Source: a virus
Lineage: Duplodnaviria; Heunggongvirae; Uroviricota; Caudoviricetes
DNA: 64,000 bases
Direction: 5' to 3' (one strand)
Virus record (IMG/VR): IMGVR_UViG_3300037391_000121
In this document: in pieces, positions 1 through 64,000 of the stretch
Numbering within the stretch: the stretch's first letter is position 1
Layout of the letters: every line of letters begins with the position of its first letter
The notes under the pieces: model-generated
Told to the model about the DNA's origin: nothing
The model's database searches: none
Seen by the model: the letters and a program-made list of their open reading frames with translations, nothing else
Position numbers and translations under genes: made by a program

Positions 1-345
1 GTCCAGACCGTAGACTCCATAAGGAGCCATCCCACCAAATTCCGCAATGATTACACCTGTTGGAGCGGAGGTTGCGTTGTGGAATGTCGCCGTGACGGTG
101 TTTGCTCCCGCTTTGCAGCCGTACACTACGAAGATTGCGGATTGGTCCGCGTTCGCGTTGTTGTAGAGAGTGGTGTACGTGTTCCCTTGCGTGTCCGCTA
201 TAGTGCAAGTGATGGTTGCGCTGCCGGACCAGCAGGCGTACACGACCAAGAAATTGCCTCCTTGGTTGTCGTTTGTGTAGGCAACGGCCTGCGATGCTTC
301 GGCTGCTGTTGATCCTCCAGAGTTGCCCTGTACAAAGTATCCCAT
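1..345 (-). CDS. structural protein, 5' portion (gene runs off window start)
   Basis: Minus-strand ATG at 343-345 preceded by TAAGGAG; frame stays open to position 1; Thr/Gly/Val/Asn-rich like neighbouring fibre-like genes. Confidence 0.55.
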   Translation of the reverse strand, partial: MGYFVQGNSGGSTAAEASQAVAYTNDNQGGNFLVVYACWSGSATITCTIADTQGNTYTTLYNNANADQSAIFVVYGCKAGANTVTATFHNATSAPTGVIIAEFGGMAPYGVYGLD

Positions 346-353
346 GCGGCTCC

Positions 354-2828
354 TTACTCGTAGAAGACGTTGTAGTCAACCGTGTTCGTCGGACCAGTGG
401 CTCCTGCACGAGTAGTTGTGATGGCAATTGTGATTGCGGTTCCGAAGGCGATGCCCATGTCGTTCAGGACGTTTGCACCAGCGACAGGTGGAATACCGAA
501 GCTCATGAATGGAGCCGTGGTGCCTAGCGTAACGGATGCGACTGATGCGTTGAAGAACTGCACGTATGCTACGCTCGTGTTCGAGTTGTAGAAGTACCAA
601 CCGTACACTTGACCAGCGGTGGTCTTGATGGCGGTCTTCGTCGCACCGATGGAGCCTGTAGCAGGAGAAACGCCGCCCGTAGTCGCTGGCGTGATGGCGA
701 CGGCGACTGTATTCGTAACGAAAGCGTTGACGCCCGGTACGATGACAGCGCCCGGAGATGTTCCGTAGTTGGAGGGAGCGCCGAGATCAGAACCACCCCA
801 ATACTGTACGTCAGTGTTGAGGTTACCAGACAGATCGGTGACGAGTAGACTTTCATTGCCCGCAACGTAGGTCGGGAATGTGGTGTCGGATGGTGCCGTA
901 ACTGATACAAGAGCACTGAGGTTCGCGGTGCCCGGTACAGCGGTGTTGTTGCCTCTGTTGCCAGCGACCGTGACGGTGTTCGTGATGAAGGCATTGACAC
1001 CCATCACGGCGGTTCCAGTTGGTGCCGTACCGTAAGCCGATACCGCAGCAACTATCTGTACGCCGCCAACAGCCTGCAAATCTTGGTTAAGAGCCCCGTG
1101 CAAGTCGGTGACGGGCAGGACTTGGAAACCGTTGGTGTACGTCTGCGTTGTGTACGAAGTCGCAGCGATGGCGGTTAAGGAGCCTTCATTGTTGGCAATT
1201 GGGGCGGCAGTATCGTTGGAGAGCGTTCCGCCAGAGAACCCAGTGACGTTGACGTTCAGCGCACCGCCAGTGTTGGTCAGAGGGGTTGTGCCCGAGAACA
1301 ACGAAGCGTTGACGGCTGGGACATTGACAGCGGCGGGAGCCGTACCGAAGGCAGTGACAGCCGTCGCACCGAGTTGGACGCCAGCAACCGCTTGTAGGTC
1401 GCTATTGAGTGCACCGTGTAGATCGGTGACAGGCAGAACCATATCGCCCGTGGTGTACGTGACCGTATTGTACGCGGTCTCAGCGATTGCACCGAGGACA
1501 CCAAGAAGCGTTGCGGTTGGGGCAGCGTTGTTATTCGTGAGAGTCCCATCTACAGCGGACGTGCCCGAAAGAGATACAGTGCCGCTTACCACCCATGGCG
1601 ATGTGCTCTGGGTTACAGCTACAGTGCCCGTGATGCCGAAGGTTGTCGGGAAGTTTGTTACGTCAACGTTGAGTGACGTGCCCGTGGCACCGATGGCGGT
1701 TGTGCCCGAGAAAAGTTCGGCGTTGACACCGATGACGGCTCCCGTTGGTGCCGTACCCCACGAGGTAGGAATTCCGAGGTTGGTGTTAGCCCATTGAGTG
1801 ACATCGGTCACCCACGGAGTCGTGCTCTGCGTTACGGCTACAGTTCCCGTAACAGCGGCACTTACGAAGATCGGGTTGCCGCTTGTGTTCGCAGCCGCCG
1901 TAGCTGAGATCGGAACAGGTGCCGTTGCCGAAACGGGGTTCTGACCAACAAAGAGTTCAGCGTTAACGCCCTGTACCTCAGTTGAAGCAGCGGGTGCAGT
2001 ACCCCAATCTGTGGGACCGCCAAGAGCCGTTCCAGCGAGAGCTTGCCAGTCAACGTTGAGAGCGCCGTGCAAGTCTGTAACAGGTAAAACTTGGTCACCA
2101 GTCGTATACGTGACAGTCGTGTATGCCGTCTCTGCAATGGCTGGTAGGACGCCAACGTTGAAAGCGTTCGGGGCTGCGTTGTTGTTGGTTAGGTTGCCTT
2201 GGAACGTTGAGGTCGCTGGGAAGTTCGTTACATCAACGTAGATCGGGTTGCCTGAAGTGTTTGCCGCAGTCGTGGCGGAAATCGGTACGGGATTCGTACC
2301 GGACACCGCGTTTTGCCCGACAAACATTTCCGCGTTAACGGCAGGAACCAATACGCTCGTAGCGGGTGCAGTGCCCCAGTCTGTGGGCGTTGGAATTTGC
2401 ACGGCGAAAGTGCCAGTATTCGTAACGGCGATGGTCGTGTTGGAGAATGCCACGGTGCCACTTACGACCCAAGGCGATGTGCATTGCGTAACGCAGATCG
2501 AGGCGTTGCTGATGGCAACGGTGCCGCTTACGACCCAAGGCGACGTGACCTGTGTGACGCCGATCTGTGTTTCCGTGAAGGTTGCGGTGACGGGGTTGGT
2601 CACGTAGACGTTCAGTGCTTCGACGGCAGGGCTACCGTAGCTAGTTGCACTGAGGGCTGTGCACGATCCAACGAAGAGCGAGGCATTGACGGGGATCGCG
2701 GCTGTAACGGTGGAGCAGCAACCGAGACCGGGGCAAGTGCCGAACGCGGAAGGAGGGCTCAGCGGCGTGTTATCCCACTGCGTAATGTTGCCCGAAAATG
2801 AAAGACCAAACGGATTTTGAACTGGCAT
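354..2828 (-). CDS. large repeat-containing structural protein (tail-fibre/adhesin-like), 824 aa
   Basis: Long ORF. Thr/Gly/Val/Asn-rich, few charged residues. Three to four diverged ~130-150 aa internal repeats (..TAYTTVTYTTGDxVLPVTDLHGALN..). Motifs VTQCTSPWVV (x2) and YGSPAVEALNVYVTN shared with other genes of the block. Confidence 0.6.
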   Translation of the reverse strand: MPVQNPFGLSFSGNITQWDNTPLSPPSAFGTCPGLGCCSTVTAAIPVNASLFVGSCTALSATSYGSPAVEALNVYVTNPVTATFTETQIGVTQVTSPWVVSGTVAISNASICVTQCTSPWVVSGTVAFSNTTIAVTNTGTFAVQIPTPTDWGTAPATSVLVPAVNAEMFVGQNAVSGTNPVPISATTAANTSGNPIYVDVTNFPATSTFQGNLTNNNAAPNAFNVGVLPAIAETAYTTVTYTTGDQVLPVTDLHGALNVDWQALAGTALGGPTDWGTAPAASTEVQGVNAELFVGQNPVSATAPVPISATAAANTSGNPIFVSAAVTGTVAVTQSTTPWVTDVTQWANTNLGIPTSWGTAPTGAVIGVNAELFSGTTAIGATGTSLNVDVTNFPTTFGITGTVAVTQSTSPWVVSGTVSLSGTSAVDGTLTNNNAAPTATLLGVLGAIAETAYNTVTYTTGDMVLPVTDLHGALNSDLQAVAGVQLGATAVTAFGTAPAAVNVPAVNASLFSGTTPLTNTGGALNVNVTGFSGGTLSNDTAAPIANNEGSLTAIAATSYTTQTYTNGFQVLPVTDLHGALNQDLQAVGGVQIVAAVSAYGTAPTGTAVMGVNAFITNTVTVAGNRGNNTAVPGTANLSALVSVTAPSDTTFPTYVAGNESLLVTDLSGNLNTDVQYWGGSDLGAPSNYGTSPGAVIVPGVNAFVTNTVAVAITPATTGGVSPATGSIGATKTAIKTTAGQVYGWYFYNSNTSVAYVQFFNASVASVTLGTTAPFMSFGIPPVAGANVLNDMGIAFGTAITIAITTTRAGATGPTNTVDYNVFYE
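700..2300 (-). repeat. intragenic diverged tandem repeats (~400-450 nt units) inside the 824-aa gene
   Basis: Protein-level repeats at roughly residues 243, 445, 570 and 680. Corresponding DNA similarity near 1050-1150, 1400-1500 and 2050-2150. Confidence 0.5.
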
Positions 2829-2861
2829 TTTTATCTCTCTGATTAGGAGTTACATAGTCCT

Positions 2862-3650
2862 TTACTGGAACTCCTGAATTGACAGCAACGCGCAAAATGT
2901 GGGCGGGCTTTCACAGCATGATTCCGTGTATGACAGGCCCGTATCGGCGATGGCATTTACCGCTGCGGTCGTGAAATCGGAAGCATCCATCCAAAAACTG
3001 CCCCCGGGTGCCAGCGTGATACCAGCGAAGAGGACGGCTGGATTAACACCAAAGGAAATGCTGATCGTGACGTAGGACATGTTCGTCAGGTTCAAACCTT
3101 TTCGGTAGGGATTCGACGCCAGTACGACCGATGAAGTGGTCTCCACGCAGATAGACTCAGGAGCGTTGGCTGCGCTCGCGGTCGTGGGGCAACAGGGCGG
3201 CGGTGTGGTGACGAACGAGTCTGCGGAGTACCCAAAGACCACGGAGCCGCAAACTGGAGGGCTCCCGCAGGCCGTCCCCGTGATCGGACTGACGAGCACA
3301 ACTTGAAAATATGGTATGGCGGTGAGATTGAATTCAGCCGCAAGGAAGGTGTTGGGTTCCAGCGTGTAAACTGGGCCGACCGCACCACCCATTCCCGGCA
3401 CATAGCCAGTGAGGGGGAAGTAGTTCACACCATCGGTGCTGCCTTGGAATTGAACCGCACCACCCGTGACGCAACCTTGATCGAGAGTGACGATGAGGGT
3501 GTTGTACGAGTAGTCGTTGTTTACTATCGTGGCTGTCGTGCCAAGGGGAGTGGCGCAATCCCACGGTGGGAAAGTCGCACCGCATTGGGTGTTTTCGCCG
3601 ACGCTCAGGACGGCGGAAATGCTGTACTGCGACTCAGTATACTGGCTCAT
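2862..3650 (-). CDS. structural protein, 262 aa
   Basis: Complete ORF in the same orientation and similar composition. Cys-containing N-terminal half. Confidence 0.5.
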   Translation of the reverse strand: MSQYTESQYSISAVLSVGENTQCGATFPPWDCATPLGTTATIVNNDYSYNTLIVTLDQGCVTGGAVQFQGSTDGVNYFPLTGYVPGMGGAVGPVYTLEPNTFLAAEFNLTAIPYFQVVLVSPITGTACGSPPVCGSVVFGYSADSFVTTPPPCCPTTASAANAPESICVETTSSVVLASNPYRKGLNLTNMSYVTISISFGVNPAVLFAGITLAPGGSFWMDASDFTTAAVNAIADTGLSYTESCCESPPTFCALLSIQEFQ

Positions 3651-3735
3651 TCAATCTGATCCCCTATAAACGAATGACAAAGCTAAAAAACGTGAGAACT
3701 GTCAAAAACTCCATTTTTACTGGGGAAATGAGAGG

Positions 3736-3885
3736 TTACCTCATGCAGTTGCATAATTTTTCCTTGCGCGTGGTGGTCGCTGCCCGAGCGTTCGCGCAGG
3801 TAGTGCAGTGGTAGGTGACGCTGCCATCGTGGTTGTAGACACGCCATTGAGCTTGTTGACCGCACGCACAGATTACTTTTGCCAT
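3736..3885 (-). CDS. small Cys-rich (zinc-ribbon-like) protein, 49 aa; not in the ORF track
   Basis: Own translation: MAKVICACGQQAQWRVYNHDGSVTYHCTTCANARAATTTRKEKLCNCMR. CxC..HCxxC pattern. Overlaps the glycosyltransferase stop by 13 nt in another frame. Confidence 0.3.
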   Translation of the reverse strand: MAKVICACGQQAQWRVYNHDGSVTYHCTTCANARAATTTRKEKLCNCMR

Positions 3886-4520
3886 AGCTTTTGAATTGTC
3901 TCCCACGGTTCAGGTTTGTAATCCTTACTCAGATGCTTCCTGCAAGCATTGGCCGTATGGATCGCCGCTACGACCAAGGCAGGATCGTTCAGATCGTACC
4001 TCGCTGCAACAGGCGTCTTCTTTTGAAAATTGTAGTCGGCTCCCCCAGCGAGATTGTCGAACTTCAAATTCTGCCAAGCGGATTTACGTACCGCTATGGA
4101 TGCGAGCCAACCGATCCCTTTCGGCGTCGTGTATCGGTAAGCTTGCTGGGTGCCGTGCTGATAGTAGTAGAGAGTGCTCGTTCCAGAAAGCTGCAATGCT
4201 GGATTCTCGATGAGCGGCGTGATCTGGCGAGTGATTCGATTTGTGGGATACCAATCATCGTCGTCGAAGACAATCCCGAACTCACCGCTCGCTAATTCAA
4301 AGCAACGATTCATCTTCGCCCCATGGTGTTTTTTGGGCTTTTCATGGAAATATTTGATCCTCGGATCGGTCGGCAGGAGGTTCCCGATTGGGTCTGCGCC
4401 ATCATCCAGTATGATCCATTCCAGATTCGGATAATCTTGCGAGAGGAAGCACTGGATGGCCCGAGGAAAGAAGGCTCGGCGATTAAAAGTCGGCGTTAGT
4501 GCACTTACGAGAGGAGGCAT
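3873..4520 (-). CDS. family-2 (GT-A) glycosyltransferase
   Basis: LVSALTPTFNRRAFFPRAIQCFLSQDYPNLEWIILDDGADP matches the GT2 N-terminal signature with the DD motif. Start taken at internal Met (MPPLVS) because the upstream part of the ORF overlaps the preceding gene. Confidence 0.6.
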   Translation of the reverse strand: MPPLVSALTPTFNRRAFFPRAIQCFLSQDYPNLEWIILDDGADPIGNLLPTDPRIKYFHEKPKKHHGAKMNRCFELASGEFGIVFDDDDWYPTNRITRQITPLIENPALQLSGTSTLYYYQHGTQQAYRYTTPKGIGWLASIAVRKSAWQNLKFDNLAGGADYNFQKKTPVAARYDLNDPALVVAAIHTANACRKHLSKDYKPEPWETIQKLWQK

Positions 4521-4813
4521 TAGTGTTCGATGCACTTTCTCATGATGCCCGCCGTGATCTGAGAGAGCGCGATCACGATAAAGCCCTGCACGATGTGGTC
4601 GATGAAACTTCCACCGAGGGTCTTGTAGTACGCCAGCACGAGCATCGCCGTTACCCAATGACTTACGCACCATGAGCATGACAATAACTGGTCTAAAAAT
4701 GGGAATTTCGGTGCCAACCAGTCGTGGGGTTTAGCAAAAATCTTCCCCTCGGCTACGACCAAACTGATCGCTCCGCAGGCAACGCCTAGTTCAGCCAAAA
4801 ACGTGAGATTCAT
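4520..4813 (-). CDS. small multi-pass membrane protein, 97 aa
   Basis: Two or three hydrophobic helices. Its stop overlaps the glycosyltransferase start by 1 nt. Confidence 0.45.
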   Translation of the reverse strand: MNLTFLAELGVACGAISLVVAEGKIFAKPHDWLAPKFPFLDQLLSCSWCVSHWVTAMLVLAYYKTLGGSFIDHIVQGFIVIALSQITAGIMRKCIEH

Positions 4814-4818
4814 ATTGG

Positions 4819-4848
4819 ATAATACCCAAAAGAAAAGCCGCTGGGGTT
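4819..4848 (-). terminator. Rho-independent terminator downstream of the 755-aa structural gene
   Basis: On the minus strand GCCGCTGG-CTAACC-CCAGCGGC followed by TTTTCTTTT, then a TGGGTATTAT extended -10 before the membrane-protein gene. Confidence 0.55.
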
Positions 4849-4880
4849 AGCCAGCGGCTCATTTTGTTCAACCGTTAAGC

Positions 4881-7148
4881 TTAGCCGCAGATCGAAGTCT
4901 GTTCTGACCAACGAATCTGTCCAACGGCCTTGGCGCAACCCTTGAAGCTCTTGCCCGCGAGGGTGTAGGTCTTGCCGTTCAAGCAGTCCAAGAGACCGTC
5001 GAAGCTGCGTGGGAAGGCTGCCGCGTAACCAGACCAGACCACCGTGCCGCCAGTGACAGCCGATGCCGTGGTGTCCACGTTGACGTTGCCCGGGCCAGCC
5101 GCGAATGCAGCGCCCGTGAGCGCACCGCCTTCGATAAGCTGGAAGAGAACCGTCGAACCGTCCGTGAAGACCTGAATCTCGCGGAGCAACTGTACGATGG
5201 TTCCGATGCCGTTGCCCTGAATCGACCAGAGCGGAACGAACGCAGTCGTCATGACCTGAGTATCGAACGCTGCACCGCTGTCGTAGCTGTAGTATTGGAT
5301 CGAGCAAGCAAACTGCTCGTCCGCAGGGATGGTGATGAGTGCGCCAGACGGGGCAAGCTGGAGCACCTGCATTGAGCCGAGCGAGAAAGTCTCGGGTCCG
5401 CAAGTGACCGTTGCAATATCGACGCTCAGACCGTTGGTTACATAAACGTCCAGAGCCGCCGTTGCTGGGCTGCCGCTGATCGTGAAGCCAACTGGGGTGC
5501 CCGCGATATCCGTGAGGTTGATGTTGAACGGCGTCGAGCAATCGCCGGGGCAGACATAGATCGGTGTCGAAGGAGTGTTCGTGACCGTTACGGTGCCAGT
5601 GACGCTCACCGTACCCGTGACACTTACCGTGCCGCCCGTCACATCGACGTAGACTGGTGACGAGAAGTCGTTGGTGATGAAGGTGTTGAGCGATTCAACC
5701 GCTGGGCTACCAGAGGTCGTGAAGCTCAACCCGCATACGCTGAGGCAGGTGTTAGTAACGTCAACGTAGATCGGCGTGGTTGGCGTGTTCGAAGTGAGAG
5801 TGACATCGCCGCCCGTAACGAAAACGTTGAGCGAGGATTCCGCAGGGCTTCCAGCAGATGTGAAGGTCGCGCCCGTGATGCCGACAGTCCAAGTTCCAGA
5901 CTGAGTGACGGCTACGGTGCCACTGACCGATACTGTCCAAGCGCCCGACTGTACGGACTCAACTGTCCATGTACCGCACTGCGTGGCGCATACTGTGCCG
6001 CCCGTGCTGTAGACATTGAGCGAAGATACCGCTGGGCTGCCAGCCTCAGTGAAGGATGCTCCGCAAACGTTGAGGCAGGTGTTGGTTACATCGACGTAAA
6101 TCGGAGTCGTCGGTGTGTTCGAAGTGAGGGTAACGTCGCCGCCAGTGACGAAGACATTGAGTGATGCCTCGGCGGGGCTACCAGAGATTGTCGTTCCGAT
6201 TGGAACGCCGCCAACTTCCGTGAGGTTAACAACCCACGGTGATGTGCACTGCGTTACGCAAATTTCGCCGCCAGTGACGAAGGTGTTGAGACCGCACACC
6301 TGAACAGAGGCGCAATCTGGAGTGGTGACGATTTCAGCAGTCGAGATAGTGACCGCGCCATTGTTGGCGAGTGCGCGACCAGTAAGAGTTCCGCCGCCGA
6401 GGGTGACGCTTGCGACAGCGAGGATGGTGCCGACTGTGGTAGCTCCCGGCCCGATGGATGTCCAAGAGCTTCCAGCGACCCAGACGACGTTGCACGCCTG
6501 CGCTCCGTTAGCCAGAAGGATCGTACCAGCGATCTGCTGGGTGATGGTGCTGCCAGCCAAGAACACGAATACCGCATCAGGGTTGCCCTGTGCATCAAGA
6601 GTGATCGGCGTGTCGATTTCGAGACTTGAGCCGCTCGAATAAACGCCCGGGTAGTAAGTGCCGACTGGAGCACCAACGGACATCTGTGTGCCCATGTCCG
6701 CCGTGGTGAGAACTTGTCCCGGTCCAAGACCTTGGTAATAAGTGATTGCCGCTGCGACTGCCGTCTGATCCGCTGCCGTGGCAGTGACTTCAGCCGCAGG
6801 CGGAACGATTACACCGGGAGGGAATCCAGTGATTGAATTTGTTGGGTACGAACCGACGTTACCGCCCGAGATGACCGAGGAACCAGAGTTCGTTACGCCA
6901 CTGTAGCCGAGGAGGGCGTAGGTTGCTGCTGAACCAAGCTGAGCGAGAGTCGGAGAGACTCCACCCGTGCAGGTTGTTCCGACGCCACTGATAGTGACTT
7001 CGGGGATGTTGATGACGCCGACGTTGATCGAGGCAACAGCAGGGCTACCCGAAACTGTTATGAGGGAACAACCCGTAGTATCATCGTAGATACCAAAAAC
7101 GGAGATGCCCGTGTATTGTCCACCCGCACAAGAATTGCAATCTGGCAT
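4881..7148 (-). CDS. large structural protein (tail-fibre/tail-associated), 755 aa
   Basis: Long ORF. Two near-identical ~45-aa repeats (SGSPAEASLNVFVTGGDVTLTSNTPTTPIYVDVTNTCL..), several GSPAxxSLNVxVT motifs, one ICVTQCTSPWVV motif. Confidence 0.6.
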   Translation of the reverse strand: MPDCNSCAGGQYTGISVFGIYDDTTGCSLITVSGSPAVASINVGVINIPEVTISGVGTTCTGGVSPTLAQLGSAATYALLGYSGVTNSGSSVISGGNVGSYPTNSITGFPPGVIVPPAAEVTATAADQTAVAAAITYYQGLGPGQVLTTADMGTQMSVGAPVGTYYPGVYSSGSSLEIDTPITLDAQGNPDAVFVFLAGSTITQQIAGTILLANGAQACNVVWVAGSSWTSIGPGATTVGTILAVASVTLGGGTLTGRALANNGAVTISTAEIVTTPDCASVQVCGLNTFVTGGEICVTQCTSPWVVNLTEVGGVPIGTTISGSPAEASLNVFVTGGDVTLTSNTPTTPIYVDVTNTCLNVCGASFTEAGSPAVSSLNVYSTGGTVCATQCGTWTVESVQSGAWTVSVSGTVAVTQSGTWTVGITGATFTSAGSPAESSLNVFVTGGDVTLTSNTPTTPIYVDVTNTCLSVCGLSFTTSGSPAVESLNTFITNDFSSPVYVDVTGGTVSVTGTVSVTGTVTVTNTPSTPIYVCPGDCSTPFNINLTDIAGTPVGFTISGSPATAALDVYVTNGLSVDIATVTCGPETFSLGSMQVLQLAPSGALITIPADEQFACSIQYYSYDSGAAFDTQVMTTAFVPLWSIQGNGIGTIVQLLREIQVFTDGSTVLFQLIEGGALTGAAFAAGPGNVNVDTTASAVTGGTVVWSGYAAAFPRSFDGLLDCLNGKTYTLAGKSFKGCAKAVGQIRWSEQTSICG
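5700..6230 (-). repeat. intragenic direct repeat pair (~130 nt units, roughly 80% identical by eye) inside the 755-aa gene
   Basis: DNA near 5700-5830 resembles DNA near 6060-6190; protein repeats at about residues 310 and 410. Confidence 0.5.
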
Positions 7149-7239
7149 GGTTTTTCCTATGAAACTTGAAATTAAATTGGTGGACGCACCACCCCAAAGA
7201 GCCCTCTATCCTTAGAAGGAGGAAGTTGAGAAATACCTC

Positions 7240-7983
7240 TTACTGTTCGTCCCAAGCGAACGAGGCCCCTGCGGAAGCACATCTGCCCCCTGTGGTAGGC
7301 GCAAAAACGATGGTTATCACGGACGGTTCCGCAGGTGATCCCGTAAATCCAAATTGGAACTTGTAATCATTTTTATACGGACTCGCACCGATAAACCCAG
7401 CATCGAGCAACGTTCCACCCGTGTACGAAGTGGCTGAAACGTCGTAAGTCATACTAGATGCGGGGTCTACGCTCACAAAATTGGCTCCCGTTAACGTCGC
7501 ATTAAGAAGAAGCTGGAAATGGCACACTTGTCCCATACTGGAAATGTCTAAGCCTCTGAAAGTGAAGACGATATCTCCGTCAGCGTCGATTAGGGGAGTG
7601 ATGCTCAGCATGGGTAGGAGACCGCCAGTCGCGTTCTGTACCAGCGTCACCCCCGTGGTCGCGGCAAAGCGCGAGACGGGCTCCAAATCTTCGGGGTTAG
7701 GTGTATTGCTATCGAAAGTTAACAAAACGTCAAAAGCAGAAATCTGACCCGCAGGCATGGGTGCAAGAAGCGTGATGACGAGGTTTCCGAATTGGTCAAT
7801 CGCTGCATTGGCTGGAGGATCGGTGCTCGTGATGAAGGCAGAAGCGGGCACAAGTCCCACGGGCGACATAACGAGCGTGGAGCCGCTCGTGCTCTGGAAC
7901 AGGTACTCCACCGGGAAGGTGAAGACCATGGAGGTTCCATCGCCCTGCAACGAAATCGAAATGGGGACTACTTGACGTAGCAT
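7240..7983 (-). CDS. structural protein, 247 aa
   Basis: Complete ORF in the structural block; contains a TGSPAEPSV motif variant. Confidence 0.5.
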   Translation of the reverse strand: MLRQVVPISISLQGDGTSMVFTFPVEYLFQSTSGSTLVMSPVGLVPASAFITSTDPPANAAIDQFGNLVITLLAPMPAGQISAFDVLLTFDSNTPNPEDLEPVSRFAATTGVTLVQNATGGLLPMLSITPLIDADGDIVFTFRGLDISSMGQVCHFQLLLNATLTGANFVSVDPASSMTYDVSATSYTGGTLLDAGFIGASPYKNDYKFQFGFTGSPAEPSVITIVFAPTTGGRCASAGASFAWDEQ

Positions 7984-7984
7984 T

Positions 7985-9394
7985 TTATTCCTCTGTCCAC
8001 ATAACTTTGACTGTCATCAACGCACCAGCCGCCGCAACAGCCGAGGTTTCAATTCCAAACCAATCCGAAACGCCGCGCAATGTTGCCGCTTGTCCGCCGT
8101 CCGTGCCGAACTCCCACACAATGGCAGTAGGACCAACCAAACTCGAAGTGTTCGTCGTCCACTGCATGTATTGCGACTCGATGGAACCAAGGTTGAAAGC
8201 TGTGGCAACCGTGGGCAACGTCGTGTACTGATTGATAGCAACGGTTGCAGCGGGGTTGAGAGTATCGTCGGGTACTGGCGTTATAGCGTTAAACGCCCCT
8301 CCACTAATAGCTGAAAAGCGGCGTAAACGAATTAGGTTGAGGGCTGAGTTGCCCGTCGTGCAAGCCCAAGTGATCTGGATTCGGCGAACCCTTATGATCT
8401 TTGTCGCACTTCCCTGAATTGTGAAGAACGGGATAGTGGCACTAGCGAGTGGGGCGAAGGCACTCTCAGTCCCATGATAGGTCGGGATGCGCCCCGTATT
8501 GTCCACGTACAGACTGCCCGCGCTGTCGGATTGCAGCGGAAGAGTGGAACCGCTGGCTGGCGTCGGCGGAATAGCGTTGTAAGTCTCTGAGACCGTGATA
8601 TCGCCACTCGCAACGTTGACGTTGATAGCGGGTACGGCTGGCGATCCAACGTAAGTGAGAGCAGCTACGAGTTCAGCCAGATAAGCGTTGGTAATCGGAT
8701 CGTTTACGATCCAAGGCGTCGTGCATTGGGTGACGCAGATCGAGGACTCGGAGAACGTTACAGTCAGAGGATTGACGACGTTTACGTCGAGCGCGAATGT
8801 TGCGGGACTACCAACCAAACTCCCTTGCAGCCATTGGAGATCGCCGTTCGCGTCCTGTATGCCGATACCGATGGGCTGGATGCAGGTCGGTGCGACATAC
8901 GCGGGCGCAGGGCAGATGGGACTGCCAGCGGGGTAGAGACCCTGCACTTGCGGGTCAGCCCAGATCGCTGAGCAGTTACCGGGCTGTGAAATCAGCATCA
9001 TGCCCGGGTGAGTTGGGGCACTGATGCCAACATCGATAGGGCAGCCGCTCGGCGTGCAGAGATACTCCGCGCACGATGACGGCGTGCCAACGACATTGAA
9101 GTAAATCCCACCTTCGTTGTCGTAGGTGATTTCGATGTTGTTTTGGGCTATGAAATTGGCGGTGTTCTGGTCGGGTACTTTGACGCTGTTGACTTCAAGT
9201 TCGATGCAGCATGAGGATGATGGGATCGGAGGCAGGAGTGACGAGTCGATTTTCCCACAAGAATCGAGCAAAACGAGAGCGCCCGCCTGTGCCGCACAAC
9301 CGCCCGCAGTCACCGCGTCTATGCGGAACTCAGTCCGAGCGATCTGCCCGCGCTTATCTTTTCGATTTGCTAAAACTGACCATTGAGTCGCCAT
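7985..9394 (-). CDS. structural protein, 469 aa
   Basis: Contains VGSPATFALDVNVVNPLTVTFSESSICVTQCTTPWIVN, the same two motifs as the 824- and 755-aa proteins; 2-nt gap to the downstream gene. Confidence 0.55.
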   Translation of the reverse strand: MATQWSVLANRKDKRGQIARTEFRIDAVTAGGCAAQAGALVLLDSCGKIDSSLLPPIPSSSCCIELEVNSVKVPDQNTANFIAQNNIEITYDNEGGIYFNVVGTPSSCAEYLCTPSGCPIDVGISAPTHPGMMLISQPGNCSAIWADPQVQGLYPAGSPICPAPAYVAPTCIQPIGIGIQDANGDLQWLQGSLVGSPATFALDVNVVNPLTVTFSESSICVTQCTTPWIVNDPITNAYLAELVAALTYVGSPAVPAINVNVASGDITVSETYNAIPPTPASGSTLPLQSDSAGSLYVDNTGRIPTYHGTESAFAPLASATIPFFTIQGSATKIIRVRRIQITWACTTGNSALNLIRLRRFSAISGGAFNAITPVPDDTLNPAATVAINQYTTLPTVATAFNLGSIESQYMQWTTNTSSLVGPTAIVWEFGTDGGQAATLRGVSDWFGIETSAVAAAGALMTVKVMWTEE

Positions 9395-9406
9395 TCAATC
9401 ATCCCG

Positions 9407-10399
9407 TTACTTCTCGAACAGGGCCTCCATATCCAGCATGAACTTCGACGCACCAACCCCCTCCATTTGACGGGGTGCTTGTGAGGGTGAGACGTTCGAT
9501 TCAGCGTAAAATAGCCAGACCTTACGGGTGCTGGGGTCAATAATCTTGCCGTGGAGTTCGGTGGTGCTGTAGGCTACAAGTGTTGCCGTGCCAGTGTCGG
9601 GTGACGTTTCGCAGGCGTAGGTGGGGTTCGGGTAGCTCCCGCTCGCGTTCCCCGTGTTGGTCTCGTTCACGCCCATAGCGTTGACGAGAGTCAGAGTCGT
9701 AGCGGTGCTCGCCGTAGCTAAGAAAGTGCCATTATTTGTGGGATTACTGAACCCACTGATCGTGAAGTAGTACCCCGCGTAGGCGTTCCCAGCCCCACCC
9801 GTGATCGTGCCAATGTAGACGGTCGAAGACGGCGGGCTGCCCGTGGCGGCATCGACCTGTGTCAGGGCAAAGTTGAAGGGGGACGTTGTGGTAAACTGTT
9901 CATCGGTCGCTGACAGGACTGTGACGGTCTGACCGTTTAGGAACGGTTCATTCATCCCACTAAGGGTCACTGTTGCGCCAGTGGCGAAAGAGTTGCCACC
10001 CACGATGGTCACAACGTTGTTCACAATCGACGAAGCGGTGATGTCGGCTGTGAGCTTGTAATTGGTGAAGGTGACGCTGGTGGGAGTTACGGTCGCTACT
10101 CTAAAAACTTCGGCGTTGAGGAAGAAGGCGTTGATGAATCCGTCGAGGATTACGATCATGCCGGGTTTGAGGACACCGAAGCTGTTCCCACCGCTGAGCG
10201 TAAGCACGCCGCCAGCGATGGAGACGCCTGTGACATCTTCGACAAGATATACGGGGAGGTTGGATTCGATGTACTGGAGGCTATTGACCTCAACTATGGT
10301 CTCGCGTCCATCGGGCTGCCCAAGTGTGCGGTCTGGTTTGTAAATCCAGAATGCGGCGTGGATCGTCGTATTTAGCTGGAACCCGTACTTGTGCGCCAT
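9407..10399 (-). CDS. structural protein (capsid- or tail-associated), ~330 aa
   Basis: ORF 9407..10432. Start chosen at MAHKYGF (10399) because it is preceded by CGGAGCAAA; Gly/Thr-rich. Confidence 0.5.
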   Translation of the reverse strand: MAHKYGFQLNTTIHAAFWIYKPDRTLGQPDGRETIVEVNSLQYIESNLPVYLVEDVTGVSIAGGVLTLSGGNSFGVLKPGMIVILDGFINAFFLNAEVFRVATVTPTSVTFTNYKLTADITASSIVNNVVTIVGGNSFATGATVTLSGMNEPFLNGQTVTVLSATDEQFTTTSPFNFALTQVDAATGSPPSSTVYIGTITGGAGNAYAGYYFTISGFSNPTNNGTFLATASTATTLTLVNAMGVNETNTGNASGSYPNPTYACETSPDTGTATLVAYSTTELHGKIIDPSTRKVWLFYAESNVSPSQAPRQMEGVGASKFMLDMEALFEK

Positions 10400-10593
10400 T
10401 TTGCTCCGAGTTTTAGCTGAACACAGAGACACGCCAACGCACGGGCGCAGACGTACTACGACTACTGTTCATGCTCAGAAGTTGCCTTGTGGTTGGGGTC
10501 AACTCCTATCTATGTGTCTGGAAATAGGTTTTCATTTCGCGGACAAAATTGCGAAAATCGAGAGCAGGCCCAAAGTCGCGGTGTTCGTAAACC

Positions 10594-10660
10594 GTTGAAA
10601 ACAAGCCTCAAAATGCTCTGAAAAACCTATCGATTTTGCCATTTTTATTGGTATAATAGC
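10594..10660 (+). promoter_or_regulatory. conserved phage promoter element, copy 1
   Basis: GTTGAAAACAAGCC...CCTATCGATTTTGCCATTTTTATTGGTATAATAG directly upstream of the ATG at 10664. Sits in the divergent region between the two strand blocks. Confidence 0.6.
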
Positions 10661-10663
10661 GAC

Positions 10664-10963
10664 ATGAATTGCTCACGCGCACATCACAGCCGCATGGTCG
10701 ATTACTCGGGCATCGTTGACGGCGAACGCAAGCTGCACCGTGCCCTCTTCCTGTTTGTCCTCGGCATCAACGGTCGCCGCAAGAATCCCGTGACCAAAAA
10801 GCAAATCCTGAACTGGTTCCACGGCACGCCCGAAAGCATGGTCGTTGCCGCCATCAACACCCTCTGTGGCGACACCATCATTCATGAGAACGGCAAGTTC
10901 CGCGTGCTTACCTTCCGCGACCATTCCGAAGCCCGCAAATCTCAGGTGGTCGCCAATGGATAA
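10664..10963 (+). CDS. hypothetical protein, 99 aa (first gene after promoter copy 1)
   Basis: ORF immediately downstream of the promoter element. Confidence 0.5.
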   Translation: MNCSRAHHSRMVDYSGIVDGERKLHRALFLFVLGINGRRKNPVTKKQILNWFHGTPESMVVAAINTLCGDTIIHENGKFRVLTFRDHSEARKSQVVANG

Positions 10964-11312
10964 CGTCATCTTAGATGTCATTCGAGCGATTCCTCAGCAG
11001 GCTCAGCGGCAGTATGGCACCGACGAGCAGCTTCGCCTAGCGATGGCGGCTGCCAACAAGCTTGGCCTGTACGACGCCGCCGACGTGATCCGCAGGCTGG
11101 CGGGGGACGACGAACTGGCGAACGCGGCGGAACGGCACGCGGGGCATGTGTGCACTTCCCCATGTGAGCCGTGTTGCGAGAAAGACCCCGAATACGACAT
11201 GGAGTTGCACGCGACTCAGCCGAAGAAGGATTGGCCGACTGTGAAGGCCGAAGCTAAGCTACGCGAGGATTGGCGTGACCGCAGGGCAGCACGAGATTTC
11301 CAGAGAGACTGA
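10956..11312 (+). CDS. hypothetical protein
   Basis: ATGGATAA start/stop overlap with the upstream gene. The tracked ORF 10845 start lies inside the previous gene. Confidence 0.45.
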   Translation: MDNVILDVIRAIPQQAQRQYGTDEQLRLAMAAANKLGLYDAADVIRRLAGDDELANAAERHAGHVCTSPCEPCCEKDPEYDMELHATQPKKDWPTVKAEAKLREDWRDRRAARDFQRD

Positions 11313-11333
11313 TAAAATCAAAGGGAGGTATTT

Positions 11334-11684
11334 ATGGCGCGAATTTGCTCAGTTCCAGCAGAAGTTGGTCCTCAACCCAAATTCCATGATTGCGACGGTG
11401 ACTTCAAAAAGTACACCACCGCGACCGACAAGTGGATCAAAACGGTCGTCGAGTACGCCAAGAAGAACGGCTCCGGCGAACTCGCAGGCGAGATCGTTCG
11501 CTTCCACGTTGCTGACGGCTACGCTCAATATGTGGTATTCTCGTCCAAGCCACTGCAACTGATTCACCTGCCTGTCTACGATGCTTGGCATTTCCAGTAC
11601 GCCAACCGTCTGACGGTCAAGGACATCAAGGAAGAAGTTCGGCGCAACAAGTCACTCAAGGCGATGTTTGCCTCAAAGGGGTAG
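11334..11684 (+). CDS. hypothetical protein, 116 aa
   Basis: AAGGGAGG SD before the ATG. Confidence 0.5.
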   Translation: MARICSVPAEVGPQPKFHDCDGDFKKYTTATDKWIKTVVEYAKKNGSGELAGEIVRFHVADGYAQYVVFSSKPLQLIHLPVYDAWHFQYANRLTVKDIKEEVRRNKSLKAMFASKG

Positions 11685-11686
11685 TA

Positions 11687-11854
11687 ATGGCGACCGATTA
11701 TCCACAATGCAAGGGCGGCAACGGAAGAAGCTGCTCTCAAGAAGCGACCGTGGGCTGCCAGCAATGCGGCAAGGACATTTGTCCAGACCATATCGGGCCT
11801 GAACAAGCGGATGACCCAACGGCCATAGTTTGCACAGATTGCGGGAGGGAATAA
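11687..11854 (+). CDS. small Cys-rich protein (zinc-ribbon-like)
   Basis: MATDYPQCKGG..CQQCGKDICPDH..CTDCG; start at the internal Met of ORF 11585. Confidence 0.4.
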   Translation: MATDYPQCKGGNGRSCSQEATVGCQQCGKDICPDHIGPEQADDPTAIVCTDCGRE

Positions 11855-12096
11855 TGGCAACCGAAACCATAACCATCTTCACGCCGTCCGAGATCATGCT
11901 GGCGGCTCTTCTGGGGAAGACGTTCCGCCCCGAGTCGGTGTTGGACATCATCCGTAGCCTGAGCGATCTGGGGATCACCGAGCATCCTTACGATGCTGTT
12001 TGCGTCGAGAAGGTGCACGAACGGCTGCAACGGTACGGCTACAACGCCAACGAAGCAAACCAAGTAGTTTGGGCACTCAGGGAGCGTGCGAAATAA
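11854..12096 (+). CDS. hypothetical protein
   Basis: GGAGGGAATA then ATG at 11854; ATGG-type overlap with the upstream stop. Confidence 0.45.
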   Translation: MATETITIFTPSEIMLAALLGKTFRPESVLDIIRSLSDLGITEHPYDAVCVEKVHERLQRYGYNANEANQVVWALRERAK

Positions 12097-12097
12097 T

Positions 12098-12322
12098 ATG
12101 CCGAGAATCTACGATTCAGCCAGCGACCCACTAGACTTCTGCAAGCGTTGCTTCCCCGGCGAGAAGACCGCCGAGGCACGCTACGGCAACGTCGCCAAGA
12201 CGGGCAACGGCCCTGACGGGCGGGGCAACTGCTTCGGCTACAACGAAGATCACCCACCTTACGAGGACACCGATTACAAGTGCGAAACCTGTAAGCGGAA
12301 CCTCGGTGAAAAGGACAACTAA
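12098..12322 (+). CDS. small Cys-containing protein
   Basis: Internal Met (MPRIYD) of ORF 12086 directly after the upstream stop. Confidence 0.4.
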   Translation: MPRIYDSASDPLDFCKRCFPGEKTAEARYGNVAKTGNGPDGRGNCFGYNEDHPPYEDTDYKCETCKRNLGEKDN

Positions 12323-12324
12323 TC

Positions 12325-12696
12325 ATGAACTTAGACAGCGTTCGTGTTCAATTCCAATCGCAGAACCCGCACAACACTCTGTTCCTGAAAGTGTGGGCCG
12401 ACGCCAACAATGAGCCGACCGAAATGTACGCGGCTCTGAACAAGCTTGGCTTCACGCAGGACGAAGTTCCGCCTGCCCCGCCGATCCCCGCCGAGTTCTG
12501 TTACGCGGCTGGTTACGCCAAGGGGGACAAGACCCTGATTATTGAGCAGACTTTCGTGAAGGGCGGCGAAGGTTTGTTCGGCGGCTGGACGCCCGAAGAG
12601 AAAAAGGCGAACGTGCCTGCGGTTCGCGGTGCGCTCCGCAAGTTCGGTTTCGTCCGTATCGATCACCGCAAACTCAGACTTGAGGACATGCTATAA
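12325..12696 (+). CDS. hypothetical protein, 123 aa
   Basis: ORF tightly spaced after the previous stop. Confidence 0.45.
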   Translation: MNLDSVRVQFQSQNPHNTLFLKVWADANNEPTEMYAALNKLGFTQDEVPPAPPIPAEFCYAAGYAKGDKTLIIEQTFVKGGEGLFGGWTPEEKKANVPAVRGALRKFGFVRIDHRKLRLEDML

Positions 12697-12722
12697 TCGT
12701 GGTAGGATGGTGAGGAGCAAAT

Positions 12723-13634
12723 ATGCGAAGAGGCAGCAATCCCGTATTTATCCATGTCGCCGCTGATGGGCTGATTCTTGCCCCAGACAAACGGAACCGC
12801 GAGCAGAGCGCCGTCCTTGACCTTGACCCAACCACCCGCACCCTTGCCGTCAATCTGGGTGCCGACTACTGTGCGGAGCACGAGTGGGGCATCAAGAAAT
12901 TGTATGAGGCTTTCGGCGTCAAGCACGAGATCGGCACCTATGGCATCAAGAAACGCAAGATCACCCGAGTGCCCAAATCCCTTGTCTGGGTGAAGTTCAT
13001 TGACGGGCGGCAAGGCTTCGCGTACCGAAACTTCTGGTTCAAGTCAGCGGAAGTGAGTCTCGTTGACGACAGCGATCTCAAGTCGTATGAGGTATACGAC
13101 CGCGAGAAGCGCAAGATGAAAGCCAACCCCGTCCAGTTGTGCTGTGCGTGGAGCGACGACGATTTCGCCTGCGTATCCTCCGACCCCACCGATATCAAAT
13201 ACCTCCGTGAGATTTTCGACCAGTTCCAGAAGAAGAACATCATCTTCACGTTCTCGAACGCCCTCCCCGCCTTTGAGAACCCGGGGCTCATCATCGCCAT
13301 CGCGAATCGAATGCCGAAGGAAGTCGCCGACATGCTCGCGAAGGCCGACAAGGAATCGCACGAGATCGAGAAATTCGTGGTAAAGAGCAAGGTTCGTGAA
13401 CTGCTCAAGGAAAAGGGCAAGGGGTATTTCGCTCTGTCGCCGAAGCGTTGGGAGGACGGCTCGATCAAGTTCTGGCTGAACCCTTACGACCAGCACAAGG
13501 TCAACTACGGCTGGTTCACGCTGGAGCAAGTCCGCCAGTGGGCGGATGACAAAGGGCCGATCCCGATGTCTCCCGCTCAGGTGATCGATTACCATGAACG
13601 GATGTCTGGCAAGAAAGTGAGGGCTATCCAATGA
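12723..13634 (+). CDS. hypothetical protein, 303 aa
   Basis: Long ORF; GGATGGTGAGGAG then ATG. Confidence 0.5.
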   Translation: MRRGSNPVFIHVAADGLILAPDKRNREQSAVLDLDPTTRTLAVNLGADYCAEHEWGIKKLYEAFGVKHEIGTYGIKKRKITRVPKSLVWVKFIDGRQGFAYRNFWFKSAEVSLVDDSDLKSYEVYDREKRKMKANPVQLCCAWSDDDFACVSSDPTDIKYLREIFDQFQKKNIIFTFSNALPAFENPGLIIAIANRMPKEVADMLAKADKESHEIEKFVVKSKVRELLKEKGKGYFALSPKRWEDGSIKFWLNPYDQHKVNYGWFTLEQVRQWADDKGPIPMSPAQVIDYHERMSGKKVRAIQ

Positions 13635-14086
13635 TAATCACCATCTTGGCGTACAAAGCGGAGTCCGAGGATGTCTGTAGGGGTTGCCGTGTGGCATCCT
13701 ATGGTTCGGATTTCAAGTGGAAGTCGTCCATGGATCGAGGAGAGATCGAAGAGTTCCTCGCGGGGCTCATGTTCGACAACAAGCATCTCGACACGAACGA
13801 GGGCGGGTACGAAATCACTTTCCTTTTCAACGGCGAAGAATACAACGATGTCGATCAAATCGCTTGGGAGATGGATGCTCTCAAGAAAGAGCTAACGCTG
13901 GAAGCTACGGCGCTCTACATCGTCAAAGAGAATGATTTCCAGCGGGCGGAAGCTGAATCCAAGAAGCGAGCCGCCGACAAGCAAAAGAAGGACACTGAGG
14001 AGCGCGAGCGTCAGCAGTTGGCTCAGCTTCAAGCCAAGTACGCTCCGAGAGCGATGGCACCTAATGAGGATTACAACGGTCAATGA
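13631..14086 (+). CDS. hypothetical protein with charged C-terminal coiled-coil-like tail
   Basis: ATGA overlap with the upstream gene. Confidence 0.45.
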   Translation: MIITILAYKAESEDVCRGCRVASYGSDFKWKSSMDRGEIEEFLAGLMFDNKHLDTNEGGYEITFLFNGEEYNDVDQIAWEMDALKKELTLEATALYIVKENDFQRAEAESKKRAADKQKKDTEERERQQLAQLQAKYAPRAMAPNEDYNGQ

Positions 14087-14286
14087 GCCGAACGTACAGC
14101 CAACGCACGTGTCGCTGCGGTAAGAAAATCAGTGCCGCAGGGCTGCCGTGGTACAATCACATGATGGGACACGTCCGTCGTGGAGAGGCGACCGTTACGC
14201 GGACGCTCTACGACTTTCTCCAGCCAGAACACATTGAATTCACATGGATCAAAGGGGTCAAATGCCAGCCAAACAAATCCCGCTAG
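14083..14286 (+). CDS. small protein, 67 aa
   Basis: ATGA overlap; CxC..H..H pattern. Confidence 0.4.
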   Translation: MSRTYSQRTCRCGKKISAAGLPWYNHMMGHVRRGEATVTRTLYDFLQPEHIEFTWIKGVKCQPNKSR

Positions 14287-14564
14287 TCAATGAGCTTCTC
14301 GCACTTACGGAGAGGCCCTACGATGAGTACAACACGGTTCTGACCGAAGTCATGACCCGCCTGCCGCTCGACGTGCAGGTGCAGACGTTCCAGCAGGTCT
14401 TAGGGGAAGAGCTTCCCCTGACCACCGCCCGCCGCGCCTATCGCACCGCCATTCGGATAGCAATGGGGCAGGAAGATGTCCACCGTGAGTACCAGCCACA
14501 CGGCCTGCCAAGAAAAATAATTTCAAAAAACAGTTGCCAAAATCGTAAAACTTCCGTATTGTAA
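14262..14564 (+). CDS. hypothetical protein
   Basis: Internal Met (MPAKQ) preceded by AAAGGGG; alternative start at 14244. Confidence 0.35.
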   Translation: MPAKQIPLVNELLALTERPYDEYNTVLTEVMTRLPLDVQVQTFQQVLGEELPLTTARRAYRTAIRIAMGQEDVHREYQPHGLPRKIISKNSCQNRKTSVL

Positions 14565-14621
14565 CTACAGAGAAGCTTTACGGTCGCCCGCAAGGGCTCC
14601 AAAACAATTTCAGAACCTCAC

Positions 14622-14707
14622 GATGGTGTTAGGTTGACGGTTACTTCATTCAACTGAATTCGCCAATGGCGAACTGGGGCTTGCCCCTCTCTGTCTCCGC
14701 TTGTTCC
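14622..14707 (+). ncRNA. degenerate Y-RNA-like element (copy 0)
   Basis: GATGGTGTTAGGTTGACGGTTACTTCA ... TCCGCTTGTTCC resembles the conserved 5' and 3' arms of the better copies. Internal hairpins TTCGCC-AATG-GCGAA and GGGGC-TTG-CCCC. Confidence 0.35.
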
Positions 14708-14710
14708 TCG

Positions 14711-14880
14711 TGGGTTCAATTTGCAAAAGGAGTTGCCCGGGATCATACTGCCGCCTTCGGGCGGGTGTCCCTGATACGTGCAATATTCCTTTCGACGGGT
14801 GGGAAACGTGCCCCGCAGACTGCCAGCCTCGGCTGGGTGTACCTGCGAGGTCCACCCACCGTCGTCCGATTTTAATGTGC
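14711..14880 (+). ncRNA. structured non-coding region (possible additional small RNA or processing signals)
   Basis: Hairpins CCGCC-TTCG-GGCGG, long-range stem CGACGGGTGG...CCACCGTCG, T-loop-like GTGGGTTCAATT, ends GATTTTA just before the next RNA. Confidence 0.3.
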
Positions 14881-14881
14881 T

Positions 14882-15004
14882 GTGGTGTTAGGAAACGGAT
14901 ACTTCTCCTGAAAAGAGGGGGACGTGGGTTCGAGTCCCACTGCCCGTCGCGAGACGGGTATAGCTCAGTGGCAGAGCACCAACCGTGCCGTTCCGCTTGT
15001 TCCC
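14882..15004 (+). ncRNA. YrlA-like Y RNA with circularly permuted tRNA-like module (copy 1)
   Basis: 5' arm GTGGTGTTAGGAAACGGATACTTCT; T-arm GTGGG-TTCGAGT-CCCAC (14924-14940); 8-bp hairpin CCCGTC-GCGA-GACGGG; D-arm TAGCTCAGTGGCAGAGCA; 3' arm CCGTTCCGCTTGTTCCC. Directly upstream of rsr. Confidence 0.6.
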
Positions 15005-15156
15005 AGCACAGTTTTCGCGAAGGTGCCCTTGAGAGGGGCTTAAAGAAGCGTGAGCCGCTTCGCCATCGGGGTAAGGCCGCTACCAAGGGAGGTAGCGGGG
15101 CAACGTGGGCACGCACTCCCACCCTTATCATTGATATTTTGAAGGAGGATACCAGC

Positions 15157-16671
15157 ATGGCATCCGTGAACGCAGTAACTCGACGTATTGGTCCGCAGGT
15201 GCACACCGCACCCGGAGCCACGGCAGCACGCATCAACAAGGCGCTTCAGCTTCAGCGTCTCTTGAACGCTTGCATGTTGTGGGAAGACAATTTCTACATC
15301 GACGGCGAGACCGTCGCTGGCTTGATCCAGAAGCTCGTCCACGAGACTTCCGCAGAGAAGTGTGCGGAACTCGCGGTCAAGGCTCGTAATGAGCAGAAGC
15401 TTCGCCACGCACCGTTGCTCGTAGTGCGTGAGATGGCTCGTGCGTCCGCCGACCACAAGGCACTCGTGGCGGATACGCTGTTCGCCGTCATTCAGCGTCC
15501 TGATGAGATCGCGGAGTTTCTCGCGATTTACTGGAAGGACGGGAAGCAGCCGATCTCCGCTCAGGTGAAGAAGGGCCTCGCTCGCGTGTACAACAAGTTC
15601 TCCGAGTACCAGCTTGCGAAGTGGAACAAGGACAAGGACATCAAGCTGCGTGACGTGGCTTTCTTGACGCACGCAAAGCCGAAGGACAAGGCTCAGGGTC
15701 TTCTGTTGGCGCAATTGGTCAACAAGGATCGCGTGCCCGTGGCAACCCGTGGCGGAAAGTACGACAAGAAGAAGGCCGCTGGGTTCCCGGTCGCGAAGAC
15801 CTACAAGACGCTGGCGAAGAATTTCGTCGGTCTGGCAACGCCCGACACTTGGGAGGTTGCACTCTCTGGTGGGGCAGGCAAGAAGGAGACGTTCACCCGT
15901 ATGCTCGAAGAGGGCACGCTGGGTGCAATCGCCGTCCTGAAGAACCTCCGCAACATGACTCAGGCGGGCGTGTCGAACAGCGTCATCAAGAGCGGTTTGG
16001 CAACCATGAAGACTGAGCGTGTGCTCCCGTTCCGTTTCATCACGGCGGCGAAATATGCCCCGGGATTTGAGTCGGAACTTGAGCAGGCGATGTTCCGTTG
16101 CCTCGCGGGTGCCCCGAAGTTGCTGGGTCGCACTGGTGTTGTGATCGACGTTTCTGGGTCCATGAACGGCAAAGTCTCGGGTAAGTCTGAGCTTGGCCGT
16201 ATCGATGCTGCGGCCTGCATCGCAATGTTGCTTCGTGAGGTTTGCGAGGACGTTGTGATCTACTGCACGGCAGGTAACGACGGCACCCGTATCCACAAGA
16301 CGGAGATGATCCCGTCTCGTCGTGGGTTTGCGTTGCGTGATCTCATCAACCAGTCCGCAGGTCGTTTGGGCGGCGGCGGTATCTTCTTGACGCAGATGAT
16401 GGACTACGTTCGCAAGCATGAGCAGGGCGACTTCGAGCGTATGATCGTCATCACGGATGAGCAGGACTGTGAGCGTGATCCCGCTCGTGCGGCATCGCGT
16501 GCAAACACCTTTGGTGAGCACAACTACCTCATAAACATTGCCAATGAGAAGAACGGAATTGGCTACCGCAAGTGGCATCACATTGATGGATTCAGCGAAG
16601 CCGTCGTCACCTACATCTTCGCGGAAGAGGGCCAGTCCTTCGATTCCGCCGATGAAGACTCACTTAACTAA
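15157..16671 (+). CDS. rsr: Ro60-like protein (Rsr): TROVE domain plus vWA domain
   Basis: ATG after GAAGGAGGA. vWA MIDAS motif VIDVSGSMNG. Size (504 aa) and N-terminal region consistent with a TROVE domain. The tracked ORF start at 14701 is an over-extension across the ncRNA cluster. Confidence 0.75.
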   Translation: MASVNAVTRRIGPQVHTAPGATAARINKALQLQRLLNACMLWEDNFYIDGETVAGLIQKLVHETSAEKCAELAVKARNEQKLRHAPLLVVREMARASADHKALVADTLFAVIQRPDEIAEFLAIYWKDGKQPISAQVKKGLARVYNKFSEYQLAKWNKDKDIKLRDVAFLTHAKPKDKAQGLLLAQLVNKDRVPVATRGGKYDKKKAAGFPVAKTYKTLAKNFVGLATPDTWEVALSGGAGKKETFTRMLEEGTLGAIAVLKNLRNMTQAGVSNSVIKSGLATMKTERVLPFRFITAAKYAPGFESELEQAMFRCLAGAPKLLGRTGVVIDVSGSMNGKVSGKSELGRIDAAACIAMLLREVCEDVVIYCTAGNDGTRIHKTEMIPSRRGFALRDLINQSAGRLGGGGIFLTQMMDYVRKHEQGDFERMIVITDEQDCERDPARAASRANTFGEHNYLINIANEKNGIGYRKWHHIDGFSEAVVTYIFAEEGQSFDSADEDSLN

Positions 16672-16707
16672 TCAGTTCTGGGTTCGTTAACAAACAGATT
16701 AGGTAAC

Positions 16708-16736
16708 TTCCGAACCCCTGAATAGGGGGTTCGGAA
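16708..16736 (+). promoter_or_regulatory. perfect 11-bp stem-loop abutting the HNH start codon
   Basis: TTCCGAACCCC-TGAATA-GGGGGTTCGGAA ends 1 nt before the ATG at 16737. No T-run after it. Confidence 0.5.
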
Positions 16737-17300
16737 ATGATTGGTGAAAGGTTCGGTAGGTACGTCGTTCTCGAAAGAATAGAAGACCACATTACGACTG
16801 GGGGACAGAAATTTTCCCAGTGGAATTGTCGTTGTGACTGTGGCATAGTCAAGCCTGTCCTTGGGGCAAAGCTGAGGAGCGGAAACACAAAAAGTTGTGG
16901 TTGTTTGCGGTTAGAGCGATTGGCGGCGAACAGAAAGATTCTTCCCTCGGGTCAATCTCTACGAAATTCCGTCCACCACACCTACGAACTTCGTGCGGCA
17001 AAAAACCATCTCGTGTGGGAGTTGACAGACGACAAGTTCGACGAGTTGACGCGGGGAGATTGCTACTACTGCGGCTGTCCGCCCGCTAATATGGCGAGTC
17101 GCTCGTTCTTACATGGGGACTTCGTGTACAATGGGATTGACCGAAAAGACAATCTCAAGGGGTACACAACGGATAACACCGTATCTTGTTGCGGCATTTG
17201 CAATAAGATGAAGCGCGATTTGTCGGTTGAAGAATTTCTGAGTCGTGTGAGTTGTATAGCGAAAAGGCACAGCGAATATGGCAAAAGCGAGGCATTATAG
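16737..17300 (+). CDS. HNH homing endonuclease
   Basis: GRYVVLERIED..QWNCRCDCG..SCGC N-terminal zinc region and DRKDNLKGYTTDNTVSCCGICNKMK HNH motif. Confidence 0.7.
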   Translation: MIGERFGRYVVLERIEDHITTGGQKFSQWNCRCDCGIVKPVLGAKLRSGNTKSCGCLRLERLAANRKILPSGQSLRNSVHHTYELRAAKNHLVWELTDDKFDELTRGDCYYCGCPPANMASRSFLHGDFVYNGIDRKDNLKGYTTDNTVSCCGICNKMKRDLSVEEFLSRVSCIAKRHSEYGKSEAL

Positions 17301-18300
17301 GAACGGACGCAGCAGGAATCGTCCAAACCGAGGACGCTGGATTAGCAACCAGACGCTCTACGCAAAGCCGTGGACGCCGTGGGACCCGACCGCTAATTTT
17401 GATCCAGCACGAGTTGAATTCGGTTTCAAAGAGTTCTGGCCGGACGCCGCGTCCAAGTACAAGCCATTCTTTAGGCACATCAAGGTGTTTGAAGACGCGA
17501 TGAATCGCCTCGTTAACAAAGGGCGATCAGACGTGGATACGTACCCGCATGGCTGGAGGGTTATCCACACTCTGGTCGAAACGGTATTCGTGGGCATGAC
17601 ATCTGTTGTTACCCTTGTCGGAAATGGACAAGGGCCTGATGCTTTCAAAGTCGCTCGTAGTGCTTTGGAGAACGCGATCAACGCTGAGTATCTTCGTCTT
17701 TACCCAGATGAGGTAGACAATTACCTCGAATGGAAGTTCGTGGAAGACCACAAGAAGCTTGAATCCATTCGGCAGTATCGCCCAGCGTCGTTGGCGGGCT
17801 TCACGAAGGATCAGTTAGACAAGGTTGACAACGAATACGACCGCGTGAAGGATAGGTTCCGCAACACCTCCACGTCCAAATGCGAAAGCTGCGGGCACGA
17901 GCGCAATCGTGTAAATAAGTGGAATTGCTGGACTGTCAAGAACTTAGCGGAACGCGCAGAATTGACCGCGACCGATTCGTTGTATCGAGCATCGATGAGA
18001 CTCATGAACGAAGTGATGCATGGCTCAATCAGTGGCATCATGCAATACTTCGGCTCTGAGGACCCAGATCGCATCGCCGTACCTCCGCATGACAGCGAGT
18101 GTGCTACAATGGCATTGGTCGCAGCGCATGAAAGCCTGCTCCGCGCTATTAGGACGCTTACGCAGGTGTACAATGAGGACTCGACCCCTCCGTATGATGA
18201 TCTCCTAAAGGAGTTCGTCTCCGTGTGGGAAAAGATTCTCGGTATAAAAGCCGAACCGCTTCCAGCGGTAATGGCGGCAAAAGCTCTAGGAGGAGTTTAA
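17278..18300 (+). CDS. hypothetical protein, 340 aa (basic N-terminus)
   Basis: Long ORF overlapping the HNH stop by 23 nt. Confidence 0.45.
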   Translation: MAKARHYRNGRSRNRPNRGRWISNQTLYAKPWTPWDPTANFDPARVEFGFKEFWPDAASKYKPFFRHIKVFEDAMNRLVNKGRSDVDTYPHGWRVIHTLVETVFVGMTSVVTLVGNGQGPDAFKVARSALENAINAEYLRLYPDEVDNYLEWKFVEDHKKLESIRQYRPASLAGFTKDQLDKVDNEYDRVKDRFRNTSTSKCESCGHERNRVNKWNCWTVKNLAERAELTATDSLYRASMRLMNEVMHGSISGIMQYFGSEDPDRIAVPPHDSECATMALVAAHESLLRAIRTLTQVYNEDSTPPYDDLLKEFVSVWEKILGIKAEPLPAVMAAKALGGV

Positions 18301-18301
18301 C

Positions 18302-18562
18302 ATGGGAACCGAAACGCAGTATTACGTCATCGATGCAACTTTGATACCCGAGAAGGACCCTTTCACGGGCCTGTCCGTCAGCATCGGGGCGACCACCAAG
18401 CAACTTGTGGGGCACCAAGGATTGGCGGACGAGCAGGTTTCCGCTGTTGAGTTATTGACTCCCGGCGTGGAGGACGGAAACTACACGTTGATCTACTCGT
18501 TGCTGGGGAAGAACCATTCGTCTGATGTCCGTGTCTATTTGGGGAACTTCTTGACGCGGTAA
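18302..18562 (+). CDS. hypothetical protein, 86 aa
   Basis: ORF 2 nt after the previous stop. Confidence 0.4.
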   Translation: MGTETQYYVIDATLIPEKDPFTGLSVSIGATTKQLVGHQGLADEQVSAVELLTPGVEDGNYTLIYSLLGKNHSSDVRVYLGNFLTR

Positions 18563-18699
18563 CTAAACTTAAGGTCGGGCGCTCCCACGAGCACGCACCC
18601 GATGTACGAAGCCGAAGCAGCGTGGAACGGAGTGATAACGCTTCGATTAAGCTTGCAAGACAGGTATGTCAGTATAAAATATCGGTGGAGGAAACTGGG

Positions 18700-18748
18700 C
18701 GGTCCACCGAGTACCCCTTGCATTTTCCCGCAAACGTGGTATTATTTC
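18700..18748 (+). promoter_or_regulatory. promoter-family copy (CCTTGCATTTTCCCGCAAACGTGGTATTAT) placed for a leaderless transcript
   Basis: Extended -10 TGGTATTAT ends about 7 nt before the ATG at 18752. Upstream hairpin TCGGTGGA-13nt-TCCACCGA preceded by TATAAAAT. Confidence 0.4.
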
Positions 18749-18751
18749 TTT

Positions 18752-18934
18752 ATGCCATTCAAAGCCATAAAACGTAAGATCAAAAAAGACGGGAAAGTCA
18801 CTACAATCAAAATTTTCAGGGACGGTGCGGATGGCACAGGTGTAAGGCTGCCGTTTAGCTGTGGGTTCTGTAACGAGGTTCACTTTCGGTCCCGCCAGCA
18901 GCGCACCGACCATACGCAGCATTGTCCCAAGTAA
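18752..18934 (+). CDS. small zinc-finger-like protein, 60 aa
   Basis: MPFKAIKRK..CGFCNEVHF..HTQHC. Start at the internal Met because the upstream part of ORF 18602 carries the promoter element. Confidence 0.4.
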   Translation: MPFKAIKRKIKKDGKVTTIKIFRDGADGTGVRLPFSCGFCNEVHFRSRQQRTDHTQHCPK

Positions 18935-18948
18935 GCTTGTGTGGGTGG

Positions 18949-19020
18949 TGATTGGAAACGGGTACTTCTTCCTTTAACGAAAGATGCCGAAAGGCTACCC
19001 CGTCCCGCTTGTTCCCCCAC
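18949..19020 (+). ncRNA. YrlB-like short Y RNA without a tRNA-like module (copy 3)
   Basis: GTGGTGATTGGAAACGGGTACTTCT ... hairpin CCTTT..AAAGG ... CCGTCCCGCTTGTTCCC. Confidence 0.5.
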
Positions 19021-19037
19021 CATGTTTCGCCGAGTGG

Positions 19038-19161
19038 TGTTAGGAAACGGGTACTTCTCTCGCCTTGGGAGAGTAGCTCAGCGGTAGAGCGCCTGACTTG
19101 AAATCAGGAGGCCGTTGGTTCGACTCCAACCTCAACTACTCCGTCCCGCTTGTTCCCTCGG
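19038..19161 (+). ncRNA. YrlA-like Y RNA with colinear tRNA-like module (copy 2)
   Basis: 5' arm GTGGTGTTAGGAAACGGGTACTTCT; hairpin CTCTC-GCCTTGG-GAGAG; D-arm TAGCTCAGCGGTAGAGCG; anticodon-like arm CCTGA-CTTGAAA-TCAGG; T-arm GTTGG-TTCGACT-CCAAC; 3' arm CCGTCCCGCTTGTTCCC. The acceptor stem does not pair and there is no CCA. Confidence 0.6.
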
Positions 19162-19180
19162 CATATTTTCTGGAGCTTCA

Positions 19181-19429
19181 ATGAAGCCATTGGGTATCGA
19201 CGCCGCTATCGACCAGATCGAAACCGCCCTATTTGATCTCAGTGAACCCGGTTGCACGGACACCGAATATAGCGATGAGATTGTCATCAACTCCATCGGT
19301 CGCATCCGCCTGAGAGCGATCCTCAAACGCCTCCGTGTGGGCTACATGCGTGGGGTGGGAATCAATTCCCTGTGCCCGCACGACCTTGCAGTGCAGGCGA
19401 AGCTGAAGAAGCTTAAGAAAAAGCGATGA
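19181..19429 (+). CDS. hypothetical protein, 82 aa
   Basis: ATG after TGGAGCTTCA; the tracked start at 19115 would overlap the ncRNA. Confidence 0.45.
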   Translation: MKPLGIDAAIDQIETALFDLSEPGCTDTEYSDEIVINSIGRIRLRAILKRLRVGYMRGVGINSLCPHDLAVQAKLKKLKKKR

Positions 19430-19986
19430 GAACGCTCAGACTAGGATTCACGGGCACTCATCATGGCATGGATGATTTCCAAAAAGAATCCATCGCTCTC
19501 CTGTTCACCCAACTTTTCCGAGAATACGACTTCATTGAATTTCACCATGGTGATTGCATTGGGGCCGATTCTCAGGCCGCGACAATTCTCAACGATTTGC
19601 GGAACAGCCACTACTCAACGAAATGCCGTGTACGAATCATCTGTCACCCCGGCTTCCCACCGAACCACCCCAAAGAGACCAAATTCCGAGCGTTTACTGA
19701 TTTCAACGATGAAGTCCGCGAGGTAAAAGTTTTCATTGGCCGCGATCATGATATAGTAGATGAGACCGAGGAAATGGTCGCCACGCCCGTGACTGAGGAC
19801 GAAGAGGTTCGTTCTGGTACATGGACAACGGTGCGGTACGCCCGCAAGCAGGGCAGGAAGGTTACCGTCTTGAATCCCAAGAAGACGATCAAGTTCGATC
19901 CGCACGCGATGCCAGTCAAGACGAACGCGGTCTCGGGCGAGATCAATTTGTACGGGCCGACCCATCGGCAGAGGGGCATCCGATGA
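19426..19986 (+). CDS. SLOG-fold (YpsA/DprA-like) protein
   Basis: LGFTGTHHG..ESIALLFTQL..HHGDCIGADSQAA resembles the YpsA/DprA-type Rossmann-like (SLOG) motif pattern. Family assignment is tentative. Confidence 0.35.
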   Translation: MRTLRLGFTGTHHGMDDFQKESIALLFTQLFREYDFIEFHHGDCIGADSQAATILNDLRNSHYSTKCRVRIICHPGFPPNHPKETKFRAFTDFNDEVREVKVFIGRDHDIVDETEEMVATPVTEDEEVRSGTWTTVRYARKQGRKVTVLNPKKTIKFDPHAMPVKTNAVSGEINLYGPTHRQRGIR

Positions 19987-20011
19987 AGCACAAAATGCTG
20001 AAGAAAATTCC

Positions 20012-20362
20012 GTGGTATTTGAGGACTCGATGAATTGCTGTCTATGCGATGCTGGGGTTCCTGCGGTCAAGCGCACGGTGGTGCCCGTCGTGCTGGCGAA
20101 TGGGAAGACCGTTTACTGGCGACTTAATGAGGATATGCACAAGGAGATATGCTCTCACTTTATGCCGCAGCCTTGGTATAGCGGTATCGTCAGACTGTAT
20201 TACCGCGTCCGTGGTTGGTTTCTCAGAGTGTTCTTTGGCGTCCACATCTGCGTTAAACCCACGGGCACGATCTCCACGGTGTACAATACATCGAGCGGGA
20301 TTCACCCCCGTTTCTCGATGAACTACAAGAGGGACAATGGACTTCAAAAAGCTGATCGCTAA
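20012..20362 (+). CDS. hypothetical protein, 116 aa
   Basis: ORF; Cys cluster near the N-terminus. Confidence 0.4.
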   Translation: MVFEDSMNCCLCDAGVPAVKRTVVPVVLANGKTVYWRLNEDMHKEICSHFMPQPWYSGIVRLYYRVRGWFLRVFFGVHICVKPTGTISTVYNTSSGIHPRFSMNYKRDNGLQKADR

Positions 20363-20567
20363 ATACCCGAAGATGTACCTCTACTACCACGACAATCAGC
20401 AGTGGATTCTCTACAAAGAGAAGCCGCCGAAGGACACCTATTGTGGGGAGCCCGATCATGATGCGTGCATCCTCGCTGAGGGGCAGGACTACGACGGCGA
20501 GGGCTACGCTCCGCACCTAGTCATCGATCTGTGCAAGGCATTGGGGATTAAGGTGGAATCCATCTAA
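20337..20567 (+). CDS. hypothetical protein, 76 aa
   Basis: ORF, ATGG-type overlap downstream. Confidence 0.4.
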   Translation: MDFKKLIAKYPKMYLYYHDNQQWILYKEKPPKDTYCGEPDHDACILAEGQDYDGEGYAPHLVIDLCKALGIKVESI

Positions 20568-21283
20568 TGGATGTCCTGTTCCAAGAGAAAGTCCCCCGAG
20601 GCAAGAAGAGTGGCCCGAGGCAATGGTACATGAATTGTGCGGGGTGGTTCGCCCATCCCGAGGAAGACAGAGAAGCGTTCAACGATCTTCCCGCATGGCG
20701 GCAGCGGGAGATTTTAGAGTGTCGTCGTATTTTCCGCGAAGTTCCCGGCGTTCAAGCTTACGAGATCATTGACCCAAGTACGGGAATCCCGTACCCCAAC
20801 CAGAAGCTCGCCGTCAACTATTATCAGAAAACCCCCGAGATCGCCCTAGCTCCCATACCCCCTGCCGCCAAGTATTTCATTCCAAACGGCATTTCCCTAG
20901 CCGAATTCCGCCGCCGCAAGGTAGAATGTAGTGAGGGTTCACTACTCGAAGCTCTCATAGGGCACGTCACCCGCGACCGACTTGTTCAGGTCGGGGCAAC
21001 TGAAGACGGTAAGGCGTTGGCTGGTAGGAAGCCATTGGATGGCATCCTCGCTTTCGTCTGGCGATGCGCTCAGTATCACAGCGGACAGGCCGCAGGTATC
21101 CCAGTGACAGCATTCTGGGACTTGGACGATGGCATCAGCCGCCTGACGGGTGTACGTGGCGGGGCAAGTGTGGAAGTGGTCGGGTTTCTTGAGCAGAAGG
21201 CTCATGAGCTTGTGGAGATTACAGGCGGCGAGAAGAACGTTGCCGAGCTTCGCTGGGCTCGCATCATGGGGAGACTTGATTGA
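20567..21283 (+). CDS. hypothetical protein, 238 aa
   Basis: Long ORF in the co-directional block. Confidence 0.45.
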   Translation: MDVLFQEKVPRGKKSGPRQWYMNCAGWFAHPEEDREAFNDLPAWRQREILECRRIFREVPGVQAYEIIDPSTGIPYPNQKLAVNYYQKTPEIALAPIPPAAKYFIPNGISLAEFRRRKVECSEGSLLEALIGHVTRDRLVQVGATEDGKALAGRKPLDGILAFVWRCAQYHSGQAAGIPVTAFWDLDDGISRLTGVRGGASVEVVGFLEQKAHELVEITGGEKNVAELRWARIMGRLD

Positions 21284-21597
21284 AAGACAAACCGCTGGAT
21301 AAACAGTTGGAAGACCTGATCCTTCTTGGCAACAAGCACGGATTGCACGCCGCCGCCGACTGGCTCAGGTCGCAGGTGGACGCCGCTTTGTTGGTTTTCA
21401 ATGTGGAGCGGGAGCGACAGGAACAGCAAATGTACCTCAATCGGTTTGCGGGCGAAGGGCTGGAACTGCCCGTGTTGCGTGACAGATTGAGAGCCACGTT
21501 TCCCGATCTTACGATACCGAAGGCCCACACCATCGCATCGAAATGGCTTCGAGAGCATGGGCGGAACATATCGCAACAAGGAGCGTTGATATCTTGA
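21280..21597 (+). CDS. hypothetical protein, 105 aa
   Basis: Overlapping start with the upstream gene. Confidence 0.4.
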   Translation: MKDKPLDKQLEDLILLGNKHGLHAAADWLRSQVDAALLVFNVERERQEQQMYLNRFAGEGLELPVLRDRLRATFPDLTIPKAHTIASKWLREHGRNISQQGALIS

Positions 21598-21848
21598 TCG
21601 TAAAAGTCTATCCGACGAAGGATAACCGATGGGGGGTTTTTCTCATCGACACCGATACCGACGCTACGTTTTTGGTGGGTGCGTCGAAGCACAGCCATGA
21701 TGCCGATCTCGCGGCTGAGCGGATGGGGAAGGCGTTACGCGGGATGGTGGAAGACCCAAGCCAGATCGTGGTTGACCACTGTGCCGCCGACCGTGCAGAG
21801 ATTATGGCGTACCACGAGGCTGCCAAGAAAGAGGGGAAAAAGAAATGA
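21594..21848 (+). CDS. hypothetical protein
   Basis: TTG start overlapping the upstream TGA, preceded by AAGGAGCG. The tracked ATG at 21543 lies inside the previous gene. Confidence 0.35.
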   Translation: MIVKVYPTKDNRWGVFLIDTDTDATFLVGASKHSHDADLAAERMGKALRGMVEDPSQIVVDHCAADRAEIMAYHEAAKKEGKKK

Positions 21849-22291
21849 GATACGCGACGAAGTTCATTGATGACGCACAAAAGCTGCAACGCGAATACTA
21901 CCTCGGAAAGATTCAACGCGAGACGGCTATCACAATGATGGGCGAACTCATGCGGTATCACAGGGTCATCCGCGAGGATGAAATCTTGGTTGATATCCCC
22001 GAGGGTTTCCGCTCGGAGCCGCAGGCGGGATTTATTGGGGAATTTACGGTTCGCCAAAAGGATTCTGCTTACGTGTGGAAGCGCAGTTTCGCCCGCAACA
22101 TGCCGCCGCTGCATAGCTGGACTAACAGCACAACCCTCCCTGCGGAACCAGTACGCCGTCCCGCCAACTTCTTTCAGCAGCACTACACGTCTCCCGCACT
22201 TCGGAAAGCAGCCGCCTTGCCATTGCCACTAATGACGGACAAGGATCGGGAGTTTTTCGCTCCCTACGAGAAGCAGATGGAAACCAAATGA
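21845..22291 (+). CDS. hypothetical protein, 148 aa
   Basis: ATGA overlap. Confidence 0.45.
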   Translation: MRYATKFIDDAQKLQREYYLGKIQRETAITMMGELMRYHRVIREDEILVDIPEGFRSEPQAGFIGEFTVRQKDSAYVWKRSFARNMPPLHSWTNSTTLPAEPVRRPANFFQQHYTSPALRKAAALPLPLMTDKDREFFAPYEKQMETK

Positions 22292-22560
22292 AAACAATCA
22301 TGATGATTCGCTGTTACAGGCAGAACGGGCATAAAGCATGGATCGCACTCCGCGACACGGGTTGCGGTTACGACATCCTGATGGGAGTGATCCAGATCGG
22401 CGAAGTCGATCCTCAAGTCACCATCAAGGATAACGGCAAAGCCATCTCGACGCTGGTGGAGGCCCTCGTGGACTTCAAATCCCGCTGCAATTTCTACATC
22501 GAACAGGGCTGGCAGGCGGACACGATTTTTCAGAAACTTCTGGACGGGATGATGGCATGA
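22288..22560 (+). CDS. hypothetical protein, 90 aa
   Basis: ATGA overlap. Confidence 0.45.
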   Translation: MKTIMMIRCYRQNGHKAWIALRDTGCGYDILMGVIQIGEVDPQVTIKDNGKAISTLVEALVDFKSRCNFYIEQGWQADTIFQKLLDGMMA

Positions 22561-22811
22561 AATTCTTCGTTGAGAACCAGCAATGGGTTATCGCCACAAT
22601 CGTTTGGCTCGGTATGATGGGCATTATTTGCCTCTTTGCGGAGGCTAACAGCCAGAGAGCTACCAAAGTGAAACGCATCGTCGGCTGCGCCGTAGTCACC
22701 CTGTGGATATGGGGAGTGACGATTTCTGGGCTGTATGCCAACCTGCAACCGCCGCCTATTCAACAACATATCAGCATCCCCGCCGATTACCACCCATGCG
22801 GGAAAACCTAG
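22557..22811 (+). CDS. small membrane protein, 84 aa
   Basis: Two hydrophobic helices. Confidence 0.45.
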   Translation: MKFFVENQQWVIATIVWLGMMGIICLFAEANSQRATKVKRIVGCAVVTLWIWGVTISGLYANLQPPPIQQHISIPADYHPCGKT

Positions 22812-22843
22812 CGATTTTCCCATTTTTCTTGGTATAATAGGGC
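22807..22843 (+). promoter_or_regulatory. conserved promoter element, copy 2
   Basis: CCTAGCGATTTTCCCATTTTTCTTGGTATAATAGGGC then GGAGGA then ATG at 22857. Confidence 0.6.
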
Positions 22844-22856
22844 TGGAGGATCACCC

Positions 22857-23201
22857 ATGTACACTGGAAAAATCATCCACGACGGCGTAATCAAAGACGT
22901 TGACCGCATCGTCACCAACGGCAAAGGCAAACAGCTTAATCTGGAAGCCAGCCTCAAGGTGGTGAACCATTCCCCCACAGGCTTTTGCTGGGGCTACGGC
23001 GGCAGCGGCCCTGCTCAGCTTGCTCTCGCGATCTTGCTCGATCATTTCAACGGCGACAAGGAACGCGCTCTGGGGCTGTATCAAGATTTCAAGTTCAGGG
23101 TCATTGCTCGGCTGCCGATGGACGAGGATTTCGTCCTGACCGACCAACAGATCGAGAGCGTCATCAGCGAGATCGACATCGAGCGGATGAAAATCGCGTA
23201 A
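22857..23201 (+). CDS. hypothetical protein, 114 aa (conserved HSPTGFCWGYGGSGPAQLALAIL motif)
   Basis: First gene after promoter copy 2. Confidence 0.5.
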   Translation: MYTGKIIHDGVIKDVDRIVTNGKGKQLNLEASLKVVNHSPTGFCWGYGGSGPAQLALAILLDHFNGDKERALGLYQDFKFRVIARLPMDEDFVLTDQQIESVISEIDIERMKIA

Positions 23202-23256
23202 TGCCCGTCAGGTTGCCGTTGGCGAAGGTCGTGGCATTGCGGAATCCGTTCTCCGA

Positions 23257-23580
23257 TTGTCCGTGGACACATTCCGAGATTCGCCCGTGGGAGATACGGA
23301 AGGCGGTCGCGGAGAAAAGGCTTCGACGCGAGATAATACGCGGAAACAGAACATCGAGCGGATCGCTTACTTCGTAGTGCGGGGCTGGCGTGATCCAATC
23401 GGAATTGACGTAGGGGTGCCGGGGTTGAGTTTCCACGAGCCAGCCTTGACGGATGGATACCACCGACTATCGGCGGCAATGTTTCGGAAAGACTCTCATA
23501 TCCGAGCAATCGTGGACGGCGACTTAAAGTACGCCTTCGAGCTGTTTGGGGTTAATTGTGAGGAGAAGTATGGCAGATAA
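23257..23580 (+). CDS. ParB/Srx-like nuclease-domain protein
   Basis: LTDGYHRLSAAMF matches the DGxHR ParB/sulfiredoxin-fold motif. Start uncertain; it overlaps the alternative ORF 22985..23377. Confidence 0.4.
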   Translation: MSVDTFRDSPVGDTEGGRGEKASTRDNTRKQNIERIAYFVVRGWRDPIGIDVGVPGLSFHEPALTDGYHRLSAAMFRKDSHIRAIVDGDLKYAFELFGVNCEEKYGR

Positions 23581-24166
23581 ATTGATCGTGCGGTATTGGG
23601 ATGATCCAGCCCTGTCCACCCTTTGCGATGCGGTGGAGGACAACGAGTTCGGCCCGCAGTTGGGCGAGTTCGCGGCCTCGTTGCTGATAGCAATGGGTGA
23701 CAGGAACGGCGTTGGGCTGGCGGCTCCGCAGGTGGGCATCACCAAACGGATTTTTGCCATGTGCTTCCCCGATGACGAGGAATTCAACCGTAAGTGGGCT
23801 GCCGCTGGCGTTGCGCCAGTAACCGAAGTGAGGAAGGCAATCGTCGTGTGTAATCCGACACTGGTATTTGAGGGCAAAACGGTGTATGCTCGTGAGGGTT
23901 GCCTGTCGCTGCCCGGGATTCATGAACAAGTCTCCCGAGCCGAGAAAGTGACAATGCAGTATCGGCAGACGGACGGCGTAGCGAAAGAGATCGTGCTGAC
24001 GGACATCAATGCCCGAGTCGCGCAGCATGAGTTCGATCACTTGAACGGCATCATGTTCTTCAACTACACGGACAAACGTCCGCAATACGGAGCACGGATG
24101 TCTAAGCAGGTGAGCAAGCAAGTCCTGCGGGATTGGGAAAAGGAAAGGGCAAAACGTGGCATCTAA
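23570..24166 (+). CDS. def: peptide deformylase
   Basis: All three PDF motifs present: GVGLAAPQVG, EGCLSLPG, QHEFDHLNG. GAGGAG SD before MADKLIV. Confidence 0.8.
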   Translation: MADKLIVRYWDDPALSTLCDAVEDNEFGPQLGEFAASLLIAMGDRNGVGLAAPQVGITKRIFAMCFPDDEEFNRKWAAAGVAPVTEVRKAIVVCNPTLVFEGKTVYAREGCLSLPGIHEQVSRAEKVTMQYRQTDGVAKEIVLTDINARVAQHEFDHLNGIMFFNYTDKRPQYGARMSKQVSKQVLRDWEKERAKRGI

Positions 24167-24383
24167 ACCAGCACCAGCGCGAGAGAAGTACACGAAGAAA
24201 GAGCAGACGTTCATAGCGATGGACAACCTTCGGGCGATGCTCCGTTGCTACATGAACTTAGTTCGTGACAATGCCTTAGTTCCACCGGGCATCGGCAACG
24301 GGCTCTGCGGCTATGAAGAGCGGATCAAGACGGAGTTTCAAAAACTCGCTGATTTGCTCGGCATGGAATCAACTAAACTGTGA
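24156..24383 (+). CDS. hypothetical protein, 75 aa
   Basis: ORF overlapping the def stop. Confidence 0.4.
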   Translation: MASKPAPAREKYTKKEQTFIAMDNLRAMLRCYMNLVRDNALVPPGIGNGLCGYEERIKTEFQKLADLLGMESTKL

Positions 24384-24392
24384 GGTTCTGAC

Positions 24393-24581
24393 ATGGAACA
24401 GGAAGACAGTTTGAATTTCGATCAACCGCATCTGACGCTGTTCGTAGGTGACGGCGTAACGGTGATCGTCGGCAACAAAACGTATCGCGGCACGCTGGTG
24501 CAAGACGGCGACCGCTGGTATGTCAAGTTGGCTGGTCGCGAGCCGGGTGAGATCGACGAAGTTGTGATCGCGAAGCTTTAG
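24393..24581 (+). CDS. hypothetical protein, 62 aa
   Basis: ORF. Confidence 0.4.
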   Translation: MEQEDSLNFDQPHLTLFVGDGVTVIVGNKTYRGTLVQDGDRWYVKLAGREPGEIDEVVIAKL

Positions 24582-24589
24582 GAGGAAAC

Positions 24590-24808
24590 GTGCTACCGCC
24601 TTGTGGATGCCCGCCGCCAGCCCCAGAGACGTTCTGGACGCTGTTTCATGACGCCGCCCACTGGAAGTTTGAGTTGTTCGTCGGCGGCATTGAGGAACTC
24701 GTGACGGGTGTCCTTATCGGCATGTTTGTGTGGCCGCGTATCCAGAGACACTGGAAGCACCATCTCGAAAGAGACAAAAAAGAGGGACGGAATGGCGACC
24801 ACGCTTGA
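24590..24808 (+). CDS. hypothetical membrane-associated protein, 72 aa
   Basis: GTG start after AGGAGGAAAC. Confidence 0.4.
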   Translation: MLPPCGCPPPAPETFWTLFHDAAHWKFELFVGGIEELVTGVLIGMFVWPRIQRHWKHHLERDKKEGRNGDHA

Positions 24809-24968
24809 AATGATTATCGCCGACATGGAAGCTGACTTGGAGTACGGCGAAAGCTTCCCCAACAGCATGAGCAGTCGTGGCGAGGAAGCCATGGAAGACG
24901 GGAAAGTCCAGCTTTTGAGAAAGTATCTGCCCAAGTTGCGGGCGTTAAGGGATCAGAATGGCGAATAA
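24792..24968 (+). CDS. hypothetical acidic protein
   Basis: Internal Met (MATTLEM) overlapping the upstream stop. Confidence 0.35.
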   Translation: MATTLEMIIADMEADLEYGESFPNSMSSRGEEAMEDGKVQLLRKYLPKLRALRDQNGE

Positions 24969-26067
24969 GGGATTCACGGAGACTCGATACGATTACTCGG
25001 CAGGGCGTGACCACGCTCCTGAGCTAACCGTGTGCGTCGGTATCAGTGGTTCTGGGAAGAGCACCGAGGTCATGCAGCGGGTGAAGCGGTCGCAGGGTAA
25101 GACCGTCCGTCTGAACCGTGACAAGATGCGTGAGATGCTGTTCTGCGGTGCGGATTGGAACAAGCACAACGAGAATTTCGTCCGCACTTGGCAGATGGAG
25201 GGGGCTCGTATTGCACTCCAGTCGGGCAAGAACGTGGTCATCGACGACACGAACTGCATCCGCAACACGCGGCAGAAGTGGGAAGAGTTTGCGGTCGAGC
25301 AGAAGGTTAAGCTGTGCTTCTTGGTTATGGACGTTCCGTTGAAGGAGTGTGTTGAGCGGGACATTGCACGCGGAGTTCCGTGCCCGACCTGTGGGACGCC
25401 AAAGGGCGTCATGGTTGGCGAGGAGATCATCCGCCGCCAGTACAAGGATTTGACGAGTTTCAATATGAGCAACCGAGACATGACGCCTACGTCGCCGACG
25501 CGAGCTTGGATGGAGCGTCAGGCCCTCTTGAAGGGCGGGTTCGTGCCTCGTCTTGTGGGGCGTCCGTGGGTGTTGTTTGACATGGACGGCACCGTAGCAG
25601 ATCACCGTGGGCAGCGGAACCCTTACGAGGAGCACAAGGTCACGCTGGACAACTGCTACGAGGTCGTTGCGGAGTGGATTCGGCAGTTGGCTCCGTCGCA
25701 CAACCTTTGCGCGGTTTCAGGCCGTCATGATTTTTGTGGGGATTTGACGTGTGAGTGGTTGGAGGGATACAACGTTCCCTTCGATCATATCCTGATGCGC
25801 TACAACGGGGACAACCGCCCCGACGTGGTGGTCAAGCAGGAAATCCTCAACGAGTTGATCGCCGTCATCGGGAAGGAGAACATCGCATTCGTTCTCGATG
25901 ACCGCCCTCAGGTAGTGAAAATGTGGAGGGCGAATGGGATCAAGGTTTACCCGGTACGCGGTGAGCCGATCCACAGGGCGGGGTGCTCGAACGGCTACGC
26001 GAAGCCGAAGGAAGGCGTGTACATCGGCGGTTTCTGCGGTGAGTGTGGTGCGTTGGAGAACTTCTAG
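24958..26067 (+). CDS. polynucleotide 5'-kinase/3'-phosphatase (T4 Pnkp-like)
   Basis: N-terminal P-loop GISGSGKST. C-terminal HAD motif VLFDMDGTV (DxDGT). Domain order kinase then phosphatase, as in T4 PseT. Confidence 0.7.
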   Translation: MANKGFTETRYDYSAGRDHAPELTVCVGISGSGKSTEVMQRVKRSQGKTVRLNRDKMREMLFCGADWNKHNENFVRTWQMEGARIALQSGKNVVIDDTNCIRNTRQKWEEFAVEQKVKLCFLVMDVPLKECVERDIARGVPCPTCGTPKGVMVGEEIIRRQYKDLTSFNMSNRDMTPTSPTRAWMERQALLKGGFVPRLVGRPWVLFDMDGTVADHRGQRNPYEEHKVTLDNCYEVVAEWIRQLAPSHNLCAVSGRHDFCGDLTCEWLEGYNVPFDHILMRYNGDNRPDVVVKQEILNELIAVIGKENIAFVLDDRPQVVKMWRANGIKVYPVRGEPIHRAGCSNGYAKPKEGVYIGGFCGECGALENF

Positions 26068-26187
26068 TGAGACGACCAGTGCCGGGGTATGTCGAACGGG
26101 CTTGCTTTCGGATGAGGGACAACAGAGACCTTATCCAATGGCTGACCGAGGCGTACCCCGACACGATGCGTTGGATTTCGTACACGA

Positions 26188-26412
26188 TTGACACGACCTT
26201 GGAGAACATGCGGAGCAGGGAAATTCAGAAGGCGCAGGAGGCCGACCGTGGACAAGCAACTCGTAGCTGATCTCAGGAAAGAGTATACGGAATTGGTCGA
26301 AGTGCTCGAAGGCGATGGCTTCTGCATTCGTCGCGAGTGCATGTGCGATCATGCGAAGCCCGTGGTGAAGATGAACGATCTCATCACGAAGTTGGAGCAG
26401 GAGGCAAACTGA
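26188..26412 (+). CDS. hypothetical protein
   Basis: ORF; the true start may be the internal GTG. Confidence 0.3.
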   Translation: MTRPWRTCGAGKFRRRRRPTVDKQLVADLRKEYTELVEVLEGDGFCIRRECMCDHAKPVVKMNDLITKLEQEAN

Positions 26413-26804
26413 TGGGGTACATGATCCTCAAGCTGAATGATGGTAAGCGAGATTTCTACCTCGAATGGTCAACGCACACTGATGCCCCGCGAACCTTCGG
26501 CATGACGCTAAATGAATTCACCGCGTTCTACCGTGACGAGTATGGTCGCAGTAGCATGTTGGAGTTTCAGGAGCGGATGGAACGGGTCGAAGCGAAAGGG
26601 ACCTCCGACTACTGCGAGGAGTCCGTGGATGAAACCATCGCCCGCAATCACGCAGGCAAGGATGGCACCTGCCTGACGAAGGAACAGATCATCAAGGTTT
26701 ACTGCCACGAACGTCAGAAGCCCGTAACGGAAGAGGGTGTTGATCCGTGGGCTGAGGAAAAGGCCGCAGAAGCGGCAATGGAAGCACGCAGAGGAGTAAT
26801 CTGA
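26412..26804 (+). CDS. hypothetical protein
   Basis: Internal Met (MGYMILKL) of ORF 26337, right after the upstream stop. Confidence 0.4.
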   Translation: MGYMILKLNDGKRDFYLEWSTHTDAPRTFGMTLNEFTAFYRDEYGRSSMLEFQERMERVEAKGTSDYCEESVDETIARNHAGKDGTCLTKEQIIKVYCHERQKPVTEEGVDPWAEEKAAEAAMEARRGVI

Positions 26805-27109
26805 TGTTGTGTTGGGGCGGTAATTCCAAGGAAACGTCGATCACTGTCGCGATGCAGCCGAACCTGTTTCAGCGAGGCGACAAGATTCGGGTGAGCGGAT
26901 TTGTGAACAGTAACAACGGTTTGTTCGTAGTCAGGCGTGCGAAGGGCACGAGCTACATCGTACAGCCTGCCGACTGGTGGGATTACGTGACGCACTACGC
27001 CTCGAAGTTCTGGAACGAAGTGCAGTGGAAGTTCTGGGGCGTGGTCAACAATTTGGAGGATTTGTGGAACCGACTGTTGGAGAGCCTAAAGCGCGTAAGA
27101 AGCAGATGA
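26804..27109 (+). CDS. hypothetical protein, 101 aa
   Basis: ORF with overlapping start. Confidence 0.4.
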   Translation: MLCWGGNSKETSITVAMQPNLFQRGDKIRVSGFVNSNNGLFVVRRAKGTSYIVQPADWWDYVTHYASKFWNEVQWKFWGVVNNLEDLWNRLLESLKRVRSR

Positions 27110-27255
27110 CACGGCACGATTGGTACATCGTGCTCACCCTGCTCATGTTTGCGAACGCGGCATTGTTCGACGGTAAACGCGGCTGGGGCATGGGCCTGAC
27201 GCTCGTCGCGATCTTGATTGTGGTTCTGGTGGACGGTTTCGGTGTTAAATTATGA
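27106..27255 (+). CDS. small membrane protein
   Basis: MTRHDWYIVLTLLMF...; internal Met of ORF 26977. Confidence 0.35.
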   Translation: MTRHDWYIVLTLLMFANAALFDGKRGWGMGLTLVAILIVVLVDGFGVKL

Positions 27256-28391
27256 CGGTTTTCCTCAAGGACGTTTTGCCTGTCGATTTGCTGAACAAGC
27301 ATATCGAGGACGGCGTAATCCGTAAGCAGGTCCACCCCGACTATCCCGACCAGCTTTACATCTTGAACTATTCCGAGCAGGCTCAGTTCGGTCGCATCTG
27401 GGATGCGGCAACCAACGTGTGCCGTGGATTGGTCTGCGCCATTACGCCTGACGGCGACGTTGTGATTGCACGCGGATTCAACAAGTTCCACAATTACAAC
27501 ACGGAGTACCTGCCCGAGACGATGGACGCAAACTTGCCGCCCGTCACACCGCTGGCGACCCAGAAGTTGGATGGGTCGATGGGGCTCCCGTACTATTGGG
27601 ACGGCAAGTGGTGGGTTGCAACTCGCGGCTCGTTCGCTTCGGATCAGGCAAAATGGGCGACCGAGTGGCTCCGTCACAACTATCCGCTCTTCCACTCGGG
27701 TTCGTTCTCCACGCCCGTGTGCGAGGTAATCTACAAGGAGAACCGCATCGTCGTTGATTACGACTTTGAGGGACTCGTGTTGCTTGGCTTCGTGGACTTG
27801 GCGACTGGTTACGAACTCGGTCGGCTGTTCTGCGAGGATTGGGCATTCGCAAAGCAGTTCCCTATCGTCAAGAAGTTCGATAAGACGTTGGCGGAATGTG
27901 CTGCCGAGAACAACTTGAACGAAGAGGGCTACGTCTTGACTTACGACAAGGGGCGTGATGTAGCGCCCTTGAAGATCAAGGTGAAGTTCGCGGACTATGT
28001 GCGCTTGCACCGCATCTTGACTGGCTTGAATCCCAAGGCGATCTGGGAGATGTTGGAGGCCGGACAGAACGAGGCAATCGACACCATCATCGCCGACCCG
28101 ACGATGCCTGCGCCGTTCATCGCGTGGTTTTCGGGATGGGTGGAGCAGTTCCGTGCTCGGCATCGGGAGATGGAGCGGAAGGCACTGTACGTGTTCGACC
28201 GCCGCCCGAAGAACGATCTCGGCGATTTGGGTCCTGCCCTGCACCGCAAGTCGGTCGCTTTGTACTTCCAGAAGACGCCCGAGTTGTGCTCGATCCTGTT
28301 CGCGTTGCTGGACGGCAAGAACCATGCGTCCATCATTTGGGATCGCCTCAAGCCCAAGGCGACGGACACTTTCAAGAAGGACGGGGAGTGA
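27252..28391 (+). CDS. RNA ligase (T4 Rnl1-like, ATP-dependent)
   Basis: Nucleotidyltransferase motif I QKLDGSMG (KxDG lysine) at about residue 104. ATGA overlap upstream. Confidence 0.65.
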   Translation: MTVFLKDVLPVDLLNKHIEDGVIRKQVHPDYPDQLYILNYSEQAQFGRIWDAATNVCRGLVCAITPDGDVVIARGFNKFHNYNTEYLPETMDANLPPVTPLATQKLDGSMGLPYYWDGKWWVATRGSFASDQAKWATEWLRHNYPLFHSGSFSTPVCEVIYKENRIVVDYDFEGLVLLGFVDLATGYELGRLFCEDWAFAKQFPIVKKFDKTLAECAAENNLNEEGYVLTYDKGRDVAPLKIKVKFADYVRLHRILTGLNPKAIWEMLEAGQNEAIDTIIADPTMPAPFIAWFSGWVEQFRARHREMERKALYVFDRRPKNDLGDLGPALHRKSVALYFQKTPELCSILFALLDGKNHASIIWDRLKPKATDTFKKDGE

Positions 28392-28845
28392 GTGCTTCAC
28401 CCTGCTCAGCACGCTTTATCCAGTTGTGATTTGCACAGAGCAGTTGGTAGTTCTTACCCCCGTCCGCTAGAACTTTTTTCAAGTAGGTTTCTTGTGCCAG
28501 ACCTCTTAACTCTTTACAACCGCCTCCGAATTTATGGTCAATCTGGAGAGCCCTCGGGTCTGTCCATCCGCAACCCGGCCAAGCACATTGATTCCCCAGC
28601 ATTGCGAACACGGCTTCCTTACGCCGCGCTCGTGTCTGTCTGCTGTAGCCGTTATATCGTTCTCGATTGTTTTTCTTGGTTGCGGCTGTTACGGCAATGC
28701 ATTTTTCACGGTGGTTTTTGTAATGCTCGGCGCTTTTCTGCCGCTGTATTTGTAAACAGGTTTCACAGCAGGTTTTTCCGCCTGCTGTTGGATTCGGGCA
28801 ACGTGCACATTTCATGAAATAACCCCCTCTATAATAGGGGTTCAT
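28372..28845 (-). mobile_element. free-standing HNH homing endonuclease, opposite strand, inserted between the RNA ligase and CCA genes
   Basis: CAWPGCGW..LQIDH..LLCANHNW HNH motif plus N-terminal Cys cluster. The only minus-strand gene in the plus block. Overlaps the ligase 3' end by 20 nt. Confidence 0.65.
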
Positions 28846-28886
28846 AGCATAAAGATTTGTAAGTAGTTACAAAATAAGGGGTTATT

Positions 28887-28924
28887 CCTAAAGTTTTCGG
28901 GCGTTTCCTTGGTATAATAGGGGT
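28887..28924 (+). promoter_or_regulatory. conserved promoter element, copy 3
   Basis: CCTAAAGTTTTCGGGCGTTTCCTTGGTATAATAGGGGT then ATG at 28927. Confidence 0.55.
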
Positions 28925-28926
28925 AT

Positions 28927-29184
28927 ATGAGACGAAGCTTTCTGGATTCGATGCTGTCATTCGTGGGTCGGTGTACCCACGACCGTTATTCATTTCCCCA
29001 GACGATCAAGGCAGGCAAGGACAAGGGCAAGACCACGGTCTCCTGCTTGGACTGCGGCAAGACGCTGCCGTATGATTGGGCGGGGTTGGGCGCGGAGGAA
29101 GAAATCAAACCCCCCAAGATGACGGCACCGAGGGTTATCGTGATCGAGAAGACGGGAACGTATCTCATAGGAGAACAAAAGTGA
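28927..29184 (+). CDS. small zinc-finger protein, 85 aa
   Basis: CTHDRY..CLDCGKTLPYDW. Confidence 0.45.
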   Translation: MRRSFLDSMLSFVGRCTHDRYSFPQTIKAGKDKGKTTVSCLDCGKTLPYDWAGLGAEEEIKPPKMTAPRVIVIEKTGTYLIGEQK

Positions 29185-30500
29185 ACAGATTCGCCGCAAC
29201 CACAGTCATCCGAGAATTGCAGAGGAACGGCTTTGAAGCTTTCCTCGTAGGCGGCTGCGTGCGCGACATGATCCTCGGCAATGAGCCGAAGGATTTCGAC
29301 GTGACCACGAATGCTCTCCCTGAACAGGTGCAGGCGATCTTCGCCAAGACCTTGCCAGTCGGCGTCAGCTTCGGTGTGGTTATCGTTGTGGTGGATGTTG
29401 ACGGCAAGGGCGAGCAGATCGAAGTCGCTACCTACCGCAAGGACGGCGTGTACTCCGATGGTCGGCGTCCCGACACGGTTGAGTACGGCAAGACTGCACG
29501 GGAAGACGTGGAACGTCGCGACTTCACCATGAACGGCCTGCTCCTGACGACGCCGATGGATTTCCCCGTCAAAGGTGTCACCGCCGCAGACCACGACATG
29601 TTCGACGGCTACGGCATTGTTGACTTTGTTGGTGGACGGGAAGACATCAAGGCTCGGCTTATCCGCTGCATCGGTGACCCCAACAAGCGGTTCACGGAAG
29701 ATGCCCTGCGGATGATGAGGGCCGTGCGCTTCGCCGCGAAACTCGGCTTCGACATCGAGCCCGAGACGTTGAAGGCGATCACCGTCAATGCACCGAAGAT
29801 GGTGAACATCAGCCGCGAGCGAGTGGCGATGGAACTGTTCAAGTTGCTGACGGCTCCATTCCCTCTTAAGGGGCTCGTGCCCCTGTTCGCCTCGGGGTTG
29901 GCGGCACACGTGTTCCCGAAGGAATTTATGGACAACGTGCTGCTTGGCCGCACGCTGCGGCGATTCACGGAATTTCCTACGTCGAATCCAACATTGGCGA
30001 TGGCAATGTTTCTCAGCGATACGTCGAATCCTAAGACGCCGATGACGATGGCCTTGAGTTTGAAGCTGAGCAACGACGAGAAAACACAGATCGTGACGGC
30101 GCTGCTGTATGTCAGTGCGATCCCGAAGGCGCGGGAGTACGCCAGCACGCCCGCTCATTTTATTCGGACGATGCGAGTTCCGGGAATCGAATTGGGTCTG
30201 GAGATTGCCATCCAGAACGAAATGCTCGGCATAACCAACGTCGGCAATGAGGCTCTGATGTCGATTGTTAACGACTACCGGGGTCTGACGCCTGAGGAAA
30301 TTTACCCGAAGCCGTTGGTGACGGGGGACGATTTGATCGCCGCTGGCTACACGCCGAGCAAGGTGTTCCGCGACGTTCTGTACGTCATCGAAACGGAACA
30401 GTTGGACGGCAAGCTGACCACTCACGAGCAGGCCCTACAGCGTGCGATTGTGCTCATGACTGGCATCTGTACCGAACGTGTTGCTGAGGGCGGTGCGTGA
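29181..30500 (+). CDS. cca: tRNA nucleotidyltransferase (CCA-adding enzyme / poly(A) polymerase family)
   Basis: Head-domain motif FLVGGCVRDMILGNEPKDFDVTT (GGxVRD...DxD). GTG start after AGGAGAA with a GTGA overlap; in frame with ORF 29076. Confidence 0.7.
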   Translation: MNRFAATTVIRELQRNGFEAFLVGGCVRDMILGNEPKDFDVTTNALPEQVQAIFAKTLPVGVSFGVVIVVVDVDGKGEQIEVATYRKDGVYSDGRRPDTVEYGKTAREDVERRDFTMNGLLLTTPMDFPVKGVTAADHDMFDGYGIVDFVGGREDIKARLIRCIGDPNKRFTEDALRMMRAVRFAAKLGFDIEPETLKAITVNAPKMVNISRERVAMELFKLLTAPFPLKGLVPLFASGLAAHVFPKEFMDNVLLGRTLRRFTEFPTSNPTLAMAMFLSDTSNPKTPMTMALSLKLSNDEKTQIVTALLYVSAIPKAREYASTPAHFIRTMRVPGIELGLEIAIQNEMLGITNVGNEALMSIVNDYRGLTPEEIYPKPLVTGDDLIAAGYTPSKVFRDVLYVIETEQLDGKLTTHEQALQRAIVLMTGICTERVAEGGA

Positions 30501-31108
30501 GTACCGCCCCCATTTTCCTGACGGGCACCCCTCCCTCCCGTTTCAGGATGGTCTACTTCCTGCTCGACCCGACGAGCTACAAGGAAACTAACAAGCTGGA
30601 GCAGCTAGTCAGGCAGACTTTCCCCCACGTCAGATTTTTGGAACTGTACCTTCCGCCGTACAGAGTTTACGAGAAGCAAGTAGAACTTTGGGCGTCCGAT
30701 CTGCTCCCACTCCTAATGCCAAACATTTTGCTGGTGGGCGTTGGCCGTGCGGGTACTGCGGCCTGCTGGCTGCAAGAACACTTCCCCGATCTGAATCTGT
30801 CGGTCATGGCTATAAACGCTCCGACCGAGGAGCCTGATTTCACAGTCGAGCGACGGCACGCGAATCGAGTGGCTCTCTTTTCCAAGGACTATCCGCAGAT
30901 CAAGGGCTATACCCAGAATTGGTCATGGATGGCCGAATTTTCATTTGACGTAGGCTGGCTCCAGCATGGTATTCTTTCTGAGAGTGGTGCGAATCTTTGC
31001 AAGTATTCGGTGCTGTACTTCATCACCGCGTACCTCATGCAACCGGACATCAGGGAATCGTGTTCCAAAGTCATTGGGGACGGAGAGTACGAGTCATTCT
31101 TGCCATGA
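30497..31108 (+). CDS. hypothetical protein, 203 aa
   Basis: ORF with overlapping start. Confidence 0.45.
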   Translation: MSTAPIFLTGTPPSRFRMVYFLLDPTSYKETNKLEQLVRQTFPHVRFLELYLPPYRVYEKQVELWASDLLPLLMPNILLVGVGRAGTAACWLQEHFPDLNLSVMAINAPTEEPDFTVERRHANRVALFSKDYPQIKGYTQNWSWMAEFSFDVGWLQHGILSESGANLCKYSVLYFITAYLMQPDIRESCSKVIGDGEYESFLP

Positions 31109-31347
31109 AACGGGCTTTGTTCATCACCAAGAAAACTTGGGACTATTACGAGCGGCATTGTCGGGGCAAGATCAAGCATGTCGCCATCCATCAGGCCCAG
31201 ACCCACGTTAACGAACTCAAGAAAAAGAAGCCCGCCGAGGACTTCAACTTCTACGTTTGCCGTTTCTGTTCGAAGCTGCACGTAGGGCACATCAAGACCA
31301 ATCCCACCGTCAAAGAGCAGGCTTTGGGGGCATCCGCAGGCGTCTGA
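31105..31347 (+). CDS. hypothetical protein
   Basis: Internal Met (MKRALF) overlapping the upstream stop; Cys and His containing. Confidence 0.4.
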   Translation: MKRALFITKKTWDYYERHCRGKIKHVAIHQAQTHVNELKKKKPAEDFNFYVCRFCSKLHVGHIKTNPTVKEQALGASAGV

Positions 31348-31396
31348 TTTGCTTTTTTTCGTTAGTAGCAGTATTATTAACTGGAAGGATAACCCA

Positions 31397-31618
31397 ATGA
31401 AACTCTACCTCAAAGTTTTACTCATCCTGCTGTTCGCTGTAGCCAACTACTACGGCTTCAAATACAGCGCGTTGGGACTGAACTACCCACACGATGCCGC
31501 TTTTATCGGCGGCTTGTTCGGCCTCGCTACACTGCTCGTCACGGACTTCCTTATCATTCGCAAGGTTGTCCTTAACTTCATCAAAAAGGAAACGCCACAA
31601 ACCAATGAAACCAAGTAA
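31397..31618 (+). CDS. small membrane protein
   Basis: GGAAGGA SD then MKLYLKVLLILLF. Confidence 0.4.
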   Translation: MKLYLKVLLILLFAVANYYGFKYSALGLNYPHDAAFIGGLFGLATLLVTDFLIIRKVVLNFIKKETPQTNETK

Positions 31619-32522
31619 GCTGCTCCTCTCCCTCGCCGTGCTCGCCGTCGCATTCCTGACAGGCTGCACCCGTATCGGCCCCGGTCACGCTGGCATCGTT
31701 GTCAATGCTGCTGGATCGGACAAAGGTGTTTCCCAACAGACCGCCTCGACAGGCTGGTTCTGGTACAACCCATTCACCGAGTCGGTGATTGAGTATCAAA
31801 CGGCCCAACGTCTGGAAAAGTGGACGAAGGACACCAACGAAGGCAAGCCGATCAACGAGGAAGTTTCCTTTACGAACAAGGACTCGATGGTCATCAATGC
31901 CGACGTGGGTATCGCTTTCTCGCTTGACCCCAACAGCGTGCCGAAGTTCTACGTCAAGTTCCTTGCCAAAGACGAAGATGATCTGGACGCGAAGTTCACC
32001 AACGGCTACTTGAAGAACCAAGTGCGAAACTGCCTCAACGAACTTGCTGGGCAGTACGACATCAAGCAGATCATGGGTGACAACGCGGAATTCCTCAAGC
32101 GCACTCACGCCTGCATTCAAGATGACGTGAAGCAATGGGGCGTCAACGTTGACCAGTTCGGTTTAATTGGTGCTCCTCGACCGCCAGAGCAGATCGTGAC
32201 TGCCATCAACGGTAAGGTATCCGCCGAGCAGGACGCGCAACGCAAGGTAATTGAGTTGCAACAGTTCACGGCTGATGCCAACAAAACCGTTGTGCAAGCT
32301 GAGGGTCAGGCCAAGGCACAGGTTGCTCTCGCCAACGGTGAAGCGGAAGCCAACCGCATCCGCAACGCCAGCATCACGGACAACATTCTCAAACTCCGTG
32401 CACTGGAAAACCAGCGAGCGTTGATCGACAAGCTGCAACCCGGAGTATTGCCAAGCACGCTCGTTACGGGCGGCGGAAACAACGTCCCGGGCCTGTTGTT
32501 TCAGGTTCCAGCAGGCAAGTAA
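31605..32522 (+). CDS. SPFH/band-7 (HflK/prohibitin-like) lipoprotein
   Basis: Signal peptide with lipobox LTGC. SPFH-like core. C-terminal QAEGQAKAQVALANGEAEANRIR coiled region. Confidence 0.6.
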   Translation: MKPSKLLLSLAVLAVAFLTGCTRIGPGHAGIVVNAAGSDKGVSQQTASTGWFWYNPFTESVIEYQTAQRLEKWTKDTNEGKPINEEVSFTNKDSMVINADVGIAFSLDPNSVPKFYVKFLAKDEDDLDAKFTNGYLKNQVRNCLNELAGQYDIKQIMGDNAEFLKRTHACIQDDVKQWGVNVDQFGLIGAPRPPEQIVTAINGKVSAEQDAQRKVIELQQFTADANKTVVQAEGQAKAQVALANGEAEANRIRNASITDNILKLRALENQRALIDKLQPGVLPSTLVTGGGNNVPGLLFQVPAGK

Positions 32523-32717
32523 GTGAGCCTGTGTCCGAACTATTGCGAATGCCGCTCCTGTAAGCATGGCGTGAAGGTCTGCGAAGGGTACGAGTACGGT
32601 ACTGGTTGCAGAGAATGCCAAGCTGAGCAGGAGCGGCGTTTGCATCAGACGGAACACGAAGCCAGCGTAAAACGTCAACGAGCAAAGATTAAGAAGGCAC
32701 CGTGGTATCAGCCATAA
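32523..32717 (+). CDS. small Cys-rich protein
   Basis: CPNYCECRSCKHG..CEGYEYGTGCRECQ. Confidence 0.4.
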   Translation: MSLCPNYCECRSCKHGVKVCEGYEYGTGCRECQAEQERRLHQTEHEASVKRQRAKIKKAPWYQP

Positions 32718-32920
32718 TCCGAGCCCTAAAGATCAGCGGCATCCTCCTGACAGTGCTTTTCTGCGTAATCTGCGTGGTGATCGGTTGTCTTGCCTTTGTA
32801 CTTGGGGCGATCAACGACCAGCCCGACGCCTCGGTCTATGGCTTTATCATTGCCGCGTTCTGCGGTTACATGATATTATGTCTCTTTGACCCCCTCAACA
32901 AGGTGATCGATGAAAAATAA
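32702..32920 (+). CDS. small membrane protein, 72 aa
   Basis: Two TM helices. Confidence 0.4.
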   Translation: MVSAIIRALKISGILLTVLFCVICVVIGCLAFVLGAINDQPDASVYGFIIAAFCGYMILCLFDPLNKVIDEK

Positions 32921-33650
32921 GTGGCCCAACGAACTGTTGATTTGCAGGCACGGCGAATCAGAGGCCAACGTCCGCAAGAATGCCGCCAAAGCTAGGGGCG
33001 AGGAGCCCGCGTGGACTGGCGTACTTCGGGATATGGACTCTCCGCTGACAGGATTGGGGCTGCGGCAGGCTTACTCCCTCGGTGTACATCTTCGCCAGCT
33101 ATATCCCGCCACTCTGGGCTACAAGTTCCACAATGTTTGCAAGGGTGGGATGCTGGAATACATCGTCACATCGCCCTACCTTCGCTCGCGACAGACTACG
33201 GCTGAGATCATTCGGGGGCTGGACTACACGCCTGAGGTTGTGGTTGATGAGCGTCTCCGCGAGATTGATTTTGGCATCATGGACGGCATTGACCGAAAGA
33301 AGTTCCGCGAGCTTTTCCCAACCGAGGCTGACCGTCGTGACCGTGACGGTAAATATTGGTATCGCCCGCCCGGTGGCGAGAACCGTCCTGATTGCCGCCT
33401 ACGAGTCCACAGTTTCCTTGACACCCTGAATCGTGATTATGTGGACACCAAGACCTTAATTTCGTGCCATAGCGTCATCGTGCTTGCTTTCCGCAGTCTG
33501 CTCGAACGATGGGGCGAAGCAGAGTATATGCAAGTGGACAAGGAAGACGACGTTAAGAATTGTGGGCTGACCATCTACAAGCGAGAAGACAGGCGGCGGC
33601 TCAAGTTGCAGGAGTACAATACCGTGGCGTTGCCACTAGGGAGTTACTAA
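32910..33650 (+). CDS. histidine phosphatase (phosphoglycerate-mutase family)
   Basis: RHGESEAN catalytic motif near the N-terminus. Confidence 0.6.
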   Translation: MKNKWPNELLICRHGESEANVRKNAAKARGEEPAWTGVLRDMDSPLTGLGLRQAYSLGVHLRQLYPATLGYKFHNVCKGGMLEYIVTSPYLRSRQTTAEIIRGLDYTPEVVVDERLREIDFGIMDGIDRKKFRELFPTEADRRDRDGKYWYRPPGGENRPDCRLRVHSFLDTLNRDYVDTKTLISCHSVIVLAFRSLLERWGEAEYMQVDKEDDVKNCGLTIYKREDRRRLKLQEYNTVALPLGSY

Positions 33651-34030
33651 TGAAGAAAACCGAAACAACCGTGCCAGTGATGGCGAATCAGCGTCCATGG
33701 AACGAGCTTGTCCTACAGGGACGCCGCACGTTCAAGACTCTCAATTTCGACTGGAAGCACCGAGGGCCGATCCTCCTCTACAACTCATTGAAGGTCGATG
33801 CGGAGGGCTGCGAGGAGTACGACTTCGCAGTTGAGGATGCCAAGAAGCAGCCCGTCAAAACAATTGTAGGCACCGTGACGGTGACCGATGTGCTTGACTA
33901 TGGCTTCTATTATGCGGTTTTTCTAAGCAACCCGAAGCGGTTCAAGAAACCGATCCCGTTTGCTAAGCCTGCGGGAGCCGTCCGTGTGTTCCGTGCCCCC
34001 GCCAAGCTGCTCAAAAGGGCAACCGTATGA
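33650..34030 (+). CDS. hypothetical protein (possible ASCH/PUA-like fold)
   Basis: Internal Met of ORF 33560 with ATGA-type overlap; fold assignment is weak. Confidence 0.35.
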   Translation: MKKTETTVPVMANQRPWNELVLQGRRTFKTLNFDWKHRGPILLYNSLKVDAEGCEEYDFAVEDAKKQPVKTIVGTVTVTDVLDYGFYYAVFLSNPKRFKKPIPFAKPAGAVRVFRAPAKLLKRATV

Positions 34031-34184
34031 ATCCCTGCGTAACCAACGCCGCCGCTGACGAATCTTTCCGCGTTCTGACCCTGCTGGTCTTGAAGGGTTT
34101 CTGTGGTTACATCGGTGTCCTGATCGTGATGGGCATTGGTGAATGGATTTCCGAGAACCGCCGCATCGCCCGAGGCGAGGAACC

Positions 34185-34415
34185 ATGTCTGTACATCTGA
34201 TGGAGCCGCCGCTCACCGTGGCGAAGCTAAAAGAGATTCCCACGATACTTGAGGTTTACGACTGCAACGACAGTCGCTCGATTCCGCCCGGAATCCTCAT
34301 GATCTTTGTGGATGGGCCTGAACTCAACGACCTGATTCTAGAGGTACTCCCTGTCGGCGTCTGTGCGGAGATCATCACTTGGTCATTCGACCCAAAAATC
34401 GTCAATGAAAACTAA
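34185..34415 (+). CDS. hypothetical protein
   Basis: GAGGCGAGGAACC then ATG; internal Met of ORF 34143. Confidence 0.4.
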   Translation: MSVHLMEPPLTVAKLKEIPTILEVYDCNDSRSIPPGILMIFVDGPELNDLILEVLPVGVCAEIITWSFDPKIVNEN

Positions 34416-34462
34416 CCAAAATTCGATTTCCTTAGGTAGAATGTCCCTGTGGGGGACATCTC

Positions 34463-34627
34463 ATGCCTTACAAGCTAGACACAGGAGCGTTGCTGACGGG
34501 AGCCTTCCTCTTTGGGTTGGTTTGCCTCCCCGTTGTCGCAATCGTTCTCGCGGTTCGAGCAGACCGTCCCAAGGATCACCCCAAAACATTCGAGGAAATA
34601 TACCCAGACGAGCACCGCTTCATCTGA
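34463..34627 (+). CDS. small single-pass membrane protein, 54 aa; not in the ORF track
   Basis: Own translation: MPYKLDTGALLTGAFLFGLVCLPVVAIVLAVRADRPKDHPKTFEEIYPDEHRFI. Preceded by TAGGTAGAAT (-10-like) and hairpin ATGTCCC-TGTG-GGGACAT. Confidence 0.35.
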   Translation: MPYKLDTGALLTGAFLFGLVCLPVVAIVLAVRADRPKDHPKTFEEIYPDEHRFI

Positions 34628-34636
34628 GAGGTATTC

Positions 34637-34927
34637 ATGCATAGCTTCGCTGTTAAAATCGACGACGCGGGAGCTTTCGGTATCGACGAAACGTTCAGCC
34701 TGTTCGCTTCGGACATTGTGGAAGCGGCGATTAAGGCCCTCGACATCCTGAACGCCTTGCACGAGAACATCCGCAAGGCTGAGTTCGAACTTGAACCCGA
34801 AGTCCTCCGCATCGCCTACATCTCTGACGAAGGCGTGCTGACTGGCGGCGAGACGGCACCGAGCGACACATGGGTTCAGGAATTCGCCGATCAGATGACC
34901 GCAAGAATCAAAAAATACCTATGCTAG
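34637..34927 (+). CDS. hypothetical protein, 96 aa
   Basis: ORF. Confidence 0.4.
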   Translation: MHSFAVKIDDAGAFGIDETFSLFASDIVEAAIKALDILNALHENIRKAEFELEPEVLRIAYISDEGVLTGGETAPSDTWVQEFADQMTARIKKYLC

Positions 34928-35229
34928 ACATCACCGACATCAGCCTCGTCGTTCCTTGCCATTACTACTCGCAGGGCGGCTACCATTGCGTTGAGGGACA
35001 TCTCTTCAAGTATATCCACCCAGACCACAGCATGGACTTAGAGGGTGAAAAGGCGGGCGTGATTGCCGAGGTTGTCAGGGAAGAGGGCATTCCTATCCAA
35101 TGTCCCGCCTGCGAAGGCAAGGGCGTCCTTCTGACAAGGCTTGGTCGCCAGACAATTCAGTTTTTACAAACCTACGCCTACCCGATGCTTCGGGAAATGG
35201 TGCAGGATATCATGGAGGAGAAACTGTAG
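34921..35229 (+). CDS. hypothetical protein
   Basis: Internal Met (MLDITD) overlapping the upstream stop. Confidence 0.4.
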   Translation: MLDITDISLVVPCHYYSQGGYHCVEGHLFKYIHPDHSMDLEGEKAGVIAEVVREEGIPIQCPACEGKGVLLTRLGRQTIQFLQTYAYPMLREMVQDIMEEKL

Positions 35230-35510
35230 TGAGTTACGAATTGGATGAGTTTGAAGATTACCCAGAAGACGATTTTGAAGACGTAGAAGAAGCCGAAGTC
35301 GTAGACGATCTGGATGACGAGTTGCCCTCGGTTGACGTGTACGACGACGACGAGGCGTACTATTACGACCCCTACGAGGGGTACGAGGAAGACGAAAAGC
35401 TCGAAGAGGCTGAGGCCGATACCGTCTGCACGAAATGCGATGGCACAGGGGAGTTCCCTGAGGATCATTTGTGCAAAGCCTGCAACGGGAAAGGCTCCAT
35501 CGGTGAGTAA
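35229..35510 (+). CDS. highly acidic protein with C-terminal CxxCxGxG zinc finger
   Basis: GTG start after GGAGGAG; D/E/Y-rich; ..CTKCDGTGEFPEDHLCKACNGKG. Confidence 0.4.
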   Translation: MSYELDEFEDYPEDDFEDVEEAEVVDDLDDELPSVDVYDDDEAYYYDPYEGYEEDEKLEEAEADTVCTKCDGTGEFPEDHLCKACNGKGSIGE

Positions 35511-35763
35511 AGAGATCACCATCACGCCTGACGGCAAAGCCAAGGTGAGCACGATCATGAGCCTCGGCGATGGTCAGGCGTTCTTTCGCTCAATGCTCGG
35601 GACATGTGGCACAATCTGCGGCAAGGCTGGGCACGAGGACAACGAGAAGCCCCACGTCCGCAACGACTCGTGTTGGAACTGGAAGCCCGGAGACTACGTT
35701 TATCTGGGCGAAGTACGCGATACCAAGATCACCTTCAAGCCCGAGACCGAAGACCTGCTGTAA
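35503..35763 (+). CDS. hypothetical protein
   Basis: GTG start overlapping the upstream stop; in frame with ORF 35314. Confidence 0.35.
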   Translation: MSKEITITPDGKAKVSTIMSLGDGQAFFRSMLGTCGTICGKAGHEDNEKPHVRNDSCWNWKPGDYVYLGEVRDTKITFKPETEDLL

Positions 35764-35835
35764 CCCTTTGAAAACAAGCCAAATATAGTCCACATTTCCT
35801 ATCGATTCCCGCTTCTTTTTGGGTATAATAGGCAC
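35764..35835 (+). promoter_or_regulatory. conserved promoter element, copy 4 (long form)
   Basis: TTTGAAAACAAGCCAAATATAG...CCTATCGATTCCCGCTTCTTTTTGGGTATAATAGGCAC then ATG at 35836. Confidence 0.6.
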
Positions 35836-36165
35836 ATGAGCGATCAGACGGTAGCCAAAACAATCCTCGAACAGCTTGGCGGACGCAAGTTTATCGTCAT
35901 GACTGGCGCGAAGAATTTCGTCGGCTCCAGCAACAGCCTGTCCTTCAAGCTGCCCGGTGGCGGCGGCTTCTGCAATGACGGCATCAATTACGTCAACATC
36001 GAACTGACATCTGCCGACGACTATACCGTGACCTTCCACCGCGTGCGTGGTATGCGGAACACACTCGTCGCGAAGCACGAGGGCATTTACTTCGATCAAC
36101 TGCGAGAGTCTTTCACCAACGCAACTGGCTTGGCGACTTCACTCGGCACGATGGGGGCGAAATGA
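35836..36165 (+). CDS. hypothetical protein, 109 aa
   Basis: First gene after promoter copy 4. Confidence 0.5.
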   Translation: MSDQTVAKTILEQLGGRKFIVMTGAKNFVGSSNSLSFKLPGGGGFCNDGINYVNIELTSADDYTVTFHRVRGMRNTLVAKHEGIYFDQLRESFTNATGLATSLGTMGAK

Positions 36166-36611
36166 CAACCAATCACCTGCCTGAATCGCAGTATCTCGCT
36201 GGCGAGCGTGAAGCAGAACTCGCTGCCCTTCGTGCGGACGAGTCTTTCACGTTCAGCGTCGAGTCCGAACTGGCTGTCGTAGGTCACGACGGCGAGTACG
36301 CCGACATGGACAACCCCCGAGGGGAGATCATCCGTCACCGCTATTTCATGGTCGCTACCGATTCCATCGGTCACCAGTATCGCTACGGCTTCGAGCGCAC
36401 CGAGGCTCTCGCCGAGGCCGTCTTCCAACAGTTCGCCCCGCCCGTCTCTGAGTGGTCTCTATGGCGTTGCATTTACGGCTCCATCGCGTATGAACTGGAA
36501 GGCTGCGAAACCGCCCAACTGATCGATGAAATGGAATCCGACCTTGGTCATCGCTGGATGGAGCGGGCTCCCGAAGTCGCTCTCGCTCTCGCCGCTAAGG
36601 GGGCGATCTAA
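36162..36611 (+). CDS. hypothetical protein, 149 aa
   Basis: ATGA overlap. Confidence 0.45.
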   Translation: MTTNHLPESQYLAGEREAELAALRADESFTFSVESELAVVGHDGEYADMDNPRGEIIRHRYFMVATDSIGHQYRYGFERTEALAEAVFQQFAPPVSEWSLWRCIYGSIAYELEGCETAQLIDEMESDLGHRWMERAPEVALALAAKGAI

Positions 36612-36865
36612 TGAGCAAGCACGACGACGCCGAAACAGTGATAGCCATCATGGTCGCCGAAGTAAAACGGCGGACGACGATGGACGAGAAACGAGCCAAG
36701 GCACTGATCGAAGAAATGTGGAGCGAGGCTTACACGTTCGGGGCGCAGGGCAGCCAGAAGGTCTGGCACTATTTCGTGTACGAGACCGAGCGCAGCCCGT
36801 CCTCGGACTGGTGGTACAAACGAATTGAGAACGCCGTACTGCGGCGGACAGGATGGGCAAACTAA
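36611..36865 (+). CDS. hypothetical protein, 84 aa
   Basis: Overlapping start. Confidence 0.4.
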   Translation: MSKHDDAETVIAIMVAEVKRRTTMDEKRAKALIEEMWSEAYTFGAQGSQKVWHYFVYETERSPSSDWWYKRIENAVLRRTGWAN

Positions 36866-37230
36866 TGCAAGTCACGATCACGTTGGGGCAGCTTCGCACG
36901 CTGGAAGAGAACGGCAGCCTGCACATCAACGACGCCAAGATCGCCATTGAACTCGTGCTGCTCAAGCCTGAGAACGTCGCCACGGGCGCGGAGATCAAAG
37001 ACTTCTGGGACAACGGTTGGGACGGGAACTATTACCACGACGATTGGGAAGAAGCCGTTCAGGACGATGAAGGCAACTGGATTCTGGAAGACGGCAAACT
37101 GTATAATCTTGACAGGCTCGGCTATTGCTGCTGGCAGGGTCCGAGCAGCGGGGTGGGTGTGCGGCGTCACGATCAGCCCGCTACCATACCGTTCGTCGAA
37201 GCGTACCTCAAATGGAAGGGGAAACGATGA
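36853..37230 (+). CDS. hypothetical protein, 125 aa
   Basis: ORF. Confidence 0.4.
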   Translation: MGKLMQVTITLGQLRTLEENGSLHINDAKIAIELVLLKPENVATGAEIKDFWDNGWDGNYYHDDWEEAVQDDEGNWILEDGKLYNLDRLGYCCWQGPSSGVGVRRHDQPATIPFVEAYLKWKGKR

Positions 37231-37610
37231 TGACAGCGACAGGGGTAGCGAAAGTGCGTATTGAGATCGGCGGGTCTTACGTCTCCGACGAGTGCACGAT
37301 GGTTTATGAACTGACTCCAGAGCAGGCCGATGTTTACCAGACGGCTCAGTTCGCCTTCGAGAGAGCACGTACCGCACGCGACAAGGCTCTGGGCGCACCC
37401 ATCAGGTTCCCGAAGGGCGTCTGCAATTTCTGGCTCCTGAATGTCCGCCTGACGGCTGACGGCAATCAATTCATCAAGGCAGGCACCACAGGCGACATGA
37501 ACGTGATCGAGTGCAGCCATGACCGCCGCGTGTTGAAGGCTCTGTTCCATCCCACGGGCTCGCCGGGATTCGGCGAAGTGACTTGGCCTCAGTACGAGAA
37601 GATCGGATAA
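37227..37610 (+). CDS. hypothetical protein
   Basis: GGAAGGGGAAACG then ATGATG; internal Met of ORF 37125. Confidence 0.4.
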   Translation: MMTATGVAKVRIEIGGSYVSDECTMVYELTPEQADVYQTAQFAFERARTARDKALGAPIRFPKGVCNFWLLNVRLTADGNQFIKAGTTGDMNVIECSHDRRVLKALFHPTGSPGFGEVTWPQYEKIG

Positions 37611-37676
37611 CCTATGCATTGATGGCTCATAGCGGATGCGTTCGCCCCTGTCGAGGCACAGTACAGGGCAGAGATA

Positions 37677-37994
37677 TTGAAAGAGACGTGGGGACACCTT
37701 GCTCCGTCGCGGAACAAGAAGTACCACGGCTCCTTGACGTTCGCTCTGGGCATCTTCGGCTCCGACGATCTCAACCCGACCGCGATCTCCTGCGAGTTCA
37801 AAACCCGCAAGGGCGAGACGCTTGAGAGTTCACCGTGGTTTTACGACGCGATGATGGACTTCATGCAGTCGCTTGAGTGCGAAGCTGGCGGCGTGTACCG
37901 CTTCGAGGGCTATTTCCGAAATTACGAGTTTTGTGGTACGATCCGCAAGGTGAATTTGGAACCACAGTTGGTGGATCGGCAACGTTGGGTTTAA
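37677..37994 (+). CDS. hypothetical protein, 105 aa
   Basis: ORF. Confidence 0.4.
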   Translation: MKETWGHLAPSRNKKYHGSLTFALGIFGSDDLNPTAISCEFKTRKGETLESSPWFYDAMMDFMQSLECEAGGVYRFEGYFRNYEFCGTIRKVNLEPQLVDRQRWV

Positions 37995-38229
37995 CGTGGC
38001 ACCTGCCAGAGCAGCCACAGGTCCCTTGAGGAAAGCAGGATATGACTCGGGACGTGCGTTAACGGAGGGGTTATGAAAATCGACGGGCTTTTACTCACGT
38101 GTTTTCTCAAGGCGTGCGCTGAGAATTACAAAGTGCCTCTCGCCATAGAAATTGACGCAGCCAAGATGACGCTCATCAACACCGAGACTAAAGAGAAACT
38201 CTCGGAGACGGAATTTTAACGGAGGAATT

Positions 38230-38460
38230 ATGGACGATTTTATCGTGTTGCGTAGAGCGAGAGCCGAAAGCAGGGGACCGCGAGACGAAAAATTCGTCGA
38301 GACCGCAGGACAACTCGCGGAGTTGCTGCAAGTCTTGGCGCACAAGTCGCAGCTTCTTGACAACGTGCAACTGAGCGCGTATCAGGAACGCATGGACGTT
38401 TTGATTGGGCAAATGAAGGAAACGATGCAGGTCGAGGGCATCGCATACATAGGAGTGTAA
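38230..38460 (+). CDS. hypothetical protein, 76 aa
   Basis: GGAGGAATT then ATG. Confidence 0.4.
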   Translation: MDDFIVLRRARAESRGPRDEKFVETAGQLAELLQVLAHKSQLLDNVQLSAYQERMDVLIGQMKETMQVEGIAYIGV

Positions 38461-38463
38461 GCC

Positions 38464-38868
38464 ATGTTTGGATTTGGGAAGGGCAAGAGCAAGCCAGTGA
38501 AGCCCGAGGAGCCGAAGGAAGATAAGCCGCTGCGTTTCTACGCCTACTACAACGCAGTCTGCATCATGGGCAAGGCTCCATGGCCTCCGATGATTAAAGA
38601 CCACTCAGGGCACGACCGCTTCGATCTGTTCCAGCATATCGCGGACGCCCTGAACGTGAAGCACCGCTACGGTTTTGTGCGTAAGCAACTCGCGTTGACG
38701 GTCGCGGCGTATGAACGCGGCGACATCGACAAACAGAAAGTGGCGGACGACTTGATCCACATGCTGCAAGTCATCCGTGCCGACGAGAAGCGCGACGAGC
38801 CTCTGTTCGCCGAGCACGAACGCAAGCTGGCGGAATACGAGCGCAGCAACGGGAATTGGGGAGGATAA
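38464..38868 (+). CDS. hypothetical protein, 134 aa
   Basis: ORF. Confidence 0.45.
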   Translation: MFGFGKGKSKPVKPEEPKEDKPLRFYAYYNAVCIMGKAPWPPMIKDHSGHDRFDLFQHIADALNVKHRYGFVRKQLALTVAAYERGDIDKQKVADDLIHMLQVIRADEKRDEPLFAEHERKLAEYERSNGNWGG

Positions 38869-38870
38869 TT

Positions 38871-39242
38871 ATGCCAATAGCCGATGGAGTTCTGACAATC
38901 ACACCCGAGGAGATCGTCATCACCGATCACCTTTGGGATGCGTTCGGTCACTATGAGACCGAAATTTCTGCCGACTGGCTTGTCCGCTTTGCTCAGAAGC
39001 GTGGTAAGGGTTGGAGGCCGTTCACCTACGCTGAGATCGAAGAGTTCTACTCGGCTGGCAGGGGCGGTACACTTCGCGGCTTCTCTTTCAATAAGCTGGT
39101 TGACAAGGGTTTCATCATCATCATGGTTCCGAAGGGCACCGTTGGCACCGAAGGCTCGCCACGGCTTTTCGTTCCCGAAGACACCTATCACTACACCGAG
39201 GATTTCATCGGTCGATGCTTCCGAGCGGCGGCGAAGAAATGA
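38871..39242 (+). CDS. hypothetical protein
   Basis: GGGGAGGATAATT then ATG. Confidence 0.45.
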   Translation: MPIADGVLTITPEEIVITDHLWDAFGHYETEISADWLVRFAQKRGKGWRPFTYAEIEEFYSAGRGGTLRGFSFNKLVDKGFIIIMVPKGTVGTEGSPRLFVPEDTYHYTEDFIGRCFRAAAKK

Positions 39243-39439
39243 GTTTTGATGACCGCACTATGCGGCTGGATGATAGCCCACGGGATCGGGTGCGACAAGT
39301 TCATCCCAAGTGCGTGTGCACCGCCGTCTACTGGAATGGACGCCGGGAGGGTTTTGTTGTCTCCCTGAACGGGAAGACTATTGCGTCGGCGACCCAAGCG
39401 TATCAGGCGTGGCTGCTGGCGGAAGCGAAGCTACTATGA
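39239..39439 (+). CDS. hypothetical protein
   Basis: ATGA overlap; internal Met of ORF 39215. Confidence 0.35.
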   Translation: MSFDDRTMRLDDSPRDRVRQVHPKCVCTAVYWNGRREGFVVSLNGKTIASATQAYQAWLLAEAKLL

Positions 39440-39606
39440 CTCATTCCTGCGCCAAATCGATCTACTTCGACCGCTGCACGATGTGCGGACGGTGCCCAGA
39501 GTGTTGCCCGGGGCATAAACGACCCGACAATTACTACGGCATGACCCGCCAGCAAGGTCTTGACTGGAAGAAGCAGGAACGCCAGAAACCCGCGAGGATA
39601 AACTAG
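39436..39606 (+). CDS. small Cys-rich protein, 56 aa
   Basis: CTMCGRCPECCPGH; ATGA overlap. Confidence 0.35.
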   Translation: MTHSCAKSIYFDRCTMCGRCPECCPGHKRPDNYYGMTRQQGLDWKKQERQKPARIN

Positions 39607-40631
39607 TGCCCTACATTCAATACGTCAACAAAAAGATCGGTGCAGACAAGATGGCGATCATCGATGTCTGCAATGAGATCATCGCGTCCTATCAGGCTCA
39701 GGGCTTTCGTTTGACGTTGCGGCAGCTTTACTACCGACTCGTGGCGGGCGACCTGTTTCCCGACGACCGTAAGTGGGTCTGGACGGGCAGCAAGTGGATT
39801 CGTCACCCCGATGGCACCAAGAACGCGGAGCCGAATTACAAATTCCTCGGCGACGTGGTTTCTGACGGTCGGCTGTTGGGGTTGGTGGATTGGGACGCTA
39901 TTGAAGACCGCACCCGTAGCCTCAGCACCAACTCGCATTGGGCCGAGCCAGTCAACATCGTGGAAAGTGCTCGCGATTCATACCTCAATGATCTGTGGCG
40001 TTGGCAGCCAGTTCGTCCCGAGGTCTGGGTGGAGAAGGACGCTTTGGAAGGGGTCGTACAAGCCGCTTGCAAGCCGCTTGACGTGCCTTTCTTCTCCTGC
40101 CGTGGCTACACCAGCCAATCCGCCATGTGGGAGGCAGGGCAGCGTTTGCTCGGCTACCGCCAGAACACCGTGGAATACAAAGGCAAGCACGTTCGCCGCG
40201 AGAACAAACCGTTTCGTCAACGTGTGCTGATCTTCCATCTTGGCGATCACGATCCTTCGGGCATCGACATGACGCGAGATATTCAGGATCGGCTGGAAAT
40301 GTTCACTGGCATTCCAGTTGAGGTTCGCCGTCTCGCTTTGAACATGGATCAGGTTCAGAAGTACAGTCCGCCGCCGAACCCCGCCAAGCAAACGGATTCG
40401 CGATTCAAGCAGTACATGGAGGAGCACGGCGACGAGAGTTGGGAGCTTGATGCTCTGGAGCCGAATGTGTTAATCTCCCTCATACAGGCGAACATCAAGT
40501 CTGTGATGGATGCCCCTCGGTACGAGGAAGCCCGCCTGATTCAGGAGCACGGGCGGAAAGAACTGACCAGTATCGCCGAGAAGTATGCCGTGGCAGTCAA
40601 GGCGACGGCTGGAAAACCGGAGAAGAAATAA
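39606..40631 (+). CDS. Spo11/TopoVI-A-like protein (CAP/winged-helix with candidate catalytic Tyr, plus Toprim)
   Basis: GTG start after GAGGA. LTLRQLYYRLV matches the TxRxxYY CAP motif; VWVEKDALEG matches the Toprim glutamate; IFHLGDHDPSGIDM matches the DxD Toprim metal site. Confidence 0.55.
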   Translation: MPYIQYVNKKIGADKMAIIDVCNEIIASYQAQGFRLTLRQLYYRLVAGDLFPDDRKWVWTGSKWIRHPDGTKNAEPNYKFLGDVVSDGRLLGLVDWDAIEDRTRSLSTNSHWAEPVNIVESARDSYLNDLWRWQPVRPEVWVEKDALEGVVQAACKPLDVPFFSCRGYTSQSAMWEAGQRLLGYRQNTVEYKGKHVRRENKPFRQRVLIFHLGDHDPSGIDMTRDIQDRLEMFTGIPVEVRRLALNMDQVQKYSPPPNPAKQTDSRFKQYMEEHGDESWELDALEPNVLISLIQANIKSVMDAPRYEEARLIQEHGRKELTSIAEKYAVAVKATAGKPEKK

Positions 40632-40819
40632 TGCCAAAGAAGAGACCTGCTATCGAATATCCCAAGGATGTCATCGTAGAGGCCAAGCTTCGCCGTATGC
40701 GTCCTGACGACTACCTTCGCCAGATGGCGGAATGCGGCATGGCCGACCAGCGGATGGACGAGATCGACCGCAAGAAGCTGGACGAAATGCAGGAGCCGGT
40801 AGCCGAGTCCGCGTTGTGA
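40631..40819 (+). CDS. hypothetical protein, 62 aa
   Basis: ATGC-type overlap. Confidence 0.4.
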   Translation: MPKKRPAIEYPKDVIVEAKLRRMRPDDYLRQMAECGMADQRMDEIDRKKLDEMQEPVAESAL

Positions 40820-40998
40820 GCAGCTACGGGTTCCAGCCAAGCGGCAATCCAACGAGCGGCAAATACCTTCTTCGGCTGTTTGGCACCATTGCCAGCATCC
40901 TTTGGCTAGTGGGCGGAATTTTTGACGGGCATTGGAGCCCCGGCCCGTTGGTTCTCGCCGCTATCCTGTTCGGGATCGCTTGGGTGTGCAAATCCTAA
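40816..40998 (+). CDS. small membrane protein
   Basis: GTGA overlap; LFGTIASILWLVGGIF..LAAILFGIAWVC. Confidence 0.35.
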   Translation: MSSYGFQPSGNPTSGKYLLRLFGTIASILWLVGGIFDGHWSPGPLVLAAILFGIAWVCKS

Positions 40999-41002
40999 TA
41001 AG

Positions 41003-41072
41003 TTGTTGAAAACAAACCAAATATAGCCCCAAAATCCTATCGATTTCGCTCATTTTTTGGGTATAATAGGGC
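41003..41072 (+). promoter_or_regulatory. conserved promoter element, copy 5 (long form)
   Basis: GTTGAAAACAAACCAAATATAG...CCTATCGATTTCGCTCATTTTTTGGGTATAATAGGGC then ATG at 41073. Confidence 0.6.
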
Positions 41073-41384
41073 ATGAGCAGATTACGATTGAACGTGAAAG
41101 CGATGGCAGCCCGCAGCGAAGCCCGCACCGCCGCCATTGTCGTTGGCAGCACCTACTTCCTGTCCAGCTTCTACGATAAGGACGGCTGTCTCGTGGAGGT
41201 TCTGAGCAAGTCCACGAAGAAGAACAGCGCGGGCTGGCCGAGCACCGTCGAAGTGAAGGTCATTTGTCCTCTGGGCGACGACGCTGGCAAACCGTACTAC
41301 GCGGTCGGCACCATCCACACCTGCAACGCGACCAACCTCTACGATAAGCGTGATGACGCCTCGCACACGCGGAGGGTGTTCTAA
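41073..41384 (+). CDS. hypothetical protein, 103 aa
   Basis: First gene after promoter copy 5. Confidence 0.5.
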   Translation: MSRLRLNVKAMAARSEARTAAIVVGSTYFLSSFYDKDGCLVEVLSKSTKKNSAGWPSTVEVKVICPLGDDAGKPYYAVGTIHTCNATNLYDKRDDASHTRRVF

Positions 41385-41563
41385 TGGATCAGCCAACGAT
41401 TATGACCGCCGATCACCGCCAGATGCTCGCCTACTGGCACGTCAACGAGCCAGACGCGGGCGTCGAGTGGCTGGCGAATAACATGATTCGCAAGTTCAAC
41501 CTGAACAAAAACACCGCATGGATTCTGGCTACACGGTTCATCAACGAACGGAGGGGCTAATGA
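41384..41563 (+). CDS. hypothetical protein, 59 aa
   Basis: ATGG-type overlap. Confidence 0.35.
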
Positions 41564-41709
41564 GCGCAGCTTGGGGTACAGCAGAATCGCTTGAATCGGT
41601 GCCACGATTGCAGCGTATTTGGCGCATGTGGTCCTACGTTTCTGTGGGTTCGATCTTCTACATGCTGGTACGTTTTTACAACTAACAAGCACATTAGAGA
41701 GGGGCAACT

Positions 41710-42045
41710 ATGGAATCCACCAATCGCCATCAGATTCGCGTAAACGGTTTGGTTATCAATCACATTGATGTGCGGCACGCGCTCGTAGACGGCGTACCGT
41801 GCGGTGAATGGCAGGTCGCCATCGAAGACCCCATGATCGGCTGGATGACCCTAGACGACAACGATAACCTGTGGGATAATGATCTACCGAAGTTCGTGTT
41901 GGAGGTTCGTGCCAACCCGTGGGTCTCTGTTATCGACATGCGGGACGGCAATGAATTACCAGTTCTCGGCTGGCGGCAGGTGTCGGTCGCCCAACTGCTT
42001 GAACTTTTAGAGTCTACAGGGGTCTTAGTTAGGGAGACCCGCTAG
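41710..42045 (+). CDS. hypothetical protein, 111 aa
   Basis: GAGAGGGGCAACT then ATG. Confidence 0.45.
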   Translation: MESTNRHQIRVNGLVINHIDVRHALVDGVPCGEWQVAIEDPMIGWMTLDDNDNLWDNDLPKFVLEVRANPWVSVIDMRDGNELPVLGWRQVSVAQLLELLESTGVLVRETR

Positions 42046-42051
42046 GGCATC

Positions 42052-42321
42052 ATGGGATTTTTCGACGACTACAACGAAGAGGAAGTTCGCCCACGCCGTA
42101 AGTCTCGACGGGGGAGCGCCGACGACAGTGCCGACGACAGGCTCGATTGGCGAGACCTTGGCGAAGGGATCGACGAACCCGAAGAGCCTACCGAGGAACC
42201 CGACGAGGAGTCCGAAGAGGACGAGGACACGATCCAAGAACTTGAGATCGATGACCACGGCAGGATGCGTCGTTCGAGCAGGGACGAGATTGACCCCGAC
42301 TTTTGGAACGAAGACGAATAA
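42052..42321 (+). CDS. acidic low-complexity protein, 89 aa
   Basis: D/E/S-rich. Confidence 0.4.
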   Translation: MGFFDDYNEEEVRPRRKSRRGSADDSADDRLDWRDLGEGIDEPEEPTEEPDEESEEDEDTIQELEIDDHGRMRRSSRDEIDPDFWNEDE

Positions 42322-42329
42322 TCCAAACT

Positions 42330-42659
42330 ATGAGGCAAGCGATTAGAGTAGCGTTACTCTGCGTTGTGATTGGGTTTGCACTCGGATACCTCGGTCTGTC
42401 TGTTCACGGCATCATGGCGGAAAAGGCTCAGGCGTCGAAACCTTCCGCACTATTTAAGAACCCCGACATTTACATAGGGGGCAGGCCGTCGCCCTTCACA
42501 TTTGGTGGCCCTCCATTAGGTAACGATCCCCCGTTTTTTGATCCATTCACTCAAAGCCCATCGCGAGCAATGCCCCGCCCACTGCCGCCGCCTCCGCAGG
42601 ACGCTCCCTGTATCGGCACTGCCGATCCCTGCCAGCAACGAAGGGTCATCAGGATATGA
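42330..42659 (+). CDS. membrane-anchored Pro-rich protein
   Basis: N-terminal TM helix then Pro-rich tail. Confidence 0.4.
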   Translation: MRQAIRVALLCVVIGFALGYLGLSVHGIMAEKAQASKPSALFKNPDIYIGGRPSPFTFGGPPLGNDPPFFDPFTQSPSRAMPRPLPPPPQDAPCIGTADPCQQRRVIRI

Positions 42660-42946
42660 CCGTGACCCCACTTGAGGAATCCCGCGAAGTCTACGCTGCG
42701 ATCCCCGCTTCACTCAGGGAGCCCGCCTTAGCCCTCCTGACCGCATTGCTGGAGCCTGTGTCGCCTGAGATACGTGCTGACTACACCAAAGACCCCATCA
42801 ACTGGTGGAAGCATGGACACTTCCATTTCGGCCTCGCCGTCCGCAATCAACTTCGTCGCAAGGGATTTGACGCCGCCTACTTCGGCGTCAGCAACTTGGA
42901 CGACATCTACGTTTTTCTCGTCGAAGAAGCCCTCAAACTCCGCTAA
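42656..42946 (+). CDS. hypothetical protein, 96 aa
   Basis: ATGA overlap. Confidence 0.4.
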   Translation: MTVTPLEESREVYAAIPASLREPALALLTALLEPVSPEIRADYTKDPINWWKHGHFHFGLAVRNQLRRKGFDAAYFGVSNLDDIYVFLVEEALKLR

Positions 42947-42950
42947 ATGT

Positions 42951-42960
42951 GGTATTATAT
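42951..42960 (+). promoter_or_regulatory. weaker promoter-family copy (TGGTATTATAT)
   Basis: Extended -10 about 20 nt before GGAGGCAGAT then the ATG at 42984. Confidence 0.35.
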
Positions 42961-42983
42961 CTGTTAGGCAGTTGGAGGCAGAT

Positions 42984-43436
42984 ATGAAAACTCAACTCGA
43001 ACTGGACATCGAACAGCGCGAATTGGATGCACAGAAAGCCGCCGCCGCAAAGGAAAAGCGGGACGCAGAGGCAGCGGAGAAAAGCCGCCTCTGGTCTCGC
43101 AATGAATTCCGTAAGACTACCACGCCTCTCGTGGAGTGGGCTGGTGCGGAGTACACTGGCGATGAATCCCTGAAATTCACTTTCAAGGGAGAGGTCTTTT
43201 CGCTGTCCGTTGACACGTATTGGAGTGAAGGGGACAACGAAAGCGGCATCCCCAGCGGCTACTCCTCAGCTTGGTATCTCCACGGCAGGTGCAAAGAGGT
43301 TTATGTGGCCGGATGTTCGAGCTATTTTGAGCCTGACAGCAACGGCAAGTATTCGGGCTACGCTCATGGCCCGATCAAAGAAAAGATCATCAAAGCGATC
43401 AAAGAGATCGACGACGACGAATGTCGGAGGCGGTAA
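42984..43436 (+). CDS. hypothetical protein
   Basis: GGAGG SD; internal Met of ORF 42774. Confidence 0.45.
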   Translation: MKTQLELDIEQRELDAQKAAAAKEKRDAEAAEKSRLWSRNEFRKTTTPLVEWAGAEYTGDESLKFTFKGEVFSLSVDTYWSEGDNESGIPSGYSSAWYLHGRCKEVYVAGCSSYFEPDSNGKYSGYAHGPIKEKIIKAIKEIDDDECRRR

Positions 43437-43960
43437 TGAAAGCGGCTCAAGCACGATCCAAAGCAGTATCCATCGCACAAAAAGAAGCCGCCGAGAAATC
43501 GGCTGCACTCCAGAAGCGTCGTGCGGCTCTCAAAGAGTCCGTCCCGCGTCTTCGCGCTGAACGCATCAAGCAGATTGAGGCTAAGTTCCGCGAGCGCATC
43601 GAGTATGCCGTGGAAGATGGAAAGAAACAGACAGCGATCACCCTGTCCTCTGACGGCCACGACCGCCTGCGTGGGGAATACAAGTACCTTCCCATGAAAG
43701 TCTCCGGCAGGAATTATCGCACAGGAGAAGTTGAACGCAGCAATTACCATGCATGGGGTGAAGGCTATCTCAAGTACGCCGCATGGGGCAAGTACGTCAA
43801 GCTGGTGTTGACGAAGCTCCGTCGTGACGGGTACAAATGCGTGGTAACGGGTGAGAACACAATGCACGACGATTCCGCCGCCTACCTGAACAGTGGAGGC
43901 GAGTGCGGCTCCGAGGAGACGTACTACACACGTGACACAATTCTGACGATCAAGTGGTGA
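43436..43960 (+). CDS. hypothetical protein
   Basis: GGAGGCGGTA then ATG. Confidence 0.45.
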   Translation: MKAAQARSKAVSIAQKEAAEKSAALQKRRAALKESVPRLRAERIKQIEAKFRERIEYAVEDGKKQTAITLSSDGHDRLRGEYKYLPMKVSGRNYRTGEVERSNYHAWGEGYLKYAAWGKYVKLVLTKLRRDGYKCVVTGENTMHDDSAAYLNSGGECGSEETYYTRDTILTIKW

Positions 43961-43963
43961 AAC

Positions 43964-44386
43964 ATGAAAGCCAAAGAAGCTAAACTCGCTGCCCAGAAAA
44001 AGGCCGAAGAACTCAAGCAGAAACGCGAAGAGGCCGAGCGCAAGAAGAACGAAGACGCAGCCAAGAAGTGGCGCGAGGAACGAGCCAACTGGTACACGAA
44101 TCACATATCGTGGATCGAAGAGTCCATCGCAGAAGCGGTTAACAAGGGGAAGGATAAGACCAACGTCTGGCTATCGTCCTCCGAGAAACCTGAGAACGCG
44201 ACGGAGCAAGCCTTCTGGGGAAGATTCGCTTTCAAGCCAGAGTTGAAGAAGGTCATTGCTCATTTCGAGGATTTGGGCTACCAAATTAAGTTCCGCGTCA
44301 AGACAGAGGAACACGTTGATCTTTCCGACCTGAGCCCTCGCGACAACTGGTTTACCTACGAGACCCTCTTGGATATAAGCTGGTGA
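43964..44386 (+). CDS. hypothetical protein with KE-rich N-terminal coil
   Basis: ORF. Confidence 0.4.
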   Translation: MKAKEAKLAAQKKAEELKQKREEAERKKNEDAAKKWREERANWYTNHISWIEESIAEAVNKGKDKTNVWLSSSEKPENATEQAFWGRFAFKPELKKVIAHFEDLGYQIKFRVKTEEHVDLSDLSPRDNWFTYETLLDISW

Positions 44387-44772
44387 AGACCCTCCTCGAA
44401 GAGCAAGTCGGTATCTACCTGTCCGAGAAACGGCATCTGCTCAGCGTGAAGATCAACCCCGTCCGCGTTGACTGCGTATCATGTTTGGAATCCTGCTATC
44501 GTTCCGAGTTCAAAACCAATTTGGATTTCTCCGCAGCGGCCAAAGCCTTCAATGACAAGCACGGCTATCTAGAACGCAAAATTGCCGAAAATATTGACGA
44601 AATTGTGGGCGTGTACCTCACTGCAAAGGGCCTCTTTTATACGCTAGAGACTCCGTTCGTTTTCGAGCCGCCCGTTATTGACGTTTCCTACCCGTTCGAC
44701 GTATCTGGCGAGTGGATCGGCGATTCTTTTCACCCCACAGGCTGCACCTGCCCCACCCACGTGAAAAACTAA
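44383..44772 (+). CDS. hypothetical protein, 129 aa
   Basis: GTGA-type overlap. Confidence 0.4.
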   Translation: MKTLLEEQVGIYLSEKRHLLSVKINPVRVDCVSCLESCYRSEFKTNLDFSAAAKAFNDKHGYLERKIAENIDEIVGVYLTAKGLFYTLETPFVFEPPVIDVSYPFDVSGEWIGDSFHPTGCTCPTHVKN

Positions 44773-44790
44773 TTTTCCGTTTTCTTAGGC

Positions 44791-45102
44791 ATGTACGAAC
44801 TTTTTGTTTTCCCGACTGAGGTCGAACATCAGGGTACTAAACAGTTGGTTCACTGCGACTTTCCGCTGGCTGAACTTTCGGACATGCCTGACCCCGCCGA
44901 CCTTGATATTTTCATGGGGTTTCGCCTCGACATCGAACGGGGACTGTTCATCCGCTGGGCTTTAGACACCACCTTGGGCGGCAATCGAGTGGTTCACTAC
45001 TGCTACAACCTGTCCATTGCCCTGACTGAAATTCCCATGCCTCGTAGGTTGGTTCGGGAGCTTCAGAAGCAGCCCGATTTGCTGGATTCCCTGTCCCGCT
45101 AA
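44791..45102 (+). CDS. hypothetical protein, 103 aa
   Basis: ORF; followed by hairpin GGGGTT-TTCG-AACCCC. Confidence 0.4.
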   Translation: MYELFVFPTEVEHQGTKQLVHCDFPLAELSDMPDPADLDIFMGFRLDIERGLFIRWALDTTLGGNRVVHYCYNLSIALTEIPMPRRLVRELQKQPDLLDSLSR

Positions 45103-45198
45103 GAAATTTCCCAACTATCAGTATTACTCTACAGTGGGGTTTTCGAACCCCTAGTGCAGTTAAATCCAAATGAAGTACCAGTACAGTGAGGTAGTCGC

Positions 45199-46143
45199 AT
45201 GACCGCAACTCTGCAAGCCGAAGTATCCAAACTCGCCCCTAAACTCTCGGGCAATCTCAAAGTCAACCAGAAAAAGCAAGCCGTCAACAACTTGGTCGCA
45301 ACCTTGTTCAACACCGTTCGCATGAGCGATTGGGAGTTTGACCACGCCGAAGTTGCCTACAAGTTCCCCCTTAACAAGAAGTTAGCCCTGTGGCTGACCA
45401 CGACATCCGTCGAAGTCCGCAAGGGCATCCGCAAGTTCCCTATCGGGAACGGCAAGGACGCCGCTCGTCTCTTCACCAACATCCAACATGCTCAAGCCGT
45501 GATTGCCAAGTCGGTCGCCGAGCAGGACAAACAGGTGACGGCCTTCATGGAAGCTTTCGACATCGACGCCGAACTCGCTGGTGACGATGTGGTGAGCGCC
45601 AACTCCGAGAAAGTGGACATCAGGATCAAGCCCGCCCCGGCGTCGGTCGCACCTGCCGAAACCTCGGAGGAATCCGAGACCGTTGCGGCCCTACTTGCCG
45701 ATGAGGACAAAGAAGATGTCCTGTCCAAAATCGCCACTGCCGAGACCGCTCTTAAGGCGTTGCAGGCCGAAGTTGACGAGGATGATCCAACCGAAAGCGA
45801 TATTTTCGCCGATGTTCTGGGTTGCTCCGAAGCCAAAGCCGCCAACGACGCGAAAGTCTACGGTGATGCAGGAACTTCCGTTGTGGATGCTTTTGCCCCG
45901 GAAGAGCCCAAAGGCTGTTTACCGCAAGGCTGGGGAGCCCGAGCCCTTGATATCCGTCGTGCTGACATCAACCGCCAACGTGAATCCCTCAAATCCCTGC
46001 AAGGTCGGGTATTAGGTATTGTGGACGCTTCCTTTTCCGATAAGGAACAGCGTGCCGCCGTCAAAACCCTCATCAACAAGGAATTCCGCCGTGAGATGGA
46101 CAAGTTCGGCGGGACGAATGGGGTGGTGTCTGATGAAAACTAA
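45199..46143 (+). CDS. hypothetical protein with acidic central region, 314 aa
   Basis: Long ORF. Confidence 0.45.
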   Translation: MTATLQAEVSKLAPKLSGNLKVNQKKQAVNNLVATLFNTVRMSDWEFDHAEVAYKFPLNKKLALWLTTTSVEVRKGIRKFPIGNGKDAARLFTNIQHAQAVIAKSVAEQDKQVTAFMEAFDIDAELAGDDVVSANSEKVDIRIKPAPASVAPAETSEESETVAALLADEDKEDVLSKIATAETALKALQAEVDEDDPTESDIFADVLGCSEAKAANDAKVYGDAGTSVVDAFAPEEPKGCLPQGWGARALDIRRADINRQRESLKSLQGRVLGIVDASFSDKEQRAAVKTLINKEFRREMDKFGGTNGVVSDEN

Positions 46144-46330
46144 TAGGATCAGCGAGATCGTTCAGCTTGTTCGCAACGAGGACGGCACTATGGATATTCT
46201 CTTCGGTGAGGATTCCAAAGCCCGTTCCGCAACCCTGACTACCGACTACGGGGCAACAATCAAATTGAAACGGCCCCGCTGTTCGTACCAGATTAGCGAC
46301 AGGATAGTCAACATCTCCATACGTGCTTAA
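46133..46330 (+). CDS. hypothetical protein
   Basis: Internal Met of ORF 46019 overlapping the upstream stop. Confidence 0.35.
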   Translation: MKTNRISEIVQLVRNEDGTMDILFGEDSKARSATLTTDYGATIKLKRPRCSYQISDRIVNISIRA

Positions 46331-48324
46331 TGAGCGAAGAGCTTGAACAGTGTCCGCTAGTCACTCCGTACACCACCAGTACAGGGTTGTCTCCCGCCAT
46401 GCTGGAAAAGCTCTACCTCCTTCGCCATTGGGATGTCGAAGTACAAGGGCCTGTGCCGTTCAAATGGCCTGATCTCCTGCGTCGAAACATATTCGACCTG
46501 AGCCGTCAGGCGGATTCCGAGCCTCTGATACTCCGCGAGTACCAGAAAGTCATGACACACCATCTCTGCCGTATGCCCCGCTTTATCTGCGGGGATGCGG
46601 TGGGGCTGGGCAAGACCCTCGACGCCATCGCCGCCGCCTGCTGGCTTAAAGAACGATTCGACAATGCCAAGGTTGTAGTCGTCACCACCAAATCCACCAC
46701 CTATCAATGGGAAGAAGAGGTCATGCGCTACAGCCGCCTGCGCCCGTATGTGATGCGGGACTCCTACAGAGGGCATACTTCATCCAACGCTCGCTACTCC
46801 CAGATGATGCAATTCCTTGAGGGGCAGAAGAAAGATGTCATGATCGCCAAGTATGCGTCGATGATTGGTATCCGCAGAGAGATTGAGGAGGAATTCGACG
46901 CGGACGGCTACCCCACGGCGGGGGATAAAAAAGAGCATCTCTCCGAGGAGGTACGCACTTTCTCACGAATCTTCAAAGAGCATCGCGACAACATCATACT
47001 GGTCTTCGATGAATGCCACAAGTTCAAGACCATGCACTCTTCGACCCGAAATCTCGTCTTCAACTTGAGCAAGTACGCAGGCCGCGTCTGGGCTCTGACC
47101 GCCACGGTCATCAAGAACGGTCTGGAGGAGTTCTATAGCATCGCCTCAGGCATCAGGGTTGAGCCTGTGGGTATGATCGGGGACTTCAGGGAAGAGTTCT
47201 GCGTCTACCACGAGCAGTGGACTGGGCGGGGCGGCAATAAGAAGATTCTCGACGGCTACAAGAACGTGCCTGAATTCAAAAAACAGATACGCCCATTCTT
47301 CCTCGGGCGCTCCCAGAAGCAGGTCGGCGAGCCTATGCCCGAACTGACAACTATTTATCACCCGATTGAACTGGACGCCCGCCAGACGCAAATCCTGACC
47401 GACGAACTGCCCAATGGGACGATAGTATTGCCGCCGTCTATTATCAAGGTCGCCGGGGAGATTTACGAGAAGGAGCGCAATCCCGACAACATCATGACCC
47501 AATTGAGCGTCCAGCAATTGGTCACGAACCACTGGTGTCTGCTGGACAAAACGAACGAGAAGGACTACCACACCAAGACTCTGAGCCCCAAGGAAGAGGC
47601 ATTGCTGGACATGCTGGACGGCGACTACCGAGGTGAGAAGGTTATCGTCTACACCAAGTACAAGACGTGGATTGACCGCCTTGAGTGGCTGACGAAGAAT
47701 AAGCATTTCACGGAACGAAAGTTCCTCCGCATTACGGGCAATGAGAACGAAAAGCAGCGCAATGAGAACAAGAAGCTGTTCCAAGACCCCAATAGTGGCT
47801 ACGACCTGATTGTCATCAACGCTGCTGGGATGGAGGGTATTAACCTACAGCAGGCAGCCCACATGATCCTGCTCGACGCCCCGTGGTCATGGGGCGATCT
47901 GATCCAGCTTGTAGGCCGCATGGTTCGTATGGCGAGCCCGCACTCGGCTTGTACTTTGCACGTCATGGTCGCCCGTGGTACAATTGATGAGTACACCATC
48001 GACACTCTCAAAGGCAAGAAGGGTGTCTTCGAGAAGATTCTGGGCGAGTCACACTCCGCAGGTCTTCTGGACGACAAGGACTTCCTCGATCTGGAATCGG
48101 GCATGGAATCGTGCGGCACCGAGGAAGAGTTTAAGGAGCTTCTCAGGGCTCACGTTAAGACTTCTTCGATGCGTTCGTTCCTCATCGGCGACCTGATTAC
48201 CGACGCCAAAGGGAACACTGACTACAAAATGTCGTTCGAGAAGAAAGGCAGCAAGAAGCATCGCCGCACGAAGAAAGATACCACGAAAGACGACGAGGCA
48301 TTAGGATCACGATGGCTGATGTAG
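46330..48324 (+). CDS. Snf2-family (SF2) ATPase/helicase
   Basis: Q motif LREYQK, motif I GDAVGLGKT, motif II VFDECH, motif III LTATV, motif VI LIQLVGRMVRM. Confidence 0.7.
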   Translation: MSEELEQCPLVTPYTTSTGLSPAMLEKLYLLRHWDVEVQGPVPFKWPDLLRRNIFDLSRQADSEPLILREYQKVMTHHLCRMPRFICGDAVGLGKTLDAIAAACWLKERFDNAKVVVVTTKSTTYQWEEEVMRYSRLRPYVMRDSYRGHTSSNARYSQMMQFLEGQKKDVMIAKYASMIGIRREIEEEFDADGYPTAGDKKEHLSEEVRTFSRIFKEHRDNIILVFDECHKFKTMHSSTRNLVFNLSKYAGRVWALTATVIKNGLEEFYSIASGIRVEPVGMIGDFREEFCVYHEQWTGRGGNKKILDGYKNVPEFKKQIRPFFLGRSQKQVGEPMPELTTIYHPIELDARQTQILTDELPNGTIVLPPSIIKVAGEIYEKERNPDNIMTQLSVQQLVTNHWCLLDKTNEKDYHTKTLSPKEEALLDMLDGDYRGEKVIVYTKYKTWIDRLEWLTKNKHFTERKFLRITGNENEKQRNENKKLFQDPNSGYDLIVINAAGMEGINLQQAAHMILLDAPWSWGDLIQLVGRMVRMASPHSACTLHVMVARGTIDEYTIDTLKGKKGVFEKILGESHSAGLLDDKDFLDLESGMESCGTEEEFKELLRAHVKTSSMRSFLIGDLITDAKGNTDYKMSFEKKGSKKHRRTKKDTTKDDEALGSRWLM

Positions 48325-48644
48325 CGCAGGGATTTTGTCAATGTGACGATTGGGAGCCGTGTCCTTGCGGGGACACTGGACCGACCCACTGTATGTATTG
48401 CGTTCAGCCGCTCTCGCGTGAACAGCTTGCTGCGTTCAACTTCGAGGAGTGGGAGCACATCCCACCCCACCCGAGGGGCTTGCCAATCCAAATCTCTTGC
48501 GGGGTGTGCCAGACGACCATAGACAACCCAACGCAGGAGCAGATCGATTTCCATTTCAACGACGAGCACATCGGCATGAATCAGACTCGCCGCTCCGCAC
48601 AATTTTTCCCGAGGGAATATGACACTAGAAAAACTGAAGATTAA
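48312..48644 (+). CDS. Cys-rich protein, 110 aa
   Basis: CQCDDWEPCPCGD..HCMYC. Confidence 0.4.
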   Translation: MADVAQGFCQCDDWEPCPCGDTGPTHCMYCVQPLSREQLAAFNFEEWEHIPPHPRGLPIQISCGVCQTTIDNPTQEQIDFHFNDEHIGMNQTRRSAQFFPREYDTRKTED

Positions 48645-49212
48645 CCTGCGTAACGCGAGTATCCGTGTCCGACAGTTTTTCGGTCATGAGGCCGCGTGCT
48701 GCGGCTATTTCAAGAATCCCGATGGTCGCCTCGTCGATTGCGATGAGTGGTGGGGCTATCAGGATTGCATGTTTCCGGGCTGTGGGCATTACCAGCTTGA
48801 GCACAGCGACGGCACCCCCAACAAGATCATCTACGCCAAAGACAATCCCGAGCTTGTAGGCACCTTGGTCGTCGATCCCGTGGGCTGCTTGAACGCGGGC
48901 TGCGAAGATTGCCCCAAATTCTGGACAAAAGACGACTTGCACAATTTCATGCAACTTCTGGCTCGTGCACGCCATCATGCAACTCACGATATGCATCGTG
49001 ACGGGGAACAATACGACCCAAATGTCAAGCACGTGGACACAAGCGTCAGCGTCGTCGTGCAGGTGACGACCTCGGTAGCCTCCCGCGACCACGACGCCCT
49101 GAATAAGGTTTTTGAACGAGAGGGGAAGATTCGAGACAAGTTCCCAGATGTCTTGTTCAACTTTGACGTGAGGTTTGAACCACAGGAAGTAAAAACCAGT
49201 ATTAGTGAGTGA
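48619..49212 (+). CDS. Cys/His-rich protein, 197 aa
   Basis: AACCGYF..CDEWWGYQDCMFPGCGHY..CLNAGCEDC. Confidence 0.4.
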   Translation: MTLEKLKINLRNASIRVRQFFGHEAACCGYFKNPDGRLVDCDEWWGYQDCMFPGCGHYQLEHSDGTPNKIIYAKDNPELVGTLVVDPVGCLNAGCEDCPKFWTKDDLHNFMQLLARARHHATHDMHRDGEQYDPNVKHVDTSVSVVVQVTTSVASRDHDALNKVFEREGKIRDKFPDVLFNFDVRFEPQEVKTSISE

Positions 49213-49269
49213 TGCCTGTGCCCTGTCAAGGGGAGAGCTAGGCGGTTCCCACAGCCACGAGGCAGGGCT

Positions 49270-49332
49270 GAGGGCGGGGGCGATCCACCTGTTCTTGGGT
49301 TACGGCCAGTCCGTCCGCCCTCGGCGTTTTTA
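49270..49332 (+). terminator. GC-rich stem (GAGGGCGG...CCGCCCTC) followed by GGCGTTTTT; candidate terminator or small structured RNA
   Basis: The 8-bp stem encloses about 37 nt of further GC-rich sequence; a T-run follows. Confidence 0.3.
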
Positions 49333-49368
49333 CCATCAAATTGCCCCGCATTTAGGGTATTAGGAATT

Positions 49369-49674
49369 ATGAGCAAAGCTGGCGTGACAGGCGTGACCGT
49401 TAGCGTAGAGTTCGGTGATACGAGCTACGGGGCAGGCTCAAAGTGTTTCACCAACCTACAAGCCAAGTTCCCTGAACCCACTGAAGAACTGGACGATGTA
49501 GTCGATCAGGGCCTTGATCTGTATTTCGCCGCTTGGAAAACATTGCTCGCAGGTCGCTGGGCGACAGGGGTTATCGACAAGGACACCTTCAGAGACCAGC
49601 TTGCCGCCACGACCGAAAGAATCGATAAGGCTCGTAAGTTTTTGAGAAGGAAGGCAAATGAGCAGCAACAGTAA
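49369..49674 (+). CDS. hypothetical protein, 101 aa
   Basis: ORF after TTAGGAATT. Confidence 0.4.
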   Translation: MSKAGVTGVTVSVEFGDTSYGAGSKCFTNLQAKFPEPTEELDDVVDQGLDLYFAAWKTLLAGRWATGVIDKDTFRDQLAATTERIDKARKFLRRKANEQQQ

Positions 49675-50713
49675 CGATATCCTTTCTGGATTCTCAGCGG
49701 AAACACTGCTGGGGGACGATGCTCATACGATCAAAGAGATCATCGCTCTCCGCGATGATTTGAGGTATTCGTCCCAAGGAAACGAAATCTCGCTAGACGA
49801 CGCCTTCATGCAGTTGCAGCAAGCAGTTGATTCGCTGCCCAGCATTGTGCTGGATATGGACGTTCCCCCGGGGACGGAGAATGAATACCTCATCCGTCTG
49901 TCCACGTCTCAGGAGAAGGTTCTGGACGATTGTGACCGCGTTCTGCGGCGTATTCTGGAGTATCAGTCCAAACTCAAGAATGCCGAACGATCCATCAAGA
50001 AGTATAAATCCGACTTCATGGCGTGGTACATATTGGCTGCGTCCTACGTGGTCATGCAACACAAGGTCAAGTTTCCGCCATCCCAAGTCAAGCAGCTTGC
50101 TGAAGCGGAATTCACCCGCCTGATCGACGATGTGGATGTGCAGGTAGACAACCTGATTAGCTCCGTAGAACACCTGACCGAAGAGGCTCGCCAGCATAAG
50201 AAGATTCAATCCGAGAAGCATGGGCTTGGCAAGGATCAGGCCAACGCAAGCTGGACAAGCCATTTGGGGAACCCTAACGGAATTGCCCCCAACCGTGCGG
50301 ATGACATGGCACAGGAAATCGAAGAGGAAGAGGATGAGGACGAGGTTCCAGCTTTCGTCAGTCGCAGCCCACAGGTCGGGTCTTTAATTGACTCTGGCTA
50401 CGGGGATATGTCGGGGACTGAAGTCGCCGCTCCCAAGATCGTGACCTCGAATCAAGACCTGTTGGATGCGGCGAAGCCCGGTGAGACGGTGATACTTCAG
50501 TTCAAAGACAACGTAGCCCCCACACTGGAAGCCATCAAGGACACCGTAAAGATTACAGGGCCGACCAAGCTTCCACTCGCCACACCCGAGCAGGTAGCGG
50601 ACTTCCTCAACGAAGACGATGCCCCTAAACAGGCCGCTGTGATGGCGGCGGGTGCCTCAACACTGAAATCCCGCAAGCGGCTAATTCTGACGGAAGATGA
50701 GGAGTTGATGTGA
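49658..50713 (+). CDS. hypothetical protein, 351 aa
   Basis: Long ORF with an acidic stretch EIEEEEDEDE. Confidence 0.45.
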   Translation: MSSNSNDILSGFSAETLLGDDAHTIKEIIALRDDLRYSSQGNEISLDDAFMQLQQAVDSLPSIVLDMDVPPGTENEYLIRLSTSQEKVLDDCDRVLRRILEYQSKLKNAERSIKKYKSDFMAWYILAASYVVMQHKVKFPPSQVKQLAEAEFTRLIDDVDVQVDNLISSVEHLTEEARQHKKIQSEKHGLGKDQANASWTSHLGNPNGIAPNRADDMAQEIEEEEDEDEVPAFVSRSPQVGSLIDSGYGDMSGTEVAAPKIVTSNQDLLDAAKPGETVILQFKDNVAPTLEAIKDTVKITGPTKLPLATPEQVADFLNEDDAPKQAAVMAAGASTLKSRKRLILTEDEELM

Positions 50714-50931
50714 ACGAAGAATTGACGATAGAGGAAGAAGTCAAGGAACTGCGGGCGTGGAAAGAATCCGCGATAGTGCAGTTCCGTAAGGCCGAAAAGC
50801 TCTACGAGTACGTTCGACGGCATGGCGATTATCTGGGCTGGGACATGTACGAAGCGGCCCTCGACCTTCTCCAAAAGAATTGTCCGTGTTATGGCTACCC
50901 GAACTGCGGGCATACACACCCAATACCATGA
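50710..50931 (+). CDS. hypothetical protein, 73 aa
   Basis: ORF. Confidence 0.4.
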   Translation: MNEELTIEEEVKELRAWKESAIVQFRKAEKLYEYVRRHGDYLGWDMYEAALDLLQKNCPCYGYPNCGHTHPIP

Positions 50932-51431
50932 GCTTCTGCGGCACACTCGAACATAATCGCGGAGGGGGGTTCCTGACCCTCGCTCTGACTTGCGTCGTGC
51001 TTTATGACCCTCTTCTCAAGATCATGGACGAACGGTATGAGTCCAAGGGCAAGAAGAAGGGGCAGCTTGAAATGTTCCCGCTGACCACCAAGCAACGGAA
51101 AGAATACGCGACCCTCGTGAAGACCCTGCGTTATTTCCTCGAATCGTATCGGCGGGAGAGACTCAAGACCCTACCGAAACGAAAAGACCCGTGGAGCTTC
51201 CTCGACGAGACCCGCGACTTGGAGTTCTGCGACTACGAATTCTACGAGTTCTGGTACGGCTTCATCAAAGGTTTCAAAAATGACTTGGAGTTCGAGAAGG
51301 AAGTTGATACACTGGATCAGATAGCTGGGGGCGAGCCGATCAAAGACTACGAGCCCGCCATCAAGTTCCTGTCCAAACTGAACAGTGTGGCTCTGGGACG
51401 ACACAACAGCTATCGCAGGGGATGCTTCTAA
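50928..51431 (+). CDS. hypothetical protein
   Basis: Internal Met (MSFCG) overlapping the upstream stop. Confidence 0.4.
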   Translation: MSFCGTLEHNRGGGFLTLALTCVVLYDPLLKIMDERYESKGKKKGQLEMFPLTTKQRKEYATLVKTLRYFLESYRRERLKTLPKRKDPWSFLDETRDLEFCDYEFYEFWYGFIKGFKNDLEFEKEVDTLDQIAGGEPIKDYEPAIKFLSKLNSVALGRHNSYRRGCF

Positions 51432-52210
51432 TGGGTGGAAAGCCTGAGTGGGAAGCTGTGGACTTCGGTAGTCCGCAGTACATGGCGTACCTGCGGCGTA
51501 AGGAATTGGAACTCGTCTCTCAAGATGGCACCTACCTCAAGCTCAACGAACTGCTTGAGGTTATCCCCAACTCCGAAGCACTGCGAAATATCGTGACCGA
51601 GAACTACGAGCGTATTATGATCGCTCCGGGTTCCAGCAAAAATCATCAAGCGTGGGAGGGCGGCTACATCGACCACGTGACTGAGACCATGAATATCGCC
51701 TGCCAGTTGTACTGGACGTTTGAACGGCTCAAGAGAGACCTACCCTTTGTGCTTTCCGATCCGTTGGTGGTCATGTTCCTGCACGACCTTGAGAAGCCGT
51801 GGAAGCACCTTCCAGTGTCCAACGAGTGTTTGTGTGGTCATCTCCTCGGCGATCACGACAGGATCAATGCGTGGTCGGATGCCGCGTGCCGTCACTGCAC
51901 TGGCACTGACTGGCTGCACGGCTTGCCAACAGGCCCCACACTCCGCAACTGCAACATGTATCGTGCCTTGGTGTTGAAGACAAAGGAAGATCGCAGAGCT
52001 TTCCGCGACGGAATGATCGAAGAGTACGGCATCCTGCTCAGCGACGACCAGAAGAACGCCCTCAAGTATGTGGAGGGCATTCCCGATTCTGAGTACAAAC
52101 CCGGAGATCGCATCATGGGTGAGCTTGCAGCGTTCTGTCATTGTTGCGACATCCTGAGCGCACGGCTGTGGTACGATTGGGGTAAGGAACATTCGTGGAG
52201 ACGCGATTAG
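51422..52210 (+). CDS. HD-domain protein
   Basis: H..H...FLHDLEKPW pattern; assignment moderate. Confidence 0.4.
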   Translation: MLLMGGKPEWEAVDFGSPQYMAYLRRKELELVSQDGTYLKLNELLEVIPNSEALRNIVTENYERIMIAPGSSKNHQAWEGGYIDHVTETMNIACQLYWTFERLKRDLPFVLSDPLVVMFLHDLEKPWKHLPVSNECLCGHLLGDHDRINAWSDAACRHCTGTDWLHGLPTGPTLRNCNMYRALVLKTKEDRRAFRDGMIEEYGILLSDDQKNALKYVEGIPDSEYKPGDRIMGELAAFCHCCDILSARLWYDWGKEHSWRRD

Positions 52211-52382
52211 CATGTATCTGAACCTGCAACTCGGCAATTTTCACGTTGTTCTTGGCAAATTAGCAGCGCAGGCGGCGAAAGAAAAACCTCTCAGCAGCCG
52301 CATAAACACTAGCGATTCTGAGCCTGAAGAATTTCTTCTTGACGATGAATCCAAACTCCGCTACCGAAGTTATCAATAGAGT

Positions 52383-52853
52383 ATGATCCAAATTGTCATC
52401 GATCCACAGTACAAGGGGCCGACGATTCTAGACTGGGGAACCGCTTCTCGTCATGTCGAAGATGAATTCGTCGAAGTGCGATGGGGTAACACCAAGTCCG
52501 AATTGACCCAGCTAGAACGCCTGTCAAACTGCAATTTTCGACTGTTCGTCCCCGACGCCGCCGCTCAAGAACGTGCCGCCACGTCTCTCGGAGATGACAT
52601 TCAAATAGACCAGACGATCATTCTAAATGCCAAGCTCGCCCTGAACACACGTAAGACATACGATTGGCGCAACTTCCTCACTGGTAAGCCCGTTTCACTT
52701 ACCCGTAGCATCCTGACAAAGATGAGCGCCGATGCTCTTCGCAAAGGCCGACCATCGGCTCTCGCCGATCTCGCAGGCGATTTTGCCTCTGAAAATGGAA
52801 TAAATCCGATAGACGCCGATGTTTTGCTCCGACTCAAAGTATTAAGAGGGTAA
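52383..52853 (+). CDS. hypothetical protein, 156 aa
   Basis: ORF. Confidence 0.4.
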   Translation: MIQIVIDPQYKGPTILDWGTASRHVEDEFVEVRWGNTKSELTQLERLSNCNFRLFVPDAAAQERAATSLGDDIQIDQTIILNAKLALNTRKTYDWRNFLTGKPVSLTRSILTKMSADALRKGRPSALADLAGDFASENGINPIDADVLLRLKVLRG

Positions 52854-52862
52854 GGAGTTTTC

Positions 52863-53399
52863 ATGACCACTACGTTTCTCGTGGACTACACCCTCGCCCG
52901 TGTCAATCATTACCGCTGCGATCAGCCCGCTGGCAAGTGGGGTACTTCAACCTACGTCTGGGTTCCCAAGACCATGACCACCGAGGAATTTGAGGCACTG
53001 TGCGAGAAGGCTCGTAAGACGTACCTCGATGCGGCGGATGCGGCTAAGAAGCTGGTTGGAACTCCCGCGCCGGGTTACGGCCCGCGATATGACGCCTACC
53101 CCGACAAGACGGTCGCCGAGGTTAAGGCGATCCATGCGGCTGAAACCGAAGAGTGGAACAAGCGCAGCGTTGCGGTCAAAGCCGAGCAGCGTACCTTCGC
53201 ACAACTCTTGAAGGATGTCAGCGACGGTGTGGTAAAAGGCTTTTGGGACATTGAATTCCCAATCGACGTGGAAGTTCATTGGGGGCATCACCATGGCACC
53301 GACATTGCCTACGGCGAGACCAAGATTACCAACCCCGCGCCTGCAACGATGACGTTCGGCGGACAAACCGAGGCCGACATGAACGTGGATGACTTATGA
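52863..53399 (+). CDS. hypothetical protein, 178 aa
   Basis: ORF after AGGGTAAGGAG. Confidence 0.45.
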   Translation: MTTTFLVDYTLARVNHYRCDQPAGKWGTSTYVWVPKTMTTEEFEALCEKARKTYLDAADAAKKLVGTPAPGYGPRYDAYPDKTVAEVKAIHAAETEEWNKRSVAVKAEQRTFAQLLKDVSDGVVKGFWDIEFPIDVEVHWGHHHGTDIAYGETKITNPAPATMTFGGQTEADMNVDDL

Positions 53400-53668
53400 G
53401 CAAATTCGATGTCTTCCGAGCTTTGCTCTCTGAACCCCATCTAAGGACGTGCACTATGAAAAAAGCCAAGAAACAGTGGAAGATTACGGGTACGCAAATC
53501 GCTCCCATGCCGTACAACTCGAAGGGTCAGGAGTTGACGTTCTACCTCGAAAAGATGCCCGAGTCTAGCCAGCCGACCGTGTTTATCTCGGCGTATTGCT
53601 CCGACAAGGGAGACGCGGCGTTTATCGAAAAGACCGCCAAGGACATCGAGCGGTTGCTGAATGTTTGA
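53396..53668 (+). CDS. hypothetical protein, 90 aa
   Basis: ATGA overlap. Confidence 0.4.
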   Translation: MSKFDVFRALLSEPHLRTCTMKKAKKQWKITGTQIAPMPYNSKGQELTFYLEKMPESSQPTVFISAYCSDKGDAAFIEKTAKDIERLLNV

Positions 53669-53939
53669 CGAAGACGAGAGCTTCGAGTTCCCGAGGAAGT
53701 GGTTGGACAAGCGGCAGTATGCGAGAATGGACTCGACGACGGGGTTACCTCAGCTTATCCGTGTAGAGCCGCACATCATTCCGACGACGGGCGAATTTAT
53801 ACCCCATGTAGTCGATATCATCGTTGATGATGGCCCAGTCATGACAATGGATCGCGATGCGGCGGAATCGTACCTCGAAGACACGGGCTGCGTGCCGATG
53901 GGTGTCTTCGCGAAACACAAGCAGGGGAAGATCAACTGA
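53661..53939 (+). CDS. hypothetical protein, 92 aa
   Basis: Overlap. Confidence 0.4.
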   Translation: MFDEDESFEFPRKWLDKRQYARMDSTTGLPQLIRVEPHIIPTTGEFIPHVVDIIVDDGPVMTMDRDAAESYLEDTGCVPMGVFAKHKQGKIN

Positions 53940-54130
53940 TGGACAACGATTGGAATCCCAAACATTTTGACGAGTGGGGCAACGAGTACGAACTCGATGA
54001 GAACGGTGCTCGGCGACCACCAGTGCAAGTTGAACCTCAAAAGTCCAGCGGCTTTACTCACTACGATACTAGCCAAGGCCACTGCGGGATGTGCGGTAGG
54101 TTGACCTGCAACGGGAGTTGTTTCAAATGA
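53939..54130 (+). CDS. small Cys-containing protein, 63 aa
   Basis: HCGMCGRLTCNGSC. Confidence 0.35.
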   Translation: MDNDWNPKHFDEWGNEYELDENGARRPPVQVEPQKSSGFTHYDTSQGHCGMCGRLTCNGSCFK

Positions 54131-54384
54131 AGAAAGCGAAACTACACGATCAAGAGTGGCGGGATTTTCAGCTTGTGGCTGAGCCCGATGGCGACCCTGA
54201 AAAGTTCAAGGAAAGACTCAAACACAATTGGGTTCCTGTCAATACGCTGCTGACAAGCTTTCCTACGTACCCTAATTACCCCGTATGTAGGATATGCGGC
54301 ATCGTTCAACGGGCGGATGGGTTGAACAAGGACAAGGAGTGCAAAGGGCCTGTAAAGATTACGTTGAGAAATGCCACGATTTGA
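54118..54384 (+). CDS. hypothetical protein, 88 aa
   Basis: ORF. Confidence 0.4.
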   Translation: MFQMKKAKLHDQEWRDFQLVAEPDGDPEKFKERLKHNWVPVNTLLTSFPTYPNYPVCRICGIVQRADGLNKDKECKGPVKITLRNATI

Positions 54385-54399
54385 GGTAAAATTGACGGT

Positions 54400-54600
54400 A
54401 TGACCACACTGTGCACAAAATGCGGCAAGCTCAACGGGATGACCGACCGCGAGGAAGTTTTTTGCGATTGTCCCGCTGTCCCTCAGACCATGGTGAACGA
54501 CATCTATCAAGCGGTGCTGAATAACGGGACGAAAAACGATTCCACGGATTGGATCGGCGTTGCAGTCGATCTGGTCAAGAAGGGGTACAAAAAGTCATGA
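54400..54600 (+). CDS. small Cys-containing protein, 66 aa
   Basis: CTKCGKLNG..CDCP. Confidence 0.35.
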   Translation: MTTLCTKCGKLNGMTDREEVFCDCPAVPQTMVNDIYQAVLNNGTKNDSTDWIGVAVDLVKKGYKKS

Positions 54601-54869
54601 AGAAACGCTATTCGTTCGTCGGCAAAAAGCACACACTCAAAATCGATGACGACATTCAGGTTTCTGCTGAGCAGTATGTGAAAGATCAACTCGCGATCCT
54701 GAAACGGTACAATGACAACCCCGAGCCAGATTTGACAGCCTCGGAGTATAGCGATCTCGTCTATGACGTTGCTCGGCACCCGCAGATGATCCGCAATCTG
54801 GAAGCTCAGATCAAACGGAAGCGGGAACGCGAGGCAAAGAAGGCCGCTCGTGAAGCTGTCGCCCGATGA
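54597..54869 (+). CDS. hypothetical protein
   Basis: Internal Met (MKKRYSF) with ATGA overlap. Confidence 0.4.
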   Translation: MKKRYSFVGKKHTLKIDDDIQVSAEQYVKDQLAILKRYNDNPEPDLTASEYSDLVYDVARHPQMIRNLEAQIKRKREREAKKAAREAVAR

Positions 54870-55152
54870 ACGTCGGCGTCGAGCCGCTTCGAAAGACCCT
54901 CGACAAATTGAACTCCCGCTCCCAGACGACTACAAGGCGGGGCTGATTTTCCCCACAAATCATCGCGAGGACGGGTTGACAAAGCAGGAGGAGAAAGTCC
55001 TCCGTATGACCGCTCGGCTGTGGAACGCCTACGCTAAACTCAAAGCGGTTCATCCCTCTGAAAAGGAAGAACTTCAGCTTTACATTCACCAGATTCAGTA
55101 CCTCGTGGCACGCCGCGTTGCGAAACGTCTAGACCCGCACATCTGGGCGTAG
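54850..55152 (+). CDS. hypothetical protein, 100 aa
   Basis: ORF. Confidence 0.4.
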   Translation: MKLSPDERRRRAASKDPRQIELPLPDDYKAGLIFPTNHREDGLTKQEEKVLRMTARLWNAYAKLKAVHPSEKEELQLYIHQIQYLVARRVAKRLDPHIWA

Positions 55153-55281
55153 TATACTTAAGACGCTATGCGTTTCATTAGTATGTGGATGAGACGGTGC
55201 CCTGACTGCAAACGGGATTTACAAAAACGCCATCTCGCCGAGATTTTGGTATGCGTGTGCGGTTGGGTGTGGGGAGCTTAA

Positions 55282-55977
55282 ATGTCCAATTGGTTTGATG
55301 CAGTTCCGATGACGCAGGTTGACCATCGCCTCTGGGTGGGTGGGTACATTCAGGCCGCTATGTTGGCGACCGATAATCCCAAGGGAATTACCGCCGTCCT
55401 GAACGTCAGCACCGAACCGCCTTACGCTCAGAACCCCCAAGTCATCTATCGGCACATCCCGTTCCACGATGGACAGGAAATTCCCCGCCGCCAATTTGCG
55501 GAGTGCCTCGGCTGGCTCAAGTTCATGTACGAGACGGGACACATCATTCTCATCCATTGTGCGGCTGGCATCTCCCGCTCGCCCACCATCACGGCGTCTT
55601 TCATGGACTACATCGGTATCGCGGACTTCGACACGGCATTGGATCGTATCCGCATGGCTCGCCCAATTGCCAGTCCCGCCCCTGCGGTATTGGTAAGCGC
55701 CAAGCAGATGTTGGGGGTTTGGCCCTACGATGGCAGCATGGGACAGATGCCCGAGCACGAGCGTACTATGCACGAAGTCATCGAGCAGGTGATGAGTAAG
55801 CGGGCGGCAGGTGCCCATCCCGACGAAAACTGCCCGATGAAGCAATTCTTGCTCACGCAAGATGTTGAAGACAACAGGCCCCGACATCTGATACAATGCA
55901 CTTGTGAGAAGCTTCTCGACCCATTGGAGGTTGCGAGGCTCGAAGACGGACAAATAGGTGGACTCTATGGCGATTGA
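55282..55977 (+). CDS. dual-specificity/tyrosine protein phosphatase-family enzyme
   Basis: CX5R active-site loop IHCAAGISRS. Confidence 0.6.
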   Translation: MSNWFDAVPMTQVDHRLWVGGYIQAAMLATDNPKGITAVLNVSTEPPYAQNPQVIYRHIPFHDGQEIPRRQFAECLGWLKFMYETGHIILIHCAAGISRSPTITASFMDYIGIADFDTALDRIRMARPIASPAPAVLVSAKQMLGVWPYDGSMGQMPEHERTMHEVIEQVMSKRAAGAHPDENCPMKQFLLTQDVEDNRPRHLIQCTCEKLLDPLEVARLEDGQIGGLYGD

Positions 55978-56623
55978 AGGACAGTTAATTCAGCAGATGG
56001 ATTTGAACGGCATCAGTGAGGCCAATCAGGAGCGCATCTTCGACTACCTGAAGGTTCTTAACGACAAAGACCCAGCTACCTGCCAGCATTCGATGCGGGT
56101 CGCCGTCCTAGCGGGCGCTATCGCTCGCACCGCCGCCATTCCCGGCATCACCCCCAAGGTGCTGCTCTGGGCGGGTGCACTGCACGACATCGGCAAAGTT
56201 GCCATCCCCCTCGAAACTCTCGCTAAAACTGCAAAATTCACCAAGAAAGACATGAAGGCGATGGAGCCTCACGTCATCCTCGGCTGGACGATGCTCGACA
56301 AGCTGCATGACTTCACCGCCGCCATCATCGTGCGGCACCACCAGTTCGGTCCCAAGCCATATCCCGCGAAGCTGCCAGCCCTCCCCGAGTGGTTGGAACC
56401 CAAGAAAGAGTTCATCGACGGGGCAGCCCGCCTGCTGGCTCTGGCGGACTACTACGACGCCCTGATGAACCGCAAGAACGACAAGAGCAAGAAGGGTAAG
56501 GGCAAGGCGAAGAAGGAACTTACGGGGTACGAAAAGCACCAGCAGTTCTATCAGGACAACGCCGACAAAGGCCGCTTGATTCAAACGCTGGAAGAGGTTG
56601 GCATCCTTAGGTTTCCTGAGTAA
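55958..56623 (+). CDS. HD-domain phosphohydrolase
   Basis: QHSMRVAVLAG (His), LWAGALHDIGK (HD), IIVRHHQFG. Confidence 0.55.
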   Translation: MDSMAIEGQLIQQMDLNGISEANQERIFDYLKVLNDKDPATCQHSMRVAVLAGAIARTAAIPGITPKVLLWAGALHDIGKVAIPLETLAKTAKFTKKDMKAMEPHVILGWTMLDKLHDFTAAIIVRHHQFGPKPYPAKLPALPEWLEPKKEFIDGAARLLALADYYDALMNRKNDKSKKGKGKAKKELTGYEKHQQFYQDNADKGRLIQTLEEVGILRFPE

Positions 56624-56658
56624 AACTGACTTTTTAGCCCATAGTAGAGGGCACGTTC

Positions 56659-57141
56659 ATGGGCAAGGTTGCGGCGACCGAGGTTAAAGCACCCGGTACA
56701 TACCAGAAGCACCTAAAATACACCATTTTTCTCGCCGGGGCTATCGACCAAGGCAGCGCCGAGGACTGGCAGAAGACGGTAGCCCGTGCCCTCGATGATC
56801 TCGATATCCTCGTTCTAAACCCCCGCCGTGACGATTGGGACGCCTCTTGGGAGCAGTGCGCGACCTGTGAGCCCTTCCGCAGCCAAGTGATGTGGGAGAT
56901 CACCGCCCAAGAAGATTCGGACATGAACATCTTCGTGTTCACCAAGGACTCCAAAGCCCCGATCACGTTCTTCGAGTTGGGAGCTTTCGGCACCCGCAAG
57001 GACGCCATGATCTGTGCGGAAGAGGGGTTCTACCGCCAAGCCAACCTCGACATCTACGCCGAGCATTTCAAGATTCCCATGTATCACGATCTGGACGAGT
57101 TGATCGCCGACCTACACACCGTGCTTGAGGGGAAAGCCTAA
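56659..57141 (+). CDS. nucleoside 2-deoxyribosyltransferase-like protein (tentative)
   Basis: TIFLAGAID N-terminal motif resembles the YFAGP fold signature; weak. Confidence 0.3.
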   Translation: MGKVAATEVKAPGTYQKHLKYTIFLAGAIDQGSAEDWQKTVARALDDLDILVLNPRRDDWDASWEQCATCEPFRSQVMWEITAQEDSDMNIFVFTKDSKAPITFFELGAFGTRKDAMICAEEGFYRQANLDIYAEHFKIPMYHDLDELIADLHTVLEGKA

Positions 57142-57324
57142 ATGGATCAGAAAGACTGCCCGCACAACACGGTGCATTTCGCTTCGGGCGACTACTACAT
57201 CTTCTGCACAGACTGCCACAAGTATTGGTGCTGCAACCCGAAAGGTGACGGTGCGTTAGAGGGGCAGGATTGGCCCTCGACCGCTTGCAAGGGCGGCGAG
57301 CGCGTAGCCAAGGAGCAGCCGTAA
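57142..57324 (+). CDS. small Cys-rich protein, 60 aa
   Basis: CPHNTVHF..CTDCHKYWCC. Confidence 0.35.
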   Translation: MDQKDCPHNTVHFASGDYYIFCTDCHKYWCCNPKGDGALEGQDWPSTACKGGERVAKEQP

Positions 57325-57689
57325 TGGGAGACGTATTTGTCCTGACAACCACCGTTGGGAACGAGCAGCGTCCTGTTGCCGTGGTGACCAGCGAACATGC
57401 AGCCGATCAGTGGGTTCAAAGCGGCAACGACAACGATTGGATTCCCTTCGCAGTCGATGATCTAAGCCTTACGGGTATGGCGGATAAGAGTGTCACACCG
57501 TTCAAACCGAAGCCCATGCCCAAAATCGATGATGTGCAAAAGATGCGGCGTGATACAATAGAATCGCTGAAGGAATCGAACGCGCAGCTTCAAAAGACAG
57601 TCGAGCAATTGATAGAGAAAATCCAACAGTTGCAAACCAAGAAACGGGGCTCGTTTGAGAACCCCCTGCTTCAAAAGGAAATCGAATGA
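57324..57689 (+). CDS. hypothetical protein with C-terminal coiled coil
   Basis: Internal Met (MGDVFV) of ORF 57270. Confidence 0.4.
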   Translation: MGDVFVLTTTVGNEQRPVAVVTSEHAADQWVQSGNDNDWIPFAVDDLSLTGMADKSVTPFKPKPMPKIDDVQKMRRDTIESLKESNAQLQKTVEQLIEKIQQLQTKKRGSFENPLLQKEIE

Positions 57690-58009
57690 TAACACTGACA
57701 CCAAAAGCAGTATTAAAAGTGAAAGAGATCATGGCGGCTCAAGACCCCGTGCCTTCGGCTTTACGGCTGGGCGTCAAAGGCGGCGGTTGCTCGGGCTTCT
57801 CGTACTCCATGCAGTTCGACAACGAGAAGGGCATGATGGACAAGTCGTTCGAGTTCGACGGCCTCACGCTGCTCGTTGACGCCACGTCTTTCATGTATCT
57901 CGACGGCGTAACCGTTGACTATTTGGAGACGCTCGAAGGCTCAGGTTTCAAGTTCGACAACCCGAACGTCAAGAGCACCTGCGGGTGCGGATCGAGTTTT
58001 AACGCATAA
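57686..58009 (+). CDS. iscA: A-type Fe-S cluster carrier (IscA/ErpA/HesB family)
   Basis: GGGCSGFSY and C-terminal STCGCGSSF signature cysteines. Confidence 0.65.
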   Translation: MITLTPKAVLKVKEIMAAQDPVPSALRLGVKGGGCSGFSYSMQFDNEKGMMDKSFEFDGLTLLVDATSFMYLDGVTVDYLETLEGSGFKFDNPNVKSTCGCGSSFNA

Positions 58010-58236
58010 TGGACAATCGCGAATTATTTGACGAGGTTGCAGGCACGTACAAGCGTGAAGTAATCACGTTCGACTGCAAACCAAAGCCGAAGCCGGGACG
58101 TAAGTCGGAACCATCACGGGGTTCGACGCGAGACGATCCGCCTGACTACAACAAACCGATCTACGACCGTGACGGCAATCAGATTGGCACAATTTACGAC
58201 GCCCCGCCTATGCCGGGGCCGAGTGGGTTATCATAA
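58009..58236 (+). CDS. hypothetical protein, 75 aa
   Basis: ORF. Confidence 0.4.
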   Translation: MDNRELFDEVAGTYKREVITFDCKPKPKPGRKSEPSRGSTRDDPPDYNKPIYDRDGNQIGTIYDAPPMPGPSGLS

Positions 58237-58427
58237 TGGGATACGGAATCATTGAACTGAAGTGCCCCAACGGGCATCTGTGGAACATCGAGTGGTGCAG
58301 TGTCGGCGGCTTCCGCCAAGGCCCGACTAAGTGTTCGATCTGCGGCGAGCAGGGACAGAACACGCAGCGAAACGTACTCGGTGAATTGATGAAAGAAACG
58401 GAAGCCCGAATCAAGAAGGAAGCATAA
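58236..58427 (+). CDS. small Cys-containing protein, 63 aa
   Basis: CPNGH..CSICGEQG. Confidence 0.35.
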   Translation: MGYGIIELKCPNGHLWNIEWCSVGGFRQGPTKCSICGEQGQNTQRNVLGELMKETEARIKKEA

Positions 58428-58646
58428 GTGGCGATCCTGTACCATCTAGACTGGGTTTCCTGCACACTCGGTTTGGTGGGGGTCTACTTCGTCGGGCGTA
58501 AGTTTTGGTGGGGTTGGCTGTTTCACGTAGCAAACCTGATCCCCCTGACGATCATCAACGCCCATTACAAGCTGTGGGGTTTTATGCCTATGAACGCTGT
58601 TTTGTTGGCGCTGTACATTAAGAGCATAAGGGACTGGCGAAAATGA
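58428..58646 (+). CDS. small membrane protein, 72 aa
   Basis: Two TM helices. Confidence 0.4.
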   Translation: MAILYHLDWVSCTLGLVGVYFVGRKFWWGWLFHVANLIPLTIINAHYKLWGFMPMNAVLLALYIKSIRDWRK

Positions 58647-58870
58647 GCATCGTTTGTTCGATCTGCGGCGAGGAATACTACAGCATGAATTGGGACAATG
58701 CTAATGTGACCTCCATGCAGGTAGCGTGGCGGAAACATTACTCCACACATTCGTGGCTACGGCGGAAATTGCAACGCCTGCTGGAGTTTCCAGACAGGAT
58801 GAGATTGAAGAGGTTTCAATGGCGTACTCGGAAAAAGTTCTCGACCATTACAACAACCCGCGAAACGTAG
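58643..58870 (+). CDS. hypothetical protein; its 3' end overlaps the iscU start by about 50 nt, so the true extent is uncertain
   Basis: ORF beginning CSICGEEYY. Confidence 0.25.
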   Translation: MSIVCSICGEEYYSMNWDNANVTSMQVAWRKHYSTHSWLRRKLQRLLEFPDRMRLKRFQWRTRKKFSTITTTRET

Positions 58871-59226
58871 GCTCGATGGACAAGAACAGTCCCGACGTAG
58901 GGACAGGCTTGGTCGGTGCGCCCGAGTGCGGCGACGTGATGAAGTTGCAGATCAAGGTCAACAAAGAGACGGGAGTAATCGAGGATGCTAAGTTCAAGAC
59001 TTTTGGTTGCGGTTCCGCTATTGCTTCTTCTAGCCTTGCTACTGAGTGGGTTAAGGGACGCACTATCGAACAGGCCCTCGCCATCGAGAACAAGGAAATA
59101 GTCAAGGAACTCAGCCTGCCGCCTGTTAAGATTCACTGTTCGGTTCTCGCTGAGGACGCCATTCGTGCGGCAATCGCCGACTGGAAAAAGAAGCAGGAGA
59201 AGGCAAATGACACAACCCCAGCGTAG
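58819..59226 (+). CDS. iscU: Fe-S cluster assembly scaffold IscU
   Basis: MAYSEKVLDHYNNPRNVG..GAPECGDVMKLQ..FKTFGCGSAIASSS..PPVKIHCSVLAEDAI; by recollection roughly three-quarters identical to E. coli IscU. GAAGAGG SD. Confidence 0.8.
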   Translation: MAYSEKVLDHYNNPRNVGSMDKNSPDVGTGLVGAPECGDVMKLQIKVNKETGVIEDAKFKTFGCGSAIASSSLATEWVKGRTIEQALAIENKEIVKELSLPPVKIHCSVLAEDAIRAAIADWKKKQEKANDTTPA

Positions 59227-59229
59227 TGT

Positions 59230-59628
59230 GTGGCTCGTCACAATCGCCATGTCGCTCATCTTGATGATGGTCGGAGTTATGACTTTCATAGCGGTGCACG
59301 CGAAATGAAACTGCTCCCAATCCTCGTCCTCTTTTTCGCCTCTTCCGCAATGGCGAAAGACTACAAGCTCGCCACGGTTCATCGCCACGACAAAGCTATC
59401 GTGATGGTGCTCCTGCCCGATTTTGTCGGCAGCATTCAGATGCTATGTGTGGGCGATCAAAAGACTATGGATTATCAGGGGCTCGATTGTTACCCCGCAA
59501 TCCACAAGGTGAAACTCCCCATCCTTGATGACGGCGTTGCCGAGACCGAGACAGTTTTGGATCGTGACGGTAAACCCCAACGATACACTTTTCCCGTCCG
59601 CGTAGGTATCCCAGAAAGCATGTTCTAA
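59230..59628 (+). CDS. secreted/periplasmic protein with signal peptide, 132 aa
   Basis: MKLLPILVLFFASSAMA then a soluble domain. Confidence 0.45.
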   Translation: MARHNRHVAHLDDGRSYDFHSGAREMKLLPILVLFFASSAMAKDYKLATVHRHDKAIVMVLLPDFVGSIQMLCVGDQKTMDYQGLDCYPAIHKVKLPILDDGVAETETVLDRDGKPQRYTFPVRVGIPESMF

Positions 59629-59774
59629 TGTATCTCAGCGTCATCTGGCTGTGCCTAGCTTTCATCCTCCTGCATGACCACCACCCCATAACCTCGCTCG
59701 CAGTCTTCAACGTCTTCCTGCTTCACCGCCTGTGGGAAGTAAAAAATCGCAAAAAACCTAGACAAAAATCTTAA
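59628..59774 (+). CDS. small membrane protein, 48 aa; not in the ORF track
   Basis: TAATG overlap; MYLSVIWLCLAFILLHDHHPITSLAVFNVFLLHRLWEVKNRKKPRQKS. Confidence 0.3.
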   Translation: MYLSVIWLCLAFILLHDHHPITSLAVFNVFLLHRLWEVKNRKKPRQKS

Positions 59775-59828
59775 ACTACGGTATCTCTATTGTAGACGGG
59801 CCACTGAGCCTGTCGGAAAAGAGATAAC

Positions 59829-60221
59829 TTGAACCCCAAAAATAAGAAGCAAACAACTCCCAAGGGGGAGTCTAAACCCCTCACGCTCAAAGACTACCAA
59901 GACTACTGTGACAAATACTTCCCTCGGAAGCGTTGTCCCCACCCCAACTGTCCTGAAAATGACAGGCCAGAGTTTCCCTATGAGAAGTGCACTCTCACCG
60001 AGCCCATCTGGATCAGCATCCCAGCGGGCGAACACATCCACATTTCATGTCCCGTGCACGCCGAGGGGCACATCCTTCGCGGCAACCCCATTTCATGGAA
60101 GAAGCCCAAGGTGACGTGGAGCGAGGAAGACTTCTGGAAGCTGACGGAGCCCAATTTCCCAAGGCGCGAGAACAATCTTCCTGATCCTGACTACAGCAAG
60201 ATCGGAAAGGTGTGGATGTAA
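59829..60221 (+). CDS. Cys/His-rich protein, paralog A
   Basis: CPHPNCPEND..IPAGEHIHISCPVHAEGHI. Confidence 0.45.
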   Translation: MNPKNKKQTTPKGESKPLTLKDYQDYCDKYFPRKRCPHPNCPENDRPEFPYEKCTLTEPIWISIPAGEHIHISCPVHAEGHILRGNPISWKKPKVTWSEEDFWKLTEPNFPRRENNLPDPDYSKIGKVWM

Positions 60222-60541
60222 TGCCAATGAGAAAAGTACCATCCCACTGCCCGCATTGCCCTGACGAGACCGTGTGGGAACCCGATCCGTCCTACGACAA
60301 CCCTAACTGCATCTGCAACAAGCCGATGATGATCTACATCCCAGCAGGTCAGCATATCCATTGCCCCGTGCATCCGGACTATCGGATTTTCGGGCAGGAC
60401 ATCCGCTGCGGTACGGGCGGCGGCAACGGTGGATGCGTGTATGAGCATGACTCCAGCAAGGACCTGACGTTCGACTCCACTCGACCATTTGGTACGGCGA
60501 CTGGCGACTCTATTCGCAACACGTACAAGGTAATTTGCTAA
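60212..60541 (+). CDS. Cys/His-rich protein, paralog B
   Basis: CPHCPDE..IPAGQHIHCPVHPDY; tandem paralog of the upstream gene. Confidence 0.45.
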   Translation: MDVMPMRKVPSHCPHCPDETVWEPDPSYDNPNCICNKPMMIYIPAGQHIHCPVHPDYRIFGQDIRCGTGGGNGGCVYEHDSSKDLTFDSTRPFGTATGDSIRNTYKVIC

Positions 60542-60561
60542 AAACGCGGTATTAAGGGGGT

Positions 60562-61017
60562 ATGGGAAAACAAATACCAAAGAAGCCCGTACCCCCAAGT
60601 TTCGTAGACGGTCTGATGTTTGACCCTCTCCTCTCTCGCGTCGTCCTCATCCGTAAACTCAGACCCGACTGGCAAGAGGGTCTGCTTAACTGCGTCGGCG
60701 GTAAAGTCGAGCCGGGTGAAGACCCCGAAATGGCGGTGATTCGTGAGTTCAGGGAAGAGACCGGAGTTTCCATTGGTGGGTGGAAACGATTTCTCGATCT
60801 GAAGCTCAAGCGAGACGACGGCATGTTGTACTGTTTCTACACCATTGGCAACGTGGACAAGGCTACGACCGAGCTTGATGAAACGGTCGGCGTCTACAAT
60901 GTACATGAAGTCATGGATCGCTGCGACACCATCCCCAATCTCCGTTGGTTGATCCAGATGGCTCGATCATTTGCGTTCGGCGAAACCACCGCAAAATTCC
61001 TCGCTCAGGAAACCTAA
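60562..61017 (+). CDS. Nudix hydrolase
   Basis: Nudix box GGKVEPGEDPEMAVIREFREETGV. Confidence 0.7.
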   Translation: MGKQIPKKPVPPSFVDGLMFDPLLSRVVLIRKLRPDWQEGLLNCVGGKVEPGEDPEMAVIREFREETGVSIGGWKRFLDLKLKRDDGMLYCFYTIGNVDKATTELDETVGVYNVHEVMDRCDTIPNLRWLIQMARSFAFGETTAKFLAQET

Positions 61018-61082
61018 ATTCCAGTATTAAGCAAGTATGCCCGCAACGGGCTAAATTCAAACGAGGAGGTTCCAAGAGCATC

Positions 61083-61634
61083 ATGGAACAGCAAAGTTTT
61101 CGCACCCAACTCGTCGAATGGTTGAAGGAAATAGTTCCCTACTCCCACATCGACAAATACACCCGCAAGACCCGCGAGGGTTTTGAGAGCAACGCTTTCA
61201 ACACAGATCGCCACGCCAATCACGTGACGTACATTTTCTGCACTGCGGAACACCGTTACAGCATTTCCGCAACCCCAACCTATCTCGGCTGCCAAGCTTC
61301 AGCGACTCGTGAACGCCCCGGAGAGACGTGGACTCGTGGCAACGATTTGCCTGACGGTAAGTTTTGCCGTGAGACGTGGGACGCCATCAAAGACCGCATC
61401 ATCTCCTACGAGATGGTGAAACTTGAGCCGATACATCTCGGAGGAGCGGTTCCCGATGGCCCACCAGCCACACCGCCGTCAGCCGAGGAAATCGCGTATT
61501 TCGAGGCTCGAAACAAAGTATTCAAAGCGCAACAGCGATTGGAACGGGCTGAGCGGCACATGAACGGGTTAGACAAGCTCGACCCCGAAATGCCGACGAC
61601 TCGTTCGGTTGCAATCGCAAACACAGAGGACTAA
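61083..61634 (+). CDS. hypothetical protein
   Basis: Internal Met (MEQQSF) of ORF 60945 after GAGGAGG. Confidence 0.4.
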   Translation: MEQQSFRTQLVEWLKEIVPYSHIDKYTRKTREGFESNAFNTDRHANHVTYIFCTAEHRYSISATPTYLGCQASATRERPGETWTRGNDLPDGKFCRETWDAIKDRIISYEMVKLEPIHLGGAVPDGPPATPPSAEEIAYFEARNKVFKAQQRLERAERHMNGLDKLDPEMPTTRSVAIANTED

Positions 61635-61647
61635 ACACAGAGGACTA

Positions 61648-62685
61648 ATGAAGATCGAAAGCAAGTTAATTCTCACCAGTAAAAACGCCGTCACTGGCGT
61701 CAATCTGTATACGTTCGTATTGACCTACCCGAGGATGATTCTCGCGGAGGTCAATACGCACCGTATGCTCAGCCGTAACGCCGCATCCTCGCGTGCCATA
61801 CCCGCCAAGAAGCAGCGCAAGCAGGTTCTCGCTGATCCTTTCGTGCCATCCTATGTGGGGCAGAACCAGAAGGGGATGCAAGCGGGCGAGGAACTGAAGG
61901 GGTGGAAGCGATTCGTCGTTGAGAATACGTGGAGAATCACTCGCTATCCCAACGTGCTCGCCTCATGGATACTGGACAAGATGGGGGCGCACAAGCAGGC
62001 GGCAAACCGCATCATCGAGCCGTGGACGTACACACAGCAGATCGTGACGTGTACGGACCTGAAGAACTTCTTCAAGCTCCGCAATCACCCCGACGCCGAG
62101 CCGCACTTCCAGATCATCGCCAAGCAAATGCAAGCGCAGGTTGAGTACGTGGAGAGGTTGTTCGAGACTGTCAACTTCGATTCCCGCAACCCAGACGGCA
62201 GTGCGTGTGCACTGGATAACGTAAATCCCAAACTGGGTGTGTACCGTGTGCAAATGCTTCGGCCCGGTTGGTGGGGCGCTGGAGAGCAAGACTGGCATCT
62301 GCCGTTCATCGATCAAAAGGACATCTGGCGGGTGGGTGGTCTTATAGCGCAGTACCAACACTGGGAGTGGCAGCAACGAATGGGAATACCGAGCTACTCT
62401 TCCGATCCCACACCGCCGATCTATATCGGTGTGGCGGCATGGGAGGCACTCAAGCAAATTTCTACGGCTCGCTGTGCTCGCGTGAGCTACCTCTTACCTG
62501 AGAATGGTGAGCGGTCGGACGCCAAGCGAGACATCGAACTCTGCGGTAGGCTCTCAGGATCGGGGCATTGGAGCCCGTTTGAGCACGTGGCTACCCCTGT
62601 TGAAACCGCTGATTACATTGGCAATTTCCGTTCTTGGAAGCAATACCGCAAAGAATTTTCGCAAGAAGATGGGGGAGACCGCTAA
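61648..62685 (+). CDS. thyX: ThyX-like flavin-dependent thymidylate synthase family protein
   Basis: NTHRMLSRNAASSRAIP fits the ThyX (R/T)HRxxSxxxxSxR spacing, with Thr replacing the first Arg. AGAGGA SD. 12-bp tandem duplication CACAGAGGACTA just upstream. Confidence 0.5.
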   Translation: MKIESKLILTSKNAVTGVNLYTFVLTYPRMILAEVNTHRMLSRNAASSRAIPAKKQRKQVLADPFVPSYVGQNQKGMQAGEELKGWKRFVVENTWRITRYPNVLASWILDKMGAHKQAANRIIEPWTYTQQIVTCTDLKNFFKLRNHPDAEPHFQIIAKQMQAQVEYVERLFETVNFDSRNPDGSACALDNVNPKLGVYRVQMLRPGWWGAGEQDWHLPFIDQKDIWRVGGLIAQYQHWEWQQRMGIPSYSSDPTPPIYIGVAAWEALKQISTARCARVSYLLPENGERSDAKRDIELCGRLSGSGHWSPFEHVATPVETADYIGNFRSWKQYRKEFSQEDGGDR

Positions 62686-62718
62686 AACCTCAGTATTGAT
62701 GGAATATAGGAGTTCACG

Positions 62719-63198
62719 ATGGCTAACAAATGGGATGCACACTACCTCAGGATGGCGCAGTTGGTCTCTTCCATGTCGAAAGACCCCTCAACTCAAACAG
62801 GGGCCGTCATCGTGCGACCCGACCGCTCCCTATGCTCCACGGGATTTAACGGCTTCCCGAAGAACATGCCAGATAAACCAGAGTGGTACGCGAACCGCGA
62901 AGAGAAGTATTCCCGCGTCGTCCACTGCGAAGTCAACGCGCTGGTCTTTGCCCGTGAGCCCGTGAACGGCTACATTCTCTACACTTGGCCGTTCGCCTCC
63001 TGCGACCGCTGCTGTGTGCAGATGCTTCAAGCAGGCATCACTCATTTCGTATTCCCCGAACCAACTGCTGACGCCCTCACTCGTTGGGCAGCCGCATTCG
63101 TCAAGACCAAGGACTACATCACCACATCAGGGGCAACATGGGAAGAGATTCCTTCGTCAGCGATTTTCCCATGCGTCCAAGCTGAGGTCGCAAAATAA
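62719..63198 (+). CDS. dCMP/cytidine deaminase-family zinc enzyme, copy 1
   Basis: HCEVNAL (HxE) and PFASCDRCC (PCxxC). Confidence 0.65.
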   Translation: MANKWDAHYLRMAQLVSSMSKDPSTQTGAVIVRPDRSLCSTGFNGFPKNMPDKPEWYANREEKYSRVVHCEVNALVFAREPVNGYILYTWPFASCDRCCVQMLQAGITHFVFPEPTADALTRWAAAFVKTKDYITTSGATWEEIPSSAIFPCVQAEVAK

Positions 63199-63698
63199 TG
63201 AGCACACCCGGACTTCAAACTGGCGGCGACATCACCGTACAGGTTGCCTCTCCCTCGCAACTAAAGTGGGACAACCGTTTCATGGGTCTCGCCAAGCAGA
63301 TCGGCGAATGGAGCAAGGATCACGACCGTAAGGTGGGCTGCATTATCGTCGGCCCGATGCGTGAGATTCGCTCCGCAGGCTATAACGGCCTCCCGCGTGG
63401 TGCGGACGACGATGTTCCCGAGCGTCATCTGGTGCCAGCGAAGTACCTGTGGACTGAGCACCCCGAGCGTAACGCCATCTACAATGCCGCAAACGTAGGT
63501 ATCCCGATGCGTGATTGCACGCTCTACATCGCGGGCTTCCCCTGCATGGACTGTGCTCGTGCCATCGTCCAGAGCGGTATCACGACAGTTGTTTCTTACG
63601 AGCCCGACATGAACAACCCGAAGTGGGCCGAGGATTTCAAGAACACCCTCCAGTTGTTCTCCGAGGCAGGCATCTACTTGCGCCACGTGGAGCGGTAA
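63198..63698 (+). CDS. dCMP/cytidine deaminase-family zinc enzyme, copy 2 (tandem paralog)
   Basis: HPERNAI and FPCMDCA. N-terminal WDNRFMGLAK parallels copy 1 WDAHYLRMAQ. Confidence 0.6.
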   Translation: MSTPGLQTGGDITVQVASPSQLKWDNRFMGLAKQIGEWSKDHDRKVGCIIVGPMREIRSAGYNGLPRGADDDVPERHLVPAKYLWTEHPERNAIYNAANVGIPMRDCTLYIAGFPCMDCARAIVQSGITTVVSYEPDMNNPKWAEDFKNTLQLFSEAGIYLRHVER

Positions 63699-63699
63699 T

Positions 63700-63805
63700 G
63701 ATCGTCTGTAGCCGCCGAGATCGAATCACGGTTTATTGCATCCAAGCAACGGCGGTGGTATCCTTGATCCTCGTGGCTATCCTCATCGTCACAGGAAATG
63801 CATGA
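63700..63805 (+). CDS. very small membrane peptide (about 35 aa)
   Basis: MIVCSRRDRITVYCIQATAVVSLILVAILIVTGNA, overlapping the upstream stop. Confidence 0.25.
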
Positions 63806-64000
63806 AACGTTGCAAACGGCATAAATGGGTGCTCGTTCGTTCCGCGACCCGTCCCAAGGCGTGCGGTAAATGCGGGTATTGGCCGTCAGCGGGGAAACAA
63901 CCGAAATGAAGGCTCTCCCCAGATCGCAGGACATTTATCGCCCGGGTCGCATCTACAAAGAATGGACACGATTGGCCCCTGAGTACGGCGAGACCCTGAA

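Follow-up and report, generated by a model that had tools for sequence, protein, structure and literature searches.

A probable YrlA-class Y RNA with a permuted tRNA-like module upstream of the Ro60 gene of a large phage

The window, the whole 64 kb stretch of phage-like DNA analysed here, encodes at 15157-16671 (+) a Ro60/TROVE protein of 504 aa, Rsr, with the vWA MIDAS motif DVSGSM and a Pfam TROVE match at E 2.2e-9. Residues 18-487 of Rsr match the solved TROVE proteins 9l5y/9kop, and homologues spanning at least 80% of the protein occur in 71 phage records; D331, S333, and S335 are invariant. The rsr ATG is preceded by GAAGGAGGA. A structured RNA, termed copy 1, occupies 14877-15012 on the same strand, the rsr start lying 145 nt downstream of it; the TROVE/Ro60 identity of this downstream open reading frame (ORF) bears out the initial annotation of a Y RNA at this site. 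Rsr is the presumed protein partner of copy 1.

Three other Y scaffolds, all on the plus strand, are present in the window. The first Y RNA, at 14618-14716, is YrlB-like, with a GGUGUUAGG ... CCGCUUGUUCC scaffold and three small hairpins (29.3 bits, E 3.9e-5, against our own covariance model, R1). It is without a T or D arm, its minimum-free-energy (MFE) fold consists of a terminal stem plus the three hairpins, and its counterpart in locus L001 shows the three-hairpin layout too, with other stem sequences. The third scaffold (18940-19024; R1 32.3 bits, E 7.4e-6) is short, with two small hairpins and the Ro motif GGUGAUUGG ... CCCGCUUGUUCC. The fourth (19029-19165; R1 36.3 bits) holds, inside a Ro stem of the same type, a tRNA-like module in standard order: a leader-closed acceptor hairpin (19055-19073), a D arm, an anticodon arm (19092-19108), and a T arm (19114-19130). 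In its MFE fold, the leader UUCUCUC pairs with GGGAGAG, and the 'true' acceptor pairing has two mismatches. The Rfam tRNA match at 19067-19138 (66.6 bits) is the sole match in the whole window at gathering thresholds, and no RF00005 match falls at 14877-15012. Analogues of the 19029-19165 arrangement occur in two unrelated viral contigs, L181 and L207.

Upstream of these elements, a sigma-70-like promoter candidate for the Y RNA/rsr unit lies at 14534-14562 (+; TTGCCA-17-TATTGT). Promoter-type sites in the region are no more numerous than in shuffles; among the nearest relatives, L001 has TTGACA-17-TATTAC at this position, and the window and locus L014 hardly differ across this block. Pfam/PHROGs searches on about 46 ORFs revealed a T4-type polynucleotide kinase/phosphatase (PNKP; 24958-26067), a Band-7 protein (31494-32522), a histidine phosphatase, an HD domain, an SNF2 helicase, and ThyX; the same searches turned up no RNA ligase (RtcB/Rnl) in the 64 kb. 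An ARAGORN call of 'tRNA-Phe aaa' at 4450-4545 was dismissed, as it overlaps a glycosyltransferase ORF (3873-4679) on the opposite strand. Searching 14300-17000 by megablast against a set of 50,697 phage records gave no match, nor did an exact-pattern scan of IMG/VR for GGTGWTWGGAAACGGRTACTTC.

Copy 1 was compared with 79 homologues, which lie upstream of Ro60/Rsr genes and are all on the Rsr strand. The span first proposed for it, 14882-15004, captured the right RNA and is too short, cutting the terminal helix. A fold of the slightly clipped 14880-15011 lacks the D hairpin in its MFE, a boundary artefact: the hairpin is back once the terminal helix is complete. In that helix, GUGCUG (14877-14882) pairs with CAGCAC (15004-15009), and pairs 1-6 covary strongly among the homologues. 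The presumed Ro60/Rsr-binding motif follows in the 5′ strand at 14884-14892 (GGUGUUAGG), is identical or near-identical across the window's four Y scaffolds, and aligns to the family's conserved GGYGNNRG block. It is position-equivalent to the published GNCGAA(N0-1)G, not a literal match, and relatives have GGCGUAG or GGUGAAG; Rsr is presumed to bind here by analogy with the RNAs of Chen 2014 (PMC4201824).

Further inwards, AACGG (14894-14898) pairs with CCGUU (14988-14992) as the inner helix, which the MFE fold lengthens by pairing UAC (14900-14902) with GUG, the last 3 nt of the linker at 14978-14987. In 76 homologues, cognate 5′ and 3′ segments of this helix pair with a mean of -10.1 kcal/mol vs -6.2 for non-cognate segments. 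The adjoining AUAC (14899-14902) is the counterpart of the conserved YUAY motif of YrlA RNAs, described in Chen 2014 (PMC4201824) and Wang 2018 (10.1101/312249); T24, C26, T28, and C29 are invariant in this region of alignment A2. The 3′ strand of the Ro-binding stem (14988-15009) comprises CCGUU, the conserved CCGCUUGUUCC (14993-15003), and CAGCAC, and in the seed alignment TTGTTCC is invariant or nearly so.

Within this stem, the RNA continues with a hairpin at 14903-14919 (UUCUC-CUGAAAA-GAGGG), which has a 5-bp stem and a 7-nt anticodon-like loop and corresponds to the published 'V' arm. The initial annotation omitted this element, which follows the Ro stem and precedes the T arm, along with the 7-10 nt single-stranded linker 3′ of the D arm. 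A linker, GGAC (14920-14923), is the counterpart of the variable loop, its C14923 equating to position 48, the Levitt partner of G15 (G14968). The T arm follows at 14924-14940 (GUGGG-UUCGAGU-CCCAC), readable from the sequence and present in the MFE fold. It is identical at all 17 positions to that of a phage tRNA-fMet, and a weak local Rfam tmRNA match also covers it. The closed acceptor-like stem (AS; 14941-14960), likewise in the MFE fold, reads UGCCCGUC-GCGA-GACGGGUA, an 8-bp stem with a GNRA loop whose strands TGCCCGTC and GACGGGTA form six Watson-Crick pairs, a G.U pair, and a U-A pair around GCGA. The UA dinucleotide at 14961-14962 is the counterpart of tRNA U8-A9, its conserved role having been described in Wang 2018 (10.1101/312249). 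The D arm (14963-14977; GCUC-AGUGGCA-GAGC) contains A14, G15, G18, and G19, and is joined to the inner helix by the linker ACCAACCGUG (14978-14987), the length of which varies among homologues with only RCC retained.

Folding supports this arrangement at two scales. Taken alone, the core (14924-14978) forms exactly the T, AS, and D hairpins at -26.7 kcal/mol, accounting for 74% of the ensemble (z -3.36, 0/200 shuffles). The complete 14877-15012 RNA retains all three in its MFE fold (-58.3 kcal/mol, z -3.23, 0/200 shuffles), with pair probabilities of 0.89 for D, 0.97 for T, and 0.82-1.0 for AS. For the hairpin at 14903-14919, RNAfold favours a register shifted by one, giving 7 bp and a 6-nt loop.

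Compensatory change in the homologues points the same way. Across the 79, 97.3% of alignment cells are paired in an alignment that was itself fitted to the covariance model, and double compensatory changes are seen in 18 of the 21 pairs; none of 500 shuffles reaches the observed values, and slid controls reach 38-44% paired. The T arm is paired in 99.5% of cells, with double changes in four of its five pairs and a loop of the form UUCGA(A/G/U)U in 66/79. The D arm is paired in 96.8%, three of its four pairs having changed doubly, and its loop keeps A14 in every homologue and GG in 73. All four proximal (modelled) AS pairs covary; the stem ranges from 3 to 12 bp, most often 6-7, and is capped by a GNRA loop in 19/79. 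UA is present in 68/79, with U at the first position in 77. The Levitt pair 15:48 also covaries (G:C in 56, A:U in 19, other combinations in 4). The order originally read from the DNA, T arm then closed acceptor-like hairpin then D arm, is therefore borne out by sequence, folding, and covariation alike, the three elements being separate hairpins with compensatory changes in homologues.

Closer relatives vary in sequence as well. In L014, the nearest (Rsr identity 85%), the T stem GUGGG/CCCAC is replaced by GCAGG/CCUGU and the AS differs in length; single-base indels there would break the frame of an ORF running through copy 1. Four metagenome contigs with an identical Rsr protein yielded no microdiversity for covariation because they are 100% identical over both Y RNA regions. 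A scan of genome contigs found only 2 Rsr loci.

The same data bear on the idea that copy 1 is a functionless remnant of two adjacent tRNA genes whose Y RNA likeness is incidental. By blastn, 14917-14980 is 82% identical (E 5e-6) to the tRNA-fMet/tRNA-Ile junction of a Stenotrophomonas phage, a real junction, and tRNA arrays flank many Rsr loci. The module runs collinear with one tRNA through its anticodon arm, variable loop, T arm, and 3′ acceptor strand and, after a spacer, with the 5′ acceptor strand and D arm of the tRNA that follows. A decaying junction, however, would not keep 97% pairing, 18/21 double-changed pairs, and a covarying tertiary pair over 79 loci, nor would it sit always upstream of rsr on the Rsr strand or lie inside a conserved Ro-binding stem common to four paralogues. 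This explanation is thus highly improbable, and the likeness to a tRNA dimer more plausibly reflects how the YrlA class arose in evolution (cf. 10.1101/312249).

The reading that best explains the locus overall, with a probability of roughly 90%, is that 14877-15012 (+) is a YrlA-class Y RNA of a large phage. Most of the published features of the class can be recognised. An Rsr gene lies within about 4 kb on the same strand (RNA end 15012, rsr ATG 15157); the near-invariant T stem-loop carries a tRNA T-loop UUCRANY (GUGGG-UUCGAGU-CCCAC); a closed AS, variable in sequence and length in the class, stands between the T and D arms (8 bp + GCGA); the D stem-loop follows 3′ of the AS after UA, with A14/R15/G18/G19; and the compensatory Levitt pair 15:48 (G:C or A:U) is represented by G15 at 14968 and C48 at 14923. 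The Rfam YrlA model RF02553 aligns locally to 14917-14980 at 29.4 bits (E 3.9e-4; model positions 24-84 of 114), evidence that is independent of R1, whereas the 116-bit R1 score of copy 1 is not independent since the R1 seed contained the window sequence. In cmscan, those 29.4 bits fall short of the curated RF02553 gathering score (69 bits), which is an operational cut-off and not a structural criterion, the model mismatching copy 1 at its Ro stem and 'V' hairpin.

Set beside the published secondary structure, copy 1 has the YrlA architecture. Salmonella enterica Typhimurium YrlA (RF02553), defined as a class and as a TruB/DusA substrate in Chen 2014 (PMC4201824, which also covers RNase P/CCA processing), likewise lies beside rsr on the same strand, forms a Ro stem from its ends, and follows the T-AS-UA-D order; elbow nucleotides and a YUAY-type motif are shared. 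In the Salmonella RNA, the AS is 6 bp long, and the 5′ and 3′ strands pair immediately alongside the D and T arms, forming an 'anticodon stem'. Copy 1 has an 8-bp AS with GCGA; its T arm is preceded by a local 5-bp/7-nt hairpin and a 4-nt linker, and 7-10 nt of single strand follow its D arm. Copy 1 further differs in its Ro motif GGUGUUAGG, in the conservation of the 3′ strand CUUGUUCC as well, and in being phage-encoded without rtcBA or RtcR context. Wang 2018 (10.1101/312249; PDB 6CU1) reported an L-shaped YrlA crystal structure, a conserved elbow, a comparison with permuted tRNAs, and a proposed origin from dimeric tRNA. Copy 1 is accordingly an added member of a known RNA class whose architecture was already published in 2014-2018 (Chen 2014; Wang 2018), and the permuted-tRNA reading of YrlA holds no novelty, the comparison having been made in Wang 2018 (10.1101/312249).

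That likeness nonetheless raises the question of whether tRNAs are made here. A canonical tRNA at copy 1 was rejected on the lack of an RF00005 match, the closure of the acceptor by GCGA, and the T-AS-D order; the ARAGORN 'tRNA-Phe' at 14875-14948 is a false positive in which a Ro stem strand is taken as the D arm and 14903-14919 as the anticodon arm of 'tRNA-Phe GAA'. If copy 1 were instead a true circularly permuted tRNA gene, like those of Cyanidioschyzon merolae and Thermofilum pendens, its precursor would be made circular at its extended stem, and a cut within the acceptor loop would then yield a working tRNA, here tRNA-Phe(GAA). Such genes share with copy 1 the closed acceptor, the T-before-D order, and the paired transcript ends. 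Re-joining the arms in the order of a tRNA does lead ARAGORN to report a full-length tRNA-Phe GAA, and the 14903-14919 loop reads C-U-GAA-A-A. M. smegmatis YrlA, moreover, is cut by RNase P and given CCA (PMC4201824), and further processing was raised by Wang 2018 (10.1101/312249). The re-joining test barely discriminates, however: 67/79 homologues are called as tRNA vs 52/79 with a shuffled hairpin.

Structure and context argue against such a gene too. The AS is 8 bp long (3-12 bp in homologues) and not a 7-bp acceptor; no CCA is encoded and there is no bulge-helix-bulge (BHB). The outer-stem motif, needless in a segment destined to be spliced out, is kept across the 79 homologues and the four paralogues. 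The anticodon-like hairpin is missing from about half of the family, and the location always adjoins rsr. Bacterial splicing endonucleases are not known (10.1101/312249). Permuted tRNA precursors are spliced, circularised, and opened to working tRNAs, whereas copy 1 lacks BHB and CCA and has a conserved outer stem; a permuted tRNA gene is therefore very hard to credit here. The tRNA-like domain of tmRNA and the TYMV TLS are likewise L-shaped mimics built through T-loop/D-loop contacts, yet they have free, aminoacylated CCA ends, unlike the closed AS of copy 1.

Within the YrlA interpretation, the place at which the ancestral tRNA was broken can be viewed in two ways. It had been proposed that copy 1 corresponds to a tRNA opened at the anticodon loop, with the Ro helix replacing the anticodon stem. 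This is the published picture for Salmonella; it may not extend to the lineage of copy 1, in which a hairpin with anticodon-arm geometry is present. A perfect 5-bp/7-nt hairpin occupies the 'V'-arm position in 35/79 homologues, with the loop consensus C-U-N-N-N-R-A and covarying stem pairs 3-5, and in 33 of these 35 the following linker is 4-5 nt. An unannotated element of phage Phabba (L098, about 2473-2615) has the same type of hairpin and linker (AUCUC-CUGUCAA-GAGGG-UGGUC). The break in this lineage could thus sit at the D/anticodon junction, position 26/27.

A bolder combination, which we regard as doubtful, would take 14903-14919 as a retained anticodon arm, copy 1 as a four-arm closed-acceptor cloverleaf broken at 26/27, and 19029-19165 as a second permutation broken at 65/66, so that Rsr might display a panel of tRNA look-alikes as decoys or damage sensors. 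The middle triplet of the C-U-N-N-N-R-A loop varies among relatives. If this combination were true, these RNAs would be look-alikes with closed, uncleavable ends and exposed anticodon-like loops, and the targets would be anticodon-directed nucleases or tRNA-modifying defence enzymes.

As a YrlA RNA, copy 1 would probably be transcribed from 14534-14562 together with the YrlB-like RNA at 14618-14716 and the rsr mRNA, and be cut out of this joint precursor as, by analogy, in M. smegmatis and D. radiodurans. A mainly cis-acting role has to be weighed at this point, namely that copy 1 is a structured rsr mRNA leader, for example sensing uncharged or damaged tRNA or serving Rsr autoregulation, and not a free Y RNA. 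In favour of this role, no intrinsic terminator separates copy 1 from rsr, and the 590-nt leader that contains copy 1, 145 nt ahead of the start codon, is conserved and highly structured. Against this, the M. smegmatis and D. radiodurans equivalents are processed from a precursor and accumulate as Rsr-bound RNPs (PMC4201824), the second Y scaffold pair of the window (18940-19165) does not precede rsr, and YrlA-like RNAs at other loci (R1 gave 208 Y-scaffold matches in 92 Rsr loci) lie as far as about 1 kb ahead of rsr, and in L022 on its downstream side. A purely leader-type function has at best a slim chance of being the main one.

In the YrlA model, the ends of copy 1 would pair as a bulged helix with GGUGUUAGG / CGCUUGUUCC and provide the docking site for the phage Ro60/Rsr ring. 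The remainder would constitute the tRNA-like module: anticodon-like or 'V' hairpin, linker ending in C48, T arm, GCGA-closed AS, U8-A9, and D arm. The D and T loops hold all tRNA elbow nucleotides (U8:A14, G15:C48, G18:U55, G19:C56, and U54:A58), and therefore the module should take the tRNA L-shape; we infer this from sequence and the covarying 15:48 pair, the crystallography being that of Salmonella YrlA. Host TruB, TrmA, and Dus should recognise the module as they do in relatives. Rsr binding, TruB pseudouridine 55, and DusA dihydrouridine have been shown for Salmonella, D. radiodurans, and M. smegmatis RNAs (PMC4201824).

Judging from its homologues, copy 1 may tether or gate Rsr, and its tRNA-shaped end may both recruit a tRNA-elbow-binding effector, such as PNPase or a factor in RNA repair or decay, and shield the RNA from nucleases. 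A likely use, alongside the T4-type PNKP of the phage, would be RNA quality control or repair during infection, a repair link that is weak because no RNA ligase was found among the approximately 46 ORFs searched. In a related proposal, the predicted b7a-tRNA of Band-7/RtcB loci, near-authentic and not permuted, would be interchangeable with YrlA in RNA-repair loci (10.1101/312249).

Two further systems can be compared with copy 1. The YrlA of M. smegmatis and cluster-C mycobacteriophages (Chen 2014) resembles copy 1 in lying upstream of rsr, in having a co-transcribed YrlB, and in carrying a 'V' stem-loop before the T arm. The M. smegmatis RNA differs in its 7-bp AS, which is cleaved by RNase P and CCA-tailed, and its identity to copy 1 is low outside the T and D arms; the same RNase P/CCA route would be less likely for copy 1 because its AS has 8 bp with the -1 nucleotide paired. 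Deinococcus radiodurans Yrn1 shares with copy 1 a Ro stem and a module with tRNA features, has pseudouridine in its T arm, and tethers Rsr to PNPase. Yrn1 has the order D-like, anticodon-like, T, without a closed acceptor stem, whereas in copy 1 T comes before D. The Yrn1-type order, absent in copy 1, is present in 19029-19165, with a far better tRNA match.

Copy 1 is therefore a well-supported phage member of the YrlA class and embodies no new principle. The clade to which it belongs is large, environmental and phage-borne, and is missed by the Rfam YrlA model; tRNA finders mis-call its Y RNAs as tRNA genes, and gene callers extend rsr ORFs through them. The proposed descent of YrlA from a tRNA dimer can also be seen unusually clearly in this clade. 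Within one phage genome, each of four paralogous Ro-binding scaffolds carries an effector module of its own, and two of these modules are tRNA-like, with differing arm orders. This makes the genome a compact system for studying which partners the tRNA-shaped end of a Y RNA attracts, a matter that concerns every YrlA.

Copy 1, the Y RNA upstream of rsr (14877-15012, + strand), has the YrlA architecture as defined by Chen et al. 2014 and adds a new and well-supported phage example to this known class. Chen et al. 2014 (PMC4201824) describe YrlA as a Y RNA encoded close to Ro60 and on its strand, and had previously detected YrlA-type RNAs in 22 phages. Direct reading of the + strand over 14500-15500, together with motif indexing, places the elements in the following order. 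The 5′ strand of the terminal helix (14877-14882, GUGCUG) precedes the Ro motif (14884-14892), which reads GGUGUUAGG against the published GNCGAA(N)G. The 5′ strand of the inner helix (14894-14898, AACGG), a YUAY-type motif (14899-14902, AUAC), a hairpin (14903-14919, UUCUC-CUGAAAA-GAGGG), and a linker (14920-14923, GGAC) lead to the T arm (14924-14940, GUGGG-UUCGAGU-CCCAC). This is followed by the closed acceptor-like stem, or AS (14941-14960, UGCCCGUC-GCGA-GACGGGUA), which has 8 bp (six Watson–Crick pairs plus G.U and U-A) and a GNRA loop; by the equivalent of U8-A9 (14961-14962, UA); and by the D arm (14963-14977, GCUC-AGUGGCA-GAGC). A linker (14978-14987, ACCAACCGUG), the 3′ strand of the inner helix (14988-14992, CCGUU), a conserved 3′ motif (14993-15003, CCGCUUGUUCC), and the 3′ strand of the terminal helix (15004-15009, CAGCAC), all on the + strand, complete the RNA.

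The T arm, the 8-bp stem closed by GCGA, and the D arm quoted in the initial annotation are thus present letter for letter; its bounds of 14882-15004 deprive the terminal helix of five nucleotides per strand, and its list of T, AS, and D, correct as far as it goes, leaves the hairpin at 14903-14919 unmentioned. Folded in isolation, the core (14924-14978) takes up the T, AS, and D hairpins and nothing else, at -26.7 kcal/mol and with 74% of the ensemble (z -3.36, 0/200 shuffles). All three are included in the minimum free energy structure of the complete RNA, 14877-15012 (-58.3 kcal/mol; z -3.23, 0/200), so that the independent hairpins expected from the initial annotation appear in both contexts. 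Without constraints, the ensemble pairs the D stem with a probability of 0.89, the T stem with 0.97, and AS with 0.82-1.0. The D hairpin is missing from the fold of 14880-15011 because the terminal helix is truncated there. The Rfam YrlA model, which is independent of the home-built models, aligns to 14917-14980 (29.4 bits, E 3.9e-4).

Comparative evidence came from scans with the Rsr protein, which yielded 10 viral, 2 genome, and 80 metagenome loci. Sixteen upstream sequences were aligned (A2) as the basis of a covariance model, R1; RNAalifold on A2 recovered the terminal stem, T arm, AS, and D arm, with double changes in 15 of 21 pairs, and in the seed alignment the 3′ strand of the Ro stem (CUUGUUCC) equals the 5′ strand in conservation. 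R1 returned 208 Y-scaffold matches from 93 sources, every one (208/208) on the Rsr strand, often two to four per locus and commonly as tandem copies upstream of rsr. Alignment A4 comprises the 79 of them with E < 1e-12; 97.3% of its cells hold standard pairs, against 77% when shuffled and 38-44% when partners are slid, in an alignment that is itself fitted to R1 and includes the window sequence through the R1 seed. None of 500 shuffles attained any observed measure. The T helix is paired in 99.5% of cells, with double changes in 4/5 pairs; the figures are 96.5% and 4/4 for AS and 96.8% and 3/4 for the D helix. Across the 79 homologues, 18 of 21 pairs carry changes on both sides, in line with the compensatory change that the proposed module implied. 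The Levitt pair also covaries (G15:C48, n=56; A15:U48, n=19), A14 is invariant, and UA links AS to the D arm in 68/79. AS itself varies from 3 to 12 bp, mostly 6-7, with a GNRA loop in 19/79. L001/L002, at 60% Rsr identity the nearest viral relative, has a YrlA-like RNA that retains the T arm and AS but has a degenerated D arm (GGCGCGGGCCUAGUC).

Among the 79 relatives, 35 have the fourth hairpin in perfect form, with 5 bp in the stem and 7 nt in the loop, and in 33 of those 35 it lies 4-5 nt ahead of the T stem. Its loop consensus (n=35) is C (32/35), U (29/35), three variable positions, R (34/35), and A (28/35), and stem pairs 3-5 covary (CG/UA/AU; GC/CG/UA; CG/AU/UA/GC). Hairpin and linker together have the geometry of an anticodon arm plus variable loop. 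RNAfold on the window prefers this hairpin with its register moved by one position (7 bp and a 6-nt loop); the homology register is supported by covariation. By inspection, many other A4 sequences instead form a two-strand 'anticodon stem', as Salmonella does: UCCGA, which stands five nucleotides ahead of the T stem, pairs with UCGGA directly after the D stem.

The interpretation of copy 1 as a permuted tRNA-like module is right but already in print (Chen et al. 2014; Wang et al. 2018): Wang et al. 2018 (10.1101/312249) solved the YrlA structure, which is L-shaped, noted the conserved elbow, and likened YrlA explicitly to circularly permuted tRNAs, citing as well a model of its origin from a dimeric tRNA transcript. 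By blastn, 14917-14980 matches the real tRNA-fMet/tRNA-Ile junction of Stenotrophomonas phage vB_Sm_QDWS359 at 82% identity, and the T arm matches that of the tRNA-fMet at 17/17 positions. The tRNA-like module of copy 1 is collinear with this tRNA-fMet from the anticodon arm through variable loop and T arm to the acceptor 3′ strand and, past a 6-nt spacer, with the tRNA-Ile from the acceptor 5′ strand through UA to the D arm. This collinearity fits a dimeric-tRNA origin of YrlA and suggests that the fourth ('V') hairpin descended from an anticodon arm. ARAGORN calls the re-joined ('de-permuted') copy 1 a tRNA-Phe(GAA), but it often calls shuffled-hairpin controls too, which makes the call weak evidence. 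Long tRNA arrays lie just past rsr in several loci (L020, L021, L032, L067, and L076), and Mycobacterium phage Phabba carries an unannotated YrlA-like element within a tRNA array, between tRNA-Val and tRNA-Glu (L098, about 2473-2615).

R1 finds three further Y scaffolds in the window, all on the + strand, with a common Ro motif and terminal helices that differ from one another by compensatory changes. Two are YrlB-like, with effector modules of three (14618-14716) and two (18940-19024) small, non-tRNA hairpins and a common stem, GGUG(U/A)U(A/U)GG ... CGCUUGUUCC. Each lies directly 5′ of a tRNA-like Y RNA, and the genome therefore holds two YrlB-like/tRNA-like pairs; L001 has an equivalent three-hairpin YrlB-like partner with different stem sequences. 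The third scaffold (19029-19165) has a tRNA-like effector module in standard arm order, a near-perfect tRNA that gives, at 66.6 bits, the window's sole Rfam tRNA match (19067-19138). Over a perfect 7 bp, the leader UUCUCUC upstream pairs with GGGAGAG, the 'acceptor 5′ strand' of this module, against two mismatches when that strand is paired with the 3′ strand, and an anticodon UGA (Ser) stands alongside a short variable loop. The order of closed acceptor hairpin, D, anticodon, and T is a second permutation, resembling the orientation of Yrn1. This closed-acceptor design recurs in two unrelated viral contigs, L181 (5053-5193, +) and L207 (about 3960-4130, -, beside an Rsr gene), whose leader and acceptor sequences differ from those of the window yet remain complementary.

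Such RNAs mislead gene callers. The tRNA-Phe-GAA called by ARAGORN at 14875-14948 is spurious, being the 5′ two-thirds of the YrlA-like RNA, and YrlA-like RNAs at eight other loci (L004, L023, L034, L039, L044, L079, L080, and L090) are likewise mis-called, as Asn, Ile, Gln, or Asp tRNAs, since their hairpin, linker, and T arm share the geometry of a tRNA. YrlA-like RNAs are thus a systematic source of wrong tRNA annotation beside Ro60 genes. A further ARAGORN call at 4450-4545 is also spurious, with a glycosyltransferase ORF overlapping on the opposite strand. The longest mechanical rsr ORF (14701-16671, +) starts at TTG 14701 and traverses the entire YrlA-like RNA. Relative to L014, the closest relative (85% Rsr identity), the RNA region shows four indels of one base each and paired substitutions in its stems, which excludes coding there. 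The true start is at ATG 15157, where an RBS (GAAGGAGGA) is present and the N-termini of homologues agree; the indels that break the frame relative to L014 lie upstream of it. The same trap has reportedly been met in M. smegmatis.

From this start to the stop at 16671, rsr encodes a 504-aa TROVE protein (Pfam E 2.2e-9) with full-length matches to the solved TROVE proteins 9l5y/9kop and a MIDAS motif, DxSxS, invariant in an 11-protein alignment. Of 87 matching phage records (phages of Brevundimonas, Xanthomonas, Caulobacter, and others), the 25 best-scoring share 37-43% identity. The leader region holds elements of its own. Between the two Y RNAs, a tandem motif, ACUGCC-[hairpin]-GGGUGU(A/C)CC, occurs at 14747-14771 and 14819-14843 (+; 2 matches against 0.07 expected); it has no Rfam match, is kept in L014 with compensatory hairpin changes, and is absent from L001, and its second copy lies inside a stable 73-nt stem (14794-14866, z -2.7). 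The rsr 5′ UTR (15017-15125, +) carries GCCGCUACC-AAGGGA-GGUAGCGG and then GUGGG-CACGCACU-CCCAC, nearly invariant relative to L014; the second stem changes from GUGGG/CCCAC to GCAGG/CCUGC in L014, as does the YrlA T stem. A block of ~50 nt (AAGGUGCCCUUGAGAGGGGCUUAAAGA...) precedes this element in the window and follows it in L014, a displacement that suggests module shuffling.

The window looks like a portion of a large phage, with mainly short ORFs lacking a family match, and four metagenome assemblies carry the same genome, base-identical in both Y RNA regions. It encodes a T4-type polynucleotide kinase/phosphatase (PNKP, 24958-26067), a Band-7/SPFH protein (31494-32522), a histidine phosphatase (32910-33650), an HD-domain protein (55958-56623), an SNF2 helicase, and ThyX. 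The first four form a gene set tied in the literature to RNA repair and tRNA-like RNAs; PNKP and Band-7 are a hint of a setting of RNA repair or conflict, but no RNA ligase (RtcB or Rnl) was detected within the 64 kb. An ice-binding-like domain (Pfam PF11999, E 3.6e-35) occurs in a 755-aa protein (4881-7148, -) that sits among large minus-strand ORFs without other family matches.

Beyond the sequence, fold, covariation, and rsr synteny established directly for copy 1, its homologues point to a pathway in which transcription would begin from about 14534-14562, a promoter-like site with a weak consensus match and a position conserved in L001 and L014. A precursor of copy 1, the YrlB-like RNA, and rsr would then be processed; in M. 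smegmatis, YrlA is cleaved by RNase P and gains a CCA tail (PMC4201824). The Rsr ring would bind the bulged terminal helix, and the tRNA-like module would adopt an L-shape and probably be modified by host TruB, TrmA, and Dus; in Salmonella YrlA, pseudouridine 55 is TruB-dependent and dihydrouridine DusA-dependent (PMC4201824). The tRNA-shaped end may recruit an effector, which is PNPase in D. radiodurans and Salmonella, and resist nucleases. From geometry and homology, it is possible that these phage RNAs are complete four-arm cloverleaf mimics that expose anticodon-like loops, with a single Ro scaffold carrying two permutations.

What the first reader, a model, noticed from the sequence alone, without database searches (positions are those of the whole stretch)
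19038..19161. Y RNA copy 2 has a colinear cloverleaf-like module with an anticodon-like arm but no functional acceptor stem
The sequence GGGAGAG-TA-GCTC-AGCGGTA-GAGC-G-CCTGA-CTTGAAA-TCAGG-AGGCC-GTTGG-TTCGACT-CCAAC follows tRNA arm order, with a 7-nt anticodon-like loop (central triplet TGA/TTG). The 3' flank CTCAACT pairs poorly with GGGAGAG (about 5 of 7, including a G-U pair), and there is no discriminator or CCA. The 5' strand can instead close on itself as CTCTC-GCCTTGG-GAGAG. The module is embedded in the same Y-RNA 5'/3' frame as copy 1 but with a different topology. A tRNA mimic with an exposed anticodon-like loop could decoy host anticodon nucleases or tRNA-modifying enzymes. That is speculation.
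Basis: partly seen in the sequence, partly recalled or inferred. Interest (0 to 1): 0.6.

Follow-up and report, generated by a model that had tools for sequence, protein, structure and literature searches.

The report
Phage Y RNA carrying rearranged tRNA
This is not an ordinary tRNA gene: it is a small phage RNA of the kind expected to bind the Ro60 protein, and its middle is a near-complete tRNA look-alike whose acceptor end comes from a strand lying upstream, an arrangement not described before for this RNA class.

Summary
Window 19029-19162 (+) is a Y-RNA frame, the fourth in the window, 2.4 kb downstream of a phage Ro60 gene. It encloses a D arm, a 5-bp stem with 7-nt loop CUUGAAA, a 5-nt variable loop and a T arm in tRNA order.

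ARAGORN calls it tRNA-Ser(UGA) and Rfam tRNA scores 66.6 bits. The colinear acceptor stem, however, lacks pairs 3:70 and 4:69 in all 7 aligned homologues.

Positions 1-7 pair 7/7 with the strand just upstream (UUCUCUC) in those 7 sequences and 6/7 in an eighth, L327. This helix covaries across four lineages. Its loop always starts N-C-C-(A/U): GCCUU, ACCACGAGCA, ACCAAAGCA, UCCAAAUCAAUU.

The module therefore reads as a tRNA circularly permuted at 65/66, with discriminator and CC(A) encoded upstream and the Ro60-type stem attached at the break. Canonical YrlA is opened at the anticodon instead, and Rfam YrlA scores only 15.5 bits here.

M. smegmatis YrlA is cut by RNase P and receives CCA. By that analogy I predict cleavage 5' of G19067. 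The phage also encodes PNKP, an Rnl1-type ligase and a probable CCA-adding enzyme.

Verdict: a new variant of a known kind. Its function (tether, decoy or chargeable mimic) is untested.

The parts
19029..19162 (+). Whole Y RNA ('Yd'), followed by the U-rich tail AUAUUUUC at 19163-19170
   Evidence: Model R1 scores 149.2 bits over 19029-19164. The terminal stem GCCGAG / CUCGGC shows changes on both sides at 5 of 8 pairs across homologues.
19036..19050 (+). Conserved 5' Y-frame motif GGUGUUAGGAAACGG
   Evidence: Shared with the other Y RNAs of the window. Ro60 binding is inferred, not tested.
19146..19156 (+). Conserved 3' Y-frame motif CCGCUUGUUCC
   Evidence: Exact in all four Y RNAs of the window and in relatives.
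19055..19061 (+). UUCUCUC: the strand that pairs with tRNA positions 1-7, equivalent to acceptor 3' strand 66-72 placed upstream
   Evidence: 7/7 pairs in all 7 aligned homologues and 6/7 in L327, with compensatory changes. It is part of the minimum-free-energy fold.
19062..19066 (+). Hairpin loop GCCUU: a discriminator-like G plus C-C; predicted RNase P cut between U19066 and G19067
   Evidence: The loop begins N-C-C-(A/U) in all four lineages, against 2 of 33 canonical YrlA acceptor loops. Cleavage is inferred from M. smegmatis YrlA.
19067..19073 (+). GGGAGAG: acceptor 5' strand (tRNA positions 1-7)
19074..19091 (+). U8 A9, D arm GCUC-AGCGGUA-GAGC (19076-19090) and G26
   Evidence: Rfam tRNA alignment. 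G15 can form the Levitt pair with C48 (19113); relatives have G15:C48 or A15:U48 (sequences).
19092..19108 (+). Anticodon-like arm CCUGA-CUUGAAA-UCAGG; loop 19097-19103, 'anticodon' UGA 19099-19101
   Evidence: 4 of 5 stem pairs show changes on both sides across homologues. The loop itself is not conserved outside the closest relatives.
19109..19130 (+). Variable loop AGGCC and T arm GUUGG-UUCGACU-CCAAC
19131..19138 (+). CUCAACU-A: remnant of the colinear acceptor 3' strand plus a discriminator-like A; acts as linker to the Y stem
   Evidence: 5/7 pairs here and 4-5/7 in relatives. Pairs 3:70 and 4:69 are never formed in the 7 aligned homologues. Forcing this pairing costs about 8-15 kcal/mol.
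18940..19023 (+).
   Evidence: R1 38 bits. Conserved in relatives.
14877..15011 (+). Y RNA 'Yb': canonical YrlA order (hairpin, T arm, closed acceptor hairpin, D arm) just upstream of Ro60
   Evidence: Sequence and R1 52.4 bits. ARAGORN miscalls part of it as tRNA-Phe(gaa) at 14875-14948.
14618..14715 (+). Y RNA 'Ya'
15157..16671 (+). Ro60 / TROVE protein gene, the presumed protein partner
   Evidence: Pfam TROVE. Ro60 homologues: 100% identical to P0001, with sources naming relatives '60 kDa SS-A/Ro ribonucleoprotein'. Ro60 genes in cultured phages at about 42% identity.
24958..26067 (+). Polynucleotide kinase-phosphatase (context: RNA repair)
   Evidence: Pfam HAD_PNKP 5.2e-33 and AAA_33 3.9e-21
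27252..28391 (+). T4 Rnl1-type RNA ligase (context: RNA repair)
   Evidence: Pfam RNA_lig_T4_1 2e-14; NCBIfam T4 RnlA family, weak
29076..30500 (+). Class II nucleotidyltransferase, best match CCA-adding enzyme (context)
   Evidence: Pfam PolyA_pol, PolyA_pol_RNAbd and tRNA_NucTran2_2. NCBIfam CCA tRNA nucleotidyltransferase 262 bits, below its 290 cut-off.

Best explanation
Window 19029-19162 encodes a Y RNA, a small RNA whose paired 5' and 3' ends form the stem expected to bind the phage Ro60 protein. Its effector module is a nearly complete tRNA mimic with rearranged connectivity.

The D arm, anticodon-like arm, variable loop and T arm follow tRNA order. The acceptor helix is formed by G1-G7 (19067-73) with the strand immediately upstream (UUCUCUC, 19055-61). 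The connecting loop starts with a discriminator-like base plus CC.

In tRNA terms, the chain is broken between positions 65 and 66, where the Y stem is attached, and closed between 76 and 1.

Shown here: the sequence anatomy, its conservation and the covariation.

Inferred:
(a) Ro60 binds the stem.
(b) The module folds into the tRNA L-shape.
(c) As in M. smegmatis YrlA, RNase P cuts 5' of G19067 and the upstream piece is trimmed or repaired to ...GCCA, possibly by the phage's own nucleotidyltransferase. This would give a nicked two-piece RNP with a free CCA end and an exposed anticodon-type loop.
(d) The RNP presents this mimic to tRNA-recognising proteins in the host-phage conflict over tRNA damage and repair.

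It is not a conventional decoding tRNA gene.
For: Y-RNA identity:
- The same 5' and 3' frame motifs occur in four elements on the Ro60 strand.
- One of the four (Yb) has the published YrlA arm order (Chen 2014, PMC4201824).
- The terminal stem and inner helix covary.

Homologues:
- Close homologues of Yd score 149-158 bits with the model built here: L097, L057=L091, L120 and L030=L083.
- More distant ones are L060 (113.5 bits), L090 (103) and L327 (95.6).
- L060 and L327 lie directly upstream of Ro60 genes.

Permuted acceptor:
- The upstream strand pairs 7/7 with positions 1-7 in the 7 aligned sequences. Examples are UUCUCUC/GGGAGAG, UUCUUCC/GGAAGAG and UAUCGCC/GGCGAUA.
- L327 has UCUCAGC/GCAGAGG, 6/7 pairs, with four pairs changed on both sides relative to L060.
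- On the alignment this helix is 93.9% paired, against 65.2% for the colinear acceptor.
- Free folding always forms the hairpin. Forcing the colinear acceptor costs about 8-15 kcal/mol.
- The loop begins GCC, GCC, ACCA, ACCA and UCCA, whereas only 2 of 33 canonical YrlA acceptor loops begin NCC.

tRNA-like core:
- Rfam tRNA scores 66.6 bits.
- The anticodon stem has changes on both sides at 4 of 5 pairs.
- The 15:48 pair is G:C or A:U in every colinear example read.

Precedent and context:
- M. smegmatis YrlA, with a 7-bp acceptor, is cut by RNase P, gains CCA, and both halves stay bound to Rsr.
- PNKP, an Rnl1-type ligase and a probable CCA-adding enzyme lie 6-11 kb downstream on the same strand. 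The same genes appear in relatives.
Against: - There is no expression, end-mapping or Ro60-binding data; everything is sequence inference.
- The family is small: 8 distinct sequences in four related lineages. The metagenome scan that found most of them was cut at 120 rows.
- Distribution is patchy. Relatives with 90%, 77% and 61-65% identical Ro60 lack Yd. One relative, L091, keeps Yc+Yd with no Ro60 within 4.5 kb upstream or about 3 kb downstream.
- The downstream strand keeps 5/7 complementarity in the window. In L327 it pairs 5/7 against 6/7 for the upstream strand, so the two pairings are not cleanly separated there.
- In the window's own clade the loop is only 5-6 nt (GCCUU, GCCUUA) and lacks A76. 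That may be tight for RNase P and requires trimming plus A addition.
- Two tRNA-detection tools call it a tRNA.
- The first hairpin starts inside the ACUUC motif common to all Y RNAs of this phage. Part of its conservation could therefore have another cause.
Confidence: 0.6

Rival explanations
1. It is an ordinary colinear phage tRNA gene that happens to lie between Y-RNA-like flanks. RNase P and a 3' nuclease release positions 1-73, the CCA-adding enzyme completes it, and it decodes UCN serine codons or resists a host anticodon nuclease.
For: - ARAGORN calls tRNA-Ser(tga) and Rfam tRNA scores 66.6 bits.
- The loop CUUGAAA is a perfect 7-nt anticodon loop, identical to that of a genuine class II tRNA-Ser(UGA) seen in L006/L017.
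- The loop is unchanged in the four closest homologues, which ARAGORN also calls tRNA-Ser.
- A probable CCA-adding enzyme is encoded in the window.
Against: - The acceptor has two adjacent internal mismatches plus a G.U pair. Pairs 3:70 and 4:69 never form in 7 homologues.
- In L083 (Ro60 85% identical) the 3' strand falls to 4/7, the loop becomes 9 nt (or 7 nt with C33), and ARAGORN makes no call.
- L090 has no 3' complement at all.
- A serine anticodon sits on a body with a 5-nt variable loop. Bacterial SerRS depends on the long variable arm (established knowledge).
- The Y frame and the upstream helix covary.
Confidence: 0.1
2. This is a hypothesis about function layered on the Y-RNA reading. 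The exposed anticodon-type arm makes the Ro60-bound RNA a decoy or competitive inhibitor for host tRNA-targeting nucleases or toxins, protecting tRNAs alongside the phage's PNKP-Rnl1 repair enzymes.
For: - Hughes et al. 2020 (PMC7790460) proposed that the YrlA tRNA-like domain could competitively inhibit an anticodon nuclease.
- Iyer et al. [quoted passage not shown]
- PNKP, Rnl1 and a probable CCA enzyme are in the window.
- Loops of the form C-U-N-N-N-A-A recur in independent colinear Y RNAs: L098 CUCGUAA, L148 CUUGUAA and L235 CUUAAAA.
Against: - The loop is not conserved across the Yd family: L083 has 9 nt, L060 8 nt and L090 a short hairpin.
- No nuclease target is known.
- The repair genes are 6-11 kb away and also occur in relatives that lack Yd.
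- Anticodon-like hairpins also occur in canonical YrlAs, so the feature is not specific to Yd.
Confidence: 0.2
3. It is a decaying relic. A piece of a tandem tRNA pair was captured when the neighbouring Y RNA (Yc) duplicated, and it now has no function of its own.
For: - It is tandem with Yc and shares the same frame.
- Presence among close relatives is patchy.
- A leftover, half-decayed colinear 3' strand is present.
Against: - Compensatory changes occur in the Y stem, the anticodon stem, the T stem and the upstream acceptor helix.
- NCC is retained at the start of an otherwise variable loop.
- The same architecture persists in lineages whose Ro60 proteins are only about 40% identical.
Confidence: 0.07
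4. It is a permuted pre-tRNA that is matured into a contiguous tRNA. The Y stem would be cut off at the 65/66 junction, the ends healed and sealed by PNKP and Rnl1, and the spacer between CCA and G1 removed by RNase P.
For: - The order is 3' acceptor strand, discriminator, CC(A), spacer, then positions 1-65.
- Healing and sealing enzymes are encoded nearby.
- Wang et al. 2018 (10.1101/312249) raised the possibility that YrlA RNAs could be processed to resemble canonical tRNAs more closely.
Against: - No endonuclease for the junction is known or identified here.
- The Y frame is conserved as a Ro60-type stem rather than as a splicing motif.
- Relatives with the same repair genes lack Yd.
- The anticodon loop is not conserved in the family.
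Confidence: 0.05

Closest known systems
YrlA (Y RNA-like A; Rfam RF02553; S. Typhimurium structure PDB 6CU1)
   Same: It is a presumed Ro60-associated Y RNA, encoded on the Ro60 strand, whose effector domain mimics tRNA with D and T arms, the 15:48 pair and a closed acceptor-like hairpin. The window holds a canonical example at 14877-15011.
   Different: In YrlA the order is T arm, acceptor hairpin, D arm. The anticodon stem opens into the Ro60 stem, so there is no anticodon loop. Here the order is acceptor hairpin, D arm, complete anticodon-like arm, T arm, and the Y stem is attached at 65/66. Rfam YrlA scores 15.5 bits against a gathering score of 69.
Mycobacterium smegmatis YrlA
   Same: It has a 7-bp acceptor-like stem closed by a loop. 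It is cut by RNase P at the tRNA 5' end position and the upstream half ends in CCA. Both halves remain bound to Rsr. This is the model for the processing predicted here.
   Different: Its arm order is that of canonical YrlA and it has no anticodon arm. In the paper only part of the CCA is encoded and CA is added. In three of the four lineages here NCCA is fully encoded.
Deinococcus radiodurans Yrn1
   Same: Chen 2014 modelled it with a stem-loop between the D-like and T arms in the anticodon-arm position, the same D to T orientation relative to the 5' end as here.
   Different: In Yrn1 the D arm is doubtful, the loop has 6 nt, there is no variable arm, and no acceptor mimic is described. Here every tRNA element is present and scores as tRNA. 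Sequence relatedness to Yrn1 was not tested.
Circularly permuted tRNA genes (Cyanidioschyzon merolae) and two-piece, permuted tmRNA genes
   Same: The 3' acceptor strand, with CCA in tmRNA, is encoded upstream of the 5' strand and the two are joined by a spacer that is removed. The acceptor helix is therefore made from non-contiguous parts. This rests on my own knowledge; Wang 2018 cites the permuted tRNAs.
   Different: Those genes give functional tRNA or tmRNA through defined processing. Here the break lies at 65/66 and is occupied by a Ro60-type stem. No processing has been shown.
Phage-encoded tRNAs and the T4 Pnkp-Rnl1 answer to anticodon nucleases
   Same: The phage context is the same: PNKP and an Rnl1-type ligase in the same genome, and an anticodon-loop-bearing tRNA-shaped RNA.
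   Different: The element is embedded in a Y-RNA stem, lacks a maintained colinear acceptor, and its isotype features are incoherent (a Ser anticodon without the long variable arm).

Membership tests
tRNA (Rfam RF00005 / ARAGORN) | Score at or above the family threshold of a tRNA covariance model or a tRNA gene finder | tested here: met
   66.6 bits against a gathering score of 29. ARAGORN calls tRNA-Ser(tga) at 19067-19139.
tRNA (functional, colinear) | A 7-bp acceptor stem formed by positions 1-7 with 66-72 lying 3' of the T arm, maintained in homologues | tested here: not met
   5/7 pairs with adjacent G3xA70 and A4xA69. Across the 7 aligned homologues 65.2% of cells are paired and pairs 3:70 and 4:69 never form.
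tRNA (functional, colinear) | Anticodon loop of 7 nt with U33, kept among orthologues, and isotype-consistent body | tested here: not met
   The loop is kept only in the four closest sequences. L083, L060 and L090 differ in length and sequence. A Ser anticodon sits with a 5-nt variable loop.
Y RNA (Ro60 partner) | 5' and 3' ends pair into a long stem carrying a conserved motif; encoded near Ro60 on the same strand | tested here: met
   The stem covaries, with changes on both sides at 5 of 8 pairs. Frame motifs are shared by four elements. Ro60 ends 2.36 kb upstream on the same strand. L060 and L327 homologues abut Ro60. Exception: no Ro60 within 4.5 kb upstream or about 3 kb downstream in L091.
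Y RNA (Ro60 partner) | Physical binding to Ro60 | not testable with these tools
   Needs EMSA or co-immunoprecipitation.
YrlA (Rfam RF02553) | Match to the family model; arm order T arm, acceptor hairpin, D arm, with the anticodon stem opening into the Ro60 stem | tested here: not met
   15.5 bits against a gathering score of 69, and the match covers only the hairpin plus D arm. The arm order here is hairpin, D, anticodon-like arm, T.
YrlA-like tRNA mimicry (functional class) | D and T arms with tRNA tertiary-pair nucleotides (U8, A14, G18-G19, 15:48, T-loop) and a closed acceptor-like helix | tested here: met
   All are present in the window. The 15:48 pair is G:C or A:U in all colinear examples. 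The closed helix is 7/7 in the 7 aligned sequences and 6/7 in L327. For the distant members the D-arm and T-loop motifs were part of the search pattern, so they are not independent evidence.
RNase P-processed Y RNA (M. smegmatis YrlA type) | 7-bp acceptor stem, cleavage at the tRNA 5' end, CCA on the upstream piece | tested here: inconclusive
   The 7-bp stem and an encoded NCC(A) at the start of the loop are present. Cleavage and CCA addition cannot be tested here.
D. radiodurans Yrn1 type | Sequence or model similarity to Yrn1 | not tested
Only the orientation described in Chen 2014 was compared.

The most novel reading that the evidence does not exclude
After RNase P cleavage and CCA completion, the RNA becomes a two-piece, Ro60-anchored tRNA. 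It would have a genuine free CCA end and an intact anticodon arm, and could be aminoacylated or recognised as a specific tRNA. Phages and some bacteria would use it as bait, sensor or inhibitor for tRNA-targeting defence nucleases or toxins. This would physically couple Ro60 quality control to the PNKP-Rnl1-CCA repair enzymes encoded in the same genome.
Probability: 0.15. Interest if true: 0.85.

Novelty: new variant of a known kind. Interest (0 to 1): 0.62.

Why it matters
Y RNAs that mimic tRNA are known, but only with the tRNA opened at the anticodon (YrlA) or as the weak Yrn1 model. This element shows a second, different permutation that keeps an entire anticodon-type arm and encodes discriminator plus CC(A) upstream. 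tRNA mimicry on Ro60 RNPs therefore appears to have taken more than one form and can be nearly complete.

It gives a concrete substrate for two published but untested ideas. One is that YrlA-type domains compete with tRNAs for anticodon nucleases (Hughes 2020). The other is that some permuted Y RNAs are processed towards tRNA-like ends (Chen 2014, Wang 2018).

It also matters for annotation. ARAGORN and Rfam label this and several related Y RNAs as tRNA genes. The 'tRNA-Ser' annotated next to Ro60 in Brevundimonas phage Gurke is part of a YrlA.

Tried and rejected
- A megablast of 18000-20000 against cultured phages found nothing. A distant blastn of the element found only generic tRNA similarity.
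- Viral-contig pattern scans found only short Y RNAs with a T arm and no D arm, plus unrelated tRNA-plus-hairpin elements. No Yd-type RNA was seen in IMG/VR.
- Among about 170 Ro60 loci from viral contigs and GTDB genomes, the model found hundreds of Y-frame RNAs but no further Yd-type member. An nhmmer/regex screen agreed.
- Relatives with 61-65% identical Ro60 have Ya, Yb and Yc but no Yd.
The L327 module is not a copy of that phage's real tRNA-Thr.
- The model-based realignment kept L090 in the MAFFT register, so the L090 hairpin was scored by script instead.
- The 18560-18660 conserved block does not fold better than shuffles.
- Two reviews (PMC10870794, PMC6047535) are not held.
- I considered a '4+3' composite acceptor, with 1-4 paired upstream and 5-7 paired with CUC after the T arm. 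It cannot be excluded, but it is unnecessary once the NCC(A) loop is taken into account.
Full report
**What is in the window**

After a 5' frame shared with the preceding element come:
- GGGAGAG (19067-73) and UA
- a D arm (19076-90) and G
- the stem-loop CCUGA-CUUGAAA-UCAGG (19092-19108)
- AGGCC
- a T arm (19114-30)
- CUCAACU-A, followed by the 3' frame

ARAGORN calls tRNA-Ser(tga) at 19067-19139. The Rfam tRNA model gives 66.6 bits against a gathering score of 29, E 2.6e-12, and marks two non-pairs in the acceptor. The Rfam YrlA model gives only 15.5 bits against a gathering score of 69, over the hairpin plus D arm.

**Context**

A Ro60/TROVE gene lies at 15157-16671 (+) (Pfam). Its product is 100% identical to P0001, and sources name close relatives '60 kDa SS-A/Ro ribonucleoprotein'. 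Cultured Brevundimonas, Xanthomonas and Caulobacter phages carry Ro60 genes at about 42% identity. The nearest cellular homologues are in Acidobacteriota MAGs.

The frame motifs, GGTGTTAGGAAACGG at the 5' end and CCGCTTGTTCC at the 3' end, occur four times on that strand:
- Ya, 14618-14715.
- Yb, 14877-15011, which has the published YrlA order of T arm, closed acceptor hairpin, D arm.
- Yc, 18940-19023.
- The finding, Yd, 19029-19162.

Downstream on the same strand are a peptide deformylase, a polynucleotide kinase-phosphatase (24958-26067) and a T4 Rnl1-type RNA ligase (27252-28391). A class II nucleotidyltransferase (29076-30500) follows; its best match is CCA-adding enzyme. Relatives carry the same genes.

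**Homologues**

No cultured phage has this DNA. Contigs encoding close Ro60 relatives show that Ya, Yb and Yc are widespread. Yd occurs in L030=L031=L033=L083 (Ro60 85% identical), but not in the 90% and 77% relatives.

A metagenome scan looked for a D-arm motif, a T-loop motif and the Y 3' motif in that order. It gave mostly ordinary tRNAs, but also L097, L057=L091, L120 and the more distant L060 and L090.

A covariance model built from these seven sequences gave the following scores:

| Sequences | Bits |
|---|---|
| Close clade | 149-158 |
| L060 | 113.5 |
| L090 | 103 |
| Everything else in about 170 Ro60 loci | 59 or less |

Searching with the Ro60 of L060 led to L327=L328, a further member at 95.6 bits sitting directly upstream of Ro60. 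L060's copy also abuts Ro60.

**Which acceptor?**

The colinear 3' strand pairs poorly with positions 1-7. It reaches 5/7 in the window, 4/7 in L083 and L060, and shows no real complementarity in L090. Pairs 3:70 and 4:69 are never formed in the 7 aligned homologues, and the helix is 65.2% paired.

The strand immediately upstream pairs 7/7 in all seven sequences and 6/7 in L327:

| Lineage | Upstream strand / positions 1-7 |
|---|---|
| Window clade | UUCUCUC / GGGAGAG |
| L060 | UUCUUCC / GGAAGAG |
| L090 | UAUCGCC / GGCGAUA |
| L327 | UCUCAGC / GCAGAGG |

L327 has four pairs changed on both sides relative to L060. On the MAFFT alignment, which misregisters L090, this helix is still 93.9% paired. 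Unconstrained folding always forms it, and forcing the colinear acceptor costs about 8-15 kcal/mol. The hairpin is followed directly by U8-A9 and the D stem, as an acceptor 5' strand is in tRNA.

**The loop**

In every lineage the loop of this hairpin starts N-C-C-(A/U):
- GCCUU or GCCUUA in the window clade
- ACCACGAGCA in L060
- ACCAAAGCA in L327
- UCCAAAUCAAUU in L090

The rest of the loop and the stem sequences differ between lineages.

The simplest reading is that the upstream strand corresponds to tRNA positions 66-72, followed by discriminator 73 and CC(A). The module is then a tRNA circularly permuted at 65/66, with the Y stem attached at the break. The downstream CUCAACU would be the decayed 3' strand of the ancestral colinear copy, for instance from a tandem tRNA pair. 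That origin is inference.

**The rest of the module**

The Y terminal stem has changes on both sides at 5 of 8 pairs, the inner helix at 1 of 4, the anticodon-like stem at 4 of 5, and the T stem at 2 of 5. The 15:48 pair is G:C or A:U in all colinear examples read.

The anticodon-like loop is kept only in the closest relatives. L083 has a 9-nt loop and is not called a tRNA. L060 and L090 differ again. A Ser anticodon on a body with a 5-nt variable loop is not a coherent bacterial tRNA-Ser.

**Comparison with what is known**

Chen et al. 2014 (PMC4201824) defined YrlA as T arm, acceptor stem-loop, D arm, often preceded by a 'V' stem-loop. They noted that D. radiodurans Yrn1 has the opposite orientation, with a doubtful D arm and a 6-nt 'anticodon' loop. 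They also showed that M. smegmatis YrlA, the one with a 7-bp acceptor stem, is cut by RNase P and gains CCA, with both halves staying on Rsr.

Wang et al. 2018 (10.1101/312249) showed that YrlA lacks an anticodon loop and a free CCA end, and noted its resemblance to permuted tRNAs.

Yd combines a 7-bp closed acceptor, an encoded NCC(A), a full anticodon-type arm and a different break point. I found no description of this arrangement in the papers held.

**Mechanism**

Shown: the anatomy and its conservation.

Inferred:
- Ro60 binds the stem.
- The module folds as an L.
- RNase P cuts 5' of G19067.
- The upstream piece is trimmed or repaired to GCCA, for which the phage has a candidate enzyme.
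- The nicked RNP presents a tRNA mimic to tRNA-recognising proteins.

The repair-gene context, and the published suggestion that YrlA could inhibit an anticodon nuclease, make a role in tRNA damage conflicts the leading functional guess. Against any sequence-specific decoy role: the loop is not conserved across the family, Yd is absent from close relatives, and one relative keeps Yc+Yd without a nearby Ro60.

**Other colinear Y RNAs**

Different solutions exist next to other Ro60 genes:
- L098 and L148 have a 2-5-bp acceptor opening into the Y stem, an extra hairpin after the T arm, and loops CUCGUAA and CUUGUAA.
- L062 and L235 have no acceptor. L235 has the loop CUUAAAA.

All of L098, L148 and L062 pass the Rfam tRNA threshold, as do the Yd-type homologues L083 and L060. 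Colinear forms are rare: roughly 1 in 160 sampled Ro60 loci, against about 40 canonical ones by a strict regex.

**Verdict**

This is a new topological variant of the tRNA-mimicking Y RNAs, with a specific and testable processing prediction.

Noticed in passing
window 14618-14715, 14877-15011, 18940-19023: Three further Y RNAs share the same frame. ARAGORN miscalls part of the canonical YrlA (Yb) as tRNA-Phe(gaa) at 14875-14948, because its first hairpin UUCUC-CUGAAAA-GAGGG (14903-14919) looks like a Phe anticodon arm.
   Followed up: partly
window 23546-30500: A same-strand block holds a peptide deformylase, a polynucleotide kinase-phosphatase, a T4 Rnl1-type RNA ligase and a probable CCA-adding enzyme. 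This is a tRNA healing and sealing kit, conserved in relatives L029, L030 and L034.
   Followed up: partly
window 18564-18654: A 91-nt non-coding block is 96.7% identical in L091 and L057 while the flanks are about 85% identical. It ends at a promoter-like TTGCAA-16-TAAAAT (18653-18680). Its core, GTGGAACGG..GATAACGCT.CGA, also precedes Y RNAs in L030 and L321. It does not fold better than shuffles.
   Followed up: partly
window 4450-4545: ARAGORN calls a 96-nt tRNA-Phe(aaa) with no Rfam support. It is probably a false positive.
   Followed up: no
L156-L315 (e.g. L236, L187, L174, L062): The model's Y-frame positions light up about 590 hits, almost all on the Ro60 strand. Many loci, both Acidobacteriota MAGs and phage contigs, carry arrays of five to more than ten Y-RNA-like elements around Ro60.
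   Followed up: partly
L324 2313-2446 (Brevundimonas phage vB_BpoS-Gurke, ON529850.1): The annotated 'tRNA-Ser' GURKE_03100 just upstream of Ro60 is part of a canonical YrlA. Its 'V' hairpin UUCGA-CUGCUAA-UCGGG imitates an anticodon arm. Among 33 canonical YrlA-type RNAs, 12 have a perfect 5-bp stem with 7-nt loop in this position, and 7 of those have a Y-U-NNN-R-N loop.
   Followed up: partly
L091 1-4358 (contig Ga0302221_10000355): A close relative keeps Yc+Yd, but the whole Ya-Yb-Ro60 segment (window about 14500-18560) is replaced by a Rap1a-like protein, an HNH endonuclease and unknown ORFs. No Ro60 lies in the 7.9-kb stretch held.
   Followed up: partly
L098 2588-2755(-), L148 1077-1243(-), L062 2173-2321(-), L235 3196-3330(+): Other Y RNAs next to Ro60 have D arm, anticodon-like arm and T arm in tRNA order but different acceptor solutions. 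L098, L148 and L235 have loops of the form C-U-N-N-N-A-A. L098, L148 and L062 pass Rfam's tRNA threshold.
   Followed up: partly
L327 about 250-500 and L060 about 1515-1760 (-): A conserved block of about 250 nt lies between a tRNA-Met and the first Y RNA, running from CACGGTAACTATGATCCGTGTAGGGACCGCC to GGACCGTGAGATGA. Rfam gave no match at gathering threshold in L060.
   Followed up: no
window 16737-18562: Genes including a DUF5677 protein (17278-18300) lie between Ro60 and Yc here. They are absent at this position in L030, where Yc-Yd follow Ro60 within about 0.35-0.65 kb.
   Followed up: no
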